A DNA stretch of 64,000 bases from Halobacteriales archaeon QS_6_64_34. Lineage in GTDB: Archaea > Halobacteriota > Halobacteria > Halobacteriales > Haloarculaceae. The DNA lies in NCBI GenBank assembly GCA_003020925.1, contig PXRT01000005.1:4052-68051 (forward strand). The letters run 5' to 3'. Made by a program: the position numbers and the translations under genes. This document shows, one piece after another, positions 1 through 64,000 of the stretch. Within the stretch, counting starts at the first letter, position 1. Each line of letters begins with the position of its first letter. The notes beneath the pieces are model-generated. The model was not told the origin of the DNA and did no database searches. It saw nothing but the letters and a program-made list of their open reading frames with translations.

Positions 1-1
1 C

Positions 2-571
2 AACCTCAAGCAGGCGCTCGGCGAAATCGACCGCATGGCCTCGGCGTTGGGACTCCCCCAGAACGTCCGCGAGACGGCCAGCGTCATCTATCGCCGGGCG
101 CTGGGCGAGGACCTGCTGCCGGGCCGCTCCATCGAGGGCGTGGCGACGGCGGCACTGTACGCCTCCGCGCGGATGGCCGGCAGCCCACGGAGCCTCGACG
201 AGATGGCCGTCGTCTCTCGGGTGGACAAGATGGAGCTGACCCGGACGTACCGCTACATCATCCGCGAGCTGAACCTCGAGGTCCAGCCCGCCGACCCCGA
301 GCAGTATCTTCCCCGGTTCGTCTCGGACCTCGACCTCACTGACGAGACCGAGCGACGGGCCCGCGAACTCATCGAGCACGCCCGAAAGGCCGGGCTACTC
401 TCGGGCAAGTCGCCCGTCGGACTCGCTGCCGCCGCCGTCTACGCGGCCGCCCTGCTCACCAACGACAAGGTGACCCAGAGCAAGGTTAGCGACGTGGCCA
501 GCATCTCCGAGGTCACTATCCGCAACCGCTACAAGGAACTCCTCGAAGCTGAGGACCTTCCGGCCCAGTAG
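2..571 (+). CDS. tfb: Transcription initiation factor IIB, C-terminal part (5' end outside window)
   Basis: NLKQALGEIDRM, two cyclin repeats (LPGRSIEG, SGKSP), C-terminal HTH SEVTIRNRYKEL. Confidence 0.95.
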   Translation, partial: NLKQALGEIDRMASALGLPQNVRETASVIYRRALGEDLLPGRSIEGVATAALYASARMAGSPRSLDEMAVVSRVDKMELTRTYRYIIRELNLEVQPADPEQYLPRFVSDLDLTDETERRARELIEHARKAGLLSGKSPVGLAAAAVYAAALLTNDKVTQSKVSDVASISEVTIRNRYKELLEAEDLPAQ

Positions 572-628
572 GAACCACAGAGTCGTTTTCCGGTTTGCTG
601 TGCGTTCTTTCACCGAATCACGGCCCCG

Positions 629-743
629 GCGACGGTAGTGTTTAGTTTAGTAGAAAACGCGGAAGAGAGCCAGAAAGCCCCCGACCGAAGCCAGCCGGGG
701 CTTTCTGGCTGGTGACAGTCTGCATCGCCTAACTAAACACCAC
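629..743. repeat. Intergenic palindromic MITE/REP-like repeat, copy 1 (full)
   Basis: Imperfect terminal IRs gtagtgtttagtttag / ctaactaaacaccac; internal stem agccagaaagcccc...ggggctttctggct; near-identical inverted copy at 11501-11590. Confidence 0.85.
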
Positions 744-865
744 TGGTCGAGCACCCCTCCGATAGAACAGCCGCCGAGACCCTCTTAGACTAACGTCGAA
801 TCGCCAGCGGACTGGTCGCTAATGGCTCCTAAACGCTTATCCGTCGCCGCCGAGTCGCCAGAAAC

Positions 866-1639
866 ATGAAACGCGTCCGATTCCGCGACTCCGCCGGCAA
901 CGTCCGTGGCGGCCGCTGGGCCATCAAGGACGGCGAGCCCGTGGTCACCGCGGCTGCCGGACCCTACGGCCGTATCGCGTTCGGGGACGAGAGTTACGAC
1001 CCGGCGGAGGTGGACATCCTCCCGCCGTGTGAGCCGACCAAAATCGTCTGTCTGGGGCGCAACTACGCCGACCACGCCGGGGAGATGGGGTCCGACGTGC
1101 CCGACCGGCCGATGCTTTTTCTCAAGGGCCCCAACGCCGTCGCTTCCCACGGGAACACGCTGACCATGCCGTCCGGCAAGGAGCGCATCGACTACGAGGC
1201 CGAACTGGGCGTCGTCATCGGCGAGCAGTGCAAGAACGTCCCCGAGTCCGGCGCGATGGACGTTGTGGCGGGGTACACCTGCGTCAACGACATCTCCAAC
1301 CGGGACGACCAGGAGCGAGAACAGAACTGGGTTCGCGGGAAGGCCTTCGACAACGCCTGCCCAATCGGCCCGATGGTCGCGACGCCGGAACACGTCCCCG
1401 AGGACGCGACCATCGAGTGTCGCGTCAACGGCGAGACGAAGCAGTCCTCCTCGCGTGACAACCTCGTGTTCTCCGTCGAGGAACTCATCGCCGAGATAAC
1501 CGAGTACATGACCCTCGAACCCGGCGACGTCATCGCGACCGGGACGCCGGCCGGCGTCGGGCCACTCGAAGACGGCGACCGAGTCGAGGTCGAAATCGAG
1601 GGTATCGGGACACTCGAACACAGTGTCAAGATTCCCTGA
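866..1639 (+). CDS. Fumarylacetoacetate hydrolase family protein
   Basis: KIVCLGRNYADH, DYEAEL, GKAFD, GDVIATGTP motifs. Confidence 0.92.
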   Translation: MKRVRFRDSAGNVRGGRWAIKDGEPVVTAAAGPYGRIAFGDESYDPAEVDILPPCEPTKIVCLGRNYADHAGEMGSDVPDRPMLFLKGPNAVASHGNTLTMPSGKERIDYEAELGVVIGEQCKNVPESGAMDVVAGYTCVNDISNRDDQEREQNWVRGKAFDNACPIGPMVATPEHVPEDATIECRVNGETKQSSSRDNLVFSVEELIAEITEYMTLEPGDVIATGTPAGVGPLEDGDRVEVEIEGIGTLEHSVKIP

Positions 1640-1711
1640 CATGGATTGTCGTAGCGATTCACTGGCTATCGATGATAACGCCTAAGTTTAGGTTTACCTA
1701 GTCACTACCAG

Positions 1712-3346
1712 ATGCAACGAGCGCCAACCGACCGGGCAGACGTCTGTATCGTCGGTGCGGGCCCGGCGGGCGCCCTCGTCGCGGACGAGTTGGCGAGTGA
1801 CGGCTACGACGTGACGGTACTGGAAGCCGGCCGGCGCTTTGACTTCGACGAGCGCCAGGGCCAGATGGAGCAGTCGATTCGGCCCGGCGAACCCGGCGAC
1901 GTCTGGGAGATGGGCGGCGAGCGCGACGCCTACTCCAACACCGGCGCCCGCACCTACCCGCTGAACGGTGCCCGCGTGAAAGGCGTCGGCGGCTCGACGC
2001 TGCACTGGCAGGGGATGGTGATGCGGATGCATCCCACGGACTTCGACGCCGGCCACGACAACGACGACCCGGCCTGGCCCATCAGTTACGACGACCTGCG
2101 TCCCTACTACGCCGAGGCCGAGCGGGCGCTGGGCGTGGCCGGCGACATGAACCCGTTCGCGCCGCCCCGCGACGAGCCGACCTATCCGATGGCGGGGTTC
2201 CCACCGTCCTACAGCGACTCGCTGTTCGCGCAGGCCTGTGAGAAACTGGGCATCACGATGCACTCGGTGCCCAACGCCCGCAACTCCGAGTCCTACGACG
2301 GCCGGAGTCAGTGCGTCGGCTATGGCACCTGCCAGCCGGTCTGTCCGTCGGGGGCGAAATACGACGCGACCGTCCACATCGAGGACGCCGAGGCCGCCGG
2401 GGCCACCGTCATCGACCGCGTGCCGGTCCAGCGGCTGGAGACCGACAGCAACGGCCGGATTAGCGCCGCCGTCTACGTCACGCCCGACGGGACCGAACAC
2501 CGCCAGGAGGCCCGGGAGTTCGTCCTCGCTGCGGGCGGTATCGAGATTCCCCGCCTCCTCCTGCTGTCGGCAAACGAGGCGTATCCCGATGGGCTGGCTA
2601 ACTCCTCCGGCGCGGTCGGTCGGTACTTCATGGACCATCTCTTTGCCGGTGCCGGCGGGACCTTCAACGACCGGACCCGGCAGAACCACGTCGGCTTCAT
2701 CACCAGCGAGAGCCACCAGTTCTACGACGACCCCGGCGGCGCCGTCGACCACGCAGAGACCGGCGAGACGGTCCTCGCCCAGAGCGACGACGCCTACTCG
2801 CCCATCAAACTCGAGTTCCTGAACTACGCCGGGCCGTCGCCGGTCGAAATCGCCCTCAACGGCGACGAGTGGGGCGACGCGATGCTCGGCGAGATTCGGG
2901 GCGCCTACGGCAACAGCGTCGCTATGGGTGGCCTGGTGGGCCAGCCGCCCCGCTGGGAGAACCGCGTCACCCTCGATACGACGAGTACCGACGACCACGG
3001 CAACCCCGTTCCGGACATCCAGTGGTCCTGGGGGGACCGGGTCCGACGCACTATCTCGCGGGCCAACGCCATCCAACATGCGGTCCTGAACGAACTGGGC
3101 GTCGACATCTCGTGGACGGCAAATGTCGAGAGCGGCTCCGGGCCGGCCTATCACCACATGGGGACGACCCGGATGGGTACCGACCCCGACGAAAGCGTCG
3201 TGAACCCACAGCTCCGGAGTCACGACCACGCGAATCTCTCCGTTGCCTCCTCGTCGGTGTTCGTCACGGCGGGGTCGATGAACCCCACGCTCACCATCGC
3301 CGCGCTGGCGCTGAAATGTGCCGACCACGTCGGCGAGCGCCTCTAA
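1712..3346 (+). CDS. GMC family FAD oxidoreductase
   Basis: GAGPAG Rossmann motif, VGGSTLHW, HHMGTTRMG, NPTLTIAAL. Confidence 0.92.
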   Translation: MQRAPTDRADVCIVGAGPAGALVADELASDGYDVTVLEAGRRFDFDERQGQMEQSIRPGEPGDVWEMGGERDAYSNTGARTYPLNGARVKGVGGSTLHWQGMVMRMHPTDFDAGHDNDDPAWPISYDDLRPYYAEAERALGVAGDMNPFAPPRDEPTYPMAGFPPSYSDSLFAQACEKLGITMHSVPNARNSESYDGRSQCVGYGTCQPVCPSGAKYDATVHIEDAEAAGATVIDRVPVQRLETDSNGRISAAVYVTPDGTEHRQEAREFVLAAGGIEIPRLLLLSANEAYPDGLANSSGAVGRYFMDHLFAGAGGTFNDRTRQNHVGFITSESHQFYDDPGGAVDHAETGETVLAQSDDAYSPIKLEFLNYAGPSPVEIALNGDEWGDAMLGEIRGAYGNSVAMGGLVGQPPRWENRVTLDTTSTDDHGNPVPDIQWSWGDRVRRTISRANAIQHAVLNELGVDISWTANVESGSGPAYHHMGTTRMGTDPDESVVNPQLRSHDHANLSVASSSVFVTAGSMNPTLTIAALALKCADHVGERL

Positions 3347-3483
3347 AGTCCCAGCAGGAGGCCGGCATCGACAAGCAGCAAAAACGTCATGTAATCGGGG
3401 AGCGACGAGTGGTCGCGGGAGCAGGTGTCGTTCCGGGGCCCGAGTTGGGCACGCTTAAGCCGCCCGGCCCGCTTGGCCCCTAC

Positions 3484-4566
3484 ATGAACCCACGGGACCT
3501 CTCCGCGCACACCGCCTACCGGGCGGGACGCGGCATCGAGGAAGTCGCCCGAGAACTCGGTCTGGACCCCGACGCGATGGTGAAACTGTCGTCGAACGAG
3601 AACATGTTCGGTCCCAGCCCGCTGGCGGTCGAGGCCATCCGCGAGTCGGCCGAGCGGATGCACCACTACCCGAAGTCCTCACACGCCGACCTGGTCGAAC
3701 GCCTCGCCGAGATGTGGGACGCCGCTCCCGAACAGGTGTGGCTGGGCAACGGCGGCGACGGGGCACTGGACTGTCTCGCCCGAGCGATGCTCGACCCCGG
3801 CGACGAGGTGCTCGTCCCCACGCCGGGCTTTGCCTACTACCCGATGAGCGCCCGCTACCACCACGGCGAGGTCGCCGAGTACACGCTCTCGAAGGCCGAC
3901 GACTTCGCCCAGACCGCAGACGCCGTGCTGAAAGACTACGACGGCGAGCGCATCGTCTATCTCACCAGCCCGCACAACCCCACCGGTAAGGAGTTCACGA
4001 CCGAGGCGGTCCGGGAAATCGCCGCACGGACCGACGACGAGACGCTGACGCTCGTCGACGAGGCCTACGGCGAGTTCACCGACAGCCCGAGTGCGCGGCC
4101 GCTCCTCTCAGAGCGCGACGACGTGGCGCTCCTGCGGACGTTCTCGAAGGCCTACGGGCTGGCCGGCGTCCGGCTTGGCTACGCGCTCGTGCCCGAGGAG
4201 TGGGCCGATGCCTACGCCCGCATCAACACCCCGTTCTCGGCGAGCGAACTCGCCTGCCGGGCCGGCCTCGCCGCACTCGAGGACGACGACCACGTCGAGC
4301 GCAGCGTCGAGACTGCCGCCTGGGCCCGCGAGTACATCTACGACGAACTCACGGCCCCGACCTGGGAGAGCGCCGGCAACTTCGTGCTGGCGGAGGTCGG
4401 CGACGCCACAGCGGTGGCCGACCGGGCACAGGCGGCGGGCGTCATCGTCCGTGATTGCTCCTCCTTTGGCCTGCCCGAGTGTATCCGCATCACTTGCGGG
4501 ACGAAGGAGGACACAACGCAGGCGGTTTCAGTCCTCAACGACGCCATTGTGGAGGTCAAAGCGTGA
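3484..4566 (+). CDS. hisC: Histidinol-phosphate aminotransferase
   Basis: KLSSNEN, PHNPTG, DEAY, RTFSKAYGLAGVRLG; ATG 3484 chosen over the track start 2869. Confidence 0.93.
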   Translation: MNPRDLSAHTAYRAGRGIEEVARELGLDPDAMVKLSSNENMFGPSPLAVEAIRESAERMHHYPKSSHADLVERLAEMWDAAPEQVWLGNGGDGALDCLARAMLDPGDEVLVPTPGFAYYPMSARYHHGEVAEYTLSKADDFAQTADAVLKDYDGERIVYLTSPHNPTGKEFTTEAVREIAARTDDETLTLVDEAYGEFTDSPSARPLLSERDDVALLRTFSKAYGLAGVRLGYALVPEEWADAYARINTPFSASELACRAGLAALEDDDHVERSVETAAWAREYIYDELTAPTWESAGNFVLAEVGDATAVADRAQAAGVIVRDCSSFGLPECIRITCGTKEDTTQAVSVLNDAIVEVKA

Positions 4567-5120
4567 GGGTCGCCGTCACGGGCACCCCGGGGACCGGCAA
4601 GACAACGGCGACCGAGCTACTGGAGACCGACCTCGACGTACTCCACCTCAACGACGTCATCAAGTCCGAGGGGTTCTCGACGGGTACCGACGAGGAGCGG
4701 GGCTCCCTCGTCGCCGACATGGACGCCCTCGAAGCGTGGCTCGACGGCCGCGAAGACGTGCTGGTCGAGTCCTATCTGGCCCACAACTTCGACGCCGACC
4801 GGGTGGTCGTTCTGCGCGCCCACCCCGACACCGTCGTCGAGCGGCTCCGCGAGCGAGGGGAGTCCGACTCCAAGGCTCGTGAGAACGCCGAGTCGGCGGA
4901 GCCGCCCCGAACTCTCACTCGCAAGGCTCGTGAGAACGCCGAGTCCGAGGCGCTGGACGTTGTCCTCTCCGAAGCGGTCCACAACCACGGCACCGGCAAC
5001 GTCTACGAGATAGACACGACCGACCGCGACCCCGAGGCCGTGGCCGCCGAGATAGCGGCCGTCGTCGACGGGGAGCGCGAACCGAGCGCCGGCACCGTCT
5101 CCTACGTCGACTGGCTATGA
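4563..5120 (+). CDS. Adenylate kinase AK6/Fap7-like with a 17-aa in-frame insertion
   Basis: GTG start overlapping hisC stop; P-loop TGTPGTGKTT; KARENAES duplicated. Confidence 0.88.
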   Translation: MRVAVTGTPGTGKTTATELLETDLDVLHLNDVIKSEGFSTGTDEERGSLVADMDALEAWLDGREDVLVESYLAHNFDADRVVVLRAHPDTVVERLRERGESDSKARENAESAEPPRTLTRKARENAESEALDVVLSEAVHNHGTGNVYEIDTTDRDPEAVAAEIAAVVDGEREPSAGTVSYVDWL

Positions 5121-5725
5121 CACTCGATAGGTTCCGCCACGTGGCCGACCGCGCACTCGACCCGTTCGTCGGCGCCGCCAGGACGGTGGGTCTGTCGCCA
5201 AACGGCGTCAGCGTCATCGCCTTCCTGCTCGCGGTGGCCGCCGGTGGCGTCTACACGCTCGCCGCTGGCCGACCACTGCTGTATCTCGTCGGTGCCGGCC
5301 TCGTCTTCCTGAACGGCTGGCTGGACCTCGTCGACGGCGCGCTCGCTCGCGAACTGAACGTCGCCTCCTCGGCGGGCGACCTGCTCGACCACGTGCTCGA
5401 CCGCTACGCCGACATCGTCATCATCGTCGGCCTGGCTGCGGGCATCGGGCAGTGGGCGCTCGGTATCGCCGCCGTCACCGGCGTGTTGATGACCTCCTAC
5501 CTGGGCACGCAGGCCCAGGCCGTCGGCCTGGACCGCGTCTACGGCGGCGCGCTGGGCCGTGCGGACCGCCTTGCCCTCGTGGGTATCGTCACCGGCATCG
5601 CGGCGTTCGTCCGACCGACGGGGCTCGGACTGGACCCCATCGGGTGGCTGCTGGTCGTTTTCGCCGCCGTCGGTCACGTCACGGCACTCCAGCGGTTCTA
5701 CCACGCGATGCAGGCCCTGGAATAG
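5117..5725 (+). CDS. CDP-alcohol phosphatidyltransferase
   Basis: DLVDGALAR...GDLLDHVLD signature, several TM helices. Confidence 0.9.
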   Translation: MTLDRFRHVADRALDPFVGAARTVGLSPNGVSVIAFLLAVAAGGVYTLAAGRPLLYLVGAGLVFLNGWLDLVDGALARELNVASSAGDLLDHVLDRYADIVIIVGLAAGIGQWALGIAAVTGVLMTSYLGTQAQAVGLDRVYGGALGRADRLALVGIVTGIAAFVRPTGLGLDPIGWLLVVFAAVGHVTALQRFYHAMQALE

Positions 5726-5787
5726 GTACCGCACGCGACTCCCGGCCCAGCGCACCATTTATACGGGACCATCTCGAATCTCGCCGT

Positions 5788-6315
5788 ATGGTTCAGTGCG
5801 AAATGTGTGGCACGGAGGTTTCGTCTCCGAGCCGCGTCAAAATCGAGGGGGCCGAACTCGACGTCTGTGACGAGTGTACCGACTTCGGCACCGAACTCAA
5901 GACAGAGGACTCCTCGTCTACATCGACCAAGTACTCCACCTCCTCGAGCGGGTCGAGTGGCTCCAGCGGGTCGTCTTCGTCGTCCTCGTCCAGTTCCTCT
6001 GGCGGTGGCCGCCGCCGGGACATGTTCGACGAGATGGACGAAATCGCACAGGACTTCGACGACCGGATACGGTCGGCCCGGGAGTCCAAGGGGCTGAGCC
6101 AGAAAGAGCTGGCCCAGCAGTTAAACGAGAAGGCGAGTCTCATCCGGAAGCTCGAACAGGGGAACTCCCTGCCCAGCGACGACATCCGTGGGAAAATAGA
6201 GAAGTCCCTCGGCGTCGACCTGAGCGCCGGCGGGAGCACCGACGACGAGGAGTGGTCGGGCGGGGAGAGCGACGGCAGCTACACGCTTGGCGACGTCGTC
6301 CAGCGCAAGGACTAG
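5788..6315 (+). CDS. mbf1: Archaeal multiprotein bridging factor 1 (Zn ribbon + HTH)
   Basis: CEMCG/CDEC Zn ribbon, Ser-rich linker, HTH LSQKELAQQL. Confidence 0.9.
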   Translation: MVQCEMCGTEVSSPSRVKIEGAELDVCDECTDFGTELKTEDSSSTSTKYSTSSSGSSGSSGSSSSSSSSSSGGGRRRDMFDEMDEIAQDFDDRIRSARESKGLSQKELAQQLNEKASLIRKLEQGNSLPSDDIRGKIEKSLGVDLSAGGSTDDEEWSGGESDGSYTLGDVVQRKD

Positions 6316-6869
6316 AGCCGCAGGTCTTCCTCTTCGACGTCGAGTTCGGCCGCCAGCTCGTCGACCCGGTCCGCTATCTCCGCGATTTCGGTCTGGAGCT
6401 GTCGGTACCGCCCGCTGCGTTCCAGCTCGGTCTGTGTCTTCTCGACCTGCAAGACGTTGCGCTTGAGCTTCCGGGTCGTCAGCGCCTGGAGCTGCTCGTT
6501 GTAGGCGGCAATCTTCTGGAGCCGTTCGACGACCTCGGTGAGTTCGTCACGTGTGACGGGTTTGACCAGATAGTCGTCGACACCCATCTCGATGATGTCG
6601 AAGTCCGGGTTGACGGCCGTCACCATCGCCACCCGACAGGGGAGGGACCGCTCCACGATTTCGGCCAGTACCTCGTTGCCCGAGACGACGGGCATCCGGC
6701 GGTCCAGCAGGACGACGTCGATATCTTTAGAGAGGCGCTCGATACCCTCTTCACCGCTGTAGGTCGTCCGGACGTCGTAGCTATCGGCGAGGTAGTCGGC
6801 ATAGAGGTCCGCGAGGTGCTGTTCGTCCTCAACGATGAGGACGGTCGGAGGGGCGTCGCCTGAACTCAC
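6312..6869 (-). CDS. Response regulator (receiver + HalX-type coiled coil)
   Basis: VLIVEDE, LLDRRMP, YLVKP. Confidence 0.88.
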
Positions 6870-6973
6870 GGGTATCTCTCAGGTGCTACTGCGTGCAGTA
6901 TCTTAATGCCCACTGCTTGGGACGGAACTACAAACACGCAATCTATTTCCCGCCGGCGTTCGCGTCTCTCTCC

Positions 6974-7621
6974 ATGTTCGTCCTTGTCAATCTCAAGGCG
7001 TACCCGTGTAACCCGATAGAGGTAGCCACCGCCGCAGCCGACGTCGCCGACGACTCCGGCGTCCGCGTCGCCGTCGCCCCGCAAGCGGCCAATCTCGCGG
7101 CGGTCGCGGGGACCGGCGTCGAGACGTGGGCACAGCACGTCAGCCCCAACGAGCACGGCAGCCACACCGGCTCGACACTCGCCGAAGCCGTCGCCGAATC
7201 CGGCGCCGAGGGGACGATGCTAAACCACTCCGAGAACCGGCTCAAACTCGCCGACATCGACGCCTCGCTGGACGCAGCCGACCGCGTCGGCCTCGAGACC
7301 ATCGTCTGTGCGAACAACCCCGCACAGACCGGCGCCGTGGCGGCGCTGGGCCCCGACGCCGTCGCCGTCGAGCCGCCGGAACTCATCGGGACCGGTACGC
7401 CGGTCAGCAAGGCCGACCCGGACGTCGTCACCGGTGCAGTCGACGCCGCCGCCCGCGTCGACGGCGACGTGGACGTGCTCTGTGGCGCCGGCATCTCGAC
7501 CGGTGAAGACATCGTCTCGGCCAGCGACCTCGGCGCGACCGGCGTCCTGCTGGCCAGCGGCGTCGCGAAGGCAGACGACCCGCGTGCGGCCCTGGAAGAC
7601 CTCGTCGAGCCGCTGCGATAG
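6974..7621 (+). CDS. tpiA: Triosephosphate isomerase, archaeal type
   Basis: [28 protein letters not shown]. Confidence 0.95.
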
Positions 7622-7644
7622 AGCGGCCGCTCGGACTCGTCTTT

Positions 7645-9426
7645 CTATTCTCGTTGCTGGACGAGGGCGTGGGCTATCCGTTCTGCGTACTCCTCGGCCG
7701 TCGAATCGTCGAGCGACTCGTCGCTCTCCTCGCGGACCAGCGCCGGGAGCCGGTAGTCGTACTTACCCCGACCCACGTGCTCGATGAGGCCGCGTGTCCG
7801 AAGCGTCCTGTTCCGTGCGTAGGCTGCGGTCCGGTCGCCGGAGCCACCAGCGGAGAAGTGGGCGTTCAGCGGCGTCCCGGGCCCGTGCTCCCTGTAGTGT
7901 GCGAGCATCCGCCTGGTCTTGTCCGCCATCGCCTCGATGTCGTCCTCGATATCCTGGACGATATCGGGTCTGTCGGCCACGGGGTCCGGCGCTTCGAGGG
8001 CTTTCGCTTCGCTGTCCTCCGCACTGGCGCGTTTCCCGTCGGTCGCTTCATCCTCGGCGACAGCCGCCAGCGCGGCTTCGAGGGCTGCGTCGGACGTTCC
8101 CTGTACCGGCTCCTCGGGGGCGAACTCGTTTGTCCCTGGGTCCCCACTCGCGCCGTTCTTGCTCGCTTCGTTCTTGCTCGCGCCGTCGCCACCGCCGTTC
8201 ATCGCCACGTCGTCGTCCGCGAAGGCGCTGAAGGCGTCGCCGAAGCCACCCCCGGAGGTGGTGTCGGGTTCGGCGTCAGCTCCCGTCGAACTGGCCGACG
8301 GCTCACTGTCAGCGTCACCTCTGAGCCGCTCGCGCTGCCGGCGCATCTCGTCTTTCGCGGTCCGGCCGGGATTGTACCCCTCGACGTGGCCAAGCAGTGC
8401 GTCGGTGAACTGCTCGGCCATCCGCTGGAGGTCGCGGGCGTCCTGGAGTTCGGTCTCTAGCTCGGCGATGCGGGAGTTCTTCTTGTCCAGTTCCTCGCGG
8501 AGTTCCGCGATACGGTTCTCCGTGGCCTCTTTCTCCTCGCTGATTTCGCTGAGTTCGGAGACGAGGTCCTCGCTGACGGATTTGAGTTCCGGCCGCTCGA
8601 AGTCGTCCAGTCCCGGCGTCGCGCCCGCGTCGAAGGTCTGTTTGCGGTGGAACTGCACCCGACGGACCTGCTTGGCCCAGTCGGTCATCATGAACGCCTC
8701 GCCGTCGTCTAAGTCCTCGACGGCGTCGGCGTACTGGCTGTCGAGGATGCGCCCGACCACCTTCGTGTCGTTGTTCCAGGTGAGCCGATGCCAGACGAGC
8801 CAGTCACACTGCGTGATGTAGTCTTTCTTCACGTCGGCGGGGCGCTGGCTGATGCCGACGATGCCCAGCCCGTGTTTCCGGCCGCGCTTCCCGATTTTGA
8901 TGAGCATCTTGCCGACCTCGCCCATCCCCCCTTTCTCTGGCATCCACTCGTGGCACTCCTCGACGAGCATGAGGAACGGCTGTTTCTGCTTTTTCGCCTT
9001 GGCGAACAGTTGTTTAGCGACTTCGGTCAGCAGCGTCTCGGCCGCCTCCTCGTCGAGAAACGACGAGATGTCCAGGATGATTGGGACGTTCTGTTCTAAC
9101 GCCAGTGAGGCGATTTTGCCGGCGTGGTCCTCGGTGACCTGGATGTCACATTCCTCGTCGCCACCGACGTGGAGGATTTCGTACTCCTCTTTGAGGCCGT
9201 AGTACTCACCGTCGATGTCGACGATGAGGAGGCCAAACCCGTTGTCGAGCAGCTTCTCCGCGACGACGCTCGCGGTGTTTGACTTCCCCGACCCGGATTT
9301 ACCCGTGATAAACCCGCGCCCGGTGAGCAACTCCACCACCGGGATATCGACGGACTGCCCGGGGTCTTCCAGCCCGCTGGGCCCGGCGCTCGTGTCGGCC
9401 ACGGTGATGTGTTCAGTCTCTCCCAT
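7645..9426 (-). CDS. HerA/DUF87-like P-loop ATPase with coiled coil, acidic linker and probable C-terminal winged helix
   Basis: GKSGSGKS, DIDGEY, LVEECHE, GRKHGL, SQRPA. Confidence 0.85.
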   Translation of the reverse strand: MGETEHITVADTSAGPSGLEDPGQSVDIPVVELLTGRGFITGKSGSGKSNTASVVAEKLLDNGFGLLIVDIDGEYYGLKEEYEILHVGGDEECDIQVTEDHAGKIASLALEQNVPIILDISSFLDEEAAETLLTEVAKQLFAKAKKQKQPFLMLVEECHEWMPEKGGMGEVGKMLIKIGKRGRKHGLGIVGISQRPADVKKDYITQCDWLVWHRLTWNNDTKVVGRILDSQYADAVEDLDDGEAFMMTDWAKQVRRVQFHRKQTFDAGATPGLDDFERPELKSVSEDLVSELSEISEEKEATENRIAELREELDKKNSRIAELETELQDARDLQRMAEQFTDALLGHVEGYNPGRTAKDEMRRQRERLRGDADSEPSASSTGADAEPDTTSGGGFGDAFSAFADDDVAMNGGGDGASKNEASKNGASGDPGTNEFAPEEPVQGTSDAALEAALAAVAEDEATDGKRASAEDSEAKALEAPDPVADRPDIVQDIEDDIEAMADKTRRMLAHYREHGPGTPLNAHFSAGGSGDRTAAYARNRTLRTRGLIEHVGRGKYDYRLPALVREESDESLDDSTAEEYAERIAHALVQQRE

Positions 9427-9556
9427 GCGTTTGTCCAGTGAGAGCACCGCTTTCCCCATAACTCTCCGTCAGACGAGCGTCAGCGGACTGACGTCTGTGA
9501 GCAAGGGCTATGGTCGTGGCGCGTCTCGCTGTACCCGAGCGCGGGGTTGGGACAGC

Positions 9557-9904
9557 ATGGCACGCTACGAGACGTTCGTCGAGGACGACACCGTCTACGT
9601 CGGCACTCCGGACGGCCAGCTTGCTGTCGGTCCGCTAGCGGACATCGTCGCGGCCGTCGGCGGCCCGGCCTGGACCATTACCTACTCGGAGAGCCAGAAA
9701 GAGCAGTATCCCCGGATGGATACCTCCGACGAGGGGCTCGTCGTCGACGTGGTCGACATGCTCTCGGCGATGACACACAGCGAGCAGTTCGTCGAGACGC
9801 TCGCGGCCCACCCCACGAGCGTTCCTGAGGCGGACACTATCTCGCCGCGAGCGGGGCTGTTCGTCGGCAAGCTCCTGGAGAATCTGGAGAACGGCGTCTC
9901 CTGA
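9557..9904 (+). CDS. Hypothetical protein
   Basis: Acidic 115-aa ORF with host-like codon usage from ATG 9557. Confidence 0.7.
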   Translation: MARYETFVEDDTVYVGTPDGQLAVGPLADIVAAVGGPAWTITYSESQKEQYPRMDTSDEGLVVDVVDMLSAMTHSEQFVETLAAHPTSVPEADTISPRAGLFVGKLLENLENGVS

Positions 9905-9935
9905 ACGGCCAGCACGAGCGACTGTAGCCCGACAG

Positions 9936-11291
9936 TCACTCGAAGTCGCCAAGCGACGCCTGACTGTCGGTGTCGTCCGCCCCGTCGTCACCCGGTTTTT
10001 CTGTGTCAGCATCTGCGGCGGAGTCGGTACTGTCGAAGGCAGTCAGACTCGCCTGCCCGTCTGCGGGGGGCGCCGACGAGTCACCCGTCACCGTGTCACT
10101 GTCCGAGTCGGTTTCCGAGTCCGCCGTTTCCTTCGTGCCTTCGAACCCACCGAGGCTGGCCTGCTCGCCGGCGGAGAAATCCAGGTTCGAGACGCGGACG
10201 CCAAGCTTTCGCACCTCGCTGTCCTCGAACTCCTCGAGTAGGTCCAGCGCGATGGATTCGACAAGGTCGGCGTCGGCGACTGGACCGGGCAGCGACCGAG
10301 CGCGGGTGTTGATATCGAACGGCGGTTCCACGACCTTGATGCCGATGGTCTGGTAGCGGGCCTCCGTCCGATGGGCCCGGTCCGCGACGGCCTCGGCGAG
10401 CGTCCGGACTTTCCGCCGTTTCTCCTCGCCCGACTCGACAGCTTCGATGAACGCGGACTCCCGCGAGAGGCTCTTTGGGTCACCGTGAGGGGTCACCTCC
10501 CTGGTGTCTTCCCCCCGGGCGTAACGCCATATCTCCCGGCCGCGCTCGCCAAAGCGCCCCTCCAGTGGCTCCGGGTCCGCGTCTGCGAGGTCACCGGCCG
10601 TCTCGATGCCGAGGTCGGAAAGCCGTCGGGCCGTCACGGGGCCGACGCCGTGGACCTCGTCCACGGGGAGGTCGGCGAAAAAGTCCCGGACTTCGCCCGG
10701 CTCGACGACGACCTGTCCGTCAGGTTTCTCCCGGTCGCTAGCCACCTTCGCGGCGCTCATCGTCGGCGCGACGCCGACGCTGGCGACGACGCCGACCTCG
10801 GACTCGATGGTCTCCCGCAGGTCGCCTGCCCACGCATCCGCGCCGTCCCAGCCGACGGTGTCGGTGACGTCGAGATACGCTTCGTCGATGCTGACCTCCC
10901 GGACGGTGTCGCTCTCGGCGTGGAGTATCTCCTTTACTTCCGCCGCGACCGACTCGTAGTAGTCCATATCGACCGGTCGGTAGATTCCCGTCGCGGGGTC
11001 TGTATCCGCGTCGGTGGTAGCACCTCCCTCGGCGTCCGCCCGGCGGGGGAGCCGTTCGAGCGCTTCAGAGATGGCCATTGCCGACTCGATGCCGTACTCG
11101 CGGGCCTCGTAGCTCGCCGTCGCGACGGCGCCGTGTGTCTCCCCGCCCTCGTACCCCATCCCGACGACCAGCGGCTCGCCGGCCAGGTCGGGGTCCCGTC
11201 GCTGTTCACAAGCCGCGTAGAAACAGTCCATATCCACGTGGGCGACTACCTGGTCGGGGCGAGCGGTGCCTGGCAGCCGCGTGGCGTCCAT
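9936..11291 (-). CDS. dinB: Y-family DNA polymerase IV
   Basis: HVDMDCFYA, SYEAR, SIDEAYLD, RKLGV; acidic tail with repeated QASLxxF PIP-like motifs. Confidence 0.93.
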   Translation of the reverse strand: MDATRLPGTARPDQVVAHVDMDCFYAACEQRRDPDLAGEPLVVGMGYEGGETHGAVATASYEAREYGIESAMAISEALERLPRRADAEGGATTDADTDPATGIYRPVDMDYYESVAAEVKEILHAESDTVREVSIDEAYLDVTDTVGWDGADAWAGDLRETIESEVGVVASVGVAPTMSAAKVASDREKPDGQVVVEPGEVRDFFADLPVDEVHGVGPVTARRLSDLGIETAGDLADADPEPLEGRFGERGREIWRYARGEDTREVTPHGDPKSLSRESAFIEAVESGEEKRRKVRTLAEAVADRAHRTEARYQTIGIKVVEPPFDINTRARSLPGPVADADLVESIALDLLEEFEDSEVRKLGVRVSNLDFSAGEQASLGGFEGTKETADSETDSDSDTVTGDSSAPPADGQASLTAFDSTDSAADADTEKPGDDGADDTDSQASLGDFE

Positions 11292-11500
11292 GGGAAGTGG
11301 ATACACGTGGTCGGTGAAAACTGCTCCGTCCGACTGGGCTGCAAGCGGTGGACGACCGCGCCGCTAGTCGGTCATAGGTGGGGGACACTGATGGGTGCAC
11401 TATGCCACAACCAGGTCCCCAAGTGGACACGACACTGCAGTTTGTTATCAACTTTCCCGTTTCAGGCCGGCGACGGTGGCCTGCATCCGGGCCGCATACG

Positions 11501-11590
11501 GTGGTGTTTAGTTAGGCGATTCAGACTGTCACCAGCCGGGGCTTTCTGGCTCTCTTCCGCGTTTTCTACTAAACTAAACATTACCGTCGC
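11501..11590. repeat. Palindromic repeat copy 2 (inverted; lacks the 25-bp loop/second arm of copy 1)
   Basis: Reverse complement matches 629-743 except for the internal deletion and two mismatches. Confidence 0.85.
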
Positions 11591-11638
11591 ACACCCCAAA
11601 CTATTTTTCCGAGGGGCTGTCCCGGGACCGCTCAGCTG

Positions 11639-13042
11639 TCAGTCGTCCGTCGCCGGCGCCTCGTCTACGGCGTCCGAACCCGTGGCAGTGGGCGCGTTGG
11701 CCCCGTCGGCGTACGGGAAGTGGCCGATAGTGGCCTCGCGGAACGCTTCCTCGTCGAACTCGTACTCGCCGTCGAGGAACTCCAGGAGAGTATGGGTGTC
11801 CCGCATCGCGTTCTTGAGACACGTGGAGGCACCCGGCGAGGGCGTGATGTTGAAGATGACGTCGTCGCCGATGATTTTCGCCTCGCCCATGTCCAGGGAT
11901 TTCTTCTTCGTGTCGACAATCTGGGGCCGCACGCCGCCGTACCCCTTGGCGCGCTCGATGTCGTCCAGTTCCACGCTCGGGACCACTTTCTGGACGTGCG
12001 GGAGGAACTGTCGCGGGCCGACCTCGGGGAGGTCATAGAGCAGGTTCCGGAGGACGTACGGCAGCAACACCTTGTCCGAGAGGATATTGGCGTAGCTGAG
12101 GAACGAGGCCGCGTTCAGCCCGAACACGTCGAGAAAGTCCGAAACAGTCGCGACGTTCCCCCGCTCGAGTGCCGGGACGAGCTTCGCCGTCGGACCGAAC
12201 CGCGTAATCGAGGGGTCGTGGACGTCGGCGTCGCCGTGGACCGCCGCGAAGGGCAGCTTCTTCATCTGGAGGGTGTACACCTTCCCGTTGAGCAGGTCGT
12301 CGGCCAGGAAGAAACTGCCTGCGACGGGCAGCAGGACCTTGTCCTCGCCGTAGCCAAGTTCCTTTGCCATCTGGAGGCTGTGGGAGCCGGCGGCGACGAC
12401 CGTCGCGTCGCAGTCGAACCGGCCCGCTGTGGTCTCGATGGTGTAGCCATCGAGCGTCGGCGTGATATCCGTGACCTCCGTCCCGGTGTAGACGTCGACG
12501 TTTGCTTCCTCCTCCGCTTGTTCGACGAAGGATTTCGTGGTCATTCCGTAGTCGACGACGTAGCCGTCGGGCGTCTGGAGTGCGAGCATGTCGACGTCGG
12601 GCTCGCGGCCCTCCAGGACCTTCGGCTCGATGTCCGCGAGTTCGTCCCGGCCGATGGGTCGGAGCTTCGGGAACAGCTCGCCAAAGCCTTCCTCGTAGTA
12701 GCGCTGCTCGAGCTGTGGGACCTCCTCTTCGCCCACCGCAAGCACCATCTTCGAGCGCTTGGCGTGCATCTCCCGCTCCGGGTCGTGGTTCTCCAGATAG
12801 CCCGCCAGCAGCTCCGCACCCTCTTTGACCTCTTCGGCCTTCTCCAGGGTGTAGTTCGTCTCGATATCACCGAAGTGCAGCGTCTGTGAGTTGTTCGTGT
12901 GGTGGGAGTTGATGGCCGCGACCTCGTCCTCTTTCTCCACGAGCGCGATAGAGTCGATATCCGTGAACTTCGCAGTCGTGTACAGCAGCGATGCTCCGCT
13001 GATTCCCCCGCCGACGATTACCAAGTCGTAGTTCCCTGACAT
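11639..13042 (-). CDS. FAD-dependent oxidoreductase, malate:quinone oxidoreductase-like
   Basis: GGGISG, NNSQTLHFGDIETNY, FNITPSPGAS. Confidence 0.82.
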   Translation of the reverse strand: MSGNYDLVIVGGGISGASLLYTTAKFTDIDSIALVEKEDEVAAINSHHTNNSQTLHFGDIETNYTLEKAEEVKEGAELLAGYLENHDPEREMHAKRSKMVLAVGEEEVPQLEQRYYEEGFGELFPKLRPIGRDELADIEPKVLEGREPDVDMLALQTPDGYVVDYGMTTKSFVEQAEEEANVDVYTGTEVTDITPTLDGYTIETTAGRFDCDATVVAAGSHSLQMAKELGYGEDKVLLPVAGSFFLADDLLNGKVYTLQMKKLPFAAVHGDADVHDPSITRFGPTAKLVPALERGNVATVSDFLDVFGLNAASFLSYANILSDKVLLPYVLRNLLYDLPEVGPRQFLPHVQKVVPSVELDDIERAKGYGGVRPQIVDTKKKSLDMGEAKIIGDDVIFNITPSPGASTCLKNAMRDTHTLLEFLDGEYEFDEEAFREATIGHFPYADGANAPTATGSDAVDEAPATDD

Positions 13043-13194
13043 ACAGTGGCCTCTCTATCGGAACGCGTGTTCTCCAGACCCATAACTCATATTTTCTCGA
13101 CCGGCTTTTCAACAATCATCGAACTGCACATCGACTATATCAGACGCCGACCCCGTCAGTATTTTTATTTGGTTCGCTGGCCATGTATTCGTGT

Positions 13195-13554
13195 ATGTCA
13201 CTCGTTGCGGACCTCCAGGCGCAAGTCGGCGAGAGTCTCAGGGCCGTCGCTACGTACGAGGAAGACGAGTGGACCCTCCGCTATGAGTGCGATGACATCA
13301 AAGCCAAACCGCGAATCTTCGACAAGATTCACGAGGAGCTGATTTTAGAGGACATGGGCACAGAGTATCTCGAGAGTGTCTTCCAGGTGGGCCAGCTCAA
13401 CTGCACGATGCACAGCTTCGAGGAGGCGATGTGCTTTCACTTCGTTCGCGGCTCACTCCAGGGCGTGTTCGTCTCTATCGAGCCCGAGACGATGGTTTCC
13501 CTGGAGGAGTTCGTCAACGTCTGCAAGGAAAGCGAGATAGAGCCGTCGAGTTGA
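13195..13554 (+). CDS. Conserved haloarchaeal hypothetical protein (DUF7522-like)
   Basis: GESLRAVATY...FEEAMCFHF...GVFVSIE pattern. Confidence 0.7.
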   Translation: MSLVADLQAQVGESLRAVATYEEDEWTLRYECDDIKAKPRIFDKIHEELILEDMGTEYLESVFQVGQLNCTMHSFEEAMCFHFVRGSLQGVFVSIEPETMVSLEEFVNVCKESEIEPSS

Positions 13555-13686
13555 CCGGACTGCTCCGGCTGCTGCAGCCGATTGCCGAAACCTCCGACGC
13601 TAAGCGGTCCCCCTGCCGATGAAAGTTGGTCAGTCCGGGCCCGGCAGCAAGCCAACCCAGCCACGCTGTCGTTGACCCACCAGCAA

Positions 13687-13971
13687 TCACTGTTCGGACG
13701 CTGTGAGTCGCTGTGCCATCGCTCGCACGTACTCGGCCGCAACCTCGGAGTCGACATCGTCCTCGGGCGCTAATGCCTCTGTAACTGCCCCACAGCCATG
13801 CAGCAACGTCGCCCGTAACTCCCCCGCCGGGAGTTTGTTCCGGCTCACCCGCGTGGCCGTGGCAACTGTCCGGCGTGCCGTGTCGAACTCCCCGGCTCGT
13901 ATCGCCGTCTCGGTCTCTTCGAACAGCTGTGAGAGGACTGTCTGTACGTCGCTTGGCAGGTCGTCGGGCAC
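13687..13971 (-). CDS. Hypothetical helical protein
   Basis: GTG 13971; acidic, NKLP...LLHGC...AAEY pattern. Confidence 0.6.
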   Translation of the reverse strand: MPDDLPSDVQTVLSQLFEETETAIRAGEFDTARRTVATATRVSRNKLPAGELRATLLHGCGAVTEALAPEDDVDSEVAAEYVRAMAQRLTASEQ

Positions 13972-14145
13972 AACTGGACGTGTGGTGGCACGGATATAAC
14001 TCTCCGGCGCTGACGGACGGCGAATGTCCAGAATCACCGTAGTAGCGACGGATATTGAATCCTATATCGGTCGTTGTAGTGAAGACGCGAGTTGAACAAC
14101 CATGTCACCGACATCTATATCAGTATGAAAAAAGTATGAATAGAT

Positions 14146-14415
14146 ATGCCCGAACACAAACGGAAAGTCGGAGAGCGGGGGCAGGTGACGATTCCGAAGG
14201 AACTGCGGGACCGTCGTGGCATCGAAGGCGGTGACGAAGTCGAGTTCGTCGAAGTGAACGACGAGATTATAATCAAGCCGCCGACGGATGAGGAACGGCT
14301 TGCTGAAGGATATCGAAAGAGAGCTGAGCGGTCTCGTGAGTTGGCTGAAGAAATGGAAGAAGCATCCACAGAAGCAACCGGACATCTCGGCGACGCGCCC
14401 GGTTGGAACGAGTGA
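14146..14415 (+). CDS. AbrB/MazE-type antitoxin
   Basis: GERGQVTIPKELRDRRGIEGGDEVEF. Confidence 0.9.
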   Translation: MPEHKRKVGERGQVTIPKELRDRRGIEGGDEVEFVEVNDEIIIKPPTDEERLAEGYRKRAERSRELAEEMEEASTEATGHLGDAPGWNE

Positions 14416-14430
14416 ATTCTGGAGTCAACT

Positions 14431-14781
14431 GTGCAGGTACGCCGCGGCGACATTGTCATCGTTGAACTGAATCCCACGAAAGGGAGTGAACAGCAAGAAA
14501 AGAGCCGGCCCTGTGTTGTCATCCAGAACGATGTTGGAAATCAGTACTCACCGACAACCATCATCGCTCCATTCATAAAGCAGTACACGTCTGGAGATAC
14601 ATACCCCTTCGAGGTGGAAATACTGGCTTCGGATACTGCCCTCGATCACGATTCAGTGGCAGACCTAAGTCAAATCCGGGTTGTCGACATCGACGGACGT
14701 GTGAAAAGGAACATTGGACCTGTCCCGTCATCAGATATGGTAAAAATCGACTCGGCAATCAAAGATAGCCTCGGCATTTGA
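14431..14781 (+). CDS. mazF: MazF/PemK family toxin (catalytic Thr position is Ile)
   Basis: RGDIVIVELNPTKGSEQ, RPCVVIQND, QIRVVD. Confidence 0.88.
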   Translation: MQVRRGDIVIVELNPTKGSEQQEKSRPCVVIQNDVGNQYSPTTIIAPFIKQYTSGDTYPFEVEILASDTALDHDSVADLSQIRVVDIDGRVKRNIGPVPSSDMVKIDSAIKDSLGI

Positions 14782-14842
14782 ACGAAACGTTCCGTCAGTG
14801 TATAGTCTCTACAGCGCGCTCAGTGGTTCAGAAACACATATA

Positions 14843-15022
14843 TGGGGTCGGAGGGATTTGAACCCCCGATCGGCTGATATCTCCGTCCAGCGCCTCGGAA
14901 CTCCAGAGGGTCATCGTCGCGGGCCGGTGATCAGCCGGTCGCTCAGTATATCAGCCCTCGGATGTCGTCCCTGGCGCGTGGCCTCTGGAGTCAGCCGCCT
15001 TCCCGGACTAGGCCACGACCCC
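14843..15022 (-). tRNA. tRNA-Trp(CCA) with a 106-nt intron (14879-14984)
   Basis: Cloverleaf reconstructs from exons 15022-14985 and 14878-14843; anticodon arm GCUGA-CUCCAGA-UCAGC; T-loop TTCAAAT. Confidence 0.96.
14879..14984 (-). ncRNA. Intron-encoded C/D box guide RNA of pre-tRNA-Trp
   Basis: C-like GGACGA, D' CTGA, C' CGATGA, D CCGA; guides GGCTGATAT and CTCTGGAGT complementary to the anticodon arm, as known for haloarchaeal tRNA-Trp. Confidence 0.85.
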
Positions 15023-15072
15023 GCACTCCGTCGTATGCCGATTGGTACTAAAGGGATTTCGATTGCAGTACG

Positions 15073-15300
15073 CTAGTCCCGGTCTGTCTCGGCCCAGTCG
15101 CACTCCTGGCACTTATAGCCCGTGACGAACTCCAGTGCCGACGGCATGTACCCCACGGAGATGACGTTCTCGCCACACTCCGGGCACTCGCGGTCGGCGT
15201 CTGCTATCGGTTCTGCGTCCATCACGCTCTCGCCTTCGATGAGTTCGGCGAGGCTCTCGGGGGTCTGCATCCGCCCCTGTACCACGCGGTTGTCGGCCAT
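15073..15300 (-). CDS. Small CPxCG zinc-finger protein (DUF5795-like)
   Basis: CPECG and CQECD pairs. Confidence 0.85.
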   Translation of the reverse strand: MADNRVVQGRMQTPESLAELIEGESVMDAEPIADADRECPECGENVISVGYMPSALEFVTGYKCQECDWAETDRD

Positions 15301-15396
15301 ACCGGAGAGCGGAGCGTCGGCCGCCTAAATCTTCCCCTCTGGCAATTGTTGCAGCGAGGATGGCGGTGGCAGATGGAGCTTTTGCCACGTTCTGAC

Positions 15397-15441
15397 AGCC
15401 AGAAAGTCCCCACGCAGACACTACTAACAGGGCTTTCTGGA
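15397..15441. repeat. Degenerate third copy of the repeat core hairpin
   Basis: agccagaaagtcccc...gggctttctgg. Confidence 0.6.
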
Positions 15442-15447
15442 CAGTTC

Positions 15448-16335
15448 CTAGAGCCACGGCGCGCGTTCCTGGTCGGGGTCGTACTCCACCTTCGCGCCAT
15501 CGTCGGTCCGCTCGTCAGCCGCGACGCCCTGGGAGGCGCCGCCGTCGGAGAACGCAGCGGTGAGGTCCACCGCGTCGGGGTGGTACTCCTGGTGGCGTTC
15601 GCGGGCGTTCTCCGGGTCGAACGAGAGCAGGGCGGTGACGCCCAGCACGGCCAGTGCGACCGGGGCCTGGGTCGGGAGCAGGCCGAGCACGGAGAGTGCG
15701 AGCACGCCCAGGGCAACGGCGCTCCCGAAGCGAAAGCGGTCGATGTCCACGGCGTTGCGGAGCCACGGGCTCGCGAGCGCGACGACGAGTGCGAAGCCGA
15801 CGCCGATACCGGCGGTCCCAGCGGCGCGAGCGAGCATCTCGGGGTCGGCGTCGACGACGAACCTCGCGCCGGCGGGGTCGACGCTCGCGAGCAGGCCCAG
15901 ACCGACGATGATGGCCGGTCGGGGGAGCAACTCCCCGATGCGGGCGCTTGCGGTCTGGGCCGCGATGGCCAGGATGACGATGCCGGCGAATCGCTCGAAG
16001 GTGGCGAGGTGGACGACGCCGGCGATGGTCGGCGCGATGGCGGCTTCGAGTACTGCGACCGGTATCAACACGGCGCCGATGAGCAGGACGGTCCTGGCCT
16101 GCTGTCGCGGGCTGGCCCCCATCTCGGCGAGGACGACGGCGACCATCGCAGAGCCACCGAAGACGAGCAGGCCCACCTCGAGCATGCCGGTCCAGGTGGT
16201 GAGCGCGCCCGCGAGGACGAGCACGGGGAAGATGCCGTCGACGAGGGGGAGACCCATGACCGTCGCGAGGAGTCGCCCTCCTCGACCGACCTGTCGCTCG
16301 ACGTCGAGCGCGACCGGATGTCTGGAGCTACTCAT
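15448..16335 (-). CDS. Membrane protein (DUF5794-like)
   Basis: LATVMGLPLVDGIF, many TM segments, C-terminal ERAPWL. Confidence 0.8.
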   Translation of the reverse strand: MSSSRHPVALDVERQVGRGGRLLATVMGLPLVDGIFPVLVLAGALTTWTGMLEVGLLVFGGSAMVAVVLAEMGASPRQQARTVLLIGAVLIPVAVLEAAIAPTIAGVVHLATFERFAGIVILAIAAQTASARIGELLPRPAIIVGLGLLASVDPAGARFVVDADPEMLARAAGTAGIGVGFALVVALASPWLRNAVDIDRFRFGSAVALGVLALSVLGLLPTQAPVALAVLGVTALLSFDPENARERHQEYHPDAVDLTAAFSDGGASQGVAADERTDDGAKVEYDPDQERAPWL

Positions 16336-16341
16336 CGCGTG

Positions 16342-16506
16342 TCAGTGTTGGGGATACCCTGACTCCCCGCTGGTGGCTGCTGCGTGGTCGACACCGCCGC
16401 CGTGTCGGGCCTGTTTCCCGAAGCCCACCGAAAATGTATTTTCCGACGCCGTGGCACGCGGGGCTTGCCGGTCGGTGAAATCGATGGTGGGTTGGGAGCA
16501 GCGCAT
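16342..16506 (-). CDS. 54-aa leader ORF upstream of the DUF5794-like gene (absent from ORF track)
   Basis: MRCSQPTIDFTDRQAPRATASENTFSVGFGKQAR...YPQH*; TATA-like CTTATA about 25 nt upstream; stop 6 nt before next ATG. Confidence 0.55.
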   Translation of the reverse strand: MRCSQPTIDFTDRQAPRATASENTFSVGFGKQARHGGGVDHAAATSGESGYPQH

Positions 16507-16808
16507 ATCTATAATTAATTTTCAAAAAGGTATAAGCGTTGTGTGAGAATCGGGACCACACGTCGTGAAACGTCTGAATTATTCGACTGTAACTGTACAA
16601 GCGTAGCGATACTGACACTGGTGGCTGTAAGTTCGTAAAGATATTCGCCACCGCGAATTCCTTCAGTTTGTTACAGCCACCAGTATGAGCAGTTGAGACA
16701 ACAGTGTACAATCGGAAAGGGACGATACACCACCGAAACGGTATGCGAGTCCACCACAGTCCACAGCCGTCTCGCAACGCTTTTGCCCGGCGGTACTGGA
16801 CGACTTAC

Positions 16809-18293
16809 ATGGCGAACGATTCCGAGCCCTTCTCCGAGAAACTCCGCGTTCCGGAGGCGTTGACCTTCGACGACGTACTGCTGCGACCGAAAGAGTCCCG
16901 GGTCGAACCGGACGAGGCGGACACCGCGACGCGCGTCTCCAAGAACGTCGAACTGAACGTCCCCGTGCTGACGGCGGCGATGGACACCGTCACCGAGAGC
17001 GACATGGCTATCGCGATGGCCCGCCAGGGCGGTCTGGGCGTGCTCCATCGCAACATGGACACGGACGAGATGGCCACCGAAATCGAGCGAGTCAAGCGCT
17101 ACGACGAACTCATCATCCGTGATGTCGTGACGGCCCACCCCGAGCAGACGGTCCGAGAGGTCGACCGGATGATGGACCGCAAAGGCGTCTCTGGTGCTCC
17201 CGTCGTCGACGACGAGACCGGCAAAGTCCTGGGCATCATCTCCGGGACCGACATCCGGCCCTACCTCGAGGTCGGCGAGTCCGACGCCGTGACCGAGGCC
17301 ATGACCGACGAGGTCATCACCGCCTCGGAAGACGTCACACCGCGAGCGGCCCTCGAGTTGATGTACGACCACAAGATAGAGCGGGTCCCCATCGTCGACG
17401 AGGAGAACCGTCTCGTCGGTCTCATCACGATGGGTGGGGTCCTCAAGCGCCGCGAGTACGACAACGCCGCCCGCGACGAGGACGGGCACCTCCGCGTCGG
17501 CGCCGCCGTGGGTCCCTTCGAGGTCGACCGCGCGGCCGCGGCCGGCGAGGCCGGTGTGGACGTGCTCTTTATCGACTGTGCGCACGCTCACAACGCGAAC
17601 GTCATCGACAGCGCCCGGGAAATCAAGGCGACCGTCGACGCGGACGTCGTCGTCGGCAACATCGGCACCAGCGAGGCCGCAGAGGCCGTCGTCGACTTCG
17701 CCGACGGCGTCAAGGTCGGCATCGGCCCCGGCTCTATCTGTACCACCCGGGTCGTCACCGGCGCGGGGATGCCCCAGATTACGGCCGTCTCGCAGGTCGC
17801 CGACGTGGCCAGCCAGCATGACGTCCCCGTCATCGCCGACGGTGGCATTCGGTACTCCGGCGACGCTATCAAGGCCATCGCCGCCGGCGCGGACGCGGTA
17901 ATGCTGGGTTCGTACTTCGCGGGCACCGACGAGGCCCCCGGTCGCGTCATCCAGATGAACGGCAAGAAGTACAAGCAGTATCGCGGCATGGGGTCGGTCG
18001 GCGCCATGAGCGAGGGCGGCGGCGAACGCTACCTCAAGGAGGACGACGAGGACGAGGACTACGTCCCGGAAGGTGTCGAAGCCGCGACCCCCTACAAGGG
18101 CTCGCTCGCCTCCGAACTCCACCAGCTCGTCGGCGGAATGCAGTCGGGCATGGGCTATGTCGGCGCCGAGACCATCCCCGAGTTCAAGCAGCGCTCGGAG
18201 TTCGTTCGCGTCTCCTCGGCCGGCCACCAGGAGAGTCACCCCCACGACGTGATGATTACGGACGAAGCGCCCAACTACAGCCCGGACAGCTAA
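16809..18293 (+). CDS. guaB: IMP dehydrogenase with CBS pair
   Basis: [30 protein letters not shown]. Confidence 0.96.
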
Positions 18294-18402
18294 CCACAAC
18301 AGTTCCCTTCTCGAACCGCCCTGGGGTCGTATGACTCGCGCCACTCATCAATCACGGGACGGTGACAGCCGAAACGACTCACTGATGACGGCGACACGAA
18401 AA

Positions 18403-18476
18403 CGGGCCGGAAGGGATTTGAACCCTCGACCGACGGCTTAAGAGGCCGTCGCTCTGCCAGACTGAGCTACCGGCCC
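18403..18476 (-). tRNA. tRNA-Lys(CTT)
   Basis: GGGCCGG acceptor stem; anticodon arm ACGGC-CTCTTAA-GCCGT; TTCAAAT loop. Confidence 0.95.
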
Positions 18477-18639
18477 TGCGTACTGTGGTTACGCAGGGGT
18501 TTGTATATACGTTTCCTTCCGTCCCCGGATTTCCGGGCGCGCTGAAGCCGGTAGCCGTCAGCGAGCACTGGGTCTCATACTGATAGCACTGGAAACGTAT
18601 TGACCACCCCGACAAACTCAGACCGCAAGTACGACCGAC

Positions 18640-19680
18640 CTACCAGAAGAGGCCGCCGCCGTACTCGAAGGTCGGCTGCTCGGCGGTCACCGTCGCAGTG
18701 TTGCCGTCCGTGTTGACGCTGATGTTATCGTGGTTGGCGAGCGAGCCGTCGCCGGTGTTGTTCGCTTCAATCCATTCGTTGATATCGCTCTCGTTGACGT
18801 CGCCCTCGCTGTCGTAGACGAAGACCCACTGCTTCTGGGTCGTGTCGCCGTTGATGCTGTCGGCCCGGCCGGAGGCCACGACCCCTTTGAAGTCCGCAGT
18901 CGGGATGTTCTCGTTGCCGCCGTCGTCCGAGCCAATCTCGTTGGCCAGGAGTTCGAAGTTGACGCTGACGCCGTTGTTGAGCGTGTCGGTGAGCGTTGCG
19001 AAAGTGTCGTTTTCGTCCACGAAGCGGTCGTTTCCTTCCGAGCCAGTGTCGATTATCCCCTCGACGACGTCCGGAGCGGCCACTTCACTGGAGTCGTTGC
19101 TGAAGTTCGAGACGCGTCGACCCTCGACGATAGTGCCGTTTCCGACGGCAATCGCGTCCGGGGACTCGTCCGGCTCTTCCTGGACGAAAATTTCGTAGTC
19201 GTCGTTGTACGTGCTGTCGGATTTGTAGACGGTGCTGCCAGTGGACCCACCGCTGTTTCTGGCACCCGGTGTCGGTGTGCTCGCCCGGTCGGCCGTCAGT
19301 TCCGTCTTGACAGCCTCGGTGTCGAACGACCCGGTGATGACGCGGCCCTCAGGGAGGTTGACCTGCATCCCCACGTCTTCGGGGTCGATACCCAGGGTGG
19401 GATAGCTGGTCCCCAGGATGCTCAGTCGAGTGAAGTCGTTCAGCTCCCCTTCGTTCGAGAGCATGGACTCGTAGCTGACGGCACTGTTGTTGAGTCCCTC
19501 CGCGTCACTCTCGAACGTGTCCGGCGCGTACACCCAGTTCGTGTAGTCACCGAGGCCGCCGCCCCCACCGGGAAGGAGGTCCTGTATCGCGCTACAGCCA
19601 GCGAGGCTCCCAACTGCGCCCAGAGCTGCTGTTCCCGCACCCACTCGCATCAGCGTTCGCCGTGACATATCTTCGGACAT
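18640..19680 (-). CDS. Tat-exported lipoprotein
   Basis: SRRTLM twin-arginine motif, LAGC lipobox, very acidic body. Confidence 0.85.
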   Translation of the reverse strand: MSEDMSRRTLMRVGAGTAALGAVGSLAGCSAIQDLLPGGGGGLGDYTNWVYAPDTFESDAEGLNNSAVSYESMLSNEGELNDFTRLSILGTSYPTLGIDPEDVGMQVNLPEGRVITGSFDTEAVKTELTADRASTPTPGARNSGGSTGSTVYKSDSTYNDDYEIFVQEEPDESPDAIAVGNGTIVEGRRVSNFSNDSSEVAAPDVVEGIIDTGSEGNDRFVDENDTFATLTDTLNNGVSVNFELLANEIGSDDGGNENIPTADFKGVVASGRADSINGDTTQKQWVFVYDSEGDVNESDINEWIEANNTGDGSLANHDNISVNTDGNTATVTAEQPTFEYGGGLFW

Positions 19681-19862
19681 TATGGTCCTGTGTTTATTTA
19701 CTATCTTATAGTAGTTACCATTCGTTCGATAACTATCTGACAACAACAGTTGGAATGCGAATGTGAATTCCATGATACCCATCGGCCCCAGCACCGAGAA
19801 CCCAGTCCCACCGGCTGCGGAGACGGTGCAATATAAGTGCGTCCCGACCCCACTGCCTTCCA

Positions 19863-21317
19863 ATGAGCGCTGCCAGTGGCATTACGATGGCGTCGATGTC
19901 TACCTACGCCATTCTCGGTTGTGGGAGTGTGGGACACGCGGTGGCGGAGGAGCTCGTCAACGAGGGGAAAGACGTGCTTATTCTGGATGCGGACGAGGGG
20001 CGAGTCGAGGCGCTCCGTGACCAGGACCTCAACGCCCAGCACGGTGATATCGCCGACGAACACGTGGCCGAGACGGTTCAGGACCGGGACGTCATTCTCA
20101 TCATGTCCTCGGACGTGACCGCGAACGCGGAGGCAGTGCGTAACATCCGCGCGGCCGAGGGCGACCAGTTCATCGTCGCCCGCGCGGACGACCCGGTCTC
20201 GGCCGACGAGCTGAGCGAACTGGGCGCGGACGTCGTCATCAACCCCTCGGCGGTCATCGCCGACTCGGCGTTGCGCGCACTGGAAACCGGTGAACTGGAG
20301 TACAAGGCCTCGCAGCTGGGCGACGTCATCGACGCCACGGAAGAGCGGATAGCGATTCTCATCCACCGGTCGCCCGACCCCGACTCAATCGCCTCCGCAG
20401 CGGCGCTGCGTGCCATCGCACAGAGCCGGGACGTCGAGGCCGACATCATCTACGAGGGCGAAATCGGCCACCAGGAGAACCGGGCGTTCGTGAACCTGCT
20501 CGGCATCGAACTGGCCTCCCGCGAGGAGGTCGACCTCGCTGATTTCGATACGGTCGCGCTGGTCGATGTAGCCAAAGGCGGCGAACTGCCCGTCGACGAC
20601 ATCGACATCATCATCGACCACTACGAGCACGACGAGGAGTACGACGCCGCCTTCTCCGACATCCGTCCCAACGTCTCCGCCACGTCGACCATCCTCACGA
20701 AGTACATCCAGGAACTGGACCTCACGCTCGACCAGACCGTCGCCACCGCACTCCTCTATGGCATCCGCGCCGAGACGCTGGATTTCAAGCGGGACACGAC
20801 GCCGGCGGACCTGACCGCAGCGGCCTACCTCTACCCCTTCGCCGACCACGACACCCTAGAACAGGTGGAATCGCCCTCGATGAGTCCGGAGACACTCGAC
20901 GTGCTCGCCGAAGCCATCCGGAATCGCGAGGTCAAGGGGAGCCATCTCGTCTCGAACGCGGGCTTTATCCGCGACCGGGACGCGTTATCCCAGGCCGCAC
21001 AGCACCTCCTCAACCTCGAGGGCATCACCACGACTGCCGTCTTCGCCATCACCGACGACACCATCTACCTCGCCGCCCGTTCGAAGGACATCCGCCTGAA
21101 CATCGGCAAGGTACTCGCAGACGCCTTCGGCGGGATGGGCGAGACGGCGGGCCACTCGACAGACGCGAGCGTGGAGATTCCGCTGGGTATCTTCACCGGA
21201 CTGGACACCTCGGACGACAACCGTGACACGCTGCTCGAACTGACCGAAGAAGCGGTCAAGGGAAAACTGTTCGAGGCGATGGGCGTCGATAGCGGCGAAG
21301 GGTCCAACGGGAACTAG
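19863..21317 (+). CDS. TrkA-N (RCK) + DHH/DHHA1 phosphoesterase family protein
   Basis: GCGSVG Rossmann motif, PDPDS, IIIDHY, GIRAET. Confidence 0.88.
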   Translation: MSAASGITMASMSTYAILGCGSVGHAVAEELVNEGKDVLILDADEGRVEALRDQDLNAQHGDIADEHVAETVQDRDVILIMSSDVTANAEAVRNIRAAEGDQFIVARADDPVSADELSELGADVVINPSAVIADSALRALETGELEYKASQLGDVIDATEERIAILIHRSPDPDSIASAAALRAIAQSRDVEADIIYEGEIGHQENRAFVNLLGIELASREEVDLADFDTVALVDVAKGGELPVDDIDIIIDHYEHDEEYDAAFSDIRPNVSATSTILTKYIQELDLTLDQTVATALLYGIRAETLDFKRDTTPADLTAAAYLYPFADHDTLEQVESPSMSPETLDVLAEAIRNREVKGSHLVSNAGFIRDRDALSQAAQHLLNLEGITTTAVFAITDDTIYLAARSKDIRLNIGKVLADAFGGMGETAGHSTDASVEIPLGIFTGLDTSDDNRDTLLELTEEAVKGKLFEAMGVDSGEGSNGN

Positions 21318-21619
21318 GCCGTAACCTCTTTTTCGTCTGTCTCCTCGTCGGGCTGGTGGAGTCGCTCCACGATGTCGTTGACGATGACCACGTCACCGAC
21401 GGCCTGGACCCACCGGTACGGGATGATGACCCCGCGTGCGCTCCGGGCGTCGGGGCCGAACAGCTCGGTGTTGAGCTGGTGAAGCGCCAACCCGGTGACC
21501 ATCTGTCGGTCCAGGTCGAGGCGGATATCCTCGATTTCGCCGACAAAGACCCCGTTTTTCGAGTAGACTTCCCGACCTACCAACGTCGTAATCTCCTGAG
21601 GAATCTTCTCAGTTTCCAT
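21314..21619 (-). CDS. PRC-barrel protein, probable cell-division protein CdpB1-like
   Basis: LVGREVYSKNGVFVGEIEDI, IPYRWVQAVGDVVIV. Confidence 0.8.
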   Translation of the reverse strand: METEKIPQEITTLVGREVYSKNGVFVGEIEDIRLDLDRQMVTGLALHQLNTELFGPDARSARGVIIPYRWVQAVGDVVIVNDIVERLHQPDEETDEKEVTA

Positions 21620-21731
21620 ACTGCGTCCCAGTACCGGACGGGTATTAAATGTTCATTGCGCGTCAGACAGGTCGTGACTCCTCACTGGTACCGACCGGGG
21701 ACTTTTCCCCGCCCGGGCCAATTGACAGTCG

Positions 21732-22160
21732 ATGCCCGAGGTTAGCGTGTCAGTCGACATCCCGGCCCCGCCCGAGACCGTCTGGGCGGTGCTGACCGAC
21801 ACCGAGGCGTACCCGCAGTGGAACACGCTGCTGTCGGTCCAGGGCGAGTTCGCCGTCGGCGAGACCGTCACCGTGTGGCTCTCGATGCCCGGCCTCCCGA
21901 CGATACCTATCTCCCCGGAGATAACCGCCGTCGAACCCAGACGGACGCTCAGATGGCGCTCCCGGCTATTCGGTATCGAGGCCGAGCACGCCTTTCTCCT
22001 CGAGCCACTGACCGACGGCGGGACGCGGTTCGTCCAGACTGAACGGTTCAGCGGAGCGGTAGCCGGACCGGTCGTGGGGCGGTTCGAACGGCGAATCCGG
22101 CGTGGGTTCGAACAGATGAACGTCGGGCTGTCCCGCCGTGCCGTCGAACTCGCCGGATGA
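21732..22160 (+). CDS. SRPBCC family protein
   Basis: APPETVWAVLTD..YPQWN, GTRFVQTERFSG. Confidence 0.85.
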   Translation: MPEVSVSVDIPAPPETVWAVLTDTEAYPQWNTLLSVQGEFAVGETVTVWLSMPGLPTIPISPEITAVEPRRTLRWRSRLFGIEAEHAFLLEPLTDGGTRFVQTERFSGAVAGPVVGRFERRIRRGFEQMNVGLSRRAVELAG

Positions 22161-22184
22161 GCGATACAGAAGGTGTCGATAGTT

Positions 22185-22718
22185 TCAGCGACGGTCGACG
22201 TCGGTATCGACACTCAGCCGGAGCTGGTCGTACGTCTCTTCGGCCACGGCGTCGCCGACGAGCGTGTAGATACCGGTTATGTCGTGGTCCGCCGCTTGCC
22301 CCGTCAGGTGGTCGACAAAGCGCGTGACACGTTCCTCGGAGGCGTACATGAGAAACACGTTGAGGTTCTCGATGAGGAGATAGCCGCCGTTGCCGATGGC
22401 CCCGAACGCCTTGGAGAGGCGCATGCTCAGCCCGGTCAGGTCGTCCGGTACCAGCGGGTCGCAGGTCCACATCGGTCCGTCGTACTCCGTTCCGGCACCG
22501 GAGATGGGGATGTGGACGACGGCGTCGAGGTCGGCCCCCGCCTCCTCGAGTCTGTCCGCAACGGCAGCCGATGGCTTCGAGGAGACGACGATGAGGCTCC
22601 GAGTCGCATCGACCGGGAGATGGGCAACTGGAGACCCCATCGAAGAGACCGACAACAGTAGCTGTGTTCCCGGCTCGACGGACAGTTCCGACCTGAGAAC
22701 GTCCTCACTAGACCCCAT
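22185..22718 (-). CDS. Degenerate RecA/KaiC-fold protein (DUF7504/DUF835-like)
   Basis: PDDLTGLSM, ENLNVFLMY..RF pattern; no Walker A; start uncertain. Confidence 0.65.
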   Translation of the reverse strand: MGSSEDVLRSELSVEPGTQLLLSVSSMGSPVAHLPVDATRSLIVVSSKPSAAVADRLEEAGADLDAVVHIPISGAGTEYDGPMWTCDPLVPDDLTGLSMRLSKAFGAIGNGGYLLIENLNVFLMYASEERVTRFVDHLTGQAADHDITGIYTLVGDAVAEETYDQLRLSVDTDVDRR

Positions 22719-22913
22719 CAGAACCTCCCCACCCACGAGCCGAGACGCTGGTCCCCCACATTGACAGTAGCCCCTACCTTCCGCAATCTTTTCTGATACA
22801 TAAATAACTTATGGGAGCGATATTGGTAATTCTACGGACAGGTCGCCCCGAGACGGGCGCCAGGGGCAGTTCGCTATCGACTCTTTCATGTAGCCGGTGG
22901 TCCACCGCCAACC

Positions 22914-23600
22914 ATGGGCTTCAGGGTGCACCGCCGACTCAGCCGGGCCGACGCCGTGACGCTGTGTAACGCGGTCGTGGGCTTTGCCGCCGGGGTCGTG
23001 GCGTTTACCGACCTCCACCTCGCGGCGCGGCTCGTTCTGCTTTCCGTTATCGTCGACGCCCTCGACGGCATCGCCGCGCGCAACGGCGAGAGTTCGGACG
23101 TGGGACCGCTGCTGGACTCCATCACCGACGTGCTCTCCTTTGGCGTCACGCCCAGCCTGTTCGTCTACGTCGTGTTGGCCTCGAGCTACGGTGGCGTGGG
23201 CGAAGCTGACCCCGTCGTGACCGTCGGGCTACTCGTCGCCGCCTCGCTGTATGCCGTCTTCTCAATCCTCCGGACGGCGTTTTACACGATATACTTCGAC
23301 GGCGCCGAGGAGCGGCCCGGGATGCCGAACTCGCTGGGAGCGATACTGCTTGCGACGGCCTATTTGGCCGGTCTCACCGGGCCGATACCCATCACAGTCG
23401 GTGCGGCGACCCTCGCTGTCGCACAGGTCTCGCCTTTCGACTACCCCAAGCCGGGGGTCAAAACCGTCGGGCCGATGGGCGTCGTCCTCTTTGGCGCCGT
23501 CGTCGCGCCGACCGCCGTCGGCCGGGCGGCACCGCGTCTTATGCTGGTCATTGCGCTCCTGTTTTTCGCACTGGGACCGCGCTACTACTGGGCCAACTAA
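22914..23600 (+). CDS. CDP-alcohol phosphatidyltransferase, archaetidylserine synthase-like
   Basis: ADAVTLCN, DALDGIAAR...GPLLDSITDVLSFG. Confidence 0.85.
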   Translation: MGFRVHRRLSRADAVTLCNAVVGFAAGVVAFTDLHLAARLVLLSVIVDALDGIAARNGESSDVGPLLDSITDVLSFGVTPSLFVYVVLASSYGGVGEADPVVTVGLLVAASLYAVFSILRTAFYTIYFDGAEERPGMPNSLGAILLATAYLAGLTGPIPITVGAATLAVAQVSPFDYPKPGVKTVGPMGVVLFGAVVAPTAVGRAAPRLMLVIALLFFALGPRYYWAN

Positions 23601-23692
23601 TCCGAAAGAGTGTCGGCCAGAAACCCCTCGAGAGCGTCGGTGAACGCGGCCGGCTGTTCGAGCATCGCCAGACTTGGGGCGTCGGGTACGAG
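23597..23692 (-). pseudogene. Relic of the C-terminus of an alpha/beta hydrolase
   Basis: Reads VPDAPSLAMLEQPAAFTDALEGFLADTLSD*, resembling the AxHL..LEQP.AF...L..FL terminus; rest of gene absent. Confidence 0.55.
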
Positions 23693-23795
23693 TGTACCCC
23701 TTCGAAGATGGGCCGTGTGGCACCGCAATCAGTTGTGAACCGCATTCAAGCAACTCTATGATAATCGGCGTCGTCTGCCGGTTTTGGGCGGAAGG

Positions 23796-23803
23796 TTTAT
23801 ATA
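23796..23803 (+). promoter_or_regulatory. TATA box of the small ORF/cdc48 unit
   Basis: GAAGG-TTTATATA about 26 nt upstream of ATG 23829 (leaderless spacing). Confidence 0.65.
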
Positions 23804-23828
23804 CTTGTCAAGATTACTTGTAGTTAGC

Positions 23829-23957
23829 ATGAACACAGACCAACAGTTGTTCGACGAGCTGTCCGTCAGCCGATTCGAGTACGACGGCGGCGACGCACGT
23901 GTGTTTATCAACAACGGCGTCCTGACTATCGAACTGTCAGCGGAGGCGACACACTAG
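23829..23957 (+). pseudogene. 42-aa, apparently internally deleted Hsp20-like (DUF7127-type) gene abutting cdc48
   Basis: MNTDQQLFDELSVSRFEYDGGDARVFINNGVLTIELSAEATH*; retains the NGVLTI motif. Confidence 0.6.
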
Positions 23958-26219
23958 ATGAAACTCACAGTCAAACCCCTCAAACAGAAAGACGCAGGCC
24001 GTGGTCTCGCGGCCATCGACCGGGCCGCGATGGACGAGATGGACCTGGAGAACGGTGATTACATCGTCCTCGAAGGACAGAGCCGCGCCGTCGCTCGCGT
24101 GTGGCCGGGCTACCCCGAAGACGACGGCAAGGGTATCGTCCGTATCGACGGCCAGCTCCGGCAGGAGGCCGGCGTCGGCATCGACGACAACGTCGCAGTG
24201 GAGAAAGCGGACGTCAAGCCAGCGACCAGCGTGACCGTCGCACTGCCCCAGAACCTCCGCGTCCGGGGCAACGTCGGCCCGATGATTCGCAACAATCTCA
24301 GCGGTCAGGCCGTCACGCAGGGTCAAACGGTGCCCGTGAGCTTCGGACTCGGCCCGCTCTCCTCGATGTCGGGCCAGAGGATTCCGCTCCGCATCGCGGA
24401 GACGGCCCCTTCCGGGACCGTCGTCGTCACCGACTCGACGGAGATTCAGGTCAGCGAGAAGCCCGCCGAACAGATACGCGAGGGCGAGGGCGCGGCCAGC
24501 CCCGAATCGCCCGACGTGACCTACGAGGACATCGGCGGTCTCGACGACGAACTCGAGCAAGTACGGGAGATGATAGAACTGCCGATGCGCCACCCCGAGC
24601 TGTTCCAGCAGCTCGGCATCGAGCCGCCGAAGGGCGTCCTGCTGCACGGCCCGCCGGGTACCGGCAAGACGCTGATGGCCAAAGCCGTCGCCAACGAAAT
24701 CGACGCGTACTTTACGACTATCTCCGGGCCGGAGATAATGTCGAAGTACTACGGCGAGAGCGAGGAGCAGCTCCGTGAGGTCTTCGAGGAGGCCGAGGAG
24801 AACTCCCCAGCCATCGTCTTCATCGACGAAATCGACTCTATCGCGCCCAAGCGCGGCGAGACCCAGGGCGACGTGGAACGCCGTGTCGTCGCCCAGCTCC
24901 TCTCCCTGATGGACGGGCTCGAAGAGCGAGGGCAGGTCATCGTCATCGGCGCGACCAACCGCGTGGACGCTATCGACCCCGCCTTGCGCCGTGGCGGTCG
25001 CTTCGACCGCGAGATAGAGATAGGCGTCCCGGACAAGGGCGGCCGCAAGGAAATCCTGCAGGTCCACACTCGCGGGATGCCCCTCGCCGAGGAAATCGAC
25101 ATCGACAGCTACGCCGAAAACACCCACGGCTTCGTCGGTGCCGACCTCGCCACGCTGACCAAGGAGTCCGCGATGAACGCGCTCCGGCGCATCCGCCCCG
25201 AGCTCGACCTCGAATCCGAGGAAATCGACGCCGAGGTCTTAGAGAAACTGGAGATTACTGACGAGGACGTCAAGGAGGCGATGAAGGGTATCGAACCCTC
25301 CGCGCTCCGCGAGGTCTTCGTCGAGGTCCCCGACGTCACCTGGGACTCCGTTGGCGGACTCGAAGACACCAAAGAGCGGCTCCGCGAGACCATCCAGTGG
25401 CCCCTGGAGTACGGCTCCGTCTTCGAGGCGATGGACCTAGAGGCCGCCAAAGGCGTCCTGCTGTACGGCCCGCCGGGCACGGGGAAGACACTGCTCGCGA
25501 AGGCCGTCGCCAACGAGGCCCAGTCGAACTTCATCTCCGTGAAGGGCCCCGAGCTACTGAACAAGTTCGTCGGTGAGTCCGAGAAGGGTGTTCGCGAAGT
25601 GTTCGCCAAAGCCCGGGAGAACGCCCCCACGGTGGTGTTTTTCGACGAAATCGACTCCATCGCCGGCGAACGCGGTGGCGGCCAGACCGACTCCGGCGTC
25701 GGCGAACGGGTCGTCTCCCAGTTGCTGACCGAACTCGACGGCATCGAGGAGATGGAGGACGTGGTCGTCGTCGCGACGACGAACCGGCCCGACCTCATCG
25801 ACAGCGCATTGTTGCGCCCCGGCCGACTGGACCGTCACGTCCACGTCCCGGTGCCCGACGAGGAGGCCCGCCATGCCATCTTCGCGGTCCACACCCGCGA
25901 CAAACCGCTGGCCGACGGCGTCGACCTGAACTCGCTCGCGAGCCGGACCGACGGCTACGTCGGCGCCGACATCGAGGCCGTCTGCCGCGAGGCGTCGATG
26001 GCCGCGACCCGGGAGTTCATCAACAGCGTCGACCCCGAAGACATCGACGACTCGGTCACCAACGTCCGCGTGACGATGGACCACTTCGAGCACGCGCTCT
26101 CGGAAGTCGGCCCCAGCGTCACCGACGAGACCCGCGAGCGCTACGACGAAATCGAACAGCGCTTCGACACGACCGAGCCCGACCTCGAAGCGGACACGGT
26201 CAGCCGGACCTTCCAGTAG
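23958..26219 (+). CDS. cdc48: Cdc48/VCP (VAT) AAA+ ATPase
   Basis: N-domain [10 protein letters not shown]; two GPPGTGKT modules with DEIDS and SRH. Confidence 0.96.
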
Positions 26220-26247
26220 TACTTTTTGTCGCTCGGGCGGTTTCGGG

Positions 26248-26938
26248 GGTCGCGTTAAGTTAGAGGATGAGGCGGATGAGTTCCAAGTGCTTATGCCAGA
26301 ATTTGATCGCCTCAATGGCTGTATCGAGTGGATCGACTTGTCGTTTGTGAAGCGACAGCGGACTCCCGAGTGGGCGATTCAAGTGGGTATCCGGTGTCAT
26401 TTGGCGGGCATGTCACTTCGAGATACCAGTAAGCATCTCGAAAGCTTGAGAGTCAGTCGGAGTCACGTAGCCATTCACGACTGGGTGCATAAGGCCGAGT
26501 TACAGCCGGTCTCGACGGTGACCGAGGAGCAGATCGCGGTTGATGAAAAGCTGATCCGCATCAACGGTGATGACCACTGGCTGTACGGCGCTATCGACCC
26601 GAAAACGAACGAAATAATCCATCTAAGCCTGTTTCCAACGACGACGAAACAGACGACGCGGTGGTTTCTGGACGAGCTACATCATCGGTGTCGGCTCGAT
26701 GACTCCGTCTTTCTCGTCGACGGTGCGAACTATCTCGGGCCTGTCCTCGACAAAGACGGGTATTGATTCCAAGTGATATCAAACGGGAATCAAAACGCTA
26801 TCGAACGTGTCTTTTGCAAAATAGAACGCCGAACATCATTGTTTGCAAATAGTTTTAGCCATGTCGACGCTGAGACAACTCAATCGTGGCTTGATGCCTT
26901 CGCCGTCTACCACAATTTACGACAAAATTAACGCGACC
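26248..26938 (+). mobile_element. IS6-family insertion sequence (691 bp)
   Basis: TIRs ggtcgcgttaa / ttaacgcgacc enclosing a DDE transposase. Confidence 0.88.
26293..26931 (+). pseudogene. IS6 transposase with one in-frame stop at 26764-26766
   Basis: AVDEK, WLYGAID, LVDGA; frame continues past TGA as FQVISNGNQNAIERVF...AFAVYHN. Confidence 0.88.
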
Positions 26939-27056
26939 AGTCAACTTCAATTAGCACAGATAACCTGCTGCAACGTGTGTTTTCTAGAATAGATACCTGA
27001 GAACCGTACTGCACCCATCTTTTAACTCTTATCTGAACACGGGGTTGGCTATTTTG

Positions 27057-27659
27057 CTATCTTTCATTCACAGTGAACGGAACACCGATTCCATATTTTG
27101 TATCTGGTATTCCCCAATATATGAATCGATAATTACCAGGTCTAATTTGTCCGCAAATATAATATGTGGGGGGGTGTCCCGTGGAGTTTGACAGTCCGTC
27201 CTTTGTGAATCTTAATTTCCATTGAAATCCCTCTCCCGGTGGATGGCTAATTCCATCATCTGAATGTACAGCATTCTCCTCAGTAGCAATTATCGATTGC
27301 CATTCCCCATCATTTTGATACTGTATATCATATTTTTTCTTATTGCCGGTAAGATTATCACTATTGCTCACATTTTTTAAGGACACTTTTAAATAATCTC
27401 CTATAGAAATATTCCTCTGCTCGACAGTAATGTCAAATCCATTAATAGGCCCAGTATGAGCAGGCCAATCAGGGCTCAGTGGACTGTAACCTTCACACAA
27501 TTCGCGTGACGAAGGTGAGGCTCCTTTTTGTTCGAATGAGTTATCCGAGGGGGTATTATTATCGGACATATTGAATGAGACACATCCGGATAAGGTTAAT
27601 GATAGCCCTGATATAGTAGAGATAATGTGTTCTCTCCGGCTGATGGAATTGTTATTCAT
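27057..27659 (-). CDS. AT-rich Tat lipoprotein with Ig-like body
   Basis: SRREHI and LSGC lipobox; C-terminal PGNYRFIYWG. Confidence 0.78.
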   Translation of the reverse strand: MNNNSISRREHIISTISGLSLTLSGCVSFNMSDNNTPSDNSFEQKGASPSSRELCEGYSPLSPDWPAHTGPINGFDITVEQRNISIGDYLKVSLKNVSNSDNLTGNKKKYDIQYQNDGEWQSIIATEENAVHSDDGISHPPGEGFQWKLRFTKDGLSNSTGHPPTYYICGQIRPGNYRFIYWGIPDTKYGIGVPFTVNER

Positions 27660-27741
27660 TAGATATTATTATTTATAGAGACCAATAGATTAAAAGCTGG
27701 TGATTTCAATAGATGTCAAAGAGGGCTATTTCTCCCTAATT

Positions 27742-28784
27742 TTAGAGGAGGCCATATTCTATACCATGTGTTTCATGGACTTTCCAAGCCGCGCCCGCAA
27801 GAGATTCCCCACCAAAGTGTGTACCTATGGTTGCGGCAAAATAATCTCCATCATTTTCCCACTTGTAGTAATGTGGTGAACCCGAATCGCCTGGTTTAGT
27901 TCTCATTGTGCTTCTAACATATGGTTGATCCGAACCACAGGGCGAAAACATGTATTTGTCATTTTCCACAGTACCAGATGTAAAGCATGATGTTCTTCCC
28001 ATCTTATGTACATCTTGTCCAGATTCTTTGAAATCAGAGAGAGCAATCTCTGATACATATCCACTCATTCTTGGGGAATCACCATCTTTGATATAGTCAT
28101 CATAATCATTCACATCGTAATCTGGAATAGTAGTAATATCTAAACTCTTGTCGTTAATTCCACCATATGCATTTCCTAAATTATTGTATCCTTGTACTGC
28201 CTCTCCCTCTACAGTGCTACAGTCCGATGAAAATAGGTGGGCGCACGTCAAGAGGTGTTCCTCTTCATCAACCAATACTTTCTGTGTAGTTGTTGCTCTC
28301 CCCCCGCTATCATTATTTGTCAACTGAACCCCGCCCGGAATTGGCCAATATTCGCTTGTGTTACAGGTGTCTGGTTCAGTGTTAGGAACCTCCTCGATGA
28401 CCTCTACACTGACACCATTTTGTTCCGATGGTACATCTGGTTGTGGCGCATCTTGCTCTTTGTAAATTATTACATTACTAGCATTCCGTCCTCCTCTTTT
28501 TTATCATCATCAATCCCTTTAGCTATAGCGGCGACTCCCTGATCTTTACTATGCGAATTATGGATATTAGAAAGGACTTTATCTGCCTTTTCTTCTTGTT
28601 GTTTCCACTTTTTCGAGACCTTCTTACTCTTCACTATTTCATCTCCGGATATAACCACGGGAATATTAACCTGCCTCTCAACCCGACCTGCAGTTGCTGT
28701 TCCAACCGAACTGAAAGCAGTAGCACCTGCTGCAACTTTTATCGCCTTACGGCGAGACATGTACCGGTTACTATCTTTGGACAT
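27742..28784 (-). pseudogene. Tat-secreted trypsin/chymotrypsin-like (S1) serine protease, frameshifted at an A6 run (28497-28502)
   Basis: SRRKAI signal; downstream frame open from the A-run through LTCAH, LDIT, HKMGRTS, PGDSGSP; one extra A gives 347 aa. Confidence 0.8.
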
Positions 28785-28831
28785 CGGACTATGATTTAGT
28801 ATATTGTTATATAAATTTTTGTCGTGTCGCA

Positions 28832-28918
28832 GCTCGCGTTAAGTTAGAGGATGAGGAAGTCGAATTCTGGCATAAGCACTTGGAACTCGTCCGCCTCATC
28901 CTCTAACTTAATGTGACC
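28832..28918. mobile_element. Two IS6 left-end fragments head-to-head (mini palindromic element)
   Basis: 28834-28856 is a direct copy of the left end; 28861-28918 is the reverse complement of 26248-26305 with a few mismatches. Confidence 0.85.
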
Positions 28919-29033
28919 AAAGGCTGCCGGCGCGGGCTGTTCACGGCACTACGCGCCGTTTATTTCGAGGTCATTGTGCGACCGCGACGCTTCCCGACTA
29001 CTTATTTACCTACAGCGGCCACACGTAGCGGTA

Positions 29034-29849
29034 ATGTCCGGTTGGCTGAGCACTGCAGACGGTCACGCCGAGGAGGACCACGACGGAGAGCAGCACGAAC
29101 ACCGGAGCCGGTGGCCTCTCATCGCGGCCGTCGGCACCGGCCTGCTGTATCTCGGCGCCGGCTTCTATTTCGTCGGGCTGGACCTCGTTCCGGTCTTCAT
29201 CCCCGCCGGTCTCGCCGGCGTCGGCACGGTGGGCATCCTCGCCGGCTTCTTCGGCTGGGTCTACGAGGCGTTCCTGGCGCCGAGGGCCGGTCACGGCGGC
29301 CACGCCGACCGCTACTCGACGACGATGATACTCTTTCTGGCCTCGGACGTCTCGACGTTCTCGGCGGGCTTTATCTACTACGCGTTCGTCCGCGCCGGCG
29401 CCTGGGAGACCAGCCATCACCTACTGACCCCGCTCGTCTTCGTCAACACCGTGTTGCTGGTCGCCAGCAGTTTTACCATCCACTACGCCCACCACGCCCT
29501 CAACGAGGGCGACCGCAAGAAGTTCCTCGGGCTGCTGGGGGCGACGCTGGCGCTGGGCGTCGTCTTCCTCGGCGGACAGGTGTACGAGTACTACGCGCTG
29601 CTCGTCGTCGAAGGGTTCTCGCTGACGAGTGGCGTCCTCGGCAGCGCGTTCTACGGGTTGACCGGACTCCACGGCCTGCACGTCGCGCTCGGTGTCTTGC
29701 TCATCAGTATCGCCTTCGGCCGGTCGCTCCGTGGCGAGTACGGCCCCGGCCACGACACCGCCATCAAGACGACCTCGCTGTACTGGCACTTCGTCGACGT
29801 GGTGTGGGTTTTCCTCGTCGTCGTCCTCTACGTCGGTGCGTCGGTGTGA
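29034..29849 (+). CDS. coxC: Heme-copper oxidase subunit III
   Basis: NTVLLVASS, FLGGQVYEY, TGLHGLHV, YWHFVDVVW. Confidence 0.92.
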   Translation: MSGWLSTADGHAEEDHDGEQHEHRSRWPLIAAVGTGLLYLGAGFYFVGLDLVPVFIPAGLAGVGTVGILAGFFGWVYEAFLAPRAGHGGHADRYSTTMILFLASDVSTFSAGFIYYAFVRAGAWETSHHLLTPLVFVNTVLLVASSFTIHYAHHALNEGDRKKFLGLLGATLALGVVFLGGQVYEYYALLVVEGFSLTSGVLGSAFYGLTGLHGLHVALGVLLISIAFGRSLRGEYGPGHDTAIKTTSLYWHFVDVVWVFLVVVLYVGASV

Positions 29850-29901
29850 CGACGTTCGAAAGTCGACGGCTGTTGGACGCCACACGAGCCCTCAGAACAC
29901 G

Positions 29902-30423
29902 CTACCTGCGCTCGTCTATGTTCGCCCGGTCTTCGAGTTCCACGAGCTTTCGGTAGATGGGGGGACTGAGGATGCCGATGACGCCGAAGATGATGGCGAA
30001 CACGCCCAGCGGGAACTGCAGTTCGGGCGCGATGAAGCAGGGGTTCTCAGCGACGACCGTCGTGTAGTGGCGCTCACCCTCGTAGACGACGATTGACCCG
30101 TTGCGGATGCTGTCGCCGTTGGGGAACGCCCCCTCGACGCGGGCCTCGCCGATGGGGTCCGCAAGCGCTCCGTCGACGGCCGCCCGTTCGGCCTCGGAGA
30201 GGTTCTCGTAGTGGAGCCATGAGAGACCCTGTGGCTCGGAGTCGCCGAACCGCTGTTGGGTTTCCTCGGGCCCTTCGACGGCTATGGTGGGTGAGTCACA
30301 GGTGGTGATGTCCTCTTGAATAATGGCGTAGCCGCCGGGGACGGCGGCTCCGATGCCGACGGCCACCACCAGCACGCCGACAAAGGGCGCGACGTACGTA
30401 AAGAGAATCGACTCGTCGCTCAT
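29902..30423 (-). CDS. Hypothetical two-TM membrane protein
   Basis: Terminal TM helices, acidic central domain with two Cys; start directly follows coxA stop. Confidence 0.7.
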   Translation of the reverse strand: MSDESILFTYVAPFVGVLVVAVGIGAAVPGGYAIIQEDITTCDSPTIAVEGPEETQQRFGDSEPQGLSWLHYENLSEAERAAVDGALADPIGEARVEGAFPNGDSIRNGSIVVYEGERHYTTVVAENPCFIAPELQFPLGVFAIIFGVIGILSPPIYRKLVELEDRANIDERR

Positions 30424-30424
30424 C

Positions 30425-32692
30425 TCAGGCCTCCACGTCGGTCCGCCGGGACCGCAGGAACTGGAAGGTCACTGCCAGACCGAGCCCGTAGGCCCAGTGA
30501 GCGACGAAGACGAAGGCGAGGTAGCCGAGGAAGGCCAGCCCCTGCTGGTCGGTGTAGAACGCGACCGAGAAGCCGGTCGCCACCAGTGTCGCGAACACGA
30601 GCCCCGTCTCGAACATCCGTCTGCCGGGCAGGAACTCCTGGAAGGAGAGGAACAGGAGCGGCCAGGTGACGGTCCCGGCGACGAGGAACAGGGCAGCGCC
30701 GATGAGCGGACTCTCTCCGAGTCCGACCAGTTGGGCAATCTCGCCGAAGGCGGCCGGCTCGAGCACGCCGATGACGATGGCGGTGCCGATGCCGCCGGTC
30801 ATCAGGAACGTTCCGACGAAGCCGGCGATGGCCGCCATCGAAGCGTTCCGGTAGACGTTCTGGGCGACGCTGCCGACGCCGCCAAGCAGCCCCATCGGCT
30901 GGAGTTCGGGGGCGTAGGACCGCCGCGTGCTCTCGGGCTGGGACGGCTCCATGTCGTATTTCTCGACCATCCGGTCCTCGAACCACTGCCACTCACGGGT
31001 GAACTGGTTCGTCGCCTTCAGATTCCACGGGTCGGTCGTCTGGACCACGTCGCCGCGCCAGTACGACACCAGCATGTTGTAGAGCCACATCAGCGCGCTC
31101 AGCCCGATGACGTAGGCCCCGACGGTGGCTAGCTGCTGGGCGAGCTGGTACTCGGGCGGGTAGATGGCCTGCCGACGCGGCAGTCCGAGGCCGCCGATGA
31201 CCAGCAGAATCATGAACGTGACGAAGGCACCGACGATGAGCAGGCCCGACTGGAACTTCGCCAGCCGCCGGTCGTACCACCGGCCCGTCAGAATCGGGTA
31301 CCAGTAGTACGACGAGGCAATCATCAACATCGGGATGATGCCGACGACGATGAGGTGGAAGTGACCGACGACGTAGTAAGTGCCGTGATAGAGGATGTCG
31401 ATAGGGATGACCGCGAGGAAGACCCCTGTGACCCCGCCGAAGATGAAGGTCCCGATGCCGCCCGCACAGAGGATAAACGGCGCCGAGAGCTTGATGTCAC
31501 CGTCCCACATCGTCGTGAGCCAGTTGAACACCTTGATAGCGCTGGGGACGGCGATAGCGAGGGAGAGGGCCATGAAGGAGGCCTTCAGTCGCGGGTCGAC
31601 ACCGGAAGTGAACATGTGGTGGGCCCAGACGCCAAAGGACATCACGGCCAGTCCCAGCGTCGAGTAGACGATGAACTGGTAGCCAAACAGTTTGCGGCCG
31701 ACGAACTTCGGGAGGATGAGACTCATCAGCCCCGTCGCCGGCAGGAAGAGGATGTAGACTTCGGGGTGGCCCCAGAACCAGAACAGGTGTTGCCAGAGTA
31801 TCGGTCCACCGCCCTCCGTGGCGAAAAAGGTCGTCCCGAGGTTCCGGTCCATCAACAGCATGACGAGGGCACTGCCAAGCAGCGGGAACGCAAACAGCGC
31901 GATGGAACTGGTGACCAGCATGTTCCAGGAGAAGATGTCGAGATTGCCCCAGTTCACGCCATCGCCCCGTTCGTAGATGACCGTCGCGATGAAGTTGATG
32001 GCCCCGACCGTCGTCGCGATACCGCTCAGATGCAAGCCCAACAGGAGGAGGTCAATCTGTGGGTTGGGCTGGACGACGGAGAGGGGCGCATACAGCGTCC
32101 ACCCGACGCTGACCTCGCGCAACGACAGGAAGAAGGTAATCCGGTCCTCGGGCAGGAAGATGCTGAGGACCTGCCCGCCTATCTGGACGATGAGGCCAAA
32201 GCGGGCCATCAGCAGGGCGGGCGGGAGCAGCCAGAAGCCGATGGCGTTGACTCGCGGGAACGCCATGTCGTCGGCCCCGATGAGCAACGGGAGGAAGTAG
32301 TTCCCGATGCCGAAGAAGACGGGCAGGACGAAGAAGATGAGCATTGTCAGCCCGTGGGTCGTAAAGAGGGCGTTGTACGTCTCGGGCGTCCAGATGTCCG
32401 CCGGCGGCGTCAGCAACTCCGTGCGGAGCATCATCCCGTCCATCCCGCCCCAGAGAGCCGCGACGGTACCGAAGGCGATGTAGAGGAGACCGATTTCTCG
32501 GTGGTTCGTCGTCGTCAGCCAGCGCAGCGCCTCGTCCTGCAGGCGGCCCAGCTCGAACTGGAGCTCCTCGCGGGTGAAGTAGCCACCGTCACTGGCCGGT
32601 CTCGCTTTGTACCGGGCGCGAAACCAGAGGGTGAGGATACCCACCGCGAGAACTGCGAGCGCGGACCCTTCGACGACCGCTCTGTTCATCAT
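30425..32692 (-). CDS. coxA: Heme-copper oxidase subunit I (A1 type) fused to an extra C-terminal membrane domain (DUF6789-like)
   Basis: THGLTM, GHPEVY, WAHHMF, GHFH; extra domain ending HWAYG. Confidence 0.92.
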   Translation of the reverse strand: MMNRAVVEGSALAVLAVGILTLWFRARYKARPASDGGYFTREELQFELGRLQDEALRWLTTTNHREIGLLYIAFGTVAALWGGMDGMMLRTELLTPPADIWTPETYNALFTTHGLTMLIFFVLPVFFGIGNYFLPLLIGADDMAFPRVNAIGFWLLPPALLMARFGLIVQIGGQVLSIFLPEDRITFFLSLREVSVGWTLYAPLSVVQPNPQIDLLLLGLHLSGIATTVGAINFIATVIYERGDGVNWGNLDIFSWNMLVTSSIALFAFPLLGSALVMLLMDRNLGTTFFATEGGGPILWQHLFWFWGHPEVYILFLPATGLMSLILPKFVGRKLFGYQFIVYSTLGLAVMSFGVWAHHMFTSGVDPRLKASFMALSLAIAVPSAIKVFNWLTTMWDGDIKLSAPFILCAGGIGTFIFGGVTGVFLAVIPIDILYHGTYYVVGHFHLIVVGIIPMLMIASSYYWYPILTGRWYDRRLAKFQSGLLIVGAFVTFMILLVIGGLGLPRRQAIYPPEYQLAQQLATVGAYVIGLSALMWLYNMLVSYWRGDVVQTTDPWNLKATNQFTREWQWFEDRMVEKYDMEPSQPESTRRSYAPELQPMGLLGGVGSVAQNVYRNASMAAIAGFVGTFLMTGGIGTAIVIGVLEPAAFGEIAQLVGLGESPLIGAALFLVAGTVTWPLLFLSFQEFLPGRRMFETGLVFATLVATGFSVAFYTDQQGLAFLGYLAFVFVAHWAYGLGLAVTFQFLRSRRTDVEA

Positions 32693-32861
32693 CGGCGAGC
32701 CGTCGTGAGAGCCGTAGTAGTCAGCGTTTCGGTCGGTGAAAGCATTACCCGAGTCTCACGGAGCCATCGGCATAAAACCACGCGACGCCGGCCGCGTACG
32801 AAGCGGACGCCCGGCGCTAACTGACCAAGCTATATGATACCCCCGTCGTTAGTTGTGGCCA

Positions 32862-33623
32862 ATGCGTCCCAGTCGCGCCCTCTCCTGGCTCTGCGTGTTC
32901 ACCCTCGGTGCAGTGGTGTGCAGCACGCCGGCGGCCGCCCAGTCGGTGAACCGGGCGGCCATTAACGAGTTGAACGAACAGCTGATGTACGTCGCACTGC
33001 CGCTGACGCTGTTCGTCGAACTGATGCTCGTCTACGCCATCTATCGGTTCCACAACAACGACGACCCTAGACCGACCGTCGACGACCCCGCACTGGAGGT
33101 CACCTGGACCGCCGCGACGGGTGCCATCCTCGTGTTCGTCGGCATCTCCGGCTTTTTCGTCCTGGCGAACCCCTACATCTCGCCAGCCTCGGCCGACTCG
33201 ACTGTCGAGGCGGGTGAAGGGATTGAAATCGACGTGCTGACCTACCAGTGGGGGTACGAATTTAGCTACGGCGACACGGGTGTCACCACCAGCGAGACGC
33301 TCTATCTCAGGAACGACACGGACGTCAGGTTCACGTTGCGGTCGACGGACGTGATACACTCCTTTTACATACCGGAACTGGGGCTGAAACAGGACATCTT
33401 CCCGAGCCAGGAGACGGTCGCACGGACCCACCCGACCGAGAACGGCACCCACCGGCTCTACTGTGCGGAGCTGTGTGGCTCGGGCCACGCTCGGATGCAG
33501 GCCCCGGTCGTCGTGCTGAACCAGTCCGAGTACGATGACTGGCTCGGGGAGCAACAGGAAGCCGGGACGAACAGTATGTCGACGCCCGACGCGAACGCGA
33601 CCGCAGGCGCGAACACCAATTGA
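32862..33623 (+). CDS. coxB: Cytochrome c oxidase subunit II
   Basis: LEVTWT, YQWGY, DVIHSF, CuA motif CAELCGSGHARM. Confidence 0.93.
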   Translation: MRPSRALSWLCVFTLGAVVCSTPAAAQSVNRAAINELNEQLMYVALPLTLFVELMLVYAIYRFHNNDDPRPTVDDPALEVTWTAATGAILVFVGISGFFVLANPYISPASADSTVEAGEGIEIDVLTYQWGYEFSYGDTGVTTSETLYLRNDTDVRFTLRSTDVIHSFYIPELGLKQDIFPSQETVARTHPTENGTHRLYCAELCGSGHARMQAPVVVLNQSEYDDWLGEQQEAGTNSMSTPDANATAGANTN

Positions 33624-33651
33624 TTTTATCGGGCACCGCTAACCCGCCCTC

Positions 33652-34209
33652 ATGTCAGACGTACGCGAGCGAGTGCCCGCACTCACCGGCCTGTTGACGG
33701 CCGTGTCGCTGGCGCTGGTGTTCGGTGCCGTCGGCGGCGCGATTCCGAGCACCGCGCTTCCCCGCGCCCCCGAATCAGTCATCGAAGCTATCCCGACGGT
33801 CAACGCCGTCATCAGCGCCGCCGCCATCGGGACCATCGTCGCCGGCGTCCGGGCGATTCGCCGGGGGAACGTCGAGCGCCACCGACGGCTGATGGTCACC
33901 ACCTTCGGCCTGTTCGTAGCGTTTCTCGTCCTCTATCTCTACCGCGTGACACTCGTTGGCCCGACAGAGTTTGGCGGCCCGGCCGCCGTCGAGACGTACG
34001 TCTACTTCCCGCTGCTCGCGGTGCATATCCTCCTTGCCATCGTCGCTATCCCCGCCGTCTACTACACGCTCCTGCTGGCAGTGAGCCACCCCGTCTCGGA
34101 ACTCCGCGAGACGAACCACCCGCGAGCGGGGAAGGTAGCCGCGACGCTGTGGCTGGTGTCGTTCACGCTCGGTATCGTCGTCTACGCGATGTTGTATCTC
34201 CTGTGGTGA
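33652..34209 (+). CDS. DUF420 family membrane protein
   Basis: HRRLM, AVHILLA, HPRAGK, WLVS..LGIVVY. Confidence 0.85.
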   Translation: MSDVRERVPALTGLLTAVSLALVFGAVGGAIPSTALPRAPESVIEAIPTVNAVISAAAIGTIVAGVRAIRRGNVERHRRLMVTTFGLFVAFLVLYLYRVTLVGPTEFGGPAAVETYVYFPLLAVHILLAIVAIPAVYYTLLLAVSHPVSELRETNHPRAGKVAATLWLVSFTLGIVVYAMLYLLW

Positions 34210-34242
34210 GCGAGCGGAGAGAAACGACCGTTTGGACCCTCG

Positions 34243-35685
34243 CTAGTCGTCTGCGGGACTTGGCTGCCCACTAATCTCGGGCCGGTGGACGTCGCGGTCG
34301 GTCTCCTCGCCCTCGATGTCGTAGGGGTACTCGCCGGTGACACAGCCGAGACAGAGGTCGGCCCGGCTGGAATCCAGCGTCGCGGCGATGGCGTCGATGG
34401 AGAGATACGACAGCGAGTCGGCGCCGATTTCCTCGCAAATCTCCTCGACGGGCTGGTCACCCGCGATGAGTTCGTCGCGGGAGGCCATGTCGATGCCCAT
34501 GTAACAGGGGGCGATGATGGGCGGGGCGCCGATGCGGACGTTGACCTCCTCGGCACCGGCGTCCTTGAGTAGCTGGACGAGCTGGTTCGAGGTCGTCCCG
34601 CGGACGATGGAGTCGTCGATGATGGTGACTTTCTTCCCCTCGATGGTCGACCTGATAGGGTTGAGTTTCAGCCGGACGGCGCGTTCGCGCTCGTCCTGTG
34701 TCGGCATGATAAAGGTTCGACCGACGTACCGGTTTTTCATCAGCCCCTCGGCGAACTCGATATCGGAGCCGTCGTCCTGTGCGGCCTCCGCGTAGCCAGA
34801 GGCGAAGGCGCGCCCGGAGTCGGGCACCGGGAGGACGACGTCGGATTCGACGCCCGATTCCTCCCAGAGCTTGCGGCCCAGTTCCCGCCGGACCTCGTAG
34901 ACGAGGTTGCCGTCGATGGTGGAGTCCGGGCGAGCGAAGTAGACGTGTTCGAAAAAGCAGTGGGCCGTGTTCTCCTGTTCGATGAGCTGGTAGGTGTCAT
35001 AGCCGGTGCCGTCGTCGTGGAGCACGACGAGTTCCCCGGGGCGGACGTCCCGGATGAGTTCCCCGTCGAGCGTGTCGATGGCCGCCGACTCCGACGTGAT
35101 GACGTAGCCGTCTTCCAGTTCGCCGATGACGAGCGGGCGGTTACCCTGCGGGTCCCGGACGCCCATCACGGTCTCGTCGTGCATGATGGTCAGCGAATAG
35201 GAGCCGTGGATTCGCTCCATCGTCCGCTTGACAGCGCGGACGAGGTCTTCCTCCAGCAGATTGCGGGCGAGGTCGTGAGCGATGACCTCGGTGTCGCCGT
35301 CGGAGGTAAAGGCGTGGCCCAGGTCGGCCAGCTCGTCGCCGATTTCGTCGGCGTTGACGAGGTTGCCGTTGTGGGAGAGCCCGAGTGACCCCGATTTGAA
35401 CGAGACCGAAAACGGTTGGGCACAGCAGGTGTTGACGCTGCCGGCCGTCGGGTACCTGACGTGACCGATGCCGTTCGAGCCGTTTAGCGATTCGAGGTCA
35501 CCGGGGGCGAAGGCGTCGCCGACCAGCCCCATTTCGACGTGGCTGTGCTGCTGGAAGCCGTCGTGGGTGACGATACCGGCTGACTCCTGACCGCGATGCT
35601 GGAGAGCGTACAGAGAGTAGTAGAGCGGGCGGGCGGCGTCTCGGTCTTCGAGTGCGATGCCAACAACGCCGCACTTCTCGTGCAT
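34243..35685 (-). CDS. purF: Amidophosphoribosyltransferase
   Basis: EKCGV, QHRGQE, DDSIVRGTT. Confidence 0.95.
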   Translation of the reverse strand: MHEKCGVVGIALEDRDAARPLYYSLYALQHRGQESAGIVTHDGFQQHSHVEMGLVGDAFAPGDLESLNGSNGIGHVRYPTAGSVNTCCAQPFSVSFKSGSLGLSHNGNLVNADEIGDELADLGHAFTSDGDTEVIAHDLARNLLEEDLVRAVKRTMERIHGSYSLTIMHDETVMGVRDPQGNRPLVIGELEDGYVITSESAAIDTLDGELIRDVRPGELVVLHDDGTGYDTYQLIEQENTAHCFFEHVYFARPDSTIDGNLVYEVRRELGRKLWEESGVESDVVLPVPDSGRAFASGYAEAAQDDGSDIEFAEGLMKNRYVGRTFIMPTQDERERAVRLKLNPIRSTIEGKKVTIIDDSIVRGTTSNQLVQLLKDAGAEEVNVRIGAPPIIAPCYMGIDMASRDELIAGDQPVEEICEEIGADSLSYLSIDAIAATLDSSRADLCLGCVTGEYPYDIEGEETDRDVHRPEISGQPSPADD

Positions 35686-35694
35686 GGTGATGGG

Positions 35695-35868
35695 TTATTC
35701 GCCGGCTTTCGACTGCCACTCGTAGTCACGTCGTTTCGCCGATTTGCCGAAGCCACACGACGAGCAGACCTTCTTTTTGGTGTGATACGATTTGCTTCCA
35801 CACCGGCGACATTTCGTGTGTGTCGTGGTGTTTTTCTTGCCCTGGCTCGGGGTTCCTGCACCAGTCAT
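35695..35868 (-). CDS. rpl37e: 50S ribosomal protein L37e (not in ORF track)
   Basis: [24 protein letters not shown]...CSSCGFG. Confidence 0.95.
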
Positions 35869-36047
35869 GGGTTGATTGATACGACGTTATCGCCGCGTAT
35901 AATCGTTGTGTCTTCGTCTTCGATTACGAGATTCATGTGTTGGTCGTAGCCGGTCAGCTCGCCCTCGAAAACCTCGCCGTCCTTGAGCTGTACGGTGACG
36001 GCTTCGCCGAGTGACGCTTCGAGTACGTCCAGCGGTCGTCCACTCAT
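35865..36047 (-). CDS. lsm: Lsm (SmAP) protein
   Basis: [21 protein letters not shown]; overlaps the rpl37e start. Confidence 0.95.
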
Positions 36048-36121
36048 GTAGGATTGGCATCGTGACGGGCGCTTAAACGTACCGCTTGGCGACCGGAATT
36101 GGTCACTCGTCGAACAGGCCG

Positions 36122-37186
36122 CTACGCCGGCCCGCTGTCGACACTGTTGCCCCCGACGAGTTCCGGCAGCACCAGCCGGGCGAAGTGATAGATAACCACG
36201 AGCAGGAACGGCCCGAGGAACAGGCCGTACCAGCCAAACAGCAGCGGGCCGATAACGTACGCTATCATGACGAGCCCGACGTGGAGGTTCCGCCCGGAGA
36301 CATATGGCCTGAGCACGAGGTCGGGGATGAAATCGATGAAGAGGACGGTGGCGACGATGAAGACCACCGGGAACCACAGCGGGTCCCCGCCCAGAATCGC
36401 TCGCGCGAACAGCCCGATAGCGAGCGGGACGTAGACGAGTTTCATCCCGACGACGGGGATGAGGCTCGCGGCACCGGCCAGGACGGCCAGCAGCGCGGGG
36501 TAGGGGATGCCGTCGGCCGGCGAGAGTGCGTTGAGGGTGATGTAGACGAACGCGGCGACGATGATGATGGCGAAGGCGTTGAGGATGTTGCCGAAGTAGA
36601 CGCTCCCGAGGTCCTCATCGACCACTTCGAGGTAGTCGCTCAGGAACCCCTCCTGGTCGTGAAACGTCCGTCGGACCCAGTCGCTCAGCCGGGGGCCATC
36701 ACGGAGCAGGTAGAACGCGACGGCGAGGGCCAGAAAGAGGTGGATGAGCGCGGTGCCGATGATTGGAACGTACCCCAGCGCCCCCTCTACGATGAGCTGG
36801 CCTGCGTTGACGATATCCGGATTCTGCAGCAGCGTCTGTGGGTTCTGGAACGTCCCGGAGACGTCCAGGTACGGCCCGAGCTGGTCAGTCAGTGGGCCGA
36901 GGTCGACGGTCTCCTGGAGCTGTGCAAGCTCCTGGGCCGCGATGGCGAGGGTGTACCCCACGAGCAGGACCACCGGCACGGCGAGTGCGAGCAGGGCCGT
37001 CGCGGCCGCGACGTTGGGCCCGAACTTCTTTCTGAACCGCCGGTAGGCCGGGCGTGCCACGTAGTAGAGAAACAGTCCGAGAATGAACGTCCCGATGTAC
37101 ACGAACAGTATCCAGGCGGTGATAGCACCCAACACGGCGGCCACTAACCACCACGCGACCCGGCTTCTGGAGTCGGGCCACTCCAT
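36122..37186 (-). CDS. AI-2E family transporter
   Basis: FYLLRDG, LIPVVG, LRPY, GLFLGP. Confidence 0.88.
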   Translation of the reverse strand: MEWPDSRSRVAWWLVAAVLGAITAWILFVYIGTFILGLFLYYVARPAYRRFRKKFGPNVAAATALLALAVPVVLLVGYTLAIAAQELAQLQETVDLGPLTDQLGPYLDVSGTFQNPQTLLQNPDIVNAGQLIVEGALGYVPIIGTALIHLFLALAVAFYLLRDGPRLSDWVRRTFHDQEGFLSDYLEVVDEDLGSVYFGNILNAFAIIIVAAFVYITLNALSPADGIPYPALLAVLAGAASLIPVVGMKLVYVPLAIGLFARAILGGDPLWFPVVFIVATVLFIDFIPDLVLRPYVSGRNLHVGLVMIAYVIGPLLFGWYGLFLGPFLLVVIYHFARLVLPELVGGNSVDSGPA

Positions 37187-37329
37187 ACTATCGGCGGTGC
37201 CCCCGATTGGGCGAGTTCGGGCACACGATAGGCTGACCGTGAGAGGAGCGCATACCGCACCTATCGGCTCCAATCGGTTGGTTAGACGGCGGTTATCGGG
37301 GGGCGGCTGTGGTAAGGTCGGACTGTGGA

Positions 37330-38388
37330 CTATACGCCGACGGCGAACGGTGCGTGGTCGTCTACACTGGCGGCAAAGCCGGCCAGCAGGTCCGCCAGGG
37401 CGTCGAGGTCGCCCTCGTCGATGACCTCGACCGGCGTATGCATGTACCGGTTCGGAAGGCCGACGTTGACTGACGGAACACCCCCACGGGATGTGTAGAA
37501 CGCGTCGGCGTCGGTGCCCGTCCGGATGCCGGTCGCCTGTAGCTGTACGTCGATGTCGTCGTCCTCGCCGGTCGCCCGCAGCGCCTCGACGACCACCGGA
37601 TGGTTGGTGCTGCCCCGTGAAACCACCGGGCCCTCGCCCAGTTCCACGCCGGTCGAGCGCTTGCCCGGGGAGTCCGGCGAGTCCGTCGCGTGGGTCACGT
37701 CGGCGGCGATTGCCACGTCCGGGTCGAGGTCGAAACCGACCATCTTCGCCCCCTGGAGGCCGACCTCCTCCTGGACGGTGGAGACGGCATGGACCGTGGC
37801 CTCGACGCCGTTTTCGGCGGCCCGGCGAAGCGCCTCGGCAGCCGCCCAGATGCCGATGCGGTTGTCCATTCCGCGGGCCGAGAGCCGCCCGTTCTCGAGT
37901 TCCGTGACGGTCTGCTGGAACGTGATTGGGTCGCCCCGGTCGACCGAGTCGGCGAGTTCGTCGCCGTCGGTCGCGCCCACGTCGACGTGTTGCTCCGAGA
38001 CGTCCGGGACGCCGTCGTCGTCGCCCTCCCGTAGGTGGATTGCGGTCTGACCGACGACGCCGGCGACGGGGCCGTCGGCGGTGTGAATCGTGACGTGCTG
38101 GCCCCGGGAGACGGTCTTGTCAGAGCCGCCGATACGACCTATGCGGACGAAGCCGTCGTCGGTCAGGTCGCGCACGATGAAGCCGATTTCGTCGCCGTGG
38201 CCGGCCAGCGCGACGTCGGTGTCGTTCCCCGAGAGCGTCGCGACGGCGTTGCCGTAGTCGTCGGTGCGGACCTCGTCTGCGAACTCGCCCACGTAGTCGA
38301 CCCACACCCGCTGGCTGTTCGCTTCGTAGCCGGACGGGCCGGGCGTCGAGAGCAACTCCTCCAGGAACTGTCGTCGTCGGTCGTCCAT
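37330..38388 (-). CDS. M42 family metallopeptidase
   Basis: GHGDEIG, MDNR, QEEVG, YMHTP. Confidence 0.92.
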   Translation of the reverse strand: MDDRRRQFLEELLSTPGPSGYEANSQRVWVDYVGEFADEVRTDDYGNAVATLSGNDTDVALAGHGDEIGFIVRDLTDDGFVRIGRIGGSDKTVSRGQHVTIHTADGPVAGVVGQTAIHLREGDDDGVPDVSEQHVDVGATDGDELADSVDRGDPITFQQTVTELENGRLSARGMDNRIGIWAAAEALRRAAENGVEATVHAVSTVQEEVGLQGAKMVGFDLDPDVAIAADVTHATDSPDSPGKRSTGVELGEGPVVSRGSTNHPVVVEALRATGEDDDIDVQLQATGIRTGTDADAFYTSRGGVPSVNVGLPNRYMHTPVEVIDEGDLDALADLLAGFAASVDDHAPFAVGV

Positions 38389-38490
38389 ACCCCGCTTTGG
38401 CCATCGTCCGTCATGAATAGCCGGGGTTATATAACTGTTACAGAATACAGTACCTATAAGTAGTTACCAGTAGTAAACAGTAACATCAAG

Positions 38491-39117
38491 ATGTCGCGGT
38501 CGTACTCGATTGGCGAGTTCGCGGATGAACTCGGTGTTCACGTCCAGACCATCAAACGCTGGTGTCGCAACGACAATCTCGATTATACCCGAACACCAGG
38601 TGGTGAACGACGGATTCCAAACCGAGAACTCCGCCGACTCGCGGGCGACACTCGGCCAACAGATCGTGTTGCTCTCTACGGTCGTGTGTCCAGTCACGGT
38701 CAGAAAGACAACGGCGACCTTGACCGCCAACTTGACCGACTCACAAACTATGCTCACGATCATGGCTGGAGCGTCGAAAACACTTACACGGACGTTGGCA
38801 GTGGTCTGAACGAAGACCGCCGTGGTCTCGACTCACTCCTTGATGATGTGCAAGAAGCCGACTACGGACGCATTCTCGTCACCTACGAGGACAGACTCAC
38901 CCGCTTTGGATTCTCGTATCTTGAACGGTATTTCGACTGCTACGGTGTCACCATCACCGTCATCGAAGACGAGACGGACAAATCAGCACAGGAAGAACTC
39001 GTTGATGACCTCATCAAGCTCGTCGCCAGTTTCAGCGGTAAACTCTATGGCATGCGCTCCTCGAAAAAACAACAGGTCATCAACACCGTCGAATCAGAGG
39101 TGAAACCCGATGAGTGA
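38491..39117 (+). CDS. tnpA: IS607 serine-recombinase transposase
   Basis: N-terminal MerR-like HTH, YGRVSS, DRLTRFGF, ELVDDL..FSGKLYG. Confidence 0.93.
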   Translation: MSRSYSIGEFADELGVHVQTIKRWCRNDNLDYTRTPGGERRIPNRELRRLAGDTRPTDRVALYGRVSSHGQKDNGDLDRQLDRLTNYAHDHGWSVENTYTDVGSGLNEDRRGLDSLLDDVQEADYGRILVTYEDRLTRFGFSYLERYFDCYGVTITVIEDETDKSAQEELVDDLIKLVASFSGKLYGMRSSKKQQVINTVESEVKPDE

Positions 39118-40882
39118 CCACCTCTCGCTTCCTATCCGTTTGCCAGACGAGGACAAAAAACGATTCGAGCGACTGGCAACACTCTCCCGTCGTGTCGCCA
39201 ACCACGCCCTTGAAGACCACTGGACGCCAGTCCATCTGGACGGCATTGCCGACGCATCGCATCAGGCGTGGAAGCACTTCGATGAACACGAACCGTTCGA
39301 GCAACTTGACCTGTACCTGCCCTCTCGGTTTCGGCGCTGTGTCTTGCAGAAAGTCGGTGAAACCCTCCGCAGTCACGCCGACCGCCGAGACGCCTTTCAG
39401 TCCATCCAGAGCATGTTGCCCAACCACAAAATCCGACGTATTCACCGCCGTCGTATCAAAGAACGACTCTGGAGCGACGGCGACTATCTCTCATCGGGTT
39501 ACGTGGATATTCTCATCGACCAACTCAACAGCTACTACGACCGCCACGGCACGTATCCAGACACGTATTTCGAGATGCAAGACTGTCCCGAGTATGAAAG
39601 CGGTGTACTGCCGTTCTCTGCTGACGACGGGCCAACCAGCGGGCAAGCCGTCAACTACCAGTACGACGGCGATAGCGAGACGCTGACCATCCGACTCAAG
39701 ACGCCAGACAGACTTTCACCGGAGACACGGGGCGATTGGTCGTGGACAGAATACGAGCGTAGCGGCTATGAATCGTTTCACGACCTACTTTCCCACGGTG
39801 ATCTCTCAGCTCCCGAGTTCCAACCCTCCCGTCGCAAAAGTGGTGATACCTACTACGAACTGTCGTTCCCCGTCGAAGTCGAACACGCAGAGGGGACTGA
39901 CGGCACCGGCCGCGTACTGGCACTTGACGCCGGAATGCGGAAGGAGATGACTGCTGTGGTGGTGACTGACGATGGCGAGCAACTATCCACACCACATTTC
40001 ATCCAGTTCACCGAACGTGACGGGATGCGACGACTCCACCGCGAACGTACCCGCCTGAACGACCGCCTTGCCGCGTTGCGCCGTGACGGGCGCGCCCATA
40101 CTGACGAGTTCGCCCACATCCACAGTGAGTACGAGCGAGCGAACAGCAAACTCCAGCACAAGCGCGAGCAATTAACACACGACGTAGCCAACCAAGTCCT
40201 CGCACTCGCACTCCTGTACGACGTAGACGCCATCGTTCACGAGGATTTGCGGTCACTTTCACCACCGCGTGGCGAAGGCACGTTGTCGTGGGAGTTGTCA
40301 TCGTGGGCACGACGGGACATCATCGAGAACATCGAATATCGGGCAGAAAGTGCTGGTGTCGCTGTCGAGCGAGTGTACCCGAAGGGGACGAGTCGGTCGT
40401 GTCCCCGGTGTGGTTCGACCGGCCATACCTGCAAGTCACCCGATCATCACCACGAACAGTGGTGGGGCGGGCACTTCCGGTGTGACAATGTCCGGTGTGG
40501 GTTCGAGGGCGACCGCGACTACATCGGGGCGCTGAACGTGGCTCGCGTATTCTTTAGCGAGACGGACGAGCTAGACTACGGTTTCACGTCCTCCTACACG
40601 GGGGATTCTGAAATCGTGCTAGCTCGCCGTTCCGCTGGTGAGCGAAGCGTCGCTTCGCGATCCACGTCAGAACTCGCTTCTGACGCTGGCACGCGGCTCA
40701 CGTTTGGAACTGGCATCGTCGCCTACAAACCAGAACAGGCAGCGGCGACCACTGGTGGTGGGTCGGCTGTCATAGCGCCCGCTGTCGCCGTGCCCGAGTC
40801 GAATGCGGATGGTAGTGATGGACGTGGCCCAGTCGTCCAGCAGTGTACCCGTTTCTTACGGCATACTACTGAAAGCTACTGA
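39110..40882 (+). CDS. tnpB: RNA-guided endonuclease TnpB (590 aa)
   Basis: RuvC I LALDAG, RuvC II VHEDL, Zn finger CPRC/CDNVRC, RuvC III DRDYIGALNV. Confidence 0.9.
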   Translation: MSDHLSLPIRLPDEDKKRFERLATLSRRVANHALEDHWTPVHLDGIADASHQAWKHFDEHEPFEQLDLYLPSRFRRCVLQKVGETLRSHADRRDAFQSIQSMLPNHKIRRIHRRRIKERLWSDGDYLSSGYVDILIDQLNSYYDRHGTYPDTYFEMQDCPEYESGVLPFSADDGPTSGQAVNYQYDGDSETLTIRLKTPDRLSPETRGDWSWTEYERSGYESFHDLLSHGDLSAPEFQPSRRKSGDTYYELSFPVEVEHAEGTDGTGRVLALDAGMRKEMTAVVVTDDGEQLSTPHFIQFTERDGMRRLHRERTRLNDRLAALRRDGRAHTDEFAHIHSEYERANSKLQHKREQLTHDVANQVLALALLYDVDAIVHEDLRSLSPPRGEGTLSWELSSWARRDIIENIEYRAESAGVAVERVYPKGTSRSCPRCGSTGHTCKSPDHHHEQWWGGHFRCDNVRCGFEGDRDYIGALNVARVFFSETDELDYGFTSSYTGDSEIVLARRSAGERSVASRSTSELASDAGTRLTFGTGIVAYKPEQAAATTGGGSAVIAPAVAVPESNADGSDGRGPVVQQCTRFLRHTTESY

Positions 40883-40932
40883 AATTGGAACGGTAGCACA
40901 ACGCCTAAGAGTCGAGCGCGTGATGTGTCAGT

Positions 40933-41163
40933 ATGGTAGACATTACGCTCTTCGAACTGCACCTCGACGGCTCCGAGTTCACGGCGAACGCCCCCGGCAT
41001 CGGTAAGAGCGACGAAGAAGGCGACGAAAGCGACTCCGGCAACGCCCCGCTGGGGCTGGTCGCCGGCCTGGTGCTGGTCGTGTTCGTGGTCATCGCGGTG
41101 GTCGCCGTAAAGAAACGGGGCGGCAGCGACGGCGGGGAGTCCCCGCTGGACGACGCGGAGTGA
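40933..41163 (+). CDS. Small single-TM hypothetical protein
   Basis: ITLFELHL..ANAP pattern, TM followed by KKR. Confidence 0.75.
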   Translation: MVDITLFELHLDGSEFTANAPGIGKSDEEGDESDSGNAPLGLVAGLVLVVFVVIAVVAVKKRGGSDGGESPLDDAE

Positions 41164-41223
41164 TACTGGCGCCAGTTTGCCCCTCGGGAGAAGGCCTATC
41201 ACGCCCCGCACCGTTTCCCGCAT

Positions 41224-42174
41224 ATGGGACTGTATCACAGCGTCCGCGCCGTCGCCGGAGCGACGGGCGACGGACCGATAGACTGGACGGCGGTCGCCGA
41301 GGCCGCAAAGGAGTCGACGGACCCCGGCGACCTCACGCTCTCGGCGGCGGAGACGGAGGGGTACACGACGGACGTCCGCGACGCCCGGGACCGGGTTCGC
41401 GAGGTCAGCGAACTCGATTTCGACCTCCCGGAGACGGTCGAGATTCAGAACCGACACCACTGGATAGACGCCAACGTCGCCACCTTCGAGCGCGTGATGG
41501 CGCCAATCGAACAGCAGGCCGAGTACATCCCTGGAGTCGCCCGGGCCATAAACACCGGCTCGATGGCCTTCGCGCTCTCCTTCCTTGGCAACAACGTCCT
41601 CGGGCAGTACGACCCCCTCTTGCTCGCTGACAACGACGACCACGCGCTGTACTTCGTCCGGCCGAACATCCAGCGCGTCGCCGGCCAGCTCGGCGTCGAG
41701 GACGACCGATTCCGCCGCTGGATAGCCTTCCACGAGGTGACCCACGCCGCCGAGTTCGGGGCCGCGCCGTGGCTCTCCGAGTACATGGAGGAGACGATGG
41801 AGGAGACCGTCGAGAAGCTCTCAAGCGGGGAACTCGACCGCTCCTCGCTTGGCGAACTCGACACGACGATGACCGCCGTCGAGGGGTACGCGGAACTGCT
41901 GATGGACCGCGCCTTCGACGACGAGTACGACGACCTCCGACGGAAAGTCGACGAGCGCCGACAGGGCCGTGGCCCGGTCGCCAAACTCGTCCGCCGGTTC
42001 CTCGGCCTCGGGATGAAACGCCAGCAGTACGAGCGGGGCAAGGCCTTCTTCGACGAGGTGGCCGACGCTCGTGGCGTCGCCACAGCGGGGCGGGTCTGGG
42101 ACTCCCCCGAGACGCTGCCGACCGACAAGGAGATAGCGACGCCGCGGCTGTGGGTCGAGCGCGTGCTGGACTGA
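41224..42174 (+). CDS. Zincin metalloprotease (DUF2342-like)
   Basis: LGQYDP, HEVTH, EGYAE, KRQQYERG. Confidence 0.88.
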   Translation: MGLYHSVRAVAGATGDGPIDWTAVAEAAKESTDPGDLTLSAAETEGYTTDVRDARDRVREVSELDFDLPETVEIQNRHHWIDANVATFERVMAPIEQQAEYIPGVARAINTGSMAFALSFLGNNVLGQYDPLLLADNDDHALYFVRPNIQRVAGQLGVEDDRFRRWIAFHEVTHAAEFGAAPWLSEYMEETMEETVEKLSSGELDRSSLGELDTTMTAVEGYAELLMDRAFDDEYDDLRRKVDERRQGRGPVAKLVRRFLGLGMKRQQYERGKAFFDEVADARGVATAGRVWDSPETLPTDKEIATPRLWVERVLD

Positions 42175-42179
42175 GCCTC

Positions 42180-42503
42180 CTACCGCTGTCGGTTCCCGCC
42201 CGTCGCCTGTTCGTCCCGATTCTCGGTTCGCTCCCGGCGTTCCTGCATTCGCTGTCCGGGCTTGGGGCCGCGCTCCCGGTCGTCCTCGTAAGGCGTCTCG
42301 GCGATGCTGTCGGGAAACGTTAACTCCGCGAGCGCGCCGCCGACGAGCGCGCCGCCGACACCGGCGCCGACTGCGACCAGCGGGCCGCTGGCACCCCACA
42401 GGGCCACCAGTGCCATCGAGAGCCCCACCAGCAGGGCGAAACCCACTTTCAGTCGGACCAGGAACTTCTCGCGGTCTTCCTTCGTAACCGAGGGACCGAC
42501 CAT
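42180..42503 (-). CDS. Hypothetical two-TM protein
   Basis: MVGPS...RLKVGFALLVGLS; ATG 42503. Confidence 0.7.
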   Translation of the reverse strand: MVGPSVTKEDREKFLVRLKVGFALLVGLSMALVALWGASGPLVAVGAGVGGALVGGALAELTFPDSIAETPYEDDRERGPKPGQRMQERRERTENRDEQATGGNRQR

Positions 42504-42690
42504 CAGCGGGCACCCATCAGTAGAACCCCCGGTCGGTCGTACTCCATCGGGCCGTAGGCCGGCGAGTCCATCGCATCGAGCATGTCCGCCGTTGGACCCG
42601 GGCCAGAATGAACCCATCGGTCCAGGGGATTGATTACGGTGCCCGGCCGAGTGAGACGTAGCTGCGACAGTCGAGACAGGGGGTCTATGC

Positions 42691-44556
42691 GTGGCCACGA
42701 CAGACGGTGATAGCGACGATATCGGCGTCGACAGCGCCCAGCTCCTCCTCGTCTGCATCTGCATCGCCGGGCTGGTCGTGGCGGCCTTCCTCGCGCCCGT
42801 CGTCGGGGCGAACAATCTCGTCGCCCCAGGTGGCAACGGTAGCTTGGAAGAGCAACAGGACCGCCAGCCCACTGACCCCGAGCCGGCCGATACCCCAAAG
42901 ACTGTTGCCGAACGGGGAGAGAACGGCGAGCGTGACCCCGGCAGTGAGTTCGAACCCGGTGGCGGTGTCGCCGCCGGGGAGTACAGCGGTTGTTTCGTCT
43001 TCGTCGAACCCGAGCCCACACCGGGCCAGGATACCAGCGTGCTGGTCACCGTCGGTGGCGAGGCGGCGGCCGACGTCCCGGTCTGGTTCAACGGCGACTT
43101 CGTCGGCCACACGTCCGAGGACGGCACCGTAATCGGAACTGTCCCCTTCGTGACTGACCTGCACGTCACGGTGACCTCGCCCACGGAGGAACCCTGTCGG
43201 TTCTCCCGACAGGACCCAGCGGCGGTCGAGGGGGCCGGCCTCGTCGGGGCGGGTACAGTAGTCAGCGCGGCGTCAGCTACGGGTGCAGTCGCTGCCGGCG
43301 GGATATCGGCGCGTGCGCGGGAGAGCCCGCCGCCGCGCCGCCAGCAGGGCGACGCCAAGGGGGTGAACAACTCCACTCAGTACGACGTCGCGAACGACGT
43401 CAGTATCCGCGTCAGGGGCGACCCAATCCCTGGGGAGACCGTCACGCTCCGGGCGACGGTCGCAGGGGCTCCGATGCCCGACGCGACCGTGACCGTCGAC
43501 GGCACGCGGGTGGGCCGGACGGACGCGAACGGCCGCTACGCGCTGACGGTGCCCGACCGGGACAGCGTCGCGGTGACGGTCAGTCGCGGCGAGATTAGCG
43601 GCAACACGACCGTCGACGTCCTCGAGCTGTCGGTACGCTTCGTCCCGCGACTGGTCGTGCCCGGCGAACGCGCGACAGTCGCGGTGACCCGGGGCGGCGA
43701 GCCGGTCGGGAACGCGACGGTGGCTCTCGACGGAGCCACGCTGGGGACCACCGGTCAGAGCGGCACTGTCGCCGTCGCCCTGCCGCGCTCGGTGGGCGGG
43801 ACGGTGAGGGCCACCGCCGGTCCGCAGTCGGCCGCCGTCCCGCTGTGGCTGGCCTACTGGCTCACCGCCGCGATGACGCTGCTGCTCGCGTTTCTCACGG
43901 CCCTCACGACGGCGATAGCGGCCGGCATGGGCGGTCGCGGGCCCGCAAAGCGGGTCGCGTTCGTCTGGGGTGGCGTCTGGGCGCTGTTCGTCGGCTACGT
44001 CGTCGGTGAACATCTCGGACTGGGCGTTACAGCAGCCGCTGTCGTACTCCTCGCGCTGTACCGCTACCGCCGGGCCGTCGTCTCGGGCGGCGCGACGACC
44101 GCCGGGCTGATTGCGGGGTTCATCGAGTGGTGTAGCCGTGCCGTGCTATGGGTCGTCGGCGCCGTTGAGACGCTGGCTGACTGGGGCCGGGCGGGGGTCG
44201 GCCGCCTGGCAGCGTGGGTCCGGTGGCTCCGGGGCCGAGAGCCGGAGGTGTCGGAGAGCGAGGGTACTGCCGGCCCCGCGACGGGGTCGCCATCGGACCC
44301 GACCGCGCCGACGCTACGGCAGCTCTGGCGCCGGCTCGCGAGCCGGGTGTTTCCGGGAACGTGGCGGACCAGAACGCCCGCCGAGGTGTCCCGGGCGGCC
44401 ATCGAACGGGGGCTCCCGCGCGGGCCGGTCGAGACACTGACCGAGGCGTTCCGCGACGTCGAGTACGGCGGCCACGCCGAGGCGAGCCGGCAGTCCCGGG
44501 CCGAGGCGGCATACGACGCACTCGAGTATCATCGCGACGAGGAGGACGGAGAATGA
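42691..44556 (+). CDS. Membrane protein with Ig-like repeats and C-terminal DUF4129
   Basis: Repeated ATVTVDG..VG.T..G units; TPAEVSRAAI..LTEAFRDVEYG. Confidence 0.8.
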   Translation: MATTDGDSDDIGVDSAQLLLVCICIAGLVVAAFLAPVVGANNLVAPGGNGSLEEQQDRQPTDPEPADTPKTVAERGENGERDPGSEFEPGGGVAAGEYSGCFVFVEPEPTPGQDTSVLVTVGGEAAADVPVWFNGDFVGHTSEDGTVIGTVPFVTDLHVTVTSPTEEPCRFSRQDPAAVEGAGLVGAGTVVSAASATGAVAAGGISARARESPPPRRQQGDAKGVNNSTQYDVANDVSIRVRGDPIPGETVTLRATVAGAPMPDATVTVDGTRVGRTDANGRYALTVPDRDSVAVTVSRGEISGNTTVDVLELSVRFVPRLVVPGERATVAVTRGGEPVGNATVALDGATLGTTGQSGTVAVALPRSVGGTVRATAGPQSAAVPLWLAYWLTAAMTLLLAFLTALTTAIAAGMGGRGPAKRVAFVWGGVWALFVGYVVGEHLGLGVTAAAVVLLALYRYRRAVVSGGATTAGLIAGFIEWCSRAVLWVVGAVETLADWGRAGVGRLAAWVRWLRGREPEVSESEGTAGPATGSPSDPTAPTLRQLWRRLASRVFPGTWRTRTPAEVSRAAIERGLPRGPVETLTEAFRDVEYGGHAEASRQSRAEAAYDALEYHRDEEDGE

Positions 44557-45353
44557 GACGGGTCGCACTGTTGCTCGTCGGCCTCGGTACGGCGCTGGTG
44601 GGGCTCGGGGCGGGATTCGGCCTGCTGGCCGACGAGCCCGCTGCGGGAGTGCCCGGCTGGATGGCCGCCCTCGCCGGGCTGGTCGTGTTCGTCCTGGCGC
44701 TCTGGAAGCTCGTCCGTTCGCCCGGCGGCGACGGGGTTGCACCCGCTCCCTGGAGCGAGGGCGGAGCCATCGTCAGCGACCCGCCCGAGGGGACGCCCAA
44801 GACGGACCCCATCTCGGGGACCGCGCTGTCCGATGTCGTCGAAGCGGCCGCGAGCGAGGCCCGGGAAGAGACCGTCGAAGCGGGGCTGGCGACGGTCCGG
44901 GGACCCCTCAGAGAGACGCTCGTCGCGGCGCTGGAACGGGGCGGCTGGGACCGCGCCCGAATCGAGTCGGCGCTGGCCGACGGCTCCTGGACCGACGACC
45001 CCGTCGCCGCAGCCGTCGTCGACGAGACCGTGGTTCCGCCGGAACGGCCGCTCCGTCGACGCGTCTGGGCCTGGCTTTTCCCCGGGAAGGCCGTCCGCCA
45101 CCGCACCGCTCGCGCCGTCGGGGCAGTGGCCAGAGCCGCCGAGGCGGCGCTCCCGCCTGTCGTCGGCCAGCGGGCGCCACGCCCGATTCCGGTCGTCGAA
45201 CCGACCCTCGATGACCTCCAGCGGGCCGCCGACGGGAGCTTGCGACGCGCCGTCGAGGGGTCGGCCTCGGTGGGTGCCCCGGAGTACGAGAACGACGACC
45301 CCGAAGACGCCCAGTCCCAGTCAGTCGGGTGGCCGTCGGGAGGGACCGACTGA
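44553..45353 (+). CDS. Membrane protein (DUF7269-like)
   Basis: Two N-terminal TM helices, GSWTDDPVAAA. Confidence 0.75.
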   Translation: MRRVALLLVGLGTALVGLGAGFGLLADEPAAGVPGWMAALAGLVVFVLALWKLVRSPGGDGVAPAPWSEGGAIVSDPPEGTPKTDPISGTALSDVVEAAASEAREETVEAGLATVRGPLRETLVAALERGGWDRARIESALADGSWTDDPVAAAVVDETVVPPERPLRRRVWAWLFPGKAVRHRTARAVGAVARAAEAALPPVVGQRAPRPIPVVEPTLDDLQRAADGSLRRAVEGSASVGAPEYENDDPEDAQSQSVGWPSGGTD

Positions 45354-46660
45354 TGGCCCGACGAGTTCGCTGGCGCGGGGCGGTCGTCGCGACAGTGCTG
45401 CTCGGATTCGTCGGCGGCATCGAGGGGAACGGAACCGTGCTGCTGGCTGGGACGATTCCGCTGGCCTACGTGGCCTACGGGGCCCTCTCGACGGCGTCGG
45501 TGCCCGAAACCCTCACCGTCACGCGACAGGTCGACCCCCGCGTCGCGCCGCCGGGCCGTCCGGTAACGGTCACGCTCTCGGTGACGAACGACGGCGACCG
45601 GACGCTGTCGGACCTCCGCGTCGTCGACCCCGTTCCCGAGGCGCTGGCCGTCCTCCAGGGAACGCCGAGAGGCGGGGGGACGCTCGAACCCGGTGAGACG
45701 ATGACCGTCTCCTACACCGTAGTCGCCCGGCGCGGCGAGTTCGACTTCCCCGCGCCACGCGTCCGGGTCCGGGGCGCCGGGGCCGGGGCCGTGGCGACGG
45801 CCGACCGGACGCCGGCCGGTGAGACACGGCTCATCTGCCGGCTGGACGCCGACGCGCCGCCGCTGTCCGATATCGGTGACACCCGCGTCGGTCGGCTCAC
45901 GGCGGACTCGCCCGGCGAGGGTCTCACCTTCCACTCGACGCGGGAGTACCGCCACGGCGACCCCGCCGGCCGCATCGACTGGCGCGGCTACGCCAAGCAG
46001 GGCGAACTCGCGACCGTCAACTACGACCGTCAGCTCTCGGCGACGGTCGTGTTCGTTCTGGACGCCCGCAAAGCGGCGCGGGTCGCTGCGGGGCCGGGCC
46101 GCCCGACGGCGGTCGAACTCGGCGCCTACGCGGCGACGCGGTCGCTCAACACGCTGCTTGGCGCCGGCCACGGGGTCGCCGTGGCCGTCGTCGGCGTCGA
46201 CGGTGACGGGCCGGGCGGGCTGATGTGGCTGGCGCCCGGCAGCGGGAGCGAACAGCGCTCGCGGGCCATCGCGGCACTGGGCGATGCCCTCGACGCGGCG
46301 CCGGCGACCGAGCGCGACCCCACGCGGCAGGCGAGAAAAATCGGCGGGTTAGTCGACCGGGACGCACAGTTCGTCCTCGTCTCGCCGCTGCTCGATGACG
46401 TACCGGTCGCGATGGTCGAGCAGTGGTCCGCGTTCGGCGGGTCCAGAACGGTTCTCTCGCCCGATATCGTGGCCTCGAACACGGTCAGTGGCCAGTACGA
46501 GCAGGTTCGCCGACGGACCCGCCTGGCCCGCTGCCAGGCCGGCGGCGCCCGAACCATCGACTGGCGGCGCGGGAGCCCGCTCCCGGCGATTCTGGAAGCG
46601 ACCTTCGCCGTCGAGGCCCACCGGGCTGGCGGGGGCGTCCGCGCCGGAGGTGGCGGCTGA
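45353..46660 (+). CDS. DUF58 domain protein
   Basis: FHSTREYRHGDPAGRIDWR, VLDAR. Confidence 0.88.
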   Translation: MARRVRWRGAVVATVLLGFVGGIEGNGTVLLAGTIPLAYVAYGALSTASVPETLTVTRQVDPRVAPPGRPVTVTLSVTNDGDRTLSDLRVVDPVPEALAVLQGTPRGGGTLEPGETMTVSYTVVARRGEFDFPAPRVRVRGAGAGAVATADRTPAGETRLICRLDADAPPLSDIGDTRVGRLTADSPGEGLTFHSTREYRHGDPAGRIDWRGYAKQGELATVNYDRQLSATVVFVLDARKAARVAAGPGRPTAVELGAYAATRSLNTLLGAGHGVAVAVVGVDGDGPGGLMWLAPGSGSEQRSRAIAALGDALDAAPATERDPTRQARKIGGLVDRDAQFVLVSPLLDDVPVAMVEQWSAFGGSRTVLSPDIVASNTVSGQYEQVRRRTRLARCQAGGARTIDWRRGSPLPAILEATFAVEAHRAGGGVRAGGGG

Positions 46661-48106
46661 ATGGCCATCGGCGGGACGCGCCTGGACACGCCCTCCGCCG
46701 TCGGTGACGAGGGCCGACCCCGTGGGGCCAGCCTGACCGTCGTCGCCGTGGTCGCCGTTGCGGTGCTTGCCGCCGCCGGCTTCCTCGTCGGCCAGCCCCT
46801 CGCGTTCACGACGTTCGCGCTGTTCGTCGGGCTGCTGTCGGCCGGGATGGCCCTGCTGTCCCGGGACCGGCTCCAGGCAACGGTGCTTGGCCACCTGCTC
46901 TTCCTGCCAGCGGCCGTCGTCCTGGCCGCGCTCGTGGGTGCGAGCGGGCTGGTCGCGTTTTCGAGCCCGGGGGTCGCCACGCTCGCCGTCGGCGGCCTGG
47001 TCGCCATGTTCGGGGTCACAGCGGGCTGGAACGACGTCCTCAACCGGTCGACGGTCACGACGACGCTCGTCCAGAGCGGGCTCTCGTACGTTTGCTTTCT
47101 CCTGTGGCTACTGGTCCTGACTACCGTCGTGGGGACTGGATTCCTGGGGTGGGAAATCGTGACTGACCTCACGCGAGGGGGTGGCCCGGTCGCCGCGTTT
47201 TTCGGCCTGTTTGGACTCCTCGGTTTCGCCACCGCCGGTCTCTACATCGCGGTGCGGGCGGTCCCGGCCATCGAGGTGACCCCGGTTCATCGGCGGCCTG
47301 ACGCGACAGCGCGGTACGGGCGACTCAAATCAGTACTGCTCCGTTCGACAGCGGCCGCGTGGGGGGTCGTCGCCCTCGGCATTGTCGGGCTGGTCGGCGG
47401 GTTGATTGGGCCGGTGCTGTCGCTCCCGGGTATCCGGGCGACGGTCGTCCCGGTGGCCCAGCTGACCGCGATACCACTCGCCTGTGTCGCGGTGCTGGCC
47501 CTGCTCGTCGCGGTTCTCGCTTGGACCGTCCGCCATGCGACGGCGGGCTTCGAGCGGCTGTCCACGCGAACGGTCGGCGCGGCCGTGGCAGCGGTCTCGT
47601 ACTCGCTCGCGTTGCTGGTCGCCATCCCTACCTTCCTCCGGCTGGGCTACGTCGGTGTCACCTTCCTCTTTTTCGTCCCGGTGCTCCCGCTGCTGGTTTA
47701 TGTCGGCCTCGTGGCCGTCCTGTTGGGCTTTTACACCGGTATCTTGCCCGGTCGGGCGGCCTCGGCTGCAGTTGTCGCGGCCGGCCTCGTCGCGATGGGA
47801 CTGGGCGGGGCGCTGGTCGGCTTCCCGTCGCTGTTCGTCTTCGGCGCGGTCACCGGCGCGCTCGTCGCCTGGGACGTGGGCACCTTCGGCCTGGGCGTGA
47901 CCGCCGAACTGGGCCACATCCCCGAGACCCGCCGGCTGGAGCTGTATCACGGCGTCGTCGCCGTCGGTATCGGCCTGCTCGCCGTCGCCGGCCTGACCGT
48001 GCTGGACCTCGCCCGGCGGTCGGTTGGCTCGGCGGTCGGCTCGCCGACGACGATGGGAATCGCCGTCCTCGGTGTGGTGCTGGTGGCCGTCGGGCTGCGC
48101 GGCTGA
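46661..48106 (+). CDS. Polytopic membrane protein (DUF7519-like C-terminus)
   Basis: Many TM helices; VAWDVG...ELG...ELYH. Confidence 0.72.
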   Translation: MAIGGTRLDTPSAVGDEGRPRGASLTVVAVVAVAVLAAAGFLVGQPLAFTTFALFVGLLSAGMALLSRDRLQATVLGHLLFLPAAVVLAALVGASGLVAFSSPGVATLAVGGLVAMFGVTAGWNDVLNRSTVTTTLVQSGLSYVCFLLWLLVLTTVVGTGFLGWEIVTDLTRGGGPVAAFFGLFGLLGFATAGLYIAVRAVPAIEVTPVHRRPDATARYGRLKSVLLRSTAAAWGVVALGIVGLVGGLIGPVLSLPGIRATVVPVAQLTAIPLACVAVLALLVAVLAWTVRHATAGFERLSTRTVGAAVAAVSYSLALLVAIPTFLRLGYVGVTFLFFVPVLPLLVYVGLVAVLLGFYTGILPGRAASAAVVAAGLVAMGLGGALVGFPSLFVFGAVTGALVAWDVGTFGLGVTAELGHIPETRRLELYHGVVAVGIGLLAVAGLTVLDLARRSVGSAVGSPTTMGIAVLGVVLVAVGLRG

Positions 48107-48168
48107 GGAACGCCTGGGTCGGCCAGGGGATGAAACACTTTCATGCCAGCAGGGCCCAAGTCACCGGT

Positions 48169-49182
48169 ATGGCCGAGCAATCCCTGACTCCCGAGGAAGC
48201 CGCCGGGCGGTGTCGGGACATCGTGGACCGGGTCGAGGAGGCCGTCGTCGTCGAGCGGCGAGTGCTGTACGAGACGCTCGCGGCCGTCATCGCCCGAGGT
48301 CACGTCCTCGTCGAGGACGTCCCGGGAACCGGCAAGACCGTTTTAGCCCGCGTCCTCGCGGAGTCGCTCGGACTCTCGTTTACGCGCATCCAGTTCACGC
48401 CGGACCTCCTGCCGGCCGACGTCACCGGCTCCAATATCTACAACGAACACGAGGGCCGCTTCGAGTTCGCCGAAGGGCCCGTCTTTACGAACGTCGCGCT
48501 GGCCGACGAGATAAACCGCGCCCCGCCGAAGACCCAGGCCGCCCTGCTGGAGTCGATGGAGGAGCGCCAGGTCAGCGTCGACGGGACGACCCACGACCTG
48601 CCAGAGCCCTTCGTCGTCATCGCCACGCAGAATCCGGTCGAACAGGACGGGACCTTCCGCCTGCCCGAGGCCCAGCGGGACCGCTTTGCCGTCAAGACCG
48701 CGATGGGGTATCCCGACGCCGACGGGGAGATGGACCTCCTGGCGATGCGGGACAACCGCCGGACGCTCGCGCCGAGCGTCGACCCGGTGGTGACCCCCGA
48801 GACGGTGCTTGCACTGCAGGAACTGGCCGAGGACATCCGCGTCGACGAGAAGGTGTGCCGCTACATCGTCGACCTCGCCCGGGCGACACGCGAGGACGAC
48901 CGCACGGAAATCGGCGTCTCCCCGCGCGGTGTCCAGCGGGTGTTCGAGGCGGTGCGGGCGAGCGCCGTCATCGACGGCCGCGAATACGCGACACCGGAAG
49001 ACGTAAAGCGGATGGCACAGGCGGCGATGAGTCACCGGCTCATCCTGACGACCGAAGCCACCGTCGAGAACGTCGACCCCGACGACGTCGTCCGGTCGGT
49101 GCTCGACAGCGTCGACGTCCCCGCCGTCTCGCCGGACGCCCCGTCGGCGACGGCAAACGGCGGGCCCGAAGAGCAGTCCTAA
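48169..49182 (+). CDS. moxR: MoxR family AAA+ ATPase
   Basis: EDVPGTGKT, RIQFTPDLLPAD, DEINRAPPKTQAALLE. Confidence 0.93.
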   Translation: MAEQSLTPEEAAGRCRDIVDRVEEAVVVERRVLYETLAAVIARGHVLVEDVPGTGKTVLARVLAESLGLSFTRIQFTPDLLPADVTGSNIYNEHEGRFEFAEGPVFTNVALADEINRAPPKTQAALLESMEERQVSVDGTTHDLPEPFVVIATQNPVEQDGTFRLPEAQRDRFAVKTAMGYPDADGEMDLLAMRDNRRTLAPSVDPVVTPETVLALQELAEDIRVDEKVCRYIVDLARATREDDRTEIGVSPRGVQRVFEAVRASAVIDGREYATPEDVKRMAQAAMSHRLILTTEATVENVDPDDVVRSVLDSVDVPAVSPDAPSATANGGPEEQS

Positions 49183-49213
49183 ACGGTTTCCCGTCGCCGT
49201 CCCAGACAGCGGT

Positions 49214-49579
49214 ATGGAGAGCGAACCGAACGTTCTCGGCGAGGAACTCGCCGTCTGTTCGACGGACCCGACGACGGGGTTCATGCGTGACGGGTACTGC
49301 TATCCGCTCCAGCGGGACCCCGGCCGCCACGAAATCTGTGCGGTGATGACCGACGAGTTCCTGCAGTACAGTAAGGCCCAGGGCAACGACCTGGGTACAC
49401 CGAGGCCCGACCTCCAGTTTCCGGGCCTGGAGCCGGGCGACCGCTGGTGTGTCTGTGTCCCGCGCTGGATTGAGGCCCACGAGGCCGGGGTGGCGCCGCC
49501 GGTGAACCTGGCGGCCACGAGCGAGGACGTGCTCGAGGACGTCTCGCTGGAGACGCTGCGGGAGTACGCCGAGGAGTAA
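49214..49579 (+). CDS. DUF2237 family protein
   Basis: NVLGEEL.CSTDP.TGF.RDG.C, GDRWCVC. Confidence 0.88.
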   Translation: MESEPNVLGEELAVCSTDPTTGFMRDGYCYPLQRDPGRHEICAVMTDEFLQYSKAQGNDLGTPRPDLQFPGLEPGDRWCVCVPRWIEAHEAGVAPPVNLAATSEDVLEDVSLETLREYAEE

Positions 49580-49620
49580 CCCCGCTGACCGACAGCGTTT
49601 TTCCGGTCCCTGTCGTTGCT

Positions 49621-52353
49621 ATGGCCGTGCAATTGCGCGGTGTCGTCGTCGGCGTCGAGGAGCCAAAAACCGTCGATACGCAGTACGGCGAGTCCGAACT
49701 GTGCGAGGTGACGCTCCGGCCCGACCGGGGCGCCGGCGACCCGACGACCGTGACGCTGTGGGGCAAGTGGACCGAGACCGCGGCGTCTCTGGAGCCGGGG
49801 ATGGAATTGGCCGTCTACGAGCCCGACGAGCGCCAGTATCGGGGCGAGACGCAGTACTCCGTCGGCGGCGACGCGACTGTCGTCGTCGAACCGGACTTTC
49901 TCGTCGACGTGACCGACATCCGGGCGTGGGTGCAGTGCCCCCGGATGTACTATCTGCGGAAACTCGACGGCGCCGAACTGGCCTACCCGCTCGTGAAAGG
50001 GACTGTCGTCCACGAGGTGTTCGGGGACCTCCTTCGGGGGCGGGACGTCGAGACCGCTATCGAGGAGCAGGTCCACGAAGCGGGGCTCGATATCGGTCTG
50101 CTCGGTCGAACCGCCGACGGCGTCGCCGGCGACGTCCGGGACCACGCGAAAGCCATCGAAGGATGGCTGAATCAGGGAACGCTGACCGAAACTGACCAGT
50201 GGCGCTCCGAGATGACGCTTATCTCCGAGCGCTACGGGATGAAAGGGCGGGCCGACGCCGTCCGCCGGGGGATGCCAGTCGAGCTGAAGACCGGGAAAAA
50301 CACCAAGCGCGAGCCGCGCTTTCAGGACAAGATTCAGGCGACCGCGTACGCCCTCATGCTGGGCGAGCGAGCGGCCAACTCGCTGGACGCCAGCGCGGTG
50401 ATGGCCGGCGACGGCGGGGCCACGCAGACCCCAATCGACGCGGCGCCCGACACCGGCACGCTCCTCTATACCAAGAACGCCGCCGTCGACCGAAACGAGG
50501 AGAGCGGCGACCTCTCGCCGGCCAAGGAGTTCTCCATCGGCGCCGGCCTCCTCAAGTACGTCATCAGGGCCAGAAACGCTATCGCGGCGATGGAACACGA
50601 CACGGGCGTCCCAACCGGATACGAGGCCAACGCCAAATGCGAGTACTGCTTCGAGCAGGACACCTGCATGGCCGTCTCCGGTCGGCTGGACCAGGAATCC
50701 AAGGCCGGGCAGGTCGGCGTCGCCATCCCCGACGAGGAGCGCGACTACTTCGAGCGGTTCTACGACGCAATCGAGGCCGAGCGCCGCGCGGTCCACCGGG
50801 AGTACGCCAAGCTCTGGGAGCAGACGCCCGAGGAGCGGGCCGACGACGACCGCGCGCTGGTGAATCTGGAACCGCTCGGACGAGCGGAACTCGACGGCGG
50901 CCAGTGGGAGCTTCGGGCGAAAGGGACGGGAGCCGTCTCGAAGATTCGCGAAGGCGACTACGTCATGGCCAGCGACGGCGACCCAATCAATGGCGACGCC
51001 GAACTCGGGCGAGTTCGACGGCTCGCCGACGACGAAATCGTCGTCACGACCGACGAACCCCTCGACCTGCGCCGGCTGGACGTGTATCCCTCCGAGATAA
51101 CGACCGACCGGCTCCAGAACGCGCTCCACGACGCCCTGCTCACCCAGCCACCCGAGCGCAAAGCCGTGCTACTTGGACGCAGGGAACCGGAATTCAGCGA
51201 CGTCACGGAGACGTTCATCGACAACAACGAGGCCCAGAACGAGGCCTGCCAACTAGCCGTCGGGGCCGAGGATTTTGCCCTCGTGCACGGGCCGCCCGGG
51301 ACCGGCAAGACATACACGCTGGCGCGGATGGTCCGTGCGCTGGTTGCACAGGGTGAGAGAGTGTTGCTCTCGGCCTTTACCAACCGCGCCGTCGACAACG
51401 CAATCGAGGCGCTGGAAGACCAGGGGTTTACCGACATCGTCCGGGTCGGCACCGAGAGCGGCGTCCGCGAGGACATGCAGCAATACCGGTTGGAGCAGTC
51501 GGGCGACCCCGACGAGTGTGCGGGCCGGCTCCAGAACGCACAGGTCGTCGCGGCGACGACCGCGACCTGTGGTGGGACAGCGATGCAGTCACAGTCCTTC
51601 GACGCGGCCGTCGTCGACGAGGCCGGCCAGTTGACCGAACCGGGGACGCTGGCAGCGACGACACTCGCCGACCGGTTCGTGCTGGTCGGCGACCACCAGC
51701 AGCTCCCGCCGGTGGTCCAGTCCGACGACGAGACGCTCTCGACATCGCTGTTCGAGCGGCTCATCGAAGCGTTCCCGGACGCAGGCGTGATGCTCGACCG
51801 CCAGTATCGGATGGCCCAGCGCATTCAGGCCTTTGCCTCGCGGGAGTTCTACGACGGCCAGCTGCGGCCAGCGATGGGCGACGTAGCTGCCCAGCGTATC
51901 GACGACCTCGACGGCGTGTCGATGGACGCGCTACCCGAACACCTGCGCGACGGGGTGACCTTCGTCGACCCCGGCGGCACCCAGACGGGCAACACGAATC
52001 CGGCCGAAGCCGACGCGGTGGCGGCGACGGTCGGCGCGTATCGGGCGGCCGGTGTGCCCGCCGAGGATATCGGCGTCATCGCGCCGTTTCGCGCACAGGT
52101 GGCCGAACTGAACCGCCGGCTGCCGGACGTGGCCGTCGACACCGTCGACCGGTTTCAGGGGTCGAGCAAGGAAGTCATCGTCGTCTCCTTCGTCGCGACC
52201 GGCGGGCTGGAGGGCCCGATCTTCGAGGATTACCGGCGCATCAACGTCGCACTGACGAGAGCGAAGAAGGCGCTCGTCCTCGTCGGCGACGCCGACGCGC
52301 TCGGGACCGACCCCGTCTACGGCCGCATGGTCGAGTGGGCCGCGAACCAATGA
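49621..52353 (+). CDS. Dna2-like OB-fold + Fe-S PD-(D/E)xK nuclease + SF1 helicase
   Basis: [48 protein letters not shown]. Confidence 0.9.
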   Translation: MAVQLRGVVVGVEEPKTVDTQYGESELCEVTLRPDRGAGDPTTVTLWGKWTETAASLEPGMELAVYEPDERQYRGETQYSVGGDATVVVEPDFLVDVTDIRAWVQCPRMYYLRKLDGAELAYPLVKGTVVHEVFGDLLRGRDVETAIEEQVHEAGLDIGLLGRTADGVAGDVRDHAKAIEGWLNQGTLTETDQWRSEMTLISERYGMKGRADAVRRGMPVELKTGKNTKREPRFQDKIQATAYALMLGERAANSLDASAVMAGDGGATQTPIDAAPDTGTLLYTKNAAVDRNEESGDLSPAKEFSIGAGLLKYVIRARNAIAAMEHDTGVPTGYEANAKCEYCFEQDTCMAVSGRLDQESKAGQVGVAIPDEERDYFERFYDAIEAERRAVHREYAKLWEQTPEERADDDRALVNLEPLGRAELDGGQWELRAKGTGAVSKIREGDYVMASDGDPINGDAELGRVRRLADDEIVVTTDEPLDLRRLDVYPSEITTDRLQNALHDALLTQPPERKAVLLGRREPEFSDVTETFIDNNEAQNEACQLAVGAEDFALVHGPPGTGKTYTLARMVRALVAQGERVLLSAFTNRAVDNAIEALEDQGFTDIVRVGTESGVREDMQQYRLEQSGDPDECAGRLQNAQVVAATTATCGGTAMQSQSFDAAVVDEAGQLTEPGTLAATTLADRFVLVGDHQQLPPVVQSDDETLSTSLFERLIEAFPDAGVMLDRQYRMAQRIQAFASREFYDGQLRPAMGDVAAQRIDDLDGVSMDALPEHLRDGVTFVDPGGTQTGNTNPAEADAVAATVGAYRAAGVPAEDIGVIAPFRAQVAELNRRLPDVAVDTVDRFQGSSKEVIVVSFVATGGLEGPIFEDYRRINVALTRAKKALVLVGDADALGTDPVYGRMVEWAANQ

Positions 52354-52390
52354 ATGTTCGGTCCCACCGAACTCGAGACATGGCCGTCGG

Positions 52391-53971
52391 TCACGCGTCG
52401 CGGTCGGCCTTTCGCCCGAGCAAGTCCGTGTAGAGACGCTCGCGAAGGATGCCCCGCAGTTCTGTCGCCCGGTCGTCGTCTACGTCGTAGGCCGTGGCCG
52501 ACCCGCCGACGATGGTGCTCGTCGAGGCCGTGTCGGCCGTCACGGTCGCGAGGTCGCGGCGTCGCTGGAACGGCGAGCGGCCGACGAACACCGTCTGGAC
52601 GCGGTAGTACGGCACGACGCGCGTGGTCTGGCGCCAGAACCCCGTCCGCGTCGCCATGACGTCGTCGTCGAGCGCGATACCGCGGTGTCGCCATCGGAGG
52701 TGCGCTGCCGGCGGGACGAGCACGAACAGCCCGAGCAGGAGCCACCAGTACCCGCCTTCCAGCAGAAACGTATCGACCGCGTAGCCGACGGCGGTGACCA
52801 CGCCGGCGACGATGGCAAAACGGGCGGCGTAGCGGCGTCGGGCACGCGTGGGAGCCCGCTCGAAGTCGAGGTCGCCGAACGGTTCGATGTCCTGAGCGAG
52901 GTCGTAGACGACCGGACGCGGGGCCATCGGAACGGCGACACCCTGGCCCGACTCCCCGTTTCCACCGCTGTAGCCGGCGGTCTCGACCGCGAGGGTCGCA
53001 AAGCCGAATCGGCGCATGACCACGTTCTCACGGATAGAGACGGTCTGGACTTTCGACAGCGGGATGGTGCCGCTGTACCGGCGGAGCAACCCCCGCTCGT
53101 AGCGCAGGTCCTCGCCCTCGCGGACGAGGGTGAAGTCGTAGTACTCGACGAGGGTCAGGGCGACACTCAAGACGAGGGCGGCAACAAGGAACTGGAGGCC
53201 GACGAGAGCCACCAGTGCGACCAACCGGGGTGGGCCAAACGCCCCGAGGACCGATAGGGAAAGCGAGGAGCCCCCGCCCACCAGCCCGAGATTGAAGCGG
53301 AGGACACCGGCCAGGATATCGAAGCCCAGCGGGAGGCCGACGAGCAGGAGGACCGGTGCGGCCGGCCGAACCGAGACGAGCGCATAGGTCAGGAGGTCGC
53401 GGGTCGAGAACGCGAACAGCTCCTCGGTGTCGGGCCCGTCGGATGGGTCAGCGGCAACGCCGGTCGATTGTTCGGTCTCGGACTCGTCCGCCCCGTTCGC
53501 CTCGGCGCTCGTCAGCTCGGTCCCACGGTCAGTTGCCTTTCCACGACGCTGGACGAGGCGGCGCAACCGCTCGGCCTCGGCCCCGTCGACGGCGTCGAGC
53601 GTGGCCTCGGTGGCGGCCCCGCCAGCGGTCTCGAAGGCCACGACGGAGAGGCCCAGGAGCCGGTTCAGGATACCCTGTCTGGCGTCGACGTTCTGGATAC
53701 GGCCGAGGGGTATCTCCCGCGATTGCCGGGCGAAGACGCCGGATTCGACCCGCAAGGTGTCGCCCTCGATTTCGTAGGTAAAGCGGTAGTACCGCGCGAG
53801 CGCGAACCCGCCGACGACCAGCGCCAGCGCCGGAACCACCAGGGGGGCGGCCCCGGCGGGCAGTCCCAGAACGCCGACCAGCGTGGTCCCGGCGATGAGG
53901 CCGAAAAACGCGCCCTGGAGCAGTCCGCGACCGACCTTCAGCGCTCCGCTGAGCGGATGAAGGCGTCTCAT
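52391..53971 (-). CDS. Bacterial PH-domain membrane protein (YdbT-like)
   Basis: Three bPH_2 repeats (IPLGRIQNV, IPLSKVQTV, VPYYRVQTV). Confidence 0.87.
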   Translation of the reverse strand: MRRLHPLSGALKVGRGLLQGAFFGLIAGTTLVGVLGLPAGAAPLVVPALALVVGGFALARYYRFTYEIEGDTLRVESGVFARQSREIPLGRIQNVDARQGILNRLLGLSVVAFETAGGAATEATLDAVDGAEAERLRRLVQRRGKATDRGTELTSAEANGADESETEQSTGVAADPSDGPDTEELFAFSTRDLLTYALVSVRPAAPVLLLVGLPLGFDILAGVLRFNLGLVGGGSSLSLSVLGAFGPPRLVALVALVGLQFLVAALVLSVALTLVEYYDFTLVREGEDLRYERGLLRRYSGTIPLSKVQTVSIRENVVMRRFGFATLAVETAGYSGGNGESGQGVAVPMAPRPVVYDLAQDIEPFGDLDFERAPTRARRRYAARFAIVAGVVTAVGYAVDTFLLEGGYWWLLLGLFVLVPPAAHLRWRHRGIALDDDVMATRTGFWRQTTRVVPYYRVQTVFVGRSPFQRRRDLATVTADTASTSTIVGGSATAYDVDDDRATELRGILRERLYTDLLGRKADRDA

Positions 53972-54429
53972 ACCGCGTCCGTCGCCTCGCTCTCGCCGGC
54001 GAGGTCCCGCAGGCGTTCACGCAGTTCCGTCGCTCGTTCGGGCCCCAGTCCCGGAATCGTGATGTCGGCGCCCCGTGAGCCGGCGGTGTAGACGACGACG
54101 CTTGCGAGCCCGGCGGTTCGTTCGACGGGTCCGCGCGTGGTGTCAACGTGCTGGACTCTGACGTACGGGACCGAGGTGTCGGTTCGTGTCACCACCCCGC
54201 GAACGAGAAAGAGCGCGTCGTCCTGTAACTCGAAGCGCCAGATGCGGTGGGCCAGGACGGCGTGGACAGCGCCCAGAGCGACGAGTGCGACCCAGCCGGC
54301 GACGGCGAACTGGAGGGGCAACGAGACGACAAACCGGTCCACGACGAGCGCGATGCCGACGAGAACCAGGCCGCTGAAGGCGGTCCGACCCGCCCACAAC
54401 AGCCTGACACGCGGGTGCAACGACTCCAT
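53968..54429 (-). CDS. Bacterial PH-domain membrane protein (YdbS-like)
   Basis: VPYVRVQHVD..GPVER..GLA..YTAG. Confidence 0.87.
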   Translation of the reverse strand: MESLHPRVRLLWAGRTAFSGLVLVGIALVVDRFVVSLPLQFAVAGWVALVALGAVHAVLAHRIWRFELQDDALFLVRGVVTRTDTSVPYVRVQHVDTTRGPVERTAGLASVVVYTAGSRGADITIPGLGPERATELRERLRDLAGESEATDAV

Positions 54430-54500
54430 ACTGGGTCGTGGGCCGAGCGTCGGATTAAACGCACGCTCCGGGCCCGCAACAGGACGCCGCCGGACAGCGG

Positions 54501-57239
54501 TCAATCGTCTACCGCCACGGCGTCTTTCCCCTCGATTGCCTCCATAACCCGGCGGTGGAACTCCGCCAGCACGGCGGACTCGTCCTCGGCCAGCACCACG
54601 TCGGAGGCCAGCAGCGTCGCCAGGCCGAAGGCCCGTGGCGAGGGGGAATCGACGCGTATCGTCCGTACCGCCAGCGCGCCCCGCTCGATATCGGCCAACA
54701 CGTCTTCGATGGCGTCGACGTTGAGCTTGTCCTGGAGAATCTCGCGATAGGTCTCCTCGACGACGGCGAAGTCCCCGAGGTCCTCGGCGAATCCCAGCAG
54801 CATCTCCGCCGAGACCTGCTGTTCGCTGGCGGACTTCTCGTACCCCTTGTACCGCTTGAGAATCATCAGCGAGCGAGTGGCGTTGATGCGGAAGTACCGC
54901 TGGAGGAGGTCCGTTCCCGAAAGGGCCGCCCGGAGGTCATCCCGGACGTCGGCGGGGTCGATATCCCGGACGATGCGCTCGATGTCGACCTTCCGATTGA
55001 GCGGCATCGAGAGCGTGAAGCCGTTGTCGGCGACGGCAACCTGGACGTTGGCGCTTGCGGCCTGTGCGACCCGGTAGGCCAGCAGGCGCGAGAAGCCGTC
55101 GTTGAACCGCCGGCCGTAGTTGGAGTGGACGTGGTAGTGCCGTTCGTACTCGTCGTGGTCCATCGCCTCCTCAATTACCAGTCGCTCGTCCGTGGCGACG
55201 CTCTCGGCGCCGGCGTAGGCCACCTGGTCGCGAAACATCCGCGCGATAGCCCGAACGGAGTTCTCGTCCAGCGGGACGGTTCTGAGCCAGTTGCGGACCG
55301 CCGAGAGCCCGCCGGCGTCGAGGTTCGCCAGCAGTTCGCGCTGGAAGGTCAGAATCTCGCGCCCGAGGTCATACGAGAGCGGGAGCCGTTCGGAGAACCA
55401 CGACGGAACCGTGGGCCGGGCCGCCGTGGGGTCGACGTACACCTTCGACCCCCGCCGGTAGCGATATTCGAAGTTCGACCCGCCCAGCACGAAGACGTCG
55501 CCTTTCCCCAGCGTGTCCAGATACGACTCGTCGAGTTGCCCCACCCACTCGTCGCCGCTGCGGGTGATGACGTCACAGGTAAAAGAGTCCGGGATGGTCC
55601 CGATGTTGGTCATGTAGATGACCCGGGCCAGCCGCCCGCGCTTGCCGATGAGGGGCTCGCCCACGTCGTACTCCTCGTAGTGGTATTCGCCGTCGGGCGG
55701 GTCGTTGGTGTCGCGCCATATCTTCGCGTAGACGTTCTTGCCCTCCATGCCGGGATAGTCGGCAGTGAGATAGCGACAGAGCTGTTCCCACTGTTCGTCC
55801 GCGTAGTTCCGGTAGGGGTAGGCCCGTTCGAGGATGCCCCTGATGTCAGCTTCGGGCCGGACCTCGTTGATGGCCATCCCGTAGACGTGCTGTGTCGCAA
55901 CGTCTTGGGCGTCCTCGGGGATGAACACGCGGTCGACGAAGCCGTCGATGGCCTTCCCGAGCATCACCGCACACTCGATGAGTTCGTCGCGGTCTAAGGC
56001 GATGACCCGCCCCTCGACGGTCTCGCCGAGCTGGTGGCCCGCCCGCCCCACCCGCTGGAGCAGGGCGGCGACGGACTTGGGGGAGCCGACCTGAACGACG
56101 AGGTCGATGTATGGCATGTCGATACCCAGCTCCAGACTCGTCGAGGTCGTCACGATGTCCAGTTCGCCACCTTTCAGCTGCTCCTCTATCTCGTGGCGCT
56201 TGTCCTTCGAGAGCGACCCGTGGTGACAGCCCGAGTTGTCCTCGTCGTAGTCGTCGTAGCGCTCCCGGAGGTTCTGGAGGACGCGCTCGGCACCGGAGCG
56301 CGTGTTGGTAAACACGAGCGTGTTGGTGTGGTCCTGGACGTGCTCGTGAAGCTGGCGGTAGAACCGGTCGGTGACGACGCTGCTCGGCGTGTCTATGAGG
56401 TCGTCGGTCGGACAGCTCAGTTCGACGTCGAGGTCGCGGACGAACCTGGTGTCGACGAGTTCGTACGGTCGGGAGTCGCCGCCGGGCTCCTCGCGGCCGA
56501 CCAGAAACTCGGCGACCGTCTCCAGGGGCTCGACCGTCGCCGAACAGCCGATTCGCGTGGGCGACTCATCGGCCATCGCCTCTAGACGTTCCAGTGACAC
56601 CGAGAGATGGGTGCCTCGCTTGTTCTCCGCGAGGCTGTGAATCTCGTCGACGACGACGTACTCCACGGTTTCGAGTTTCTGCTGGAACTTCGGGGAGTTC
56701 AGCAGGATAGCAAGCGTCTCCGGCGTCGTGTTGAGGATGTGCGGTGTCGTCTCGAGCATCGCCTGCCGGTCGGTGCTTGAGGTGTCGCCGTGGCGGATGG
56801 CGTGGCGAATCTCGACGTCCTCCCCGCGCTCGTCGAGTTTGTCGGTGATGCCTTCGAGGGGAACGGTGAGGTTCCGGTGGATGTCGTTTGCCAGGGACTT
56901 CAGCGGCGAGACGTAGAGACAGTAGACGCTGTTGTCGAGGCTGTCCTCGCGGGCCTTGCCGAACAGCTCGTTGATGATGGCAGTAAAGGAGGCAAGGGTC
57001 TTTCCCGAGCCGGTCGGCGCACAGACCAGGGCGTTTTCCCTCTCGTGGATGAGCGGAATCGCCTCCTTCTGTGGCGGCGTGAAAAAGCCCCCGTTGCCGG
57101 GGACGAACTCGCCGAACTCCTCGACCCACCACTGTGCGACCACGGGCGCAAGCCGGTCGAGCACCTCGGCGTCGTCGATATCGACCGATGCCGCGTCGAA
57201 AGCGGGGTCGGTGGCGGCGAGACGCTCGCGGGGGTCCAT
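54501..57239 (-). CDS. lhr: Lhr-family SF2 helicase
   Basis: APTGSGKT, DEIH, SAT, HHGSLS, QRVGRAGH, NIGTIP. Confidence 0.92.
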   Translation of the reverse strand: MDPRERLAATDPAFDAASVDIDDAEVLDRLAPVVAQWWVEEFGEFVPGNGGFFTPPQKEAIPLIHERENALVCAPTGSGKTLASFTAIINELFGKAREDSLDNSVYCLYVSPLKSLANDIHRNLTVPLEGITDKLDERGEDVEIRHAIRHGDTSSTDRQAMLETTPHILNTTPETLAILLNSPKFQQKLETVEYVVVDEIHSLAENKRGTHLSVSLERLEAMADESPTRIGCSATVEPLETVAEFLVGREEPGGDSRPYELVDTRFVRDLDVELSCPTDDLIDTPSSVVTDRFYRQLHEHVQDHTNTLVFTNTRSGAERVLQNLRERYDDYDEDNSGCHHGSLSKDKRHEIEEQLKGGELDIVTTSTSLELGIDMPYIDLVVQVGSPKSVAALLQRVGRAGHQLGETVEGRVIALDRDELIECAVMLGKAIDGFVDRVFIPEDAQDVATQHVYGMAINEVRPEADIRGILERAYPYRNYADEQWEQLCRYLTADYPGMEGKNVYAKIWRDTNDPPDGEYHYEEYDVGEPLIGKRGRLARVIYMTNIGTIPDSFTCDVITRSGDEWVGQLDESYLDTLGKGDVFVLGGSNFEYRYRRGSKVYVDPTAARPTVPSWFSERLPLSYDLGREILTFQRELLANLDAGGLSAVRNWLRTVPLDENSVRAIARMFRDQVAYAGAESVATDERLVIEEAMDHDEYERHYHVHSNYGRRFNDGFSRLLAYRVAQAASANVQVAVADNGFTLSMPLNRKVDIERIVRDIDPADVRDDLRAALSGTDLLQRYFRINATRSLMILKRYKGYEKSASEQQVSAEMLLGFAEDLGDFAVVEETYREILQDKLNVDAIEDVLADIERGALAVRTIRVDSPSPRAFGLATLLASDVVLAEDESAVLAEFHRRVMEAIEGKDAVAVDD

Positions 57240-57348
57240 CGTCTGGATAGAAGTTGGCGCGGACGGACAAGTGGGTTCCGGGACCGTCGGTCAAACGACC
57301 GTGGTCGCCTCCACGAGATTCATTACGCTGGCCGTCAGTGAGTGGCGT

Positions 57349-58128
57349 ATGTCCCTCCTCCCCTCCAGAGGCCCCGACGCCAGCGCGTCACAGGACGGTG
57401 AGTTGCAGGTCGTCGGCGTCGACGAGGACGTCGCCTCTGTCCTCGACGCGCTCTCCTCGGAGACGGCCCGGGATATACTCAACGCCGTCTACGAGGAGCC
57501 CGGAACCCCGTCGGAACTGTCCGACCGCCTCGATATGTCCATCCAGAAGGTCTCCTACCACCTCGAGAAGCTCGAATCCGAGGAACTCATCGCCGTCGCC
57601 GGCACCCAGTACTCCGAGAAGGGCCAGGAGATGACGGTGTACGAACCGCCCGACGACCCGCTCGTCGTCTTCGTCGGCACGCCCGACCGCAAGCGGACGC
57701 TTCGCTCGCTGTTCGAGCGCCTCGTCCCCGCAATCGGCTTGCTCACGGCTGCGAGTGTCATGGTACAGGCCGTATTCGGGACGATACCGGGCCTGTTCGG
57801 TTCGCCAGAACCCGCTGGCGGGTCGGACGCCGGCCCGAGCGCGGATAGTAACACCACCGGCGCCAACGAGACGACGGCCACCCCGGAGCCGACACCGACC
57901 GAAGGCGACGACGTCGGCATCATGGAAACGACGGAGCAACCGACCGAGACGCCGGCGCCGTCGACCACCGAGCCGTCGACGCCGGTCGAGATGGCGGGGG
58001 AGGCCACGGAGACGGCGACAGCCGTCGCGAGCGGTGGCGGGCTGGACCTCGAACCGGGCGTCACGTTCTTCCTCGGTGGCCTCCTCGTTCTGGCTGTCGT
58101 CGGGGTGACCTGGGCCTACACTGTGTAG
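57349..58128 (+). CDS. ArsR-type HTH regulator with membrane anchors
   Basis: ALSSETARDIL, SIQKVSYHL, SEKG; two TM helices around a Thr/Pro linker. Confidence 0.83.
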   Translation: MSLLPSRGPDASASQDGELQVVGVDEDVASVLDALSSETARDILNAVYEEPGTPSELSDRLDMSIQKVSYHLEKLESEELIAVAGTQYSEKGQEMTVYEPPDDPLVVFVGTPDRKRTLRSLFERLVPAIGLLTAASVMVQAVFGTIPGLFGSPEPAGGSDAGPSADSNTTGANETTATPEPTPTEGDDVGIMETTEQPTETPAPSTTEPSTPVEMAGEATETATAVASGGGLDLEPGVTFFLGGLLVLAVVGVTWAYTV

Positions 58129-58303
58129 CTCAAACGCGGTTTTGACCCTCGGATGGACTCTTTACGTAGCCGCCAGTAGCCCCGGGCCGCCGCCCGACAC
58201 GTCCGCCCGCGTGTCCTCCTTCCCCGACGGCGGCCACCACCGGTTCCCCGGCGCTCCCCGCTGACGCAGGAATCCCTTTGCCTCTCCCCCCACAACGTGG
58301 CGT

Positions 58304-59065
58304 ATGCGACTCACGTTTCTGGGAACCGGGAGCGCGATGCCCACCGGGCGACGCGCGCAGTCCGGCACACTGCTCGAAACCGACGAGTACGCGCTGTTGG
58401 TCGACTGTGGCAGCGGCGTCCTCGACGCGCTCGCACGGACCGACACCGGCTACGAAGGCGTCGACGCCGTCCTCCTGACCCACCACCATCTGGACCACGT
58501 CTCGGACCTCGACGTGCTCATGAAAGCGCGCTGGCTGGCCGGCGAGACCGACCTCACGATAGCCGGCCCGCCCGGGACGGCCACACTCGTCGAGGACCTG
58601 CTCGCCGTCCACGAGTACATGCAAGAGCGCCTCGACCTGACGCTGGTCGATATCGAGGCGTCCGGATTCTCGCTGGCGGGTTTCGACGGCGAGTGGCTGG
58701 AGACCCGCCACTCGATGCAGTGTTTCGCCTACAGACTCACACCGTCGGCAGGCGGGCCGACGGTCGCCTTCAGCGGCGACTCCGAGGCCTTTCACGAACT
58801 CGTCGAGTTCGCCAACGGCGCGGCCGTGTTCGTCCACGACTGCTCGTTTCCCGACGACGTGGACGTTTCGAACCACCCCACGCCGACGAGCCTCGGGCGG
58901 GCCCTGGCCGAGGCCGACGCGGACCTGGGCCGCGTCTATCTGAATCACCTGTATCCCCACACCGAGGGTCGCCACGAGGAGATGCTGTCATCGCTTGCCG
59001 AGGGCTACGACGGCGACGTTCGTTTTGCACAGGACGGACTCTCGATGACGGTCGAAGAGGGCTGA
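58304..59065 (+). CDS. MBL-fold hydrolase (RNase Z-like)
   Basis: FLGTGS, THHHLDH, SGDS, HLYP. Confidence 0.88.
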   Translation: MRLTFLGTGSAMPTGRRAQSGTLLETDEYALLVDCGSGVLDALARTDTGYEGVDAVLLTHHHLDHVSDLDVLMKARWLAGETDLTIAGPPGTATLVEDLLAVHEYMQERLDLTLVDIEASGFSLAGFDGEWLETRHSMQCFAYRLTPSAGGPTVAFSGDSEAFHELVEFANGAAVFVHDCSFPDDVDVSNHPTPTSLGRALAEADADLGRVYLNHLYPHTEGRHEEMLSSLAEGYDGDVRFAQDGLSMTVEEG

Positions 59066-59083
59066 GAACGCCCCTCCCGAGTA

Positions 59084-60241
59084 TCAGGCCCGCTGGAGCG
59101 TCACGCGAAACTCCGCGCCGCCCATCTCGCTGTTGCCCACCGTGACACCGCCGCCGTAGGACTCGGTGAGCGCGCGAACGAAGCCGAGCCCGAACCCGGT
59201 CCCCGAACTCTCGGGGCCCTTCGCACCCATCTCGAATATCTCCGAGCGGACCGCCTCCGGGACCCCCGAGCCGTCGTCGGCGAACTCGACGACGACGGAG
59301 TCGTCGCCCGTCACCTCCACCGAGATGCCCATCTGGACCGCCCCCTCGTTGTGGACGGCGGCGTTCGAGATGAGGTTCGTGAACACGGAGTCGAGCAGGT
59401 CGCCGCTGTAGACGCGGTAGTCGGCCGTTTCGGGGTCGAAATCGACGGTCAGCTCCGGGAAGTTCGCGTCGACCTCGGCGGCCGTCTCCTCGAGAATCCC
59501 CCGGAGGTCCCGGGGTTCAGGCTCGTCTTGCTCCTCCAGGGTGCTCACGAGGTTACCGACCCGCTCGATGAGGTCGGCGGAACTCTCGGCGGCCCGCTGT
59601 ATCTTGCTCACGTACTCCTCGGTCTGGCCCTCGACCTCGCTTGCGACCGCGTCGGCAAACCCGGCGATAATCTGGAGGTCGTTGCCCAGGTCGTGGCGCA
59701 GGAGCCGGTCGTACATCTCTATCATCTCCTTGCGCGTCTCGAGGTCCTGGCGGGCCCGTTCGAGCCGTTCGCGGGAACGGATGTTACTGATGGCCGTGGC
59801 CGCGTGGGAGGCCAGAATCTCCAGCGGGCGGCTGTACTCGTCGCCGAACGTGTCCACTGAGGTCGAGCGGGTGACGAGGATAGCGGTCACCTCGCCGCCG
59901 ACCTGTGCCGGGACTGCCAGCGTCGCCGTCACGTCCGAGTCGCTCTCGAGTCCGGCCTCGGGTCCGGTCGTGACGACGGTCTCGCCGTCTTCGAGGGCCT
60001 GTCTGGCGACCGAGCCGGGTTGGCCCCCCTGGGTCAGTCGCGGGTTCGTGCTGTGGACCACCTCGGGTTCACCGTCTCGAACTTCGATGAACGTCGAGTA
60101 GGAGAACTGGAACAGCAGTGACATCGCCTCAAGCGTCAGCGAGACTACCTCCTCGACGGACTCACACCGATTGAGTGCCTGCCCGTACTTGTTGAGGTCC
60201 GCGACCTGGCGCGCGAAATCCTGCTGTTCTTCAAATGACAT
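59084..60241 (-). CDS. GAF-domain sensor histidine kinase
   Basis: RHDLGN, NLISNA, DDGSG, GFGL. Confidence 0.9.
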   Translation of the reverse strand: MSFEEQQDFARQVADLNKYGQALNRCESVEEVVSLTLEAMSLLFQFSYSTFIEVRDGEPEVVHSTNPRLTQGGQPGSVARQALEDGETVVTTGPEAGLESDSDVTATLAVPAQVGGEVTAILVTRSTSVDTFGDEYSRPLEILASHAATAISNIRSRERLERARQDLETRKEMIEMYDRLLRHDLGNDLQIIAGFADAVASEVEGQTEEYVSKIQRAAESSADLIERVGNLVSTLEEQDEPEPRDLRGILEETAAEVDANFPELTVDFDPETADYRVYSGDLLDSVFTNLISNAAVHNEGAVQMGISVEVTGDDSVVVEFADDGSGVPEAVRSEIFEMGAKGPESSGTGFGLGFVRALTESYGGGVTVGNSEMGGAEFRVTLQRA

Positions 60242-60449
60242 GCTGGTGCATCCCCGATTCGTATTGAATTTGTCGGTACCAGTATAAAAATGGCCCCCGG
60301 AGATTACCAAATTCGATACTCCCACGGGCGCGGCCCCTGTCCTGCCATGCCCACTGCTCGTACTGGCGGCAGTATCGCATGGAGTGTTGGCGTCCCGTCC
60401 CAGCGTTGCCGGCCTCATCTCGACCGGGAAACAGCTGCGGCAACCCGTA

Positions 60450-61517
60450 TCACTCGAGCCGGTACCGGAGCAAGGCGGCGATACCGCCGAGGTTCGCGAG
60501 CTGCTCGCCCGGTGCGAACTCCGCCGAGAACACCGTCACGTCGCCGCCTTTCTGCTCGGTCGTCTCGATGATACGGTCGGCGTCGACGTCCCAGTCGCCC
60601 TCGCCGGCCCGCTCCTTCCGGAGCCGCTCGTCGAGGACGAGCAGCGTCTCTATGGCGCCGAAGTCGGCGGCCTTCGCGACCGCTTCGGGGCCGTAGGCGA
60701 CCTCGCTTCCCTCGCCGATTCGGGCCATCAGCTCGTCGATGTGGTCGGCCTCCTCGGCGATGCGTGTCTGTTGCTGGACGTCCTCGACGGCGCCGCGTTT
60801 TAGCACCTCGTGGACCCCACGGTCACCGACAGCCGCAGTGTCGACGGTCGTTATCTGCTCGGCGATGTCCGGAATCGCGTCCTCGAAGTACTCCAGCGCG
60901 TCCTGCTTGGTAAAGCCCGGACCGGCGAGGATGTAGGCGTCGACGTCCTGGCGCTCGAGCACGTCGGCCAGTTCCGAGAACAGCTCGTCACGCGGCCGGG
61001 CGTAATCGCCCTTCCCCGTCGTCGAAGTGATGGTCGCGCGTTCCTCGGTCCCGTACTGGGCGACCGTGTGGACGTGGGCCTTACCCTCCTCGATAGTGGC
61101 GATGGCCACGTCGGGATTTGCCGTGGACTCGACGGCCTCCCCGAGCCGGTCGTTCTGGTCGGGCTTCCAGCGCTTCTCGATAGTGAGTTCGGTGTGTTCC
61201 TCGACGTTTAGCGTGTGGTGAAAGCCGAGCTGGTCCTCGCGGGAACAGTCGACGATGGCACCGCCCACGCGCAGGCGGTTGGCGAACTTCGCGAACTCCA
61301 CGTCACTCACCTCGATTTCGAGCCACATCGGCTCGCGCTCGCCGCCCTTATCCCGGAGGTTGTCGTCGTTGCGCTGGATGCGGCGAGTCGTGTCACCGGA
61401 GACGTGGTCGCCGGGCTCGATGATATACGAGAGGTGCCAGAGGTCGTCGAGCGTCTCGGGAACCACCTCGACGCGCTCGCGCCCCTCGCCGGTGGCCTGC
61501 CGGCTCTGTATCTGCAT
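60450..61517 (-). CDS. pelA: Ribosome rescue protein Pelota
   Basis: [25 protein letters not shown]. Confidence 0.94.
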
Positions 61518-61688
61518 ACCCGAACTCCGCCGCCGGGCCACAAGTGCCCTGCTATCTTGATTCAGCGAGAGAATCCCGCCGTTGACGGCAGGCATCTCCC
61601 GCACCGCCGAGTCGCCCGTCTGCATGGCTCGTCGTCTTGTACCTACCTATATTACGCCCAACGAGTATAAAACGCTGCGTGAGCGGTG

Positions 61689-63824
61689 CTACTCCTCGAC
61701 CATCCGGCTCCCGCCGGGGGGGAGGAACTTCTGAATCAGGTCGGGACTTGCGACCTTGCGGACGAACGACTCGTCGGCGAACCGGGATTTGAACTCCCGG
61801 TAGAGCCGCTTTGCGATGTCGTTCTGGGCGAACTGGCCGGGTTCGACTTCGACGCTCGTGGCGACGTCGCCCTCGATGGCCGCCGGGGGGCCCCCCAAGA
61901 CCTGCGTGCGGTTCTCACACTGGATGCCGACGGCGACGCCGACGGGCGTGTCCTCGAAGTAGGTCCGGTCGCCCCGGACCGCGAAACCGCCCTTCTCCAG
62001 GTACTCGCCGCTCTCGGGCGTCTTCGAGACCTGGTCGGGGTCGACCATGTAGACGTCGCCGGCGAACGTCCCGTCTTTCCAGACCGAGCTGTAGGAGACC
62101 GCGAACTGGGCGGCCTGGTCGAGCGATGACTGGGGGAAATCGACCTCCGTGGCGGATTCGCTCGGACCGGTCGCTTTGAGCACGGTCACCGGCCCGCCGT
62201 GGGCCTGGGCGTGAAAGAACCTGTCACCGCGTTCGAGATACTTCTGGACTATCTGTTCGTTGTCGTCGGCGTCGCGGCCGCCGATGACGAGATAGCCGTC
62301 CGAGGTGTGGAACCAGCGGAACTGCTCGTACCACTGCTCGTTCTTCCGGACCGGTATCGACGGTTCGGCGAGCCAGTCGGTCGGTTCGTGGTCGGCGTCG
62401 TCGGTCCCGTCGTCGGACTGGCCGGCGTCGTCGTCGGCCTCCCACTCGTCACGGCGCTGTTTGACCGCTTCGAGGTCTTCGCGGGTATCCTCGATGGCCG
62501 CCTGGGCGCCCTCCTTCTTGCCCTCGATTCGCTTCGCTTCCTTGTACAGTTCGTCGGCGTTCTTCTCGACCCCCGTATCGGCGTCGACAGTGACCCGGGT
62601 CCCCTCGATGTCGAGCGTAACGGTTCCCTCGCTGCCGTCGACGCCGACGACGGCTTCGGCGGCCGGAATTCCCTTGTCGGCGCCCTCCCCGAGTTTGGCC
62701 TCGATGTCGTCCCAGGAAACGTCCTCGGCGCGGGCCGCTTGCACCGTCGAGAGCACGTCGTCGACGAGGTCGTAGCGGGCGTAGAGCAGCTCGGCCTTCT
62801 CGCGTTCGGCCTGCGCGTCGGCCTCGAAGTCCTCGATGGCCTCCTGTTGCTGGCGGATGATGTGTTCGTACTTGGAAATCTCGCTCTCGAAGTCGGGACG
62901 CTGGGTTCCACCCCCCTCGACTTCCTCCTCGCGCTGGAAGTTGTAGAAGTAGTCGTCCAGGGCGGCGTTGAACGTATCGAAACGCTCGCTGTACAGGTGT
63001 TCGTACTCCTCTAAGGGGACCGGCGTGGCGTCGACGCGGCGGCGCTCGGGCTCGCCGCCCTCGGTCTCTATGTCCTCGTAATAGACACGCGGGTTGAGCG
63101 GGCCCTCGCGAAGCACCGACGCGAACCCCGAGACCACCTCGTAGAGCCGTTCGAGCTGGTCCTCGGTAAGGTCGTCGACGGACTCGTGGTAGTCGATACC
63201 GGCCCGCGTACACAGCTCCTCGCCGTAGAGGCCGCCGAAGTTGAGCTGGGTGGCAAGCGTCCGGACGAGGTCGGCGTCGGACTCCCGGATTCGGGCGACG
63301 AAGCCGTCGTAGTCGACGGTGAGTGGGTCGAACCGAGCGGAGGGGAACTCGTAGGGCGTCCCCGGGGCCACGGTTCTGGATTTCAGGCGCACGGTGTCGA
63401 GACAGTCGATGACCTCGCCGTGGCCGTCCAGTGCCGCGAGGTTGCCGTCGCCGAACAGCTCCGCGACGACCGTCGTCGAGCCGTCCCCGCGCTCGAACTC
63501 CAGTTCGAGGATGCGGTCGAACTCGAACTGCTCGACGCGGACGAGGTCGGCGCCAGACAGCCGGTTGCGAAGCATCATCGCGAAATCGGGCGGGCGCCCC
63601 GGCGCGTCGGGCACGTGGTCGGCCACAGCGACGTAGGCGCCCTTGACGTCGCCGAGTTCGATGATGAACTCGACGCGGCCCCGGTCGAAGTCCCGCATCT
63701 TGAGCCGCACGAGGTCGTCAGCGGTGTAGAGGTAGGCCTTGTCGAGCTTGGCGCCGGTGAACTCGCCGAGTTCGGTCCCGAGTGCGGCGAGGTCGACGCT
63801 CGTCAGCTCCCGCTTGTGGTCCAT
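61689..63824 (-). CDS. rqcH: Ribosome quality control protein RqcH/aRqc2 (NEMF family)
   Basis: FAMMLR, QFEFDR, ELFG, WYEQFRWF, GGRDA..NE, GEYLEKGGF. Confidence 0.92.
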   Translation of the reverse strand: MDHKRELTSVDLAALGTELGEFTGAKLDKAYLYTADDLVRLKMRDFDRGRVEFIIELGDVKGAYVAVADHVPDAPGRPPDFAMMLRNRLSGADLVRVEQFEFDRILELEFERGDGSTTVVAELFGDGNLAALDGHGEVIDCLDTVRLKSRTVAPGTPYEFPSARFDPLTVDYDGFVARIRESDADLVRTLATQLNFGGLYGEELCTRAGIDYHESVDDLTEDQLERLYEVVSGFASVLREGPLNPRVYYEDIETEGGEPERRRVDATPVPLEEYEHLYSERFDTFNAALDDYFYNFQREEEVEGGGTQRPDFESEISKYEHIIRQQQEAIEDFEADAQAEREKAELLYARYDLVDDVLSTVQAARAEDVSWDDIEAKLGEGADKGIPAAEAVVGVDGSEGTVTLDIEGTRVTVDADTGVEKNADELYKEAKRIEGKKEGAQAAIEDTREDLEAVKQRRDEWEADDDAGQSDDGTDDADHEPTDWLAEPSIPVRKNEQWYEQFRWFHTSDGYLVIGGRDADDNEQIVQKYLERGDRFFHAQAHGGPVTVLKATGPSESATEVDFPQSSLDQAAQFAVSYSSVWKDGTFAGDVYMVDPDQVSKTPESGEYLEKGGFAVRGDRTYFEDTPVGVAVGIQCENRTQVLGGPPAAIEGDVATSVEVEPGQFAQNDIAKRLYREFKSRFADESFVRKVASPDLIQKFLPPGGSRMVEE

Positions 63825-63878
63825 GTCGGAGGCTGTCGGCGGCCGTCCAAAGGCCTGTCGGGACAAATCGTCTCACTC

Positions 63879-64000
63879 TCAGTCGGGCGACCCGACGACG
63901 AGCACGCGGAGGTCGTTGACGTTCGTCCCCGTCGGGCCGCTCTATGGCAGCCCCGAGAGCGAACTCCTGGTTGGGGCCGCCACGCCCCCCGCCGGTGACG
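63879..64000 (-). pseudogene. Glycerate 2-kinase (MOFRL) 3' end with an out-of-frame internal deletion
   Basis: GRGGPNQEFALGAAIE is joined directly, in another frame, to GPTGTNVNDLRVLVV*. Confidence 0.7.

Follow-up and report, generated by a model that had tools for sequence, protein, structure and literature searches.

In CboIStron, an IS607-family element of Clostridium botulinum, the recombination core is GG, the TAM is TGGG, the RNA scaffold ends in UCGG, and the element avoids cutting itself through the -3 position (10.1101/2023.11.20.567912). A second IS607 TnpB, that of ISFba1, uses the G-rich TAMs AGGAG or GAGGG and a reRNA derived from RAGATH-18 (PMC11061315). In ISDra2, of the IS200/IS605 family, the omegaRNA comes from the 3′ end of tnpB together with the right end, and TnpB can process its own mRNA (PMC8612924, PMC10278001). 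In the haloarchaeon Halobacterium salinarum, sotRNAs were described at IS1341-type tnpB genes (RF02656/RF02657; PMC4615843), and these are now read as omegaRNAs (PMC12558985).

Here we analyze a tnpB locus in a 64,000-nt stretch of haloarchaeal DNA (the window, to which all coordinates refer; features lie on the plus strand unless stated). The locus matches the known IS607 TnpB/omegaRNA homing system. Like CboIStron, it has a serine-recombinase tnpA upstream of tnpB, a GG core at both junctions and a scarless empty site. Its predicted TAM is likewise G-rich and ends in the core (RGGG here, TGGG there), its scaffold closes with ..CGG, immediately followed by a guide derived from the flank, and the right-end NCGG mimics the TAM with a break at the -3 position. 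Unlike CboIStron, it carries no group I intron, its TnpB is ~200 aa longer, and its host is archaeal and halophilic. The two scaffolds share no sequence or Rfam relationship, and here nearly all of the scaffold lies inside the ORF.

The other systems show partial likeness. ISFba1 shares the IS607 TnpB, the G-rich TAM and a multi-stem scaffold beside the guide (with pseudoknots in ISFba1), and its structure 8iaz matched our TnpB model in Foldseek (TM by target 0.51). However, ISFba1 TnpB has 387 aa and its reRNA lies in a downstream non-coding region; an Rfam scan of 38300-41100 gave no RAGATH-18 match at our locus. The predicted origin of the omegaRNA from the tnpB 3′ end and right end is shared with ISDra2, as is the fold (8h1j, Foldseek), whereas ISDra2 transposes as single-stranded DNA with a Y1 transposase, its TAM is TTGAT, its TnpB has 408 aa, and the overlap with the ORF is much shorter there. 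The sotRNAs of H. salinarum are likewise haloarchaeal RNAs that overlap the tnpB 3′ end in sense, but they sit in IS200/IS605 tnpB genes of ordinary size, and RF02656 and RF02657 had no match here at E <= 1. The best structural matches of all were AsCas12f and OsCas12f (TM by target 0.57-0.64). In contrast to Cas12f and Cas12f2, the gene lies between transposon ends with a transposase. The NCBIfam Cas12f2 model matched the RuvC half with only 78.9 bits against a cutoff of 450, and no CRISPR array was found within 10 kb (30000-50000).

Taken together, we consider it highly probable that this is an autonomous insertion sequence of the IS607 family, from a haloarchaeon of a halite community, with an in-gene omegaRNA scaffold that guides TnpB. 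It is less novel than a sequence-only reading of the same DNA had claimed, because TnpB systems as a rule have an omegaRNA that overlaps the tnpB 3′ end. Only the extent of that overlap is unusual.

An IS607-type insertion at a scarless GG site

Comparison with empty sites and the point at which homology ends across loci place the element at 38425-40894. Three empty sites (L056, L057 and L060) gave an insert of 2467 bp, whose ends are ambiguous by a 3-nt GGT common to both junctions (38425-27 and 40892-94). Empty sites from genomes of the same genus read ..ccGGGG-T-agcgcaacc.., with a scarless GG core dinucleotide; the GG(T) core is identical at both junctions and there is no target duplication. 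Sequence likeness among 46 loci ends sharply after 40894, and all flanks beyond differ. A DNA search of the genome itself (a MAG, 80% complete) found neither a second copy of the element nor a solo omegaRNA element. Elsewhere, copies of the family are found at a wide range of sites, and some species carry several in one genome.

The tnpA gene (38491-39117) encodes a small serine recombinase of 208 aa with an HTH domain (HTH_17/MerR) and a Resolvase domain (Pfam, E 8.4e-23). It scores 231 bits against the NCBIfam equivalog transpos_IS607 (NF033518; cutoff 110, E 7.6e-69). tnpA overlaps tnpB by 8 nt and stands directly upstream of it in 36 of 54 loci. A TATAAGTA box (38455-38462), near-invariant among 34 left ends, precedes the tnpA ATG by about 30 nt. 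From what is known of haloarchaeal promoters, this box is the putative archaeal promoter of a leaderless tnpA-tnpB transcript. A left subterminal inverted repeat with CAGTAG/CAGTAA half-sites (38459-38483) is 76% complementary to 40856-40880, and the right end carries direct repeats, CTACTG-N4-CTACTG (40866-40881). The two ends vary in step: the clades in which CAGTAG becomes CAGCAG on the left are those in which CTACTG becomes CTGCTG on the right. These repeats are likely binding sites for TnpA.

A G-rich TAM matching the left flank had been proposed, and the left-end alignment, the empty sites and the analogy with CboIStron all point the same way. The predicted TAM is GGGG (38423-38426), with a family consensus of RGGG, and it ends in the left GG core dinucleotide (38425-38426). 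The alignment of 34 left ends opens with a conserved GGGT, with A or G as the preceding base. At the right end, the predicted guide (40894-40913, beginning UAGCACAACGCC...) would be derived from the flank, and it matches the uninserted target beside GGGG; past 40894, none of the 46 other loci has related sequence. The guide had been placed near 40889, but those 46 loci and the empty sites move its start to 40894, or to 40895, because the element boundary falls within the shared GGT (40892-40894). AACGG is thus scaffold plus core dinucleotide and lies outside the guide.

An intact, enlarged TnpB

The tnpB ORF (39110-40882) encodes 590 aa, of which residues 1-493 (39110-40588) form a folded body with WED/REC, RuvC I-III and zinc-finger regions (AlphaFold2, Foldseek). 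The sequence-only reading had described an intact nuclease, and the alignment agrees: in 50 sequences, down to 23% identity, the RuvC triad D273, E378 and D470 and the cysteines C431 and C463 are invariant, while C434 and C458 of the zinc finger are at least 90% conserved. That reading had also suggested a structural comparison. The AlphaFold2 model, with pLDDT mostly above 83 across aa 1-493, matched Cas12f, ISFba1 TnpB, ISDra2 TnpB and Fanzor2 best in Foldseek, with E 6.5e-15 to 3e-9 for the Cas12f and TnpB structures. The Pfam TNB domain (PF07282) scored 53.8 bits against a cutoff of 26.3. The NCBIfam guided_TnpB score fell below its cutoff (83.4 against 100), which makes this TnpB a divergent member.

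That score, together with the single copy in the genome, would fit decay or domestication of the copy, with a TnpB that has lost DNA cutting, such as a TldR-type guide-directed repressor. We regard this reading as extremely improbable, since the RuvC triad is invariant and the zinc finger conserved, tnpA and both ends are intact, the body evolves at a dN/dS of 0.12-0.16, and family copies are spread over many sites, several to a genome in some species.

The family comprises at least 179 clusters at 63-92% identity, every named one from Halobacteria, and is widespread in that group. Within the literature collection searched, no work on an IS607 TnpB of haloarchaea came up. The proposal of an enlarged archaeal clade holds for size, as this TnpB belongs to a clade of ~500-600 aa, but not for host range: Ammonifex, Ktedonobacterales and Methanosarcinales also hold relatives, at 28-37% identity.

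A putative RNA scaffold with covarying helices reaches the right boundary

The 3′ part of the element encodes a predicted structured RNA of ~285-325 nt (from 40571 or 40609 to 40893) with at least seven helices, which overlaps the last ~100 codons of tnpB. Covariation, on which the sequence-only reading had staked its stems, is present. In an alignment of 47 homologous elements (405 columns), a model of 74 base pairs was 97.3% formed, and 23 of the 74 pairs showed compensatory changes. When partners were slid as a control, 35-44% of pairs formed. None of 500 shuffles matched the observed values, a statistic that overstates independence given the kinship of the 47 sequences; a large share of the covariation distinguishes two or three clades from one another. 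RNAalifold predicted 55 pairs, 14 of them compensatory, and the single-sequence fold had a z-score of -3.3.

The first helix, P1 (40571-40622), is a three-part hairpin of 17 pairs, 98% paired with 5 compensatory pairs; it may form the 5′ part of the omegaRNA or be confined to the precursor mRNA. Next comes the 5′ strand of a closing helix, GCCGUUC (40626-40632), whose partner is the final 7 nt of the right end (40888-40894). The opposite strand, GAACGG (40888-40893), forms the 3′ end of the scaffold and includes the right GG core (40892-40893). The closing helix is 99.4% paired and nearly invariant in the 47 sequences, with third codon positions 95% identical, so covariation does not bear on it; it is present in the minimum-free-energy fold of the single sequence.

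Between the closing strand and the core of the scaffold lies a polymorphic in-frame insert of 51 nt, or 17 codons (40633-40683), that contains two hairpins (40642-40658 and 40666-40684) and 5 compensatory pairs. It is flanked by CGCTGG repeats, occurs in 12 of 47 homologues and is doubled in one of them (L016). A kinship with a 51-bp insert in a gene at 4871-4945 was considered and dropped: a pattern search built on the tnpB insert detected no further copy in either the window or the genome, and reading through 4840-4980 gave no clear likeness to that insert.

The multibranch core (40694-40801) consists of P2 (40694-99/40796-801), P3 (40702-07/40731-36), P4a (40738-41/40791-94), P4b (40743-49/40784-90) and P4c (40757-64/40775-83), which are 91-99% paired with 7 compensatory pairs. 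P4a and P4b correspond to a stem proposed earlier at 40738-40749/40784-40794, and they covary: one pair is CG in 26 sequences and UA in 21, another GC in 20 and UA in 17. A proposed ACCAC-tg-GTGGT hairpin did not survive this comparison. It has a 2-nt loop and no compensatory change, its outer pair is broken in 18 of 47 sequences, and it is in competition with P4b and P4c, which do covary. We also rejected a pairing of GTCGCC (40719-24) with GGCGAC (40744-49), which the second clade cannot form; 40744-49 covaries with 40784-89 instead.

Hairpin P5 (40819-40839), with a GGACG/CGUCC stem and a conserved GGCCCAG loop, shows compensatory changes in 4 of 5 core pairs (variants GGACG, GUGUC, GCAUC and GGGUG), in support of the stem read earlier as TGGACG/CGTCCA (40819-24/40834-39). 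P6 (40842-40867) folds in most of 45 distinct homologue sequences, and its stem sequence differs between clades (GUACCCG, CUCUC, GACUCG, UCCUC).

A scan of 38300-41100 with 4227 Rfam models at E <= 1 placed no family on the tail; its sole match in that interval, S10-leader on the minus strand, is due to chance. A scan with sigma-70-type promoter and terminator models, a type uninformative for an archaeon, found nothing near the scaffold start. With no internal promoter found, we assume that the omegaRNA arises by processing.

The structure might instead serve transposition or regulation, as a right-end signal for TnpA or as a cis-acting sense-overlapping RNA that controls tnpB. The subterminal repeats within 40856-40881, varying in step at both ends, would suit the former, and the haloarchaeal sotRNAs, first described as regulatory ncRNAs (PMC4615843), the latter. 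However, serine recombinases use short double-stranded sites, whereas the covarying helices extend more than 300 nt inward. The structure also abuts the exact boundary, with its closing helix taking the last bases as in omegaRNA scaffolds, the catalytic residues of TnpB are intact, and sotRNAs are now regarded as omegaRNAs (PMC12558985). A role confined to transposition or regulation is therefore highly improbable, and we favor a guide-RNA scaffold.

RNA libraries give a weak hint that the tail RNA is expressed. Short contigs of 64-246 nt from four RNA libraries, representing at least three studies, fall on 40590-40882, with DNA carry-over possible. In two libraries the contigs skip exactly 40633-40683. 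Contig starts cluster at 40590-40609; they are not readable as a 5′ end. Almost no contig falls on tnpA or the tnpB body, which is no sign of differential expression because these are contigs only and the libraries were found by means of this stretch.

Dual constraint on the last codons of tnpB

Beyond RuvC III comes a helix that ends at about aa 482-493, after which the ORF continues as a tail (aa 494-590 plus stop codon, 40589-40882) to a TGA at 40880-40882. This stop sits in the second CTACTG repeat (40876-40881), as the sequence-only reading had seen. That reading had placed the omegaRNA wholly inside the ORF; the structured scaffold does lie in the coding tail, but its last 11 nt (40883-40893) are past the stop.

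Could the tail be a functional protein domain, for RNA binding or dimerization for example, with nucleotide conservation a by-product and the stems incidental? Its frame is open in 45 of 47 copies, with the stop codon 7 or 13 nt short of the element end; the two alternative frames contain 1-9 stops. Lengths differ only by multiples of 3, dN/dS in the tail is 0.48-0.57 and thus below 1, and some tail residues are invariant. Against this, the tail has a pLDDT of ~27 and no secondary structure in the AlphaFold2 model, and likeness to distant relatives ends at about aa 480-500. Compared with the body (dN/dS 0.12-0.16), synonymous sites of the tail are more constrained, the synonymous rate being halved, and non-synonymous sites less so. 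The 23 compensatory base pairs are not predicted by protein constraint. We therefore judge the protein-domain explanation very unlikely.

Across the closing helix and P2, identity at third codon positions climbs to 0.86-0.95, from ~0.5. These data indicate that RNA structure dominates constraint over the last ~100 codons of tnpB. The tail peptide, probably disordered, is weakly constrained yet kept in frame.

A further idea is that translation of the tail is itself selected, with ribosome passage or the disordered peptide tuning the partition between mRNA and omegaRNA or aiding RNA loading, and that the 51-nt double-hairpin module is a frame-preserving expansion segment spreading within the family. 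We put this forward as speculation that is unlikely to hold.

Discussion

The anatomy of the element, its boundaries, its empty site, its covariation and the conservation of its frame are observed. By analogy with described systems, TnpA would cut out and insert the element as double-stranded DNA at the GG core of an RGGG(T) site, without target duplication. A tnpA-tnpB transcript would yield the 590-aa TnpB, and the 3′ ~285-325 nt of the same transcript would fold into the omegaRNA scaffold of at least seven helices, closed by a long-range helix between GCCGUUC and the last right-end bases. Guide sequence from the flanking DNA would follow, its first nucleotide at 40894. TnpB loaded with this RNA may then recognize and cut the rejoined empty site, where GGGG precedes the guide match, and recombination with an occupied copy would restore the element at the cut. 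The occupied site would escape cutting because AACGG replaces the TAM there.

The current picture of IS607 element function is unchanged by this locus. What the analysis provides is a base-resolution definition of a widespread haloarchaeal TnpB family, covering its ends, core dinucleotide, predicted RGGG TAM and guide start, along with a scaffold that is backed by covariation and has no match in Rfam. Tests of the family as an RNA-guided nuclease working at high salt, or as a tool for the genetics of Haloferax and Halobacterium, require this kind of detail. The overlap of folded RNA and ORF is extreme, at ~310 nt, and its in-frame indels include whole hairpins, so that it lends itself to studies of two codes within a single sequence. 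If tail translation does prove to be selected and the 51-nt module to be spreading, the family would offer a natural model for long protein/RNA dual coding in a guide-RNA system.

An IS607 element with a large, divergent TnpB

The IS607-type element (38425-40894) carries two genes on the forward strand. The product of tnpA (38491-39117) is a small serine recombinase of 208 aa with HTH and Resolvase domains, which scores 231 bits against the NCBIfam IS607 transposase equivalog (cutoff 110). tnpB (39110-40882) overlaps tnpA by 8 nt and encodes a 590-aa protein with a Pfam Cas12f1-like TNB domain; it scores below threshold against the NCBIfam guided_TnpB (83.4 bits, cutoff 100) and Cas12f2 (78.9 bits, cutoff 450) models. 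When 50 relatives were aligned, down to 23% identity, D273, E378, D470, C431 and C463 were invariant and C434 and C458 almost so. AlphaFold2, given a 50-sequence alignment, returned pLDDT >83 over most of residues 1-493 (the body) and ~27, without secondary structure, over residues 494-590 (the tail). The structural comparison with TnpB, Cas12f and Fanzor proposed in the sequence-only reading gave Foldseek matches to each: nearest was Cas12f (TM by target 0.57-0.64), and ISDra2 TnpB scored 0.56, ISFba1 IS607 TnpB 0.51 and Fanzor2 0.49. No CRISPR array was found within 10 kb of tnpB.

A search of 5.8 billion proteins returned at least 179 clusters of this family. The 120 clusters listed are 63-92% identical over their full length (mostly 570-608 aa), and their named members are all Halobacteria; one, from Haloferax gibbonsii, is annotated 'IS1341-type transposase ISHgi6'. 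An exhaustive profile-free search gave 834 relatives, many of them 500-600 aa long and aligning to query residues ~3-485, tail excluded; those with names come from Halorubrum, Methanosarcinales, Ammonifex and Ktedonobacterales, among others. The enlarged clade suggested from sequence alone is therefore real but extends beyond archaea. We compared 54 loci, 53 of them from representative genomes, and tnpA lies directly upstream of tnpB in 36. The loci examined for copies L020, L026, L027, L028, L032, L035, L036, L041 and L046 gave no tnpA match; these are tnpB-only, IS1341-like, with scaffold and right end complete. No published paper on this haloarchaeal family was found in the literature searched.

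The host genome is a 2.2-Mb MAG (80% complete) with one copy of the element and ten ordinary tnpB genes (359-467 aa). One halite metagenome run contains 88% of sampled words and may be the source sample. The genes on either side of the element diverge: one encodes an M42 glutamyl aminopeptidase (37330-38388, minus strand) and the other, beyond a small ORF of 76 aa, a zincin-like metallopeptidase (41224-42174, plus strand). The element sits upstream of the aminopeptidase start codon at a distance of ~35 nt, and may therefore alter that gene's promoter.

Element ends, target and guide

Across 47 right ends, homology stops sharply after ..AAATTGGAACGGT at 40894, and the flanks beyond are unrelated in all 46 other loci. 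Across 34 left ends, homology begins at a conserved GGGT, with A or G just before it. The empty site, ..atccGGGG-T-agcgcaacc..., occurs in three same-genus genomes and equals the left flank (GGGG, 38423-38426) joined to the right flank (T 40894, then agcacaacgcc). GGT is common to both junctions (38425-27, 40892-94) of the 2467-bp insert, and the empty-site comparison revealed no target duplication. This is the IS607 pattern demonstrated experimentally for CboIStron, in which the core dinucleotide is strictly GG, target and TAM read TGGG, and the omegaRNA scaffold ends in ..UCGG; CboIStron avoids self-targeting because its right end is TCGG, not TGGG (10.1101/2023.11.20.567912). By analogy, our scaffold would end in GAACGG (40893), with the guide beginning at 40894 and a TAM of RGGG (GGGG here). 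In the occupied site, AACGG stands in the TAM position. The G-rich TAM guessed earlier was right in kind, and the guide start placed at 40889 lies 5 nt left of the predicted one.

CTACTG occurs twice at the right end (40866-40881) and CAGTAG/CAGTAA at the left (38459-38483). From clade to clade, these subterminal repeats change in step at the two ends, and they are probably TnpA sites.

In two other same-genus genomes, an unrelated ~83-bp element occupies the exact IS607 site, equivalent to 38427/40894 (L058:1360-1539, L059:1976-2150). Its terminal inverted repeats are 17 bp long (TATCGTAACAATTGAAA...), TA lies on each side, and it resembles a TIR-type MITE that entered the TA of GGGGTAGC; two kinds of element would therefore have hit this intergenic spot independently.

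A predicted structured RNA overlaps the tnpB tail

RNAalifold on 47 aligned sequences (40560-40894) predicted 55 pairs, 14 of them compensatory. Adding helices visible in the alignment gave a 74-pair model of the putative omegaRNA scaffold (~40571/40609-40893), comprising P1 (40571-40622), a closing helix formed over long range by GCCGUUC (40626-32) and GAACGGU (40888-94), a 51-nt insert (40633-40683) with two hairpins, P2, P3 and P4a-c (40694-40801) and P5 (40819-39). Beyond these pairs, a P6 hairpin (40842-67) forms in most homologues with differing stem sequences. In the 74-pair model, pairing holds in 97.3% of cells, and double changes occur at 23 pairs (234 cells); none of 500 within-column shuffles matched these values (maxima 91.2%, 21 pairs, 109 cells), and sliding partners 1-3 columns lowered pairing to 35-44%. 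A single-sequence fold had the same architecture (z = -3.3). Two of three stems drawn earlier, 40738-49/40784-94 and 40819-24/40834-39, were recovered, but an ACCAC/GTGGT hairpin found no support in the alignment. The closing helix is invariant, hence backed by conservation without covariation, and resembles guide-adjacent pseudoknots of solved TnpB RNAs. The scaffold matched no Rfam family in a library that reportedly contains the haloarchaeal sotRNA families RF02656 and RF02657.

Four RNA libraries, metatranscriptomes of halite and salt lakes from no fewer than three studies, contain short assembled contigs (64-246 nt) that align to 40590-40882, and two runs contain a form omitting exactly the 51-nt insert. 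Relatives of the scaffold thus occur in RNA libraries; a discrete RNA, its ends and its level are beyond contig data.

The in-frame insert, flanked by CGCTGG repeats, is present in 12/47 elements and doubled in one (L016:4451-4837). It carries compensatory changes, and the clades that have it otherwise differ, which suggests that a whole RNA module has been repeatedly gained or lost, or exchanged, with the reading frame preserved. A pattern search built on the insert found no second copy in the window or genome. In a different gene (4871-4945), a further in-frame duplication of 51 bp, also with hairpins, had been noted earlier; on reading, it shows no clear sequence likeness to the tnpB insert. 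The Halospeciosus flavus copy, excluded from alignments, has an additional ~110-nt insertion within the P1 region (L043:4390-4500).

One sequence under two codes

The scaffold spans tnpB codons ~488-590. In 45/47 elements the tnpB frame remains open until a stop located 7 or 13 nt short of the element end, while the other two frames contain 1-9 stops. The tail of L025 contains a premature stop, and the frame of L046 runs on past the element end. The 47 tail regions (285-387 nt) differ in length by multiples of 3 only, save that the window's copy has one base fewer, downstream of the stop. The ~ten independent in-frame indel events argue for translation of the tail, or at least for selection that keeps its frame open.

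In the body, codon positions 1/2/3 show identities of ~0.82/0.87/0.52; the tail values are ~0.75/0.76/0.65, with third-position peaks of 0.95 (40610-33) and 0.86 (40682-705). dN/dS rises from 0.12-0.16 in the body to 0.48-0.57 in the tail, owing to a synonymous rate half as high and an increased non-synonymous rate. Together with the predicted disorder, these rates and identities point to RNA structure as the main constraint on the tail; its peptide is probably disordered and weakly constrained.

Overlap of an omegaRNA with the tnpB 3' end is standard, as in ISDra2 (PMC8612924, PMC10278001) and Halobacterium sotRNAs (PMC4615843). The unusual features here are how long the overlap is and how strictly its frame is conserved. 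The IS607 element is complete and apparently functional, with a well-supported omegaRNA scaffold, and most likely works in the same way as the IS607 homing system already published. The element adds a divergent, large TnpB to the known IS607 type.
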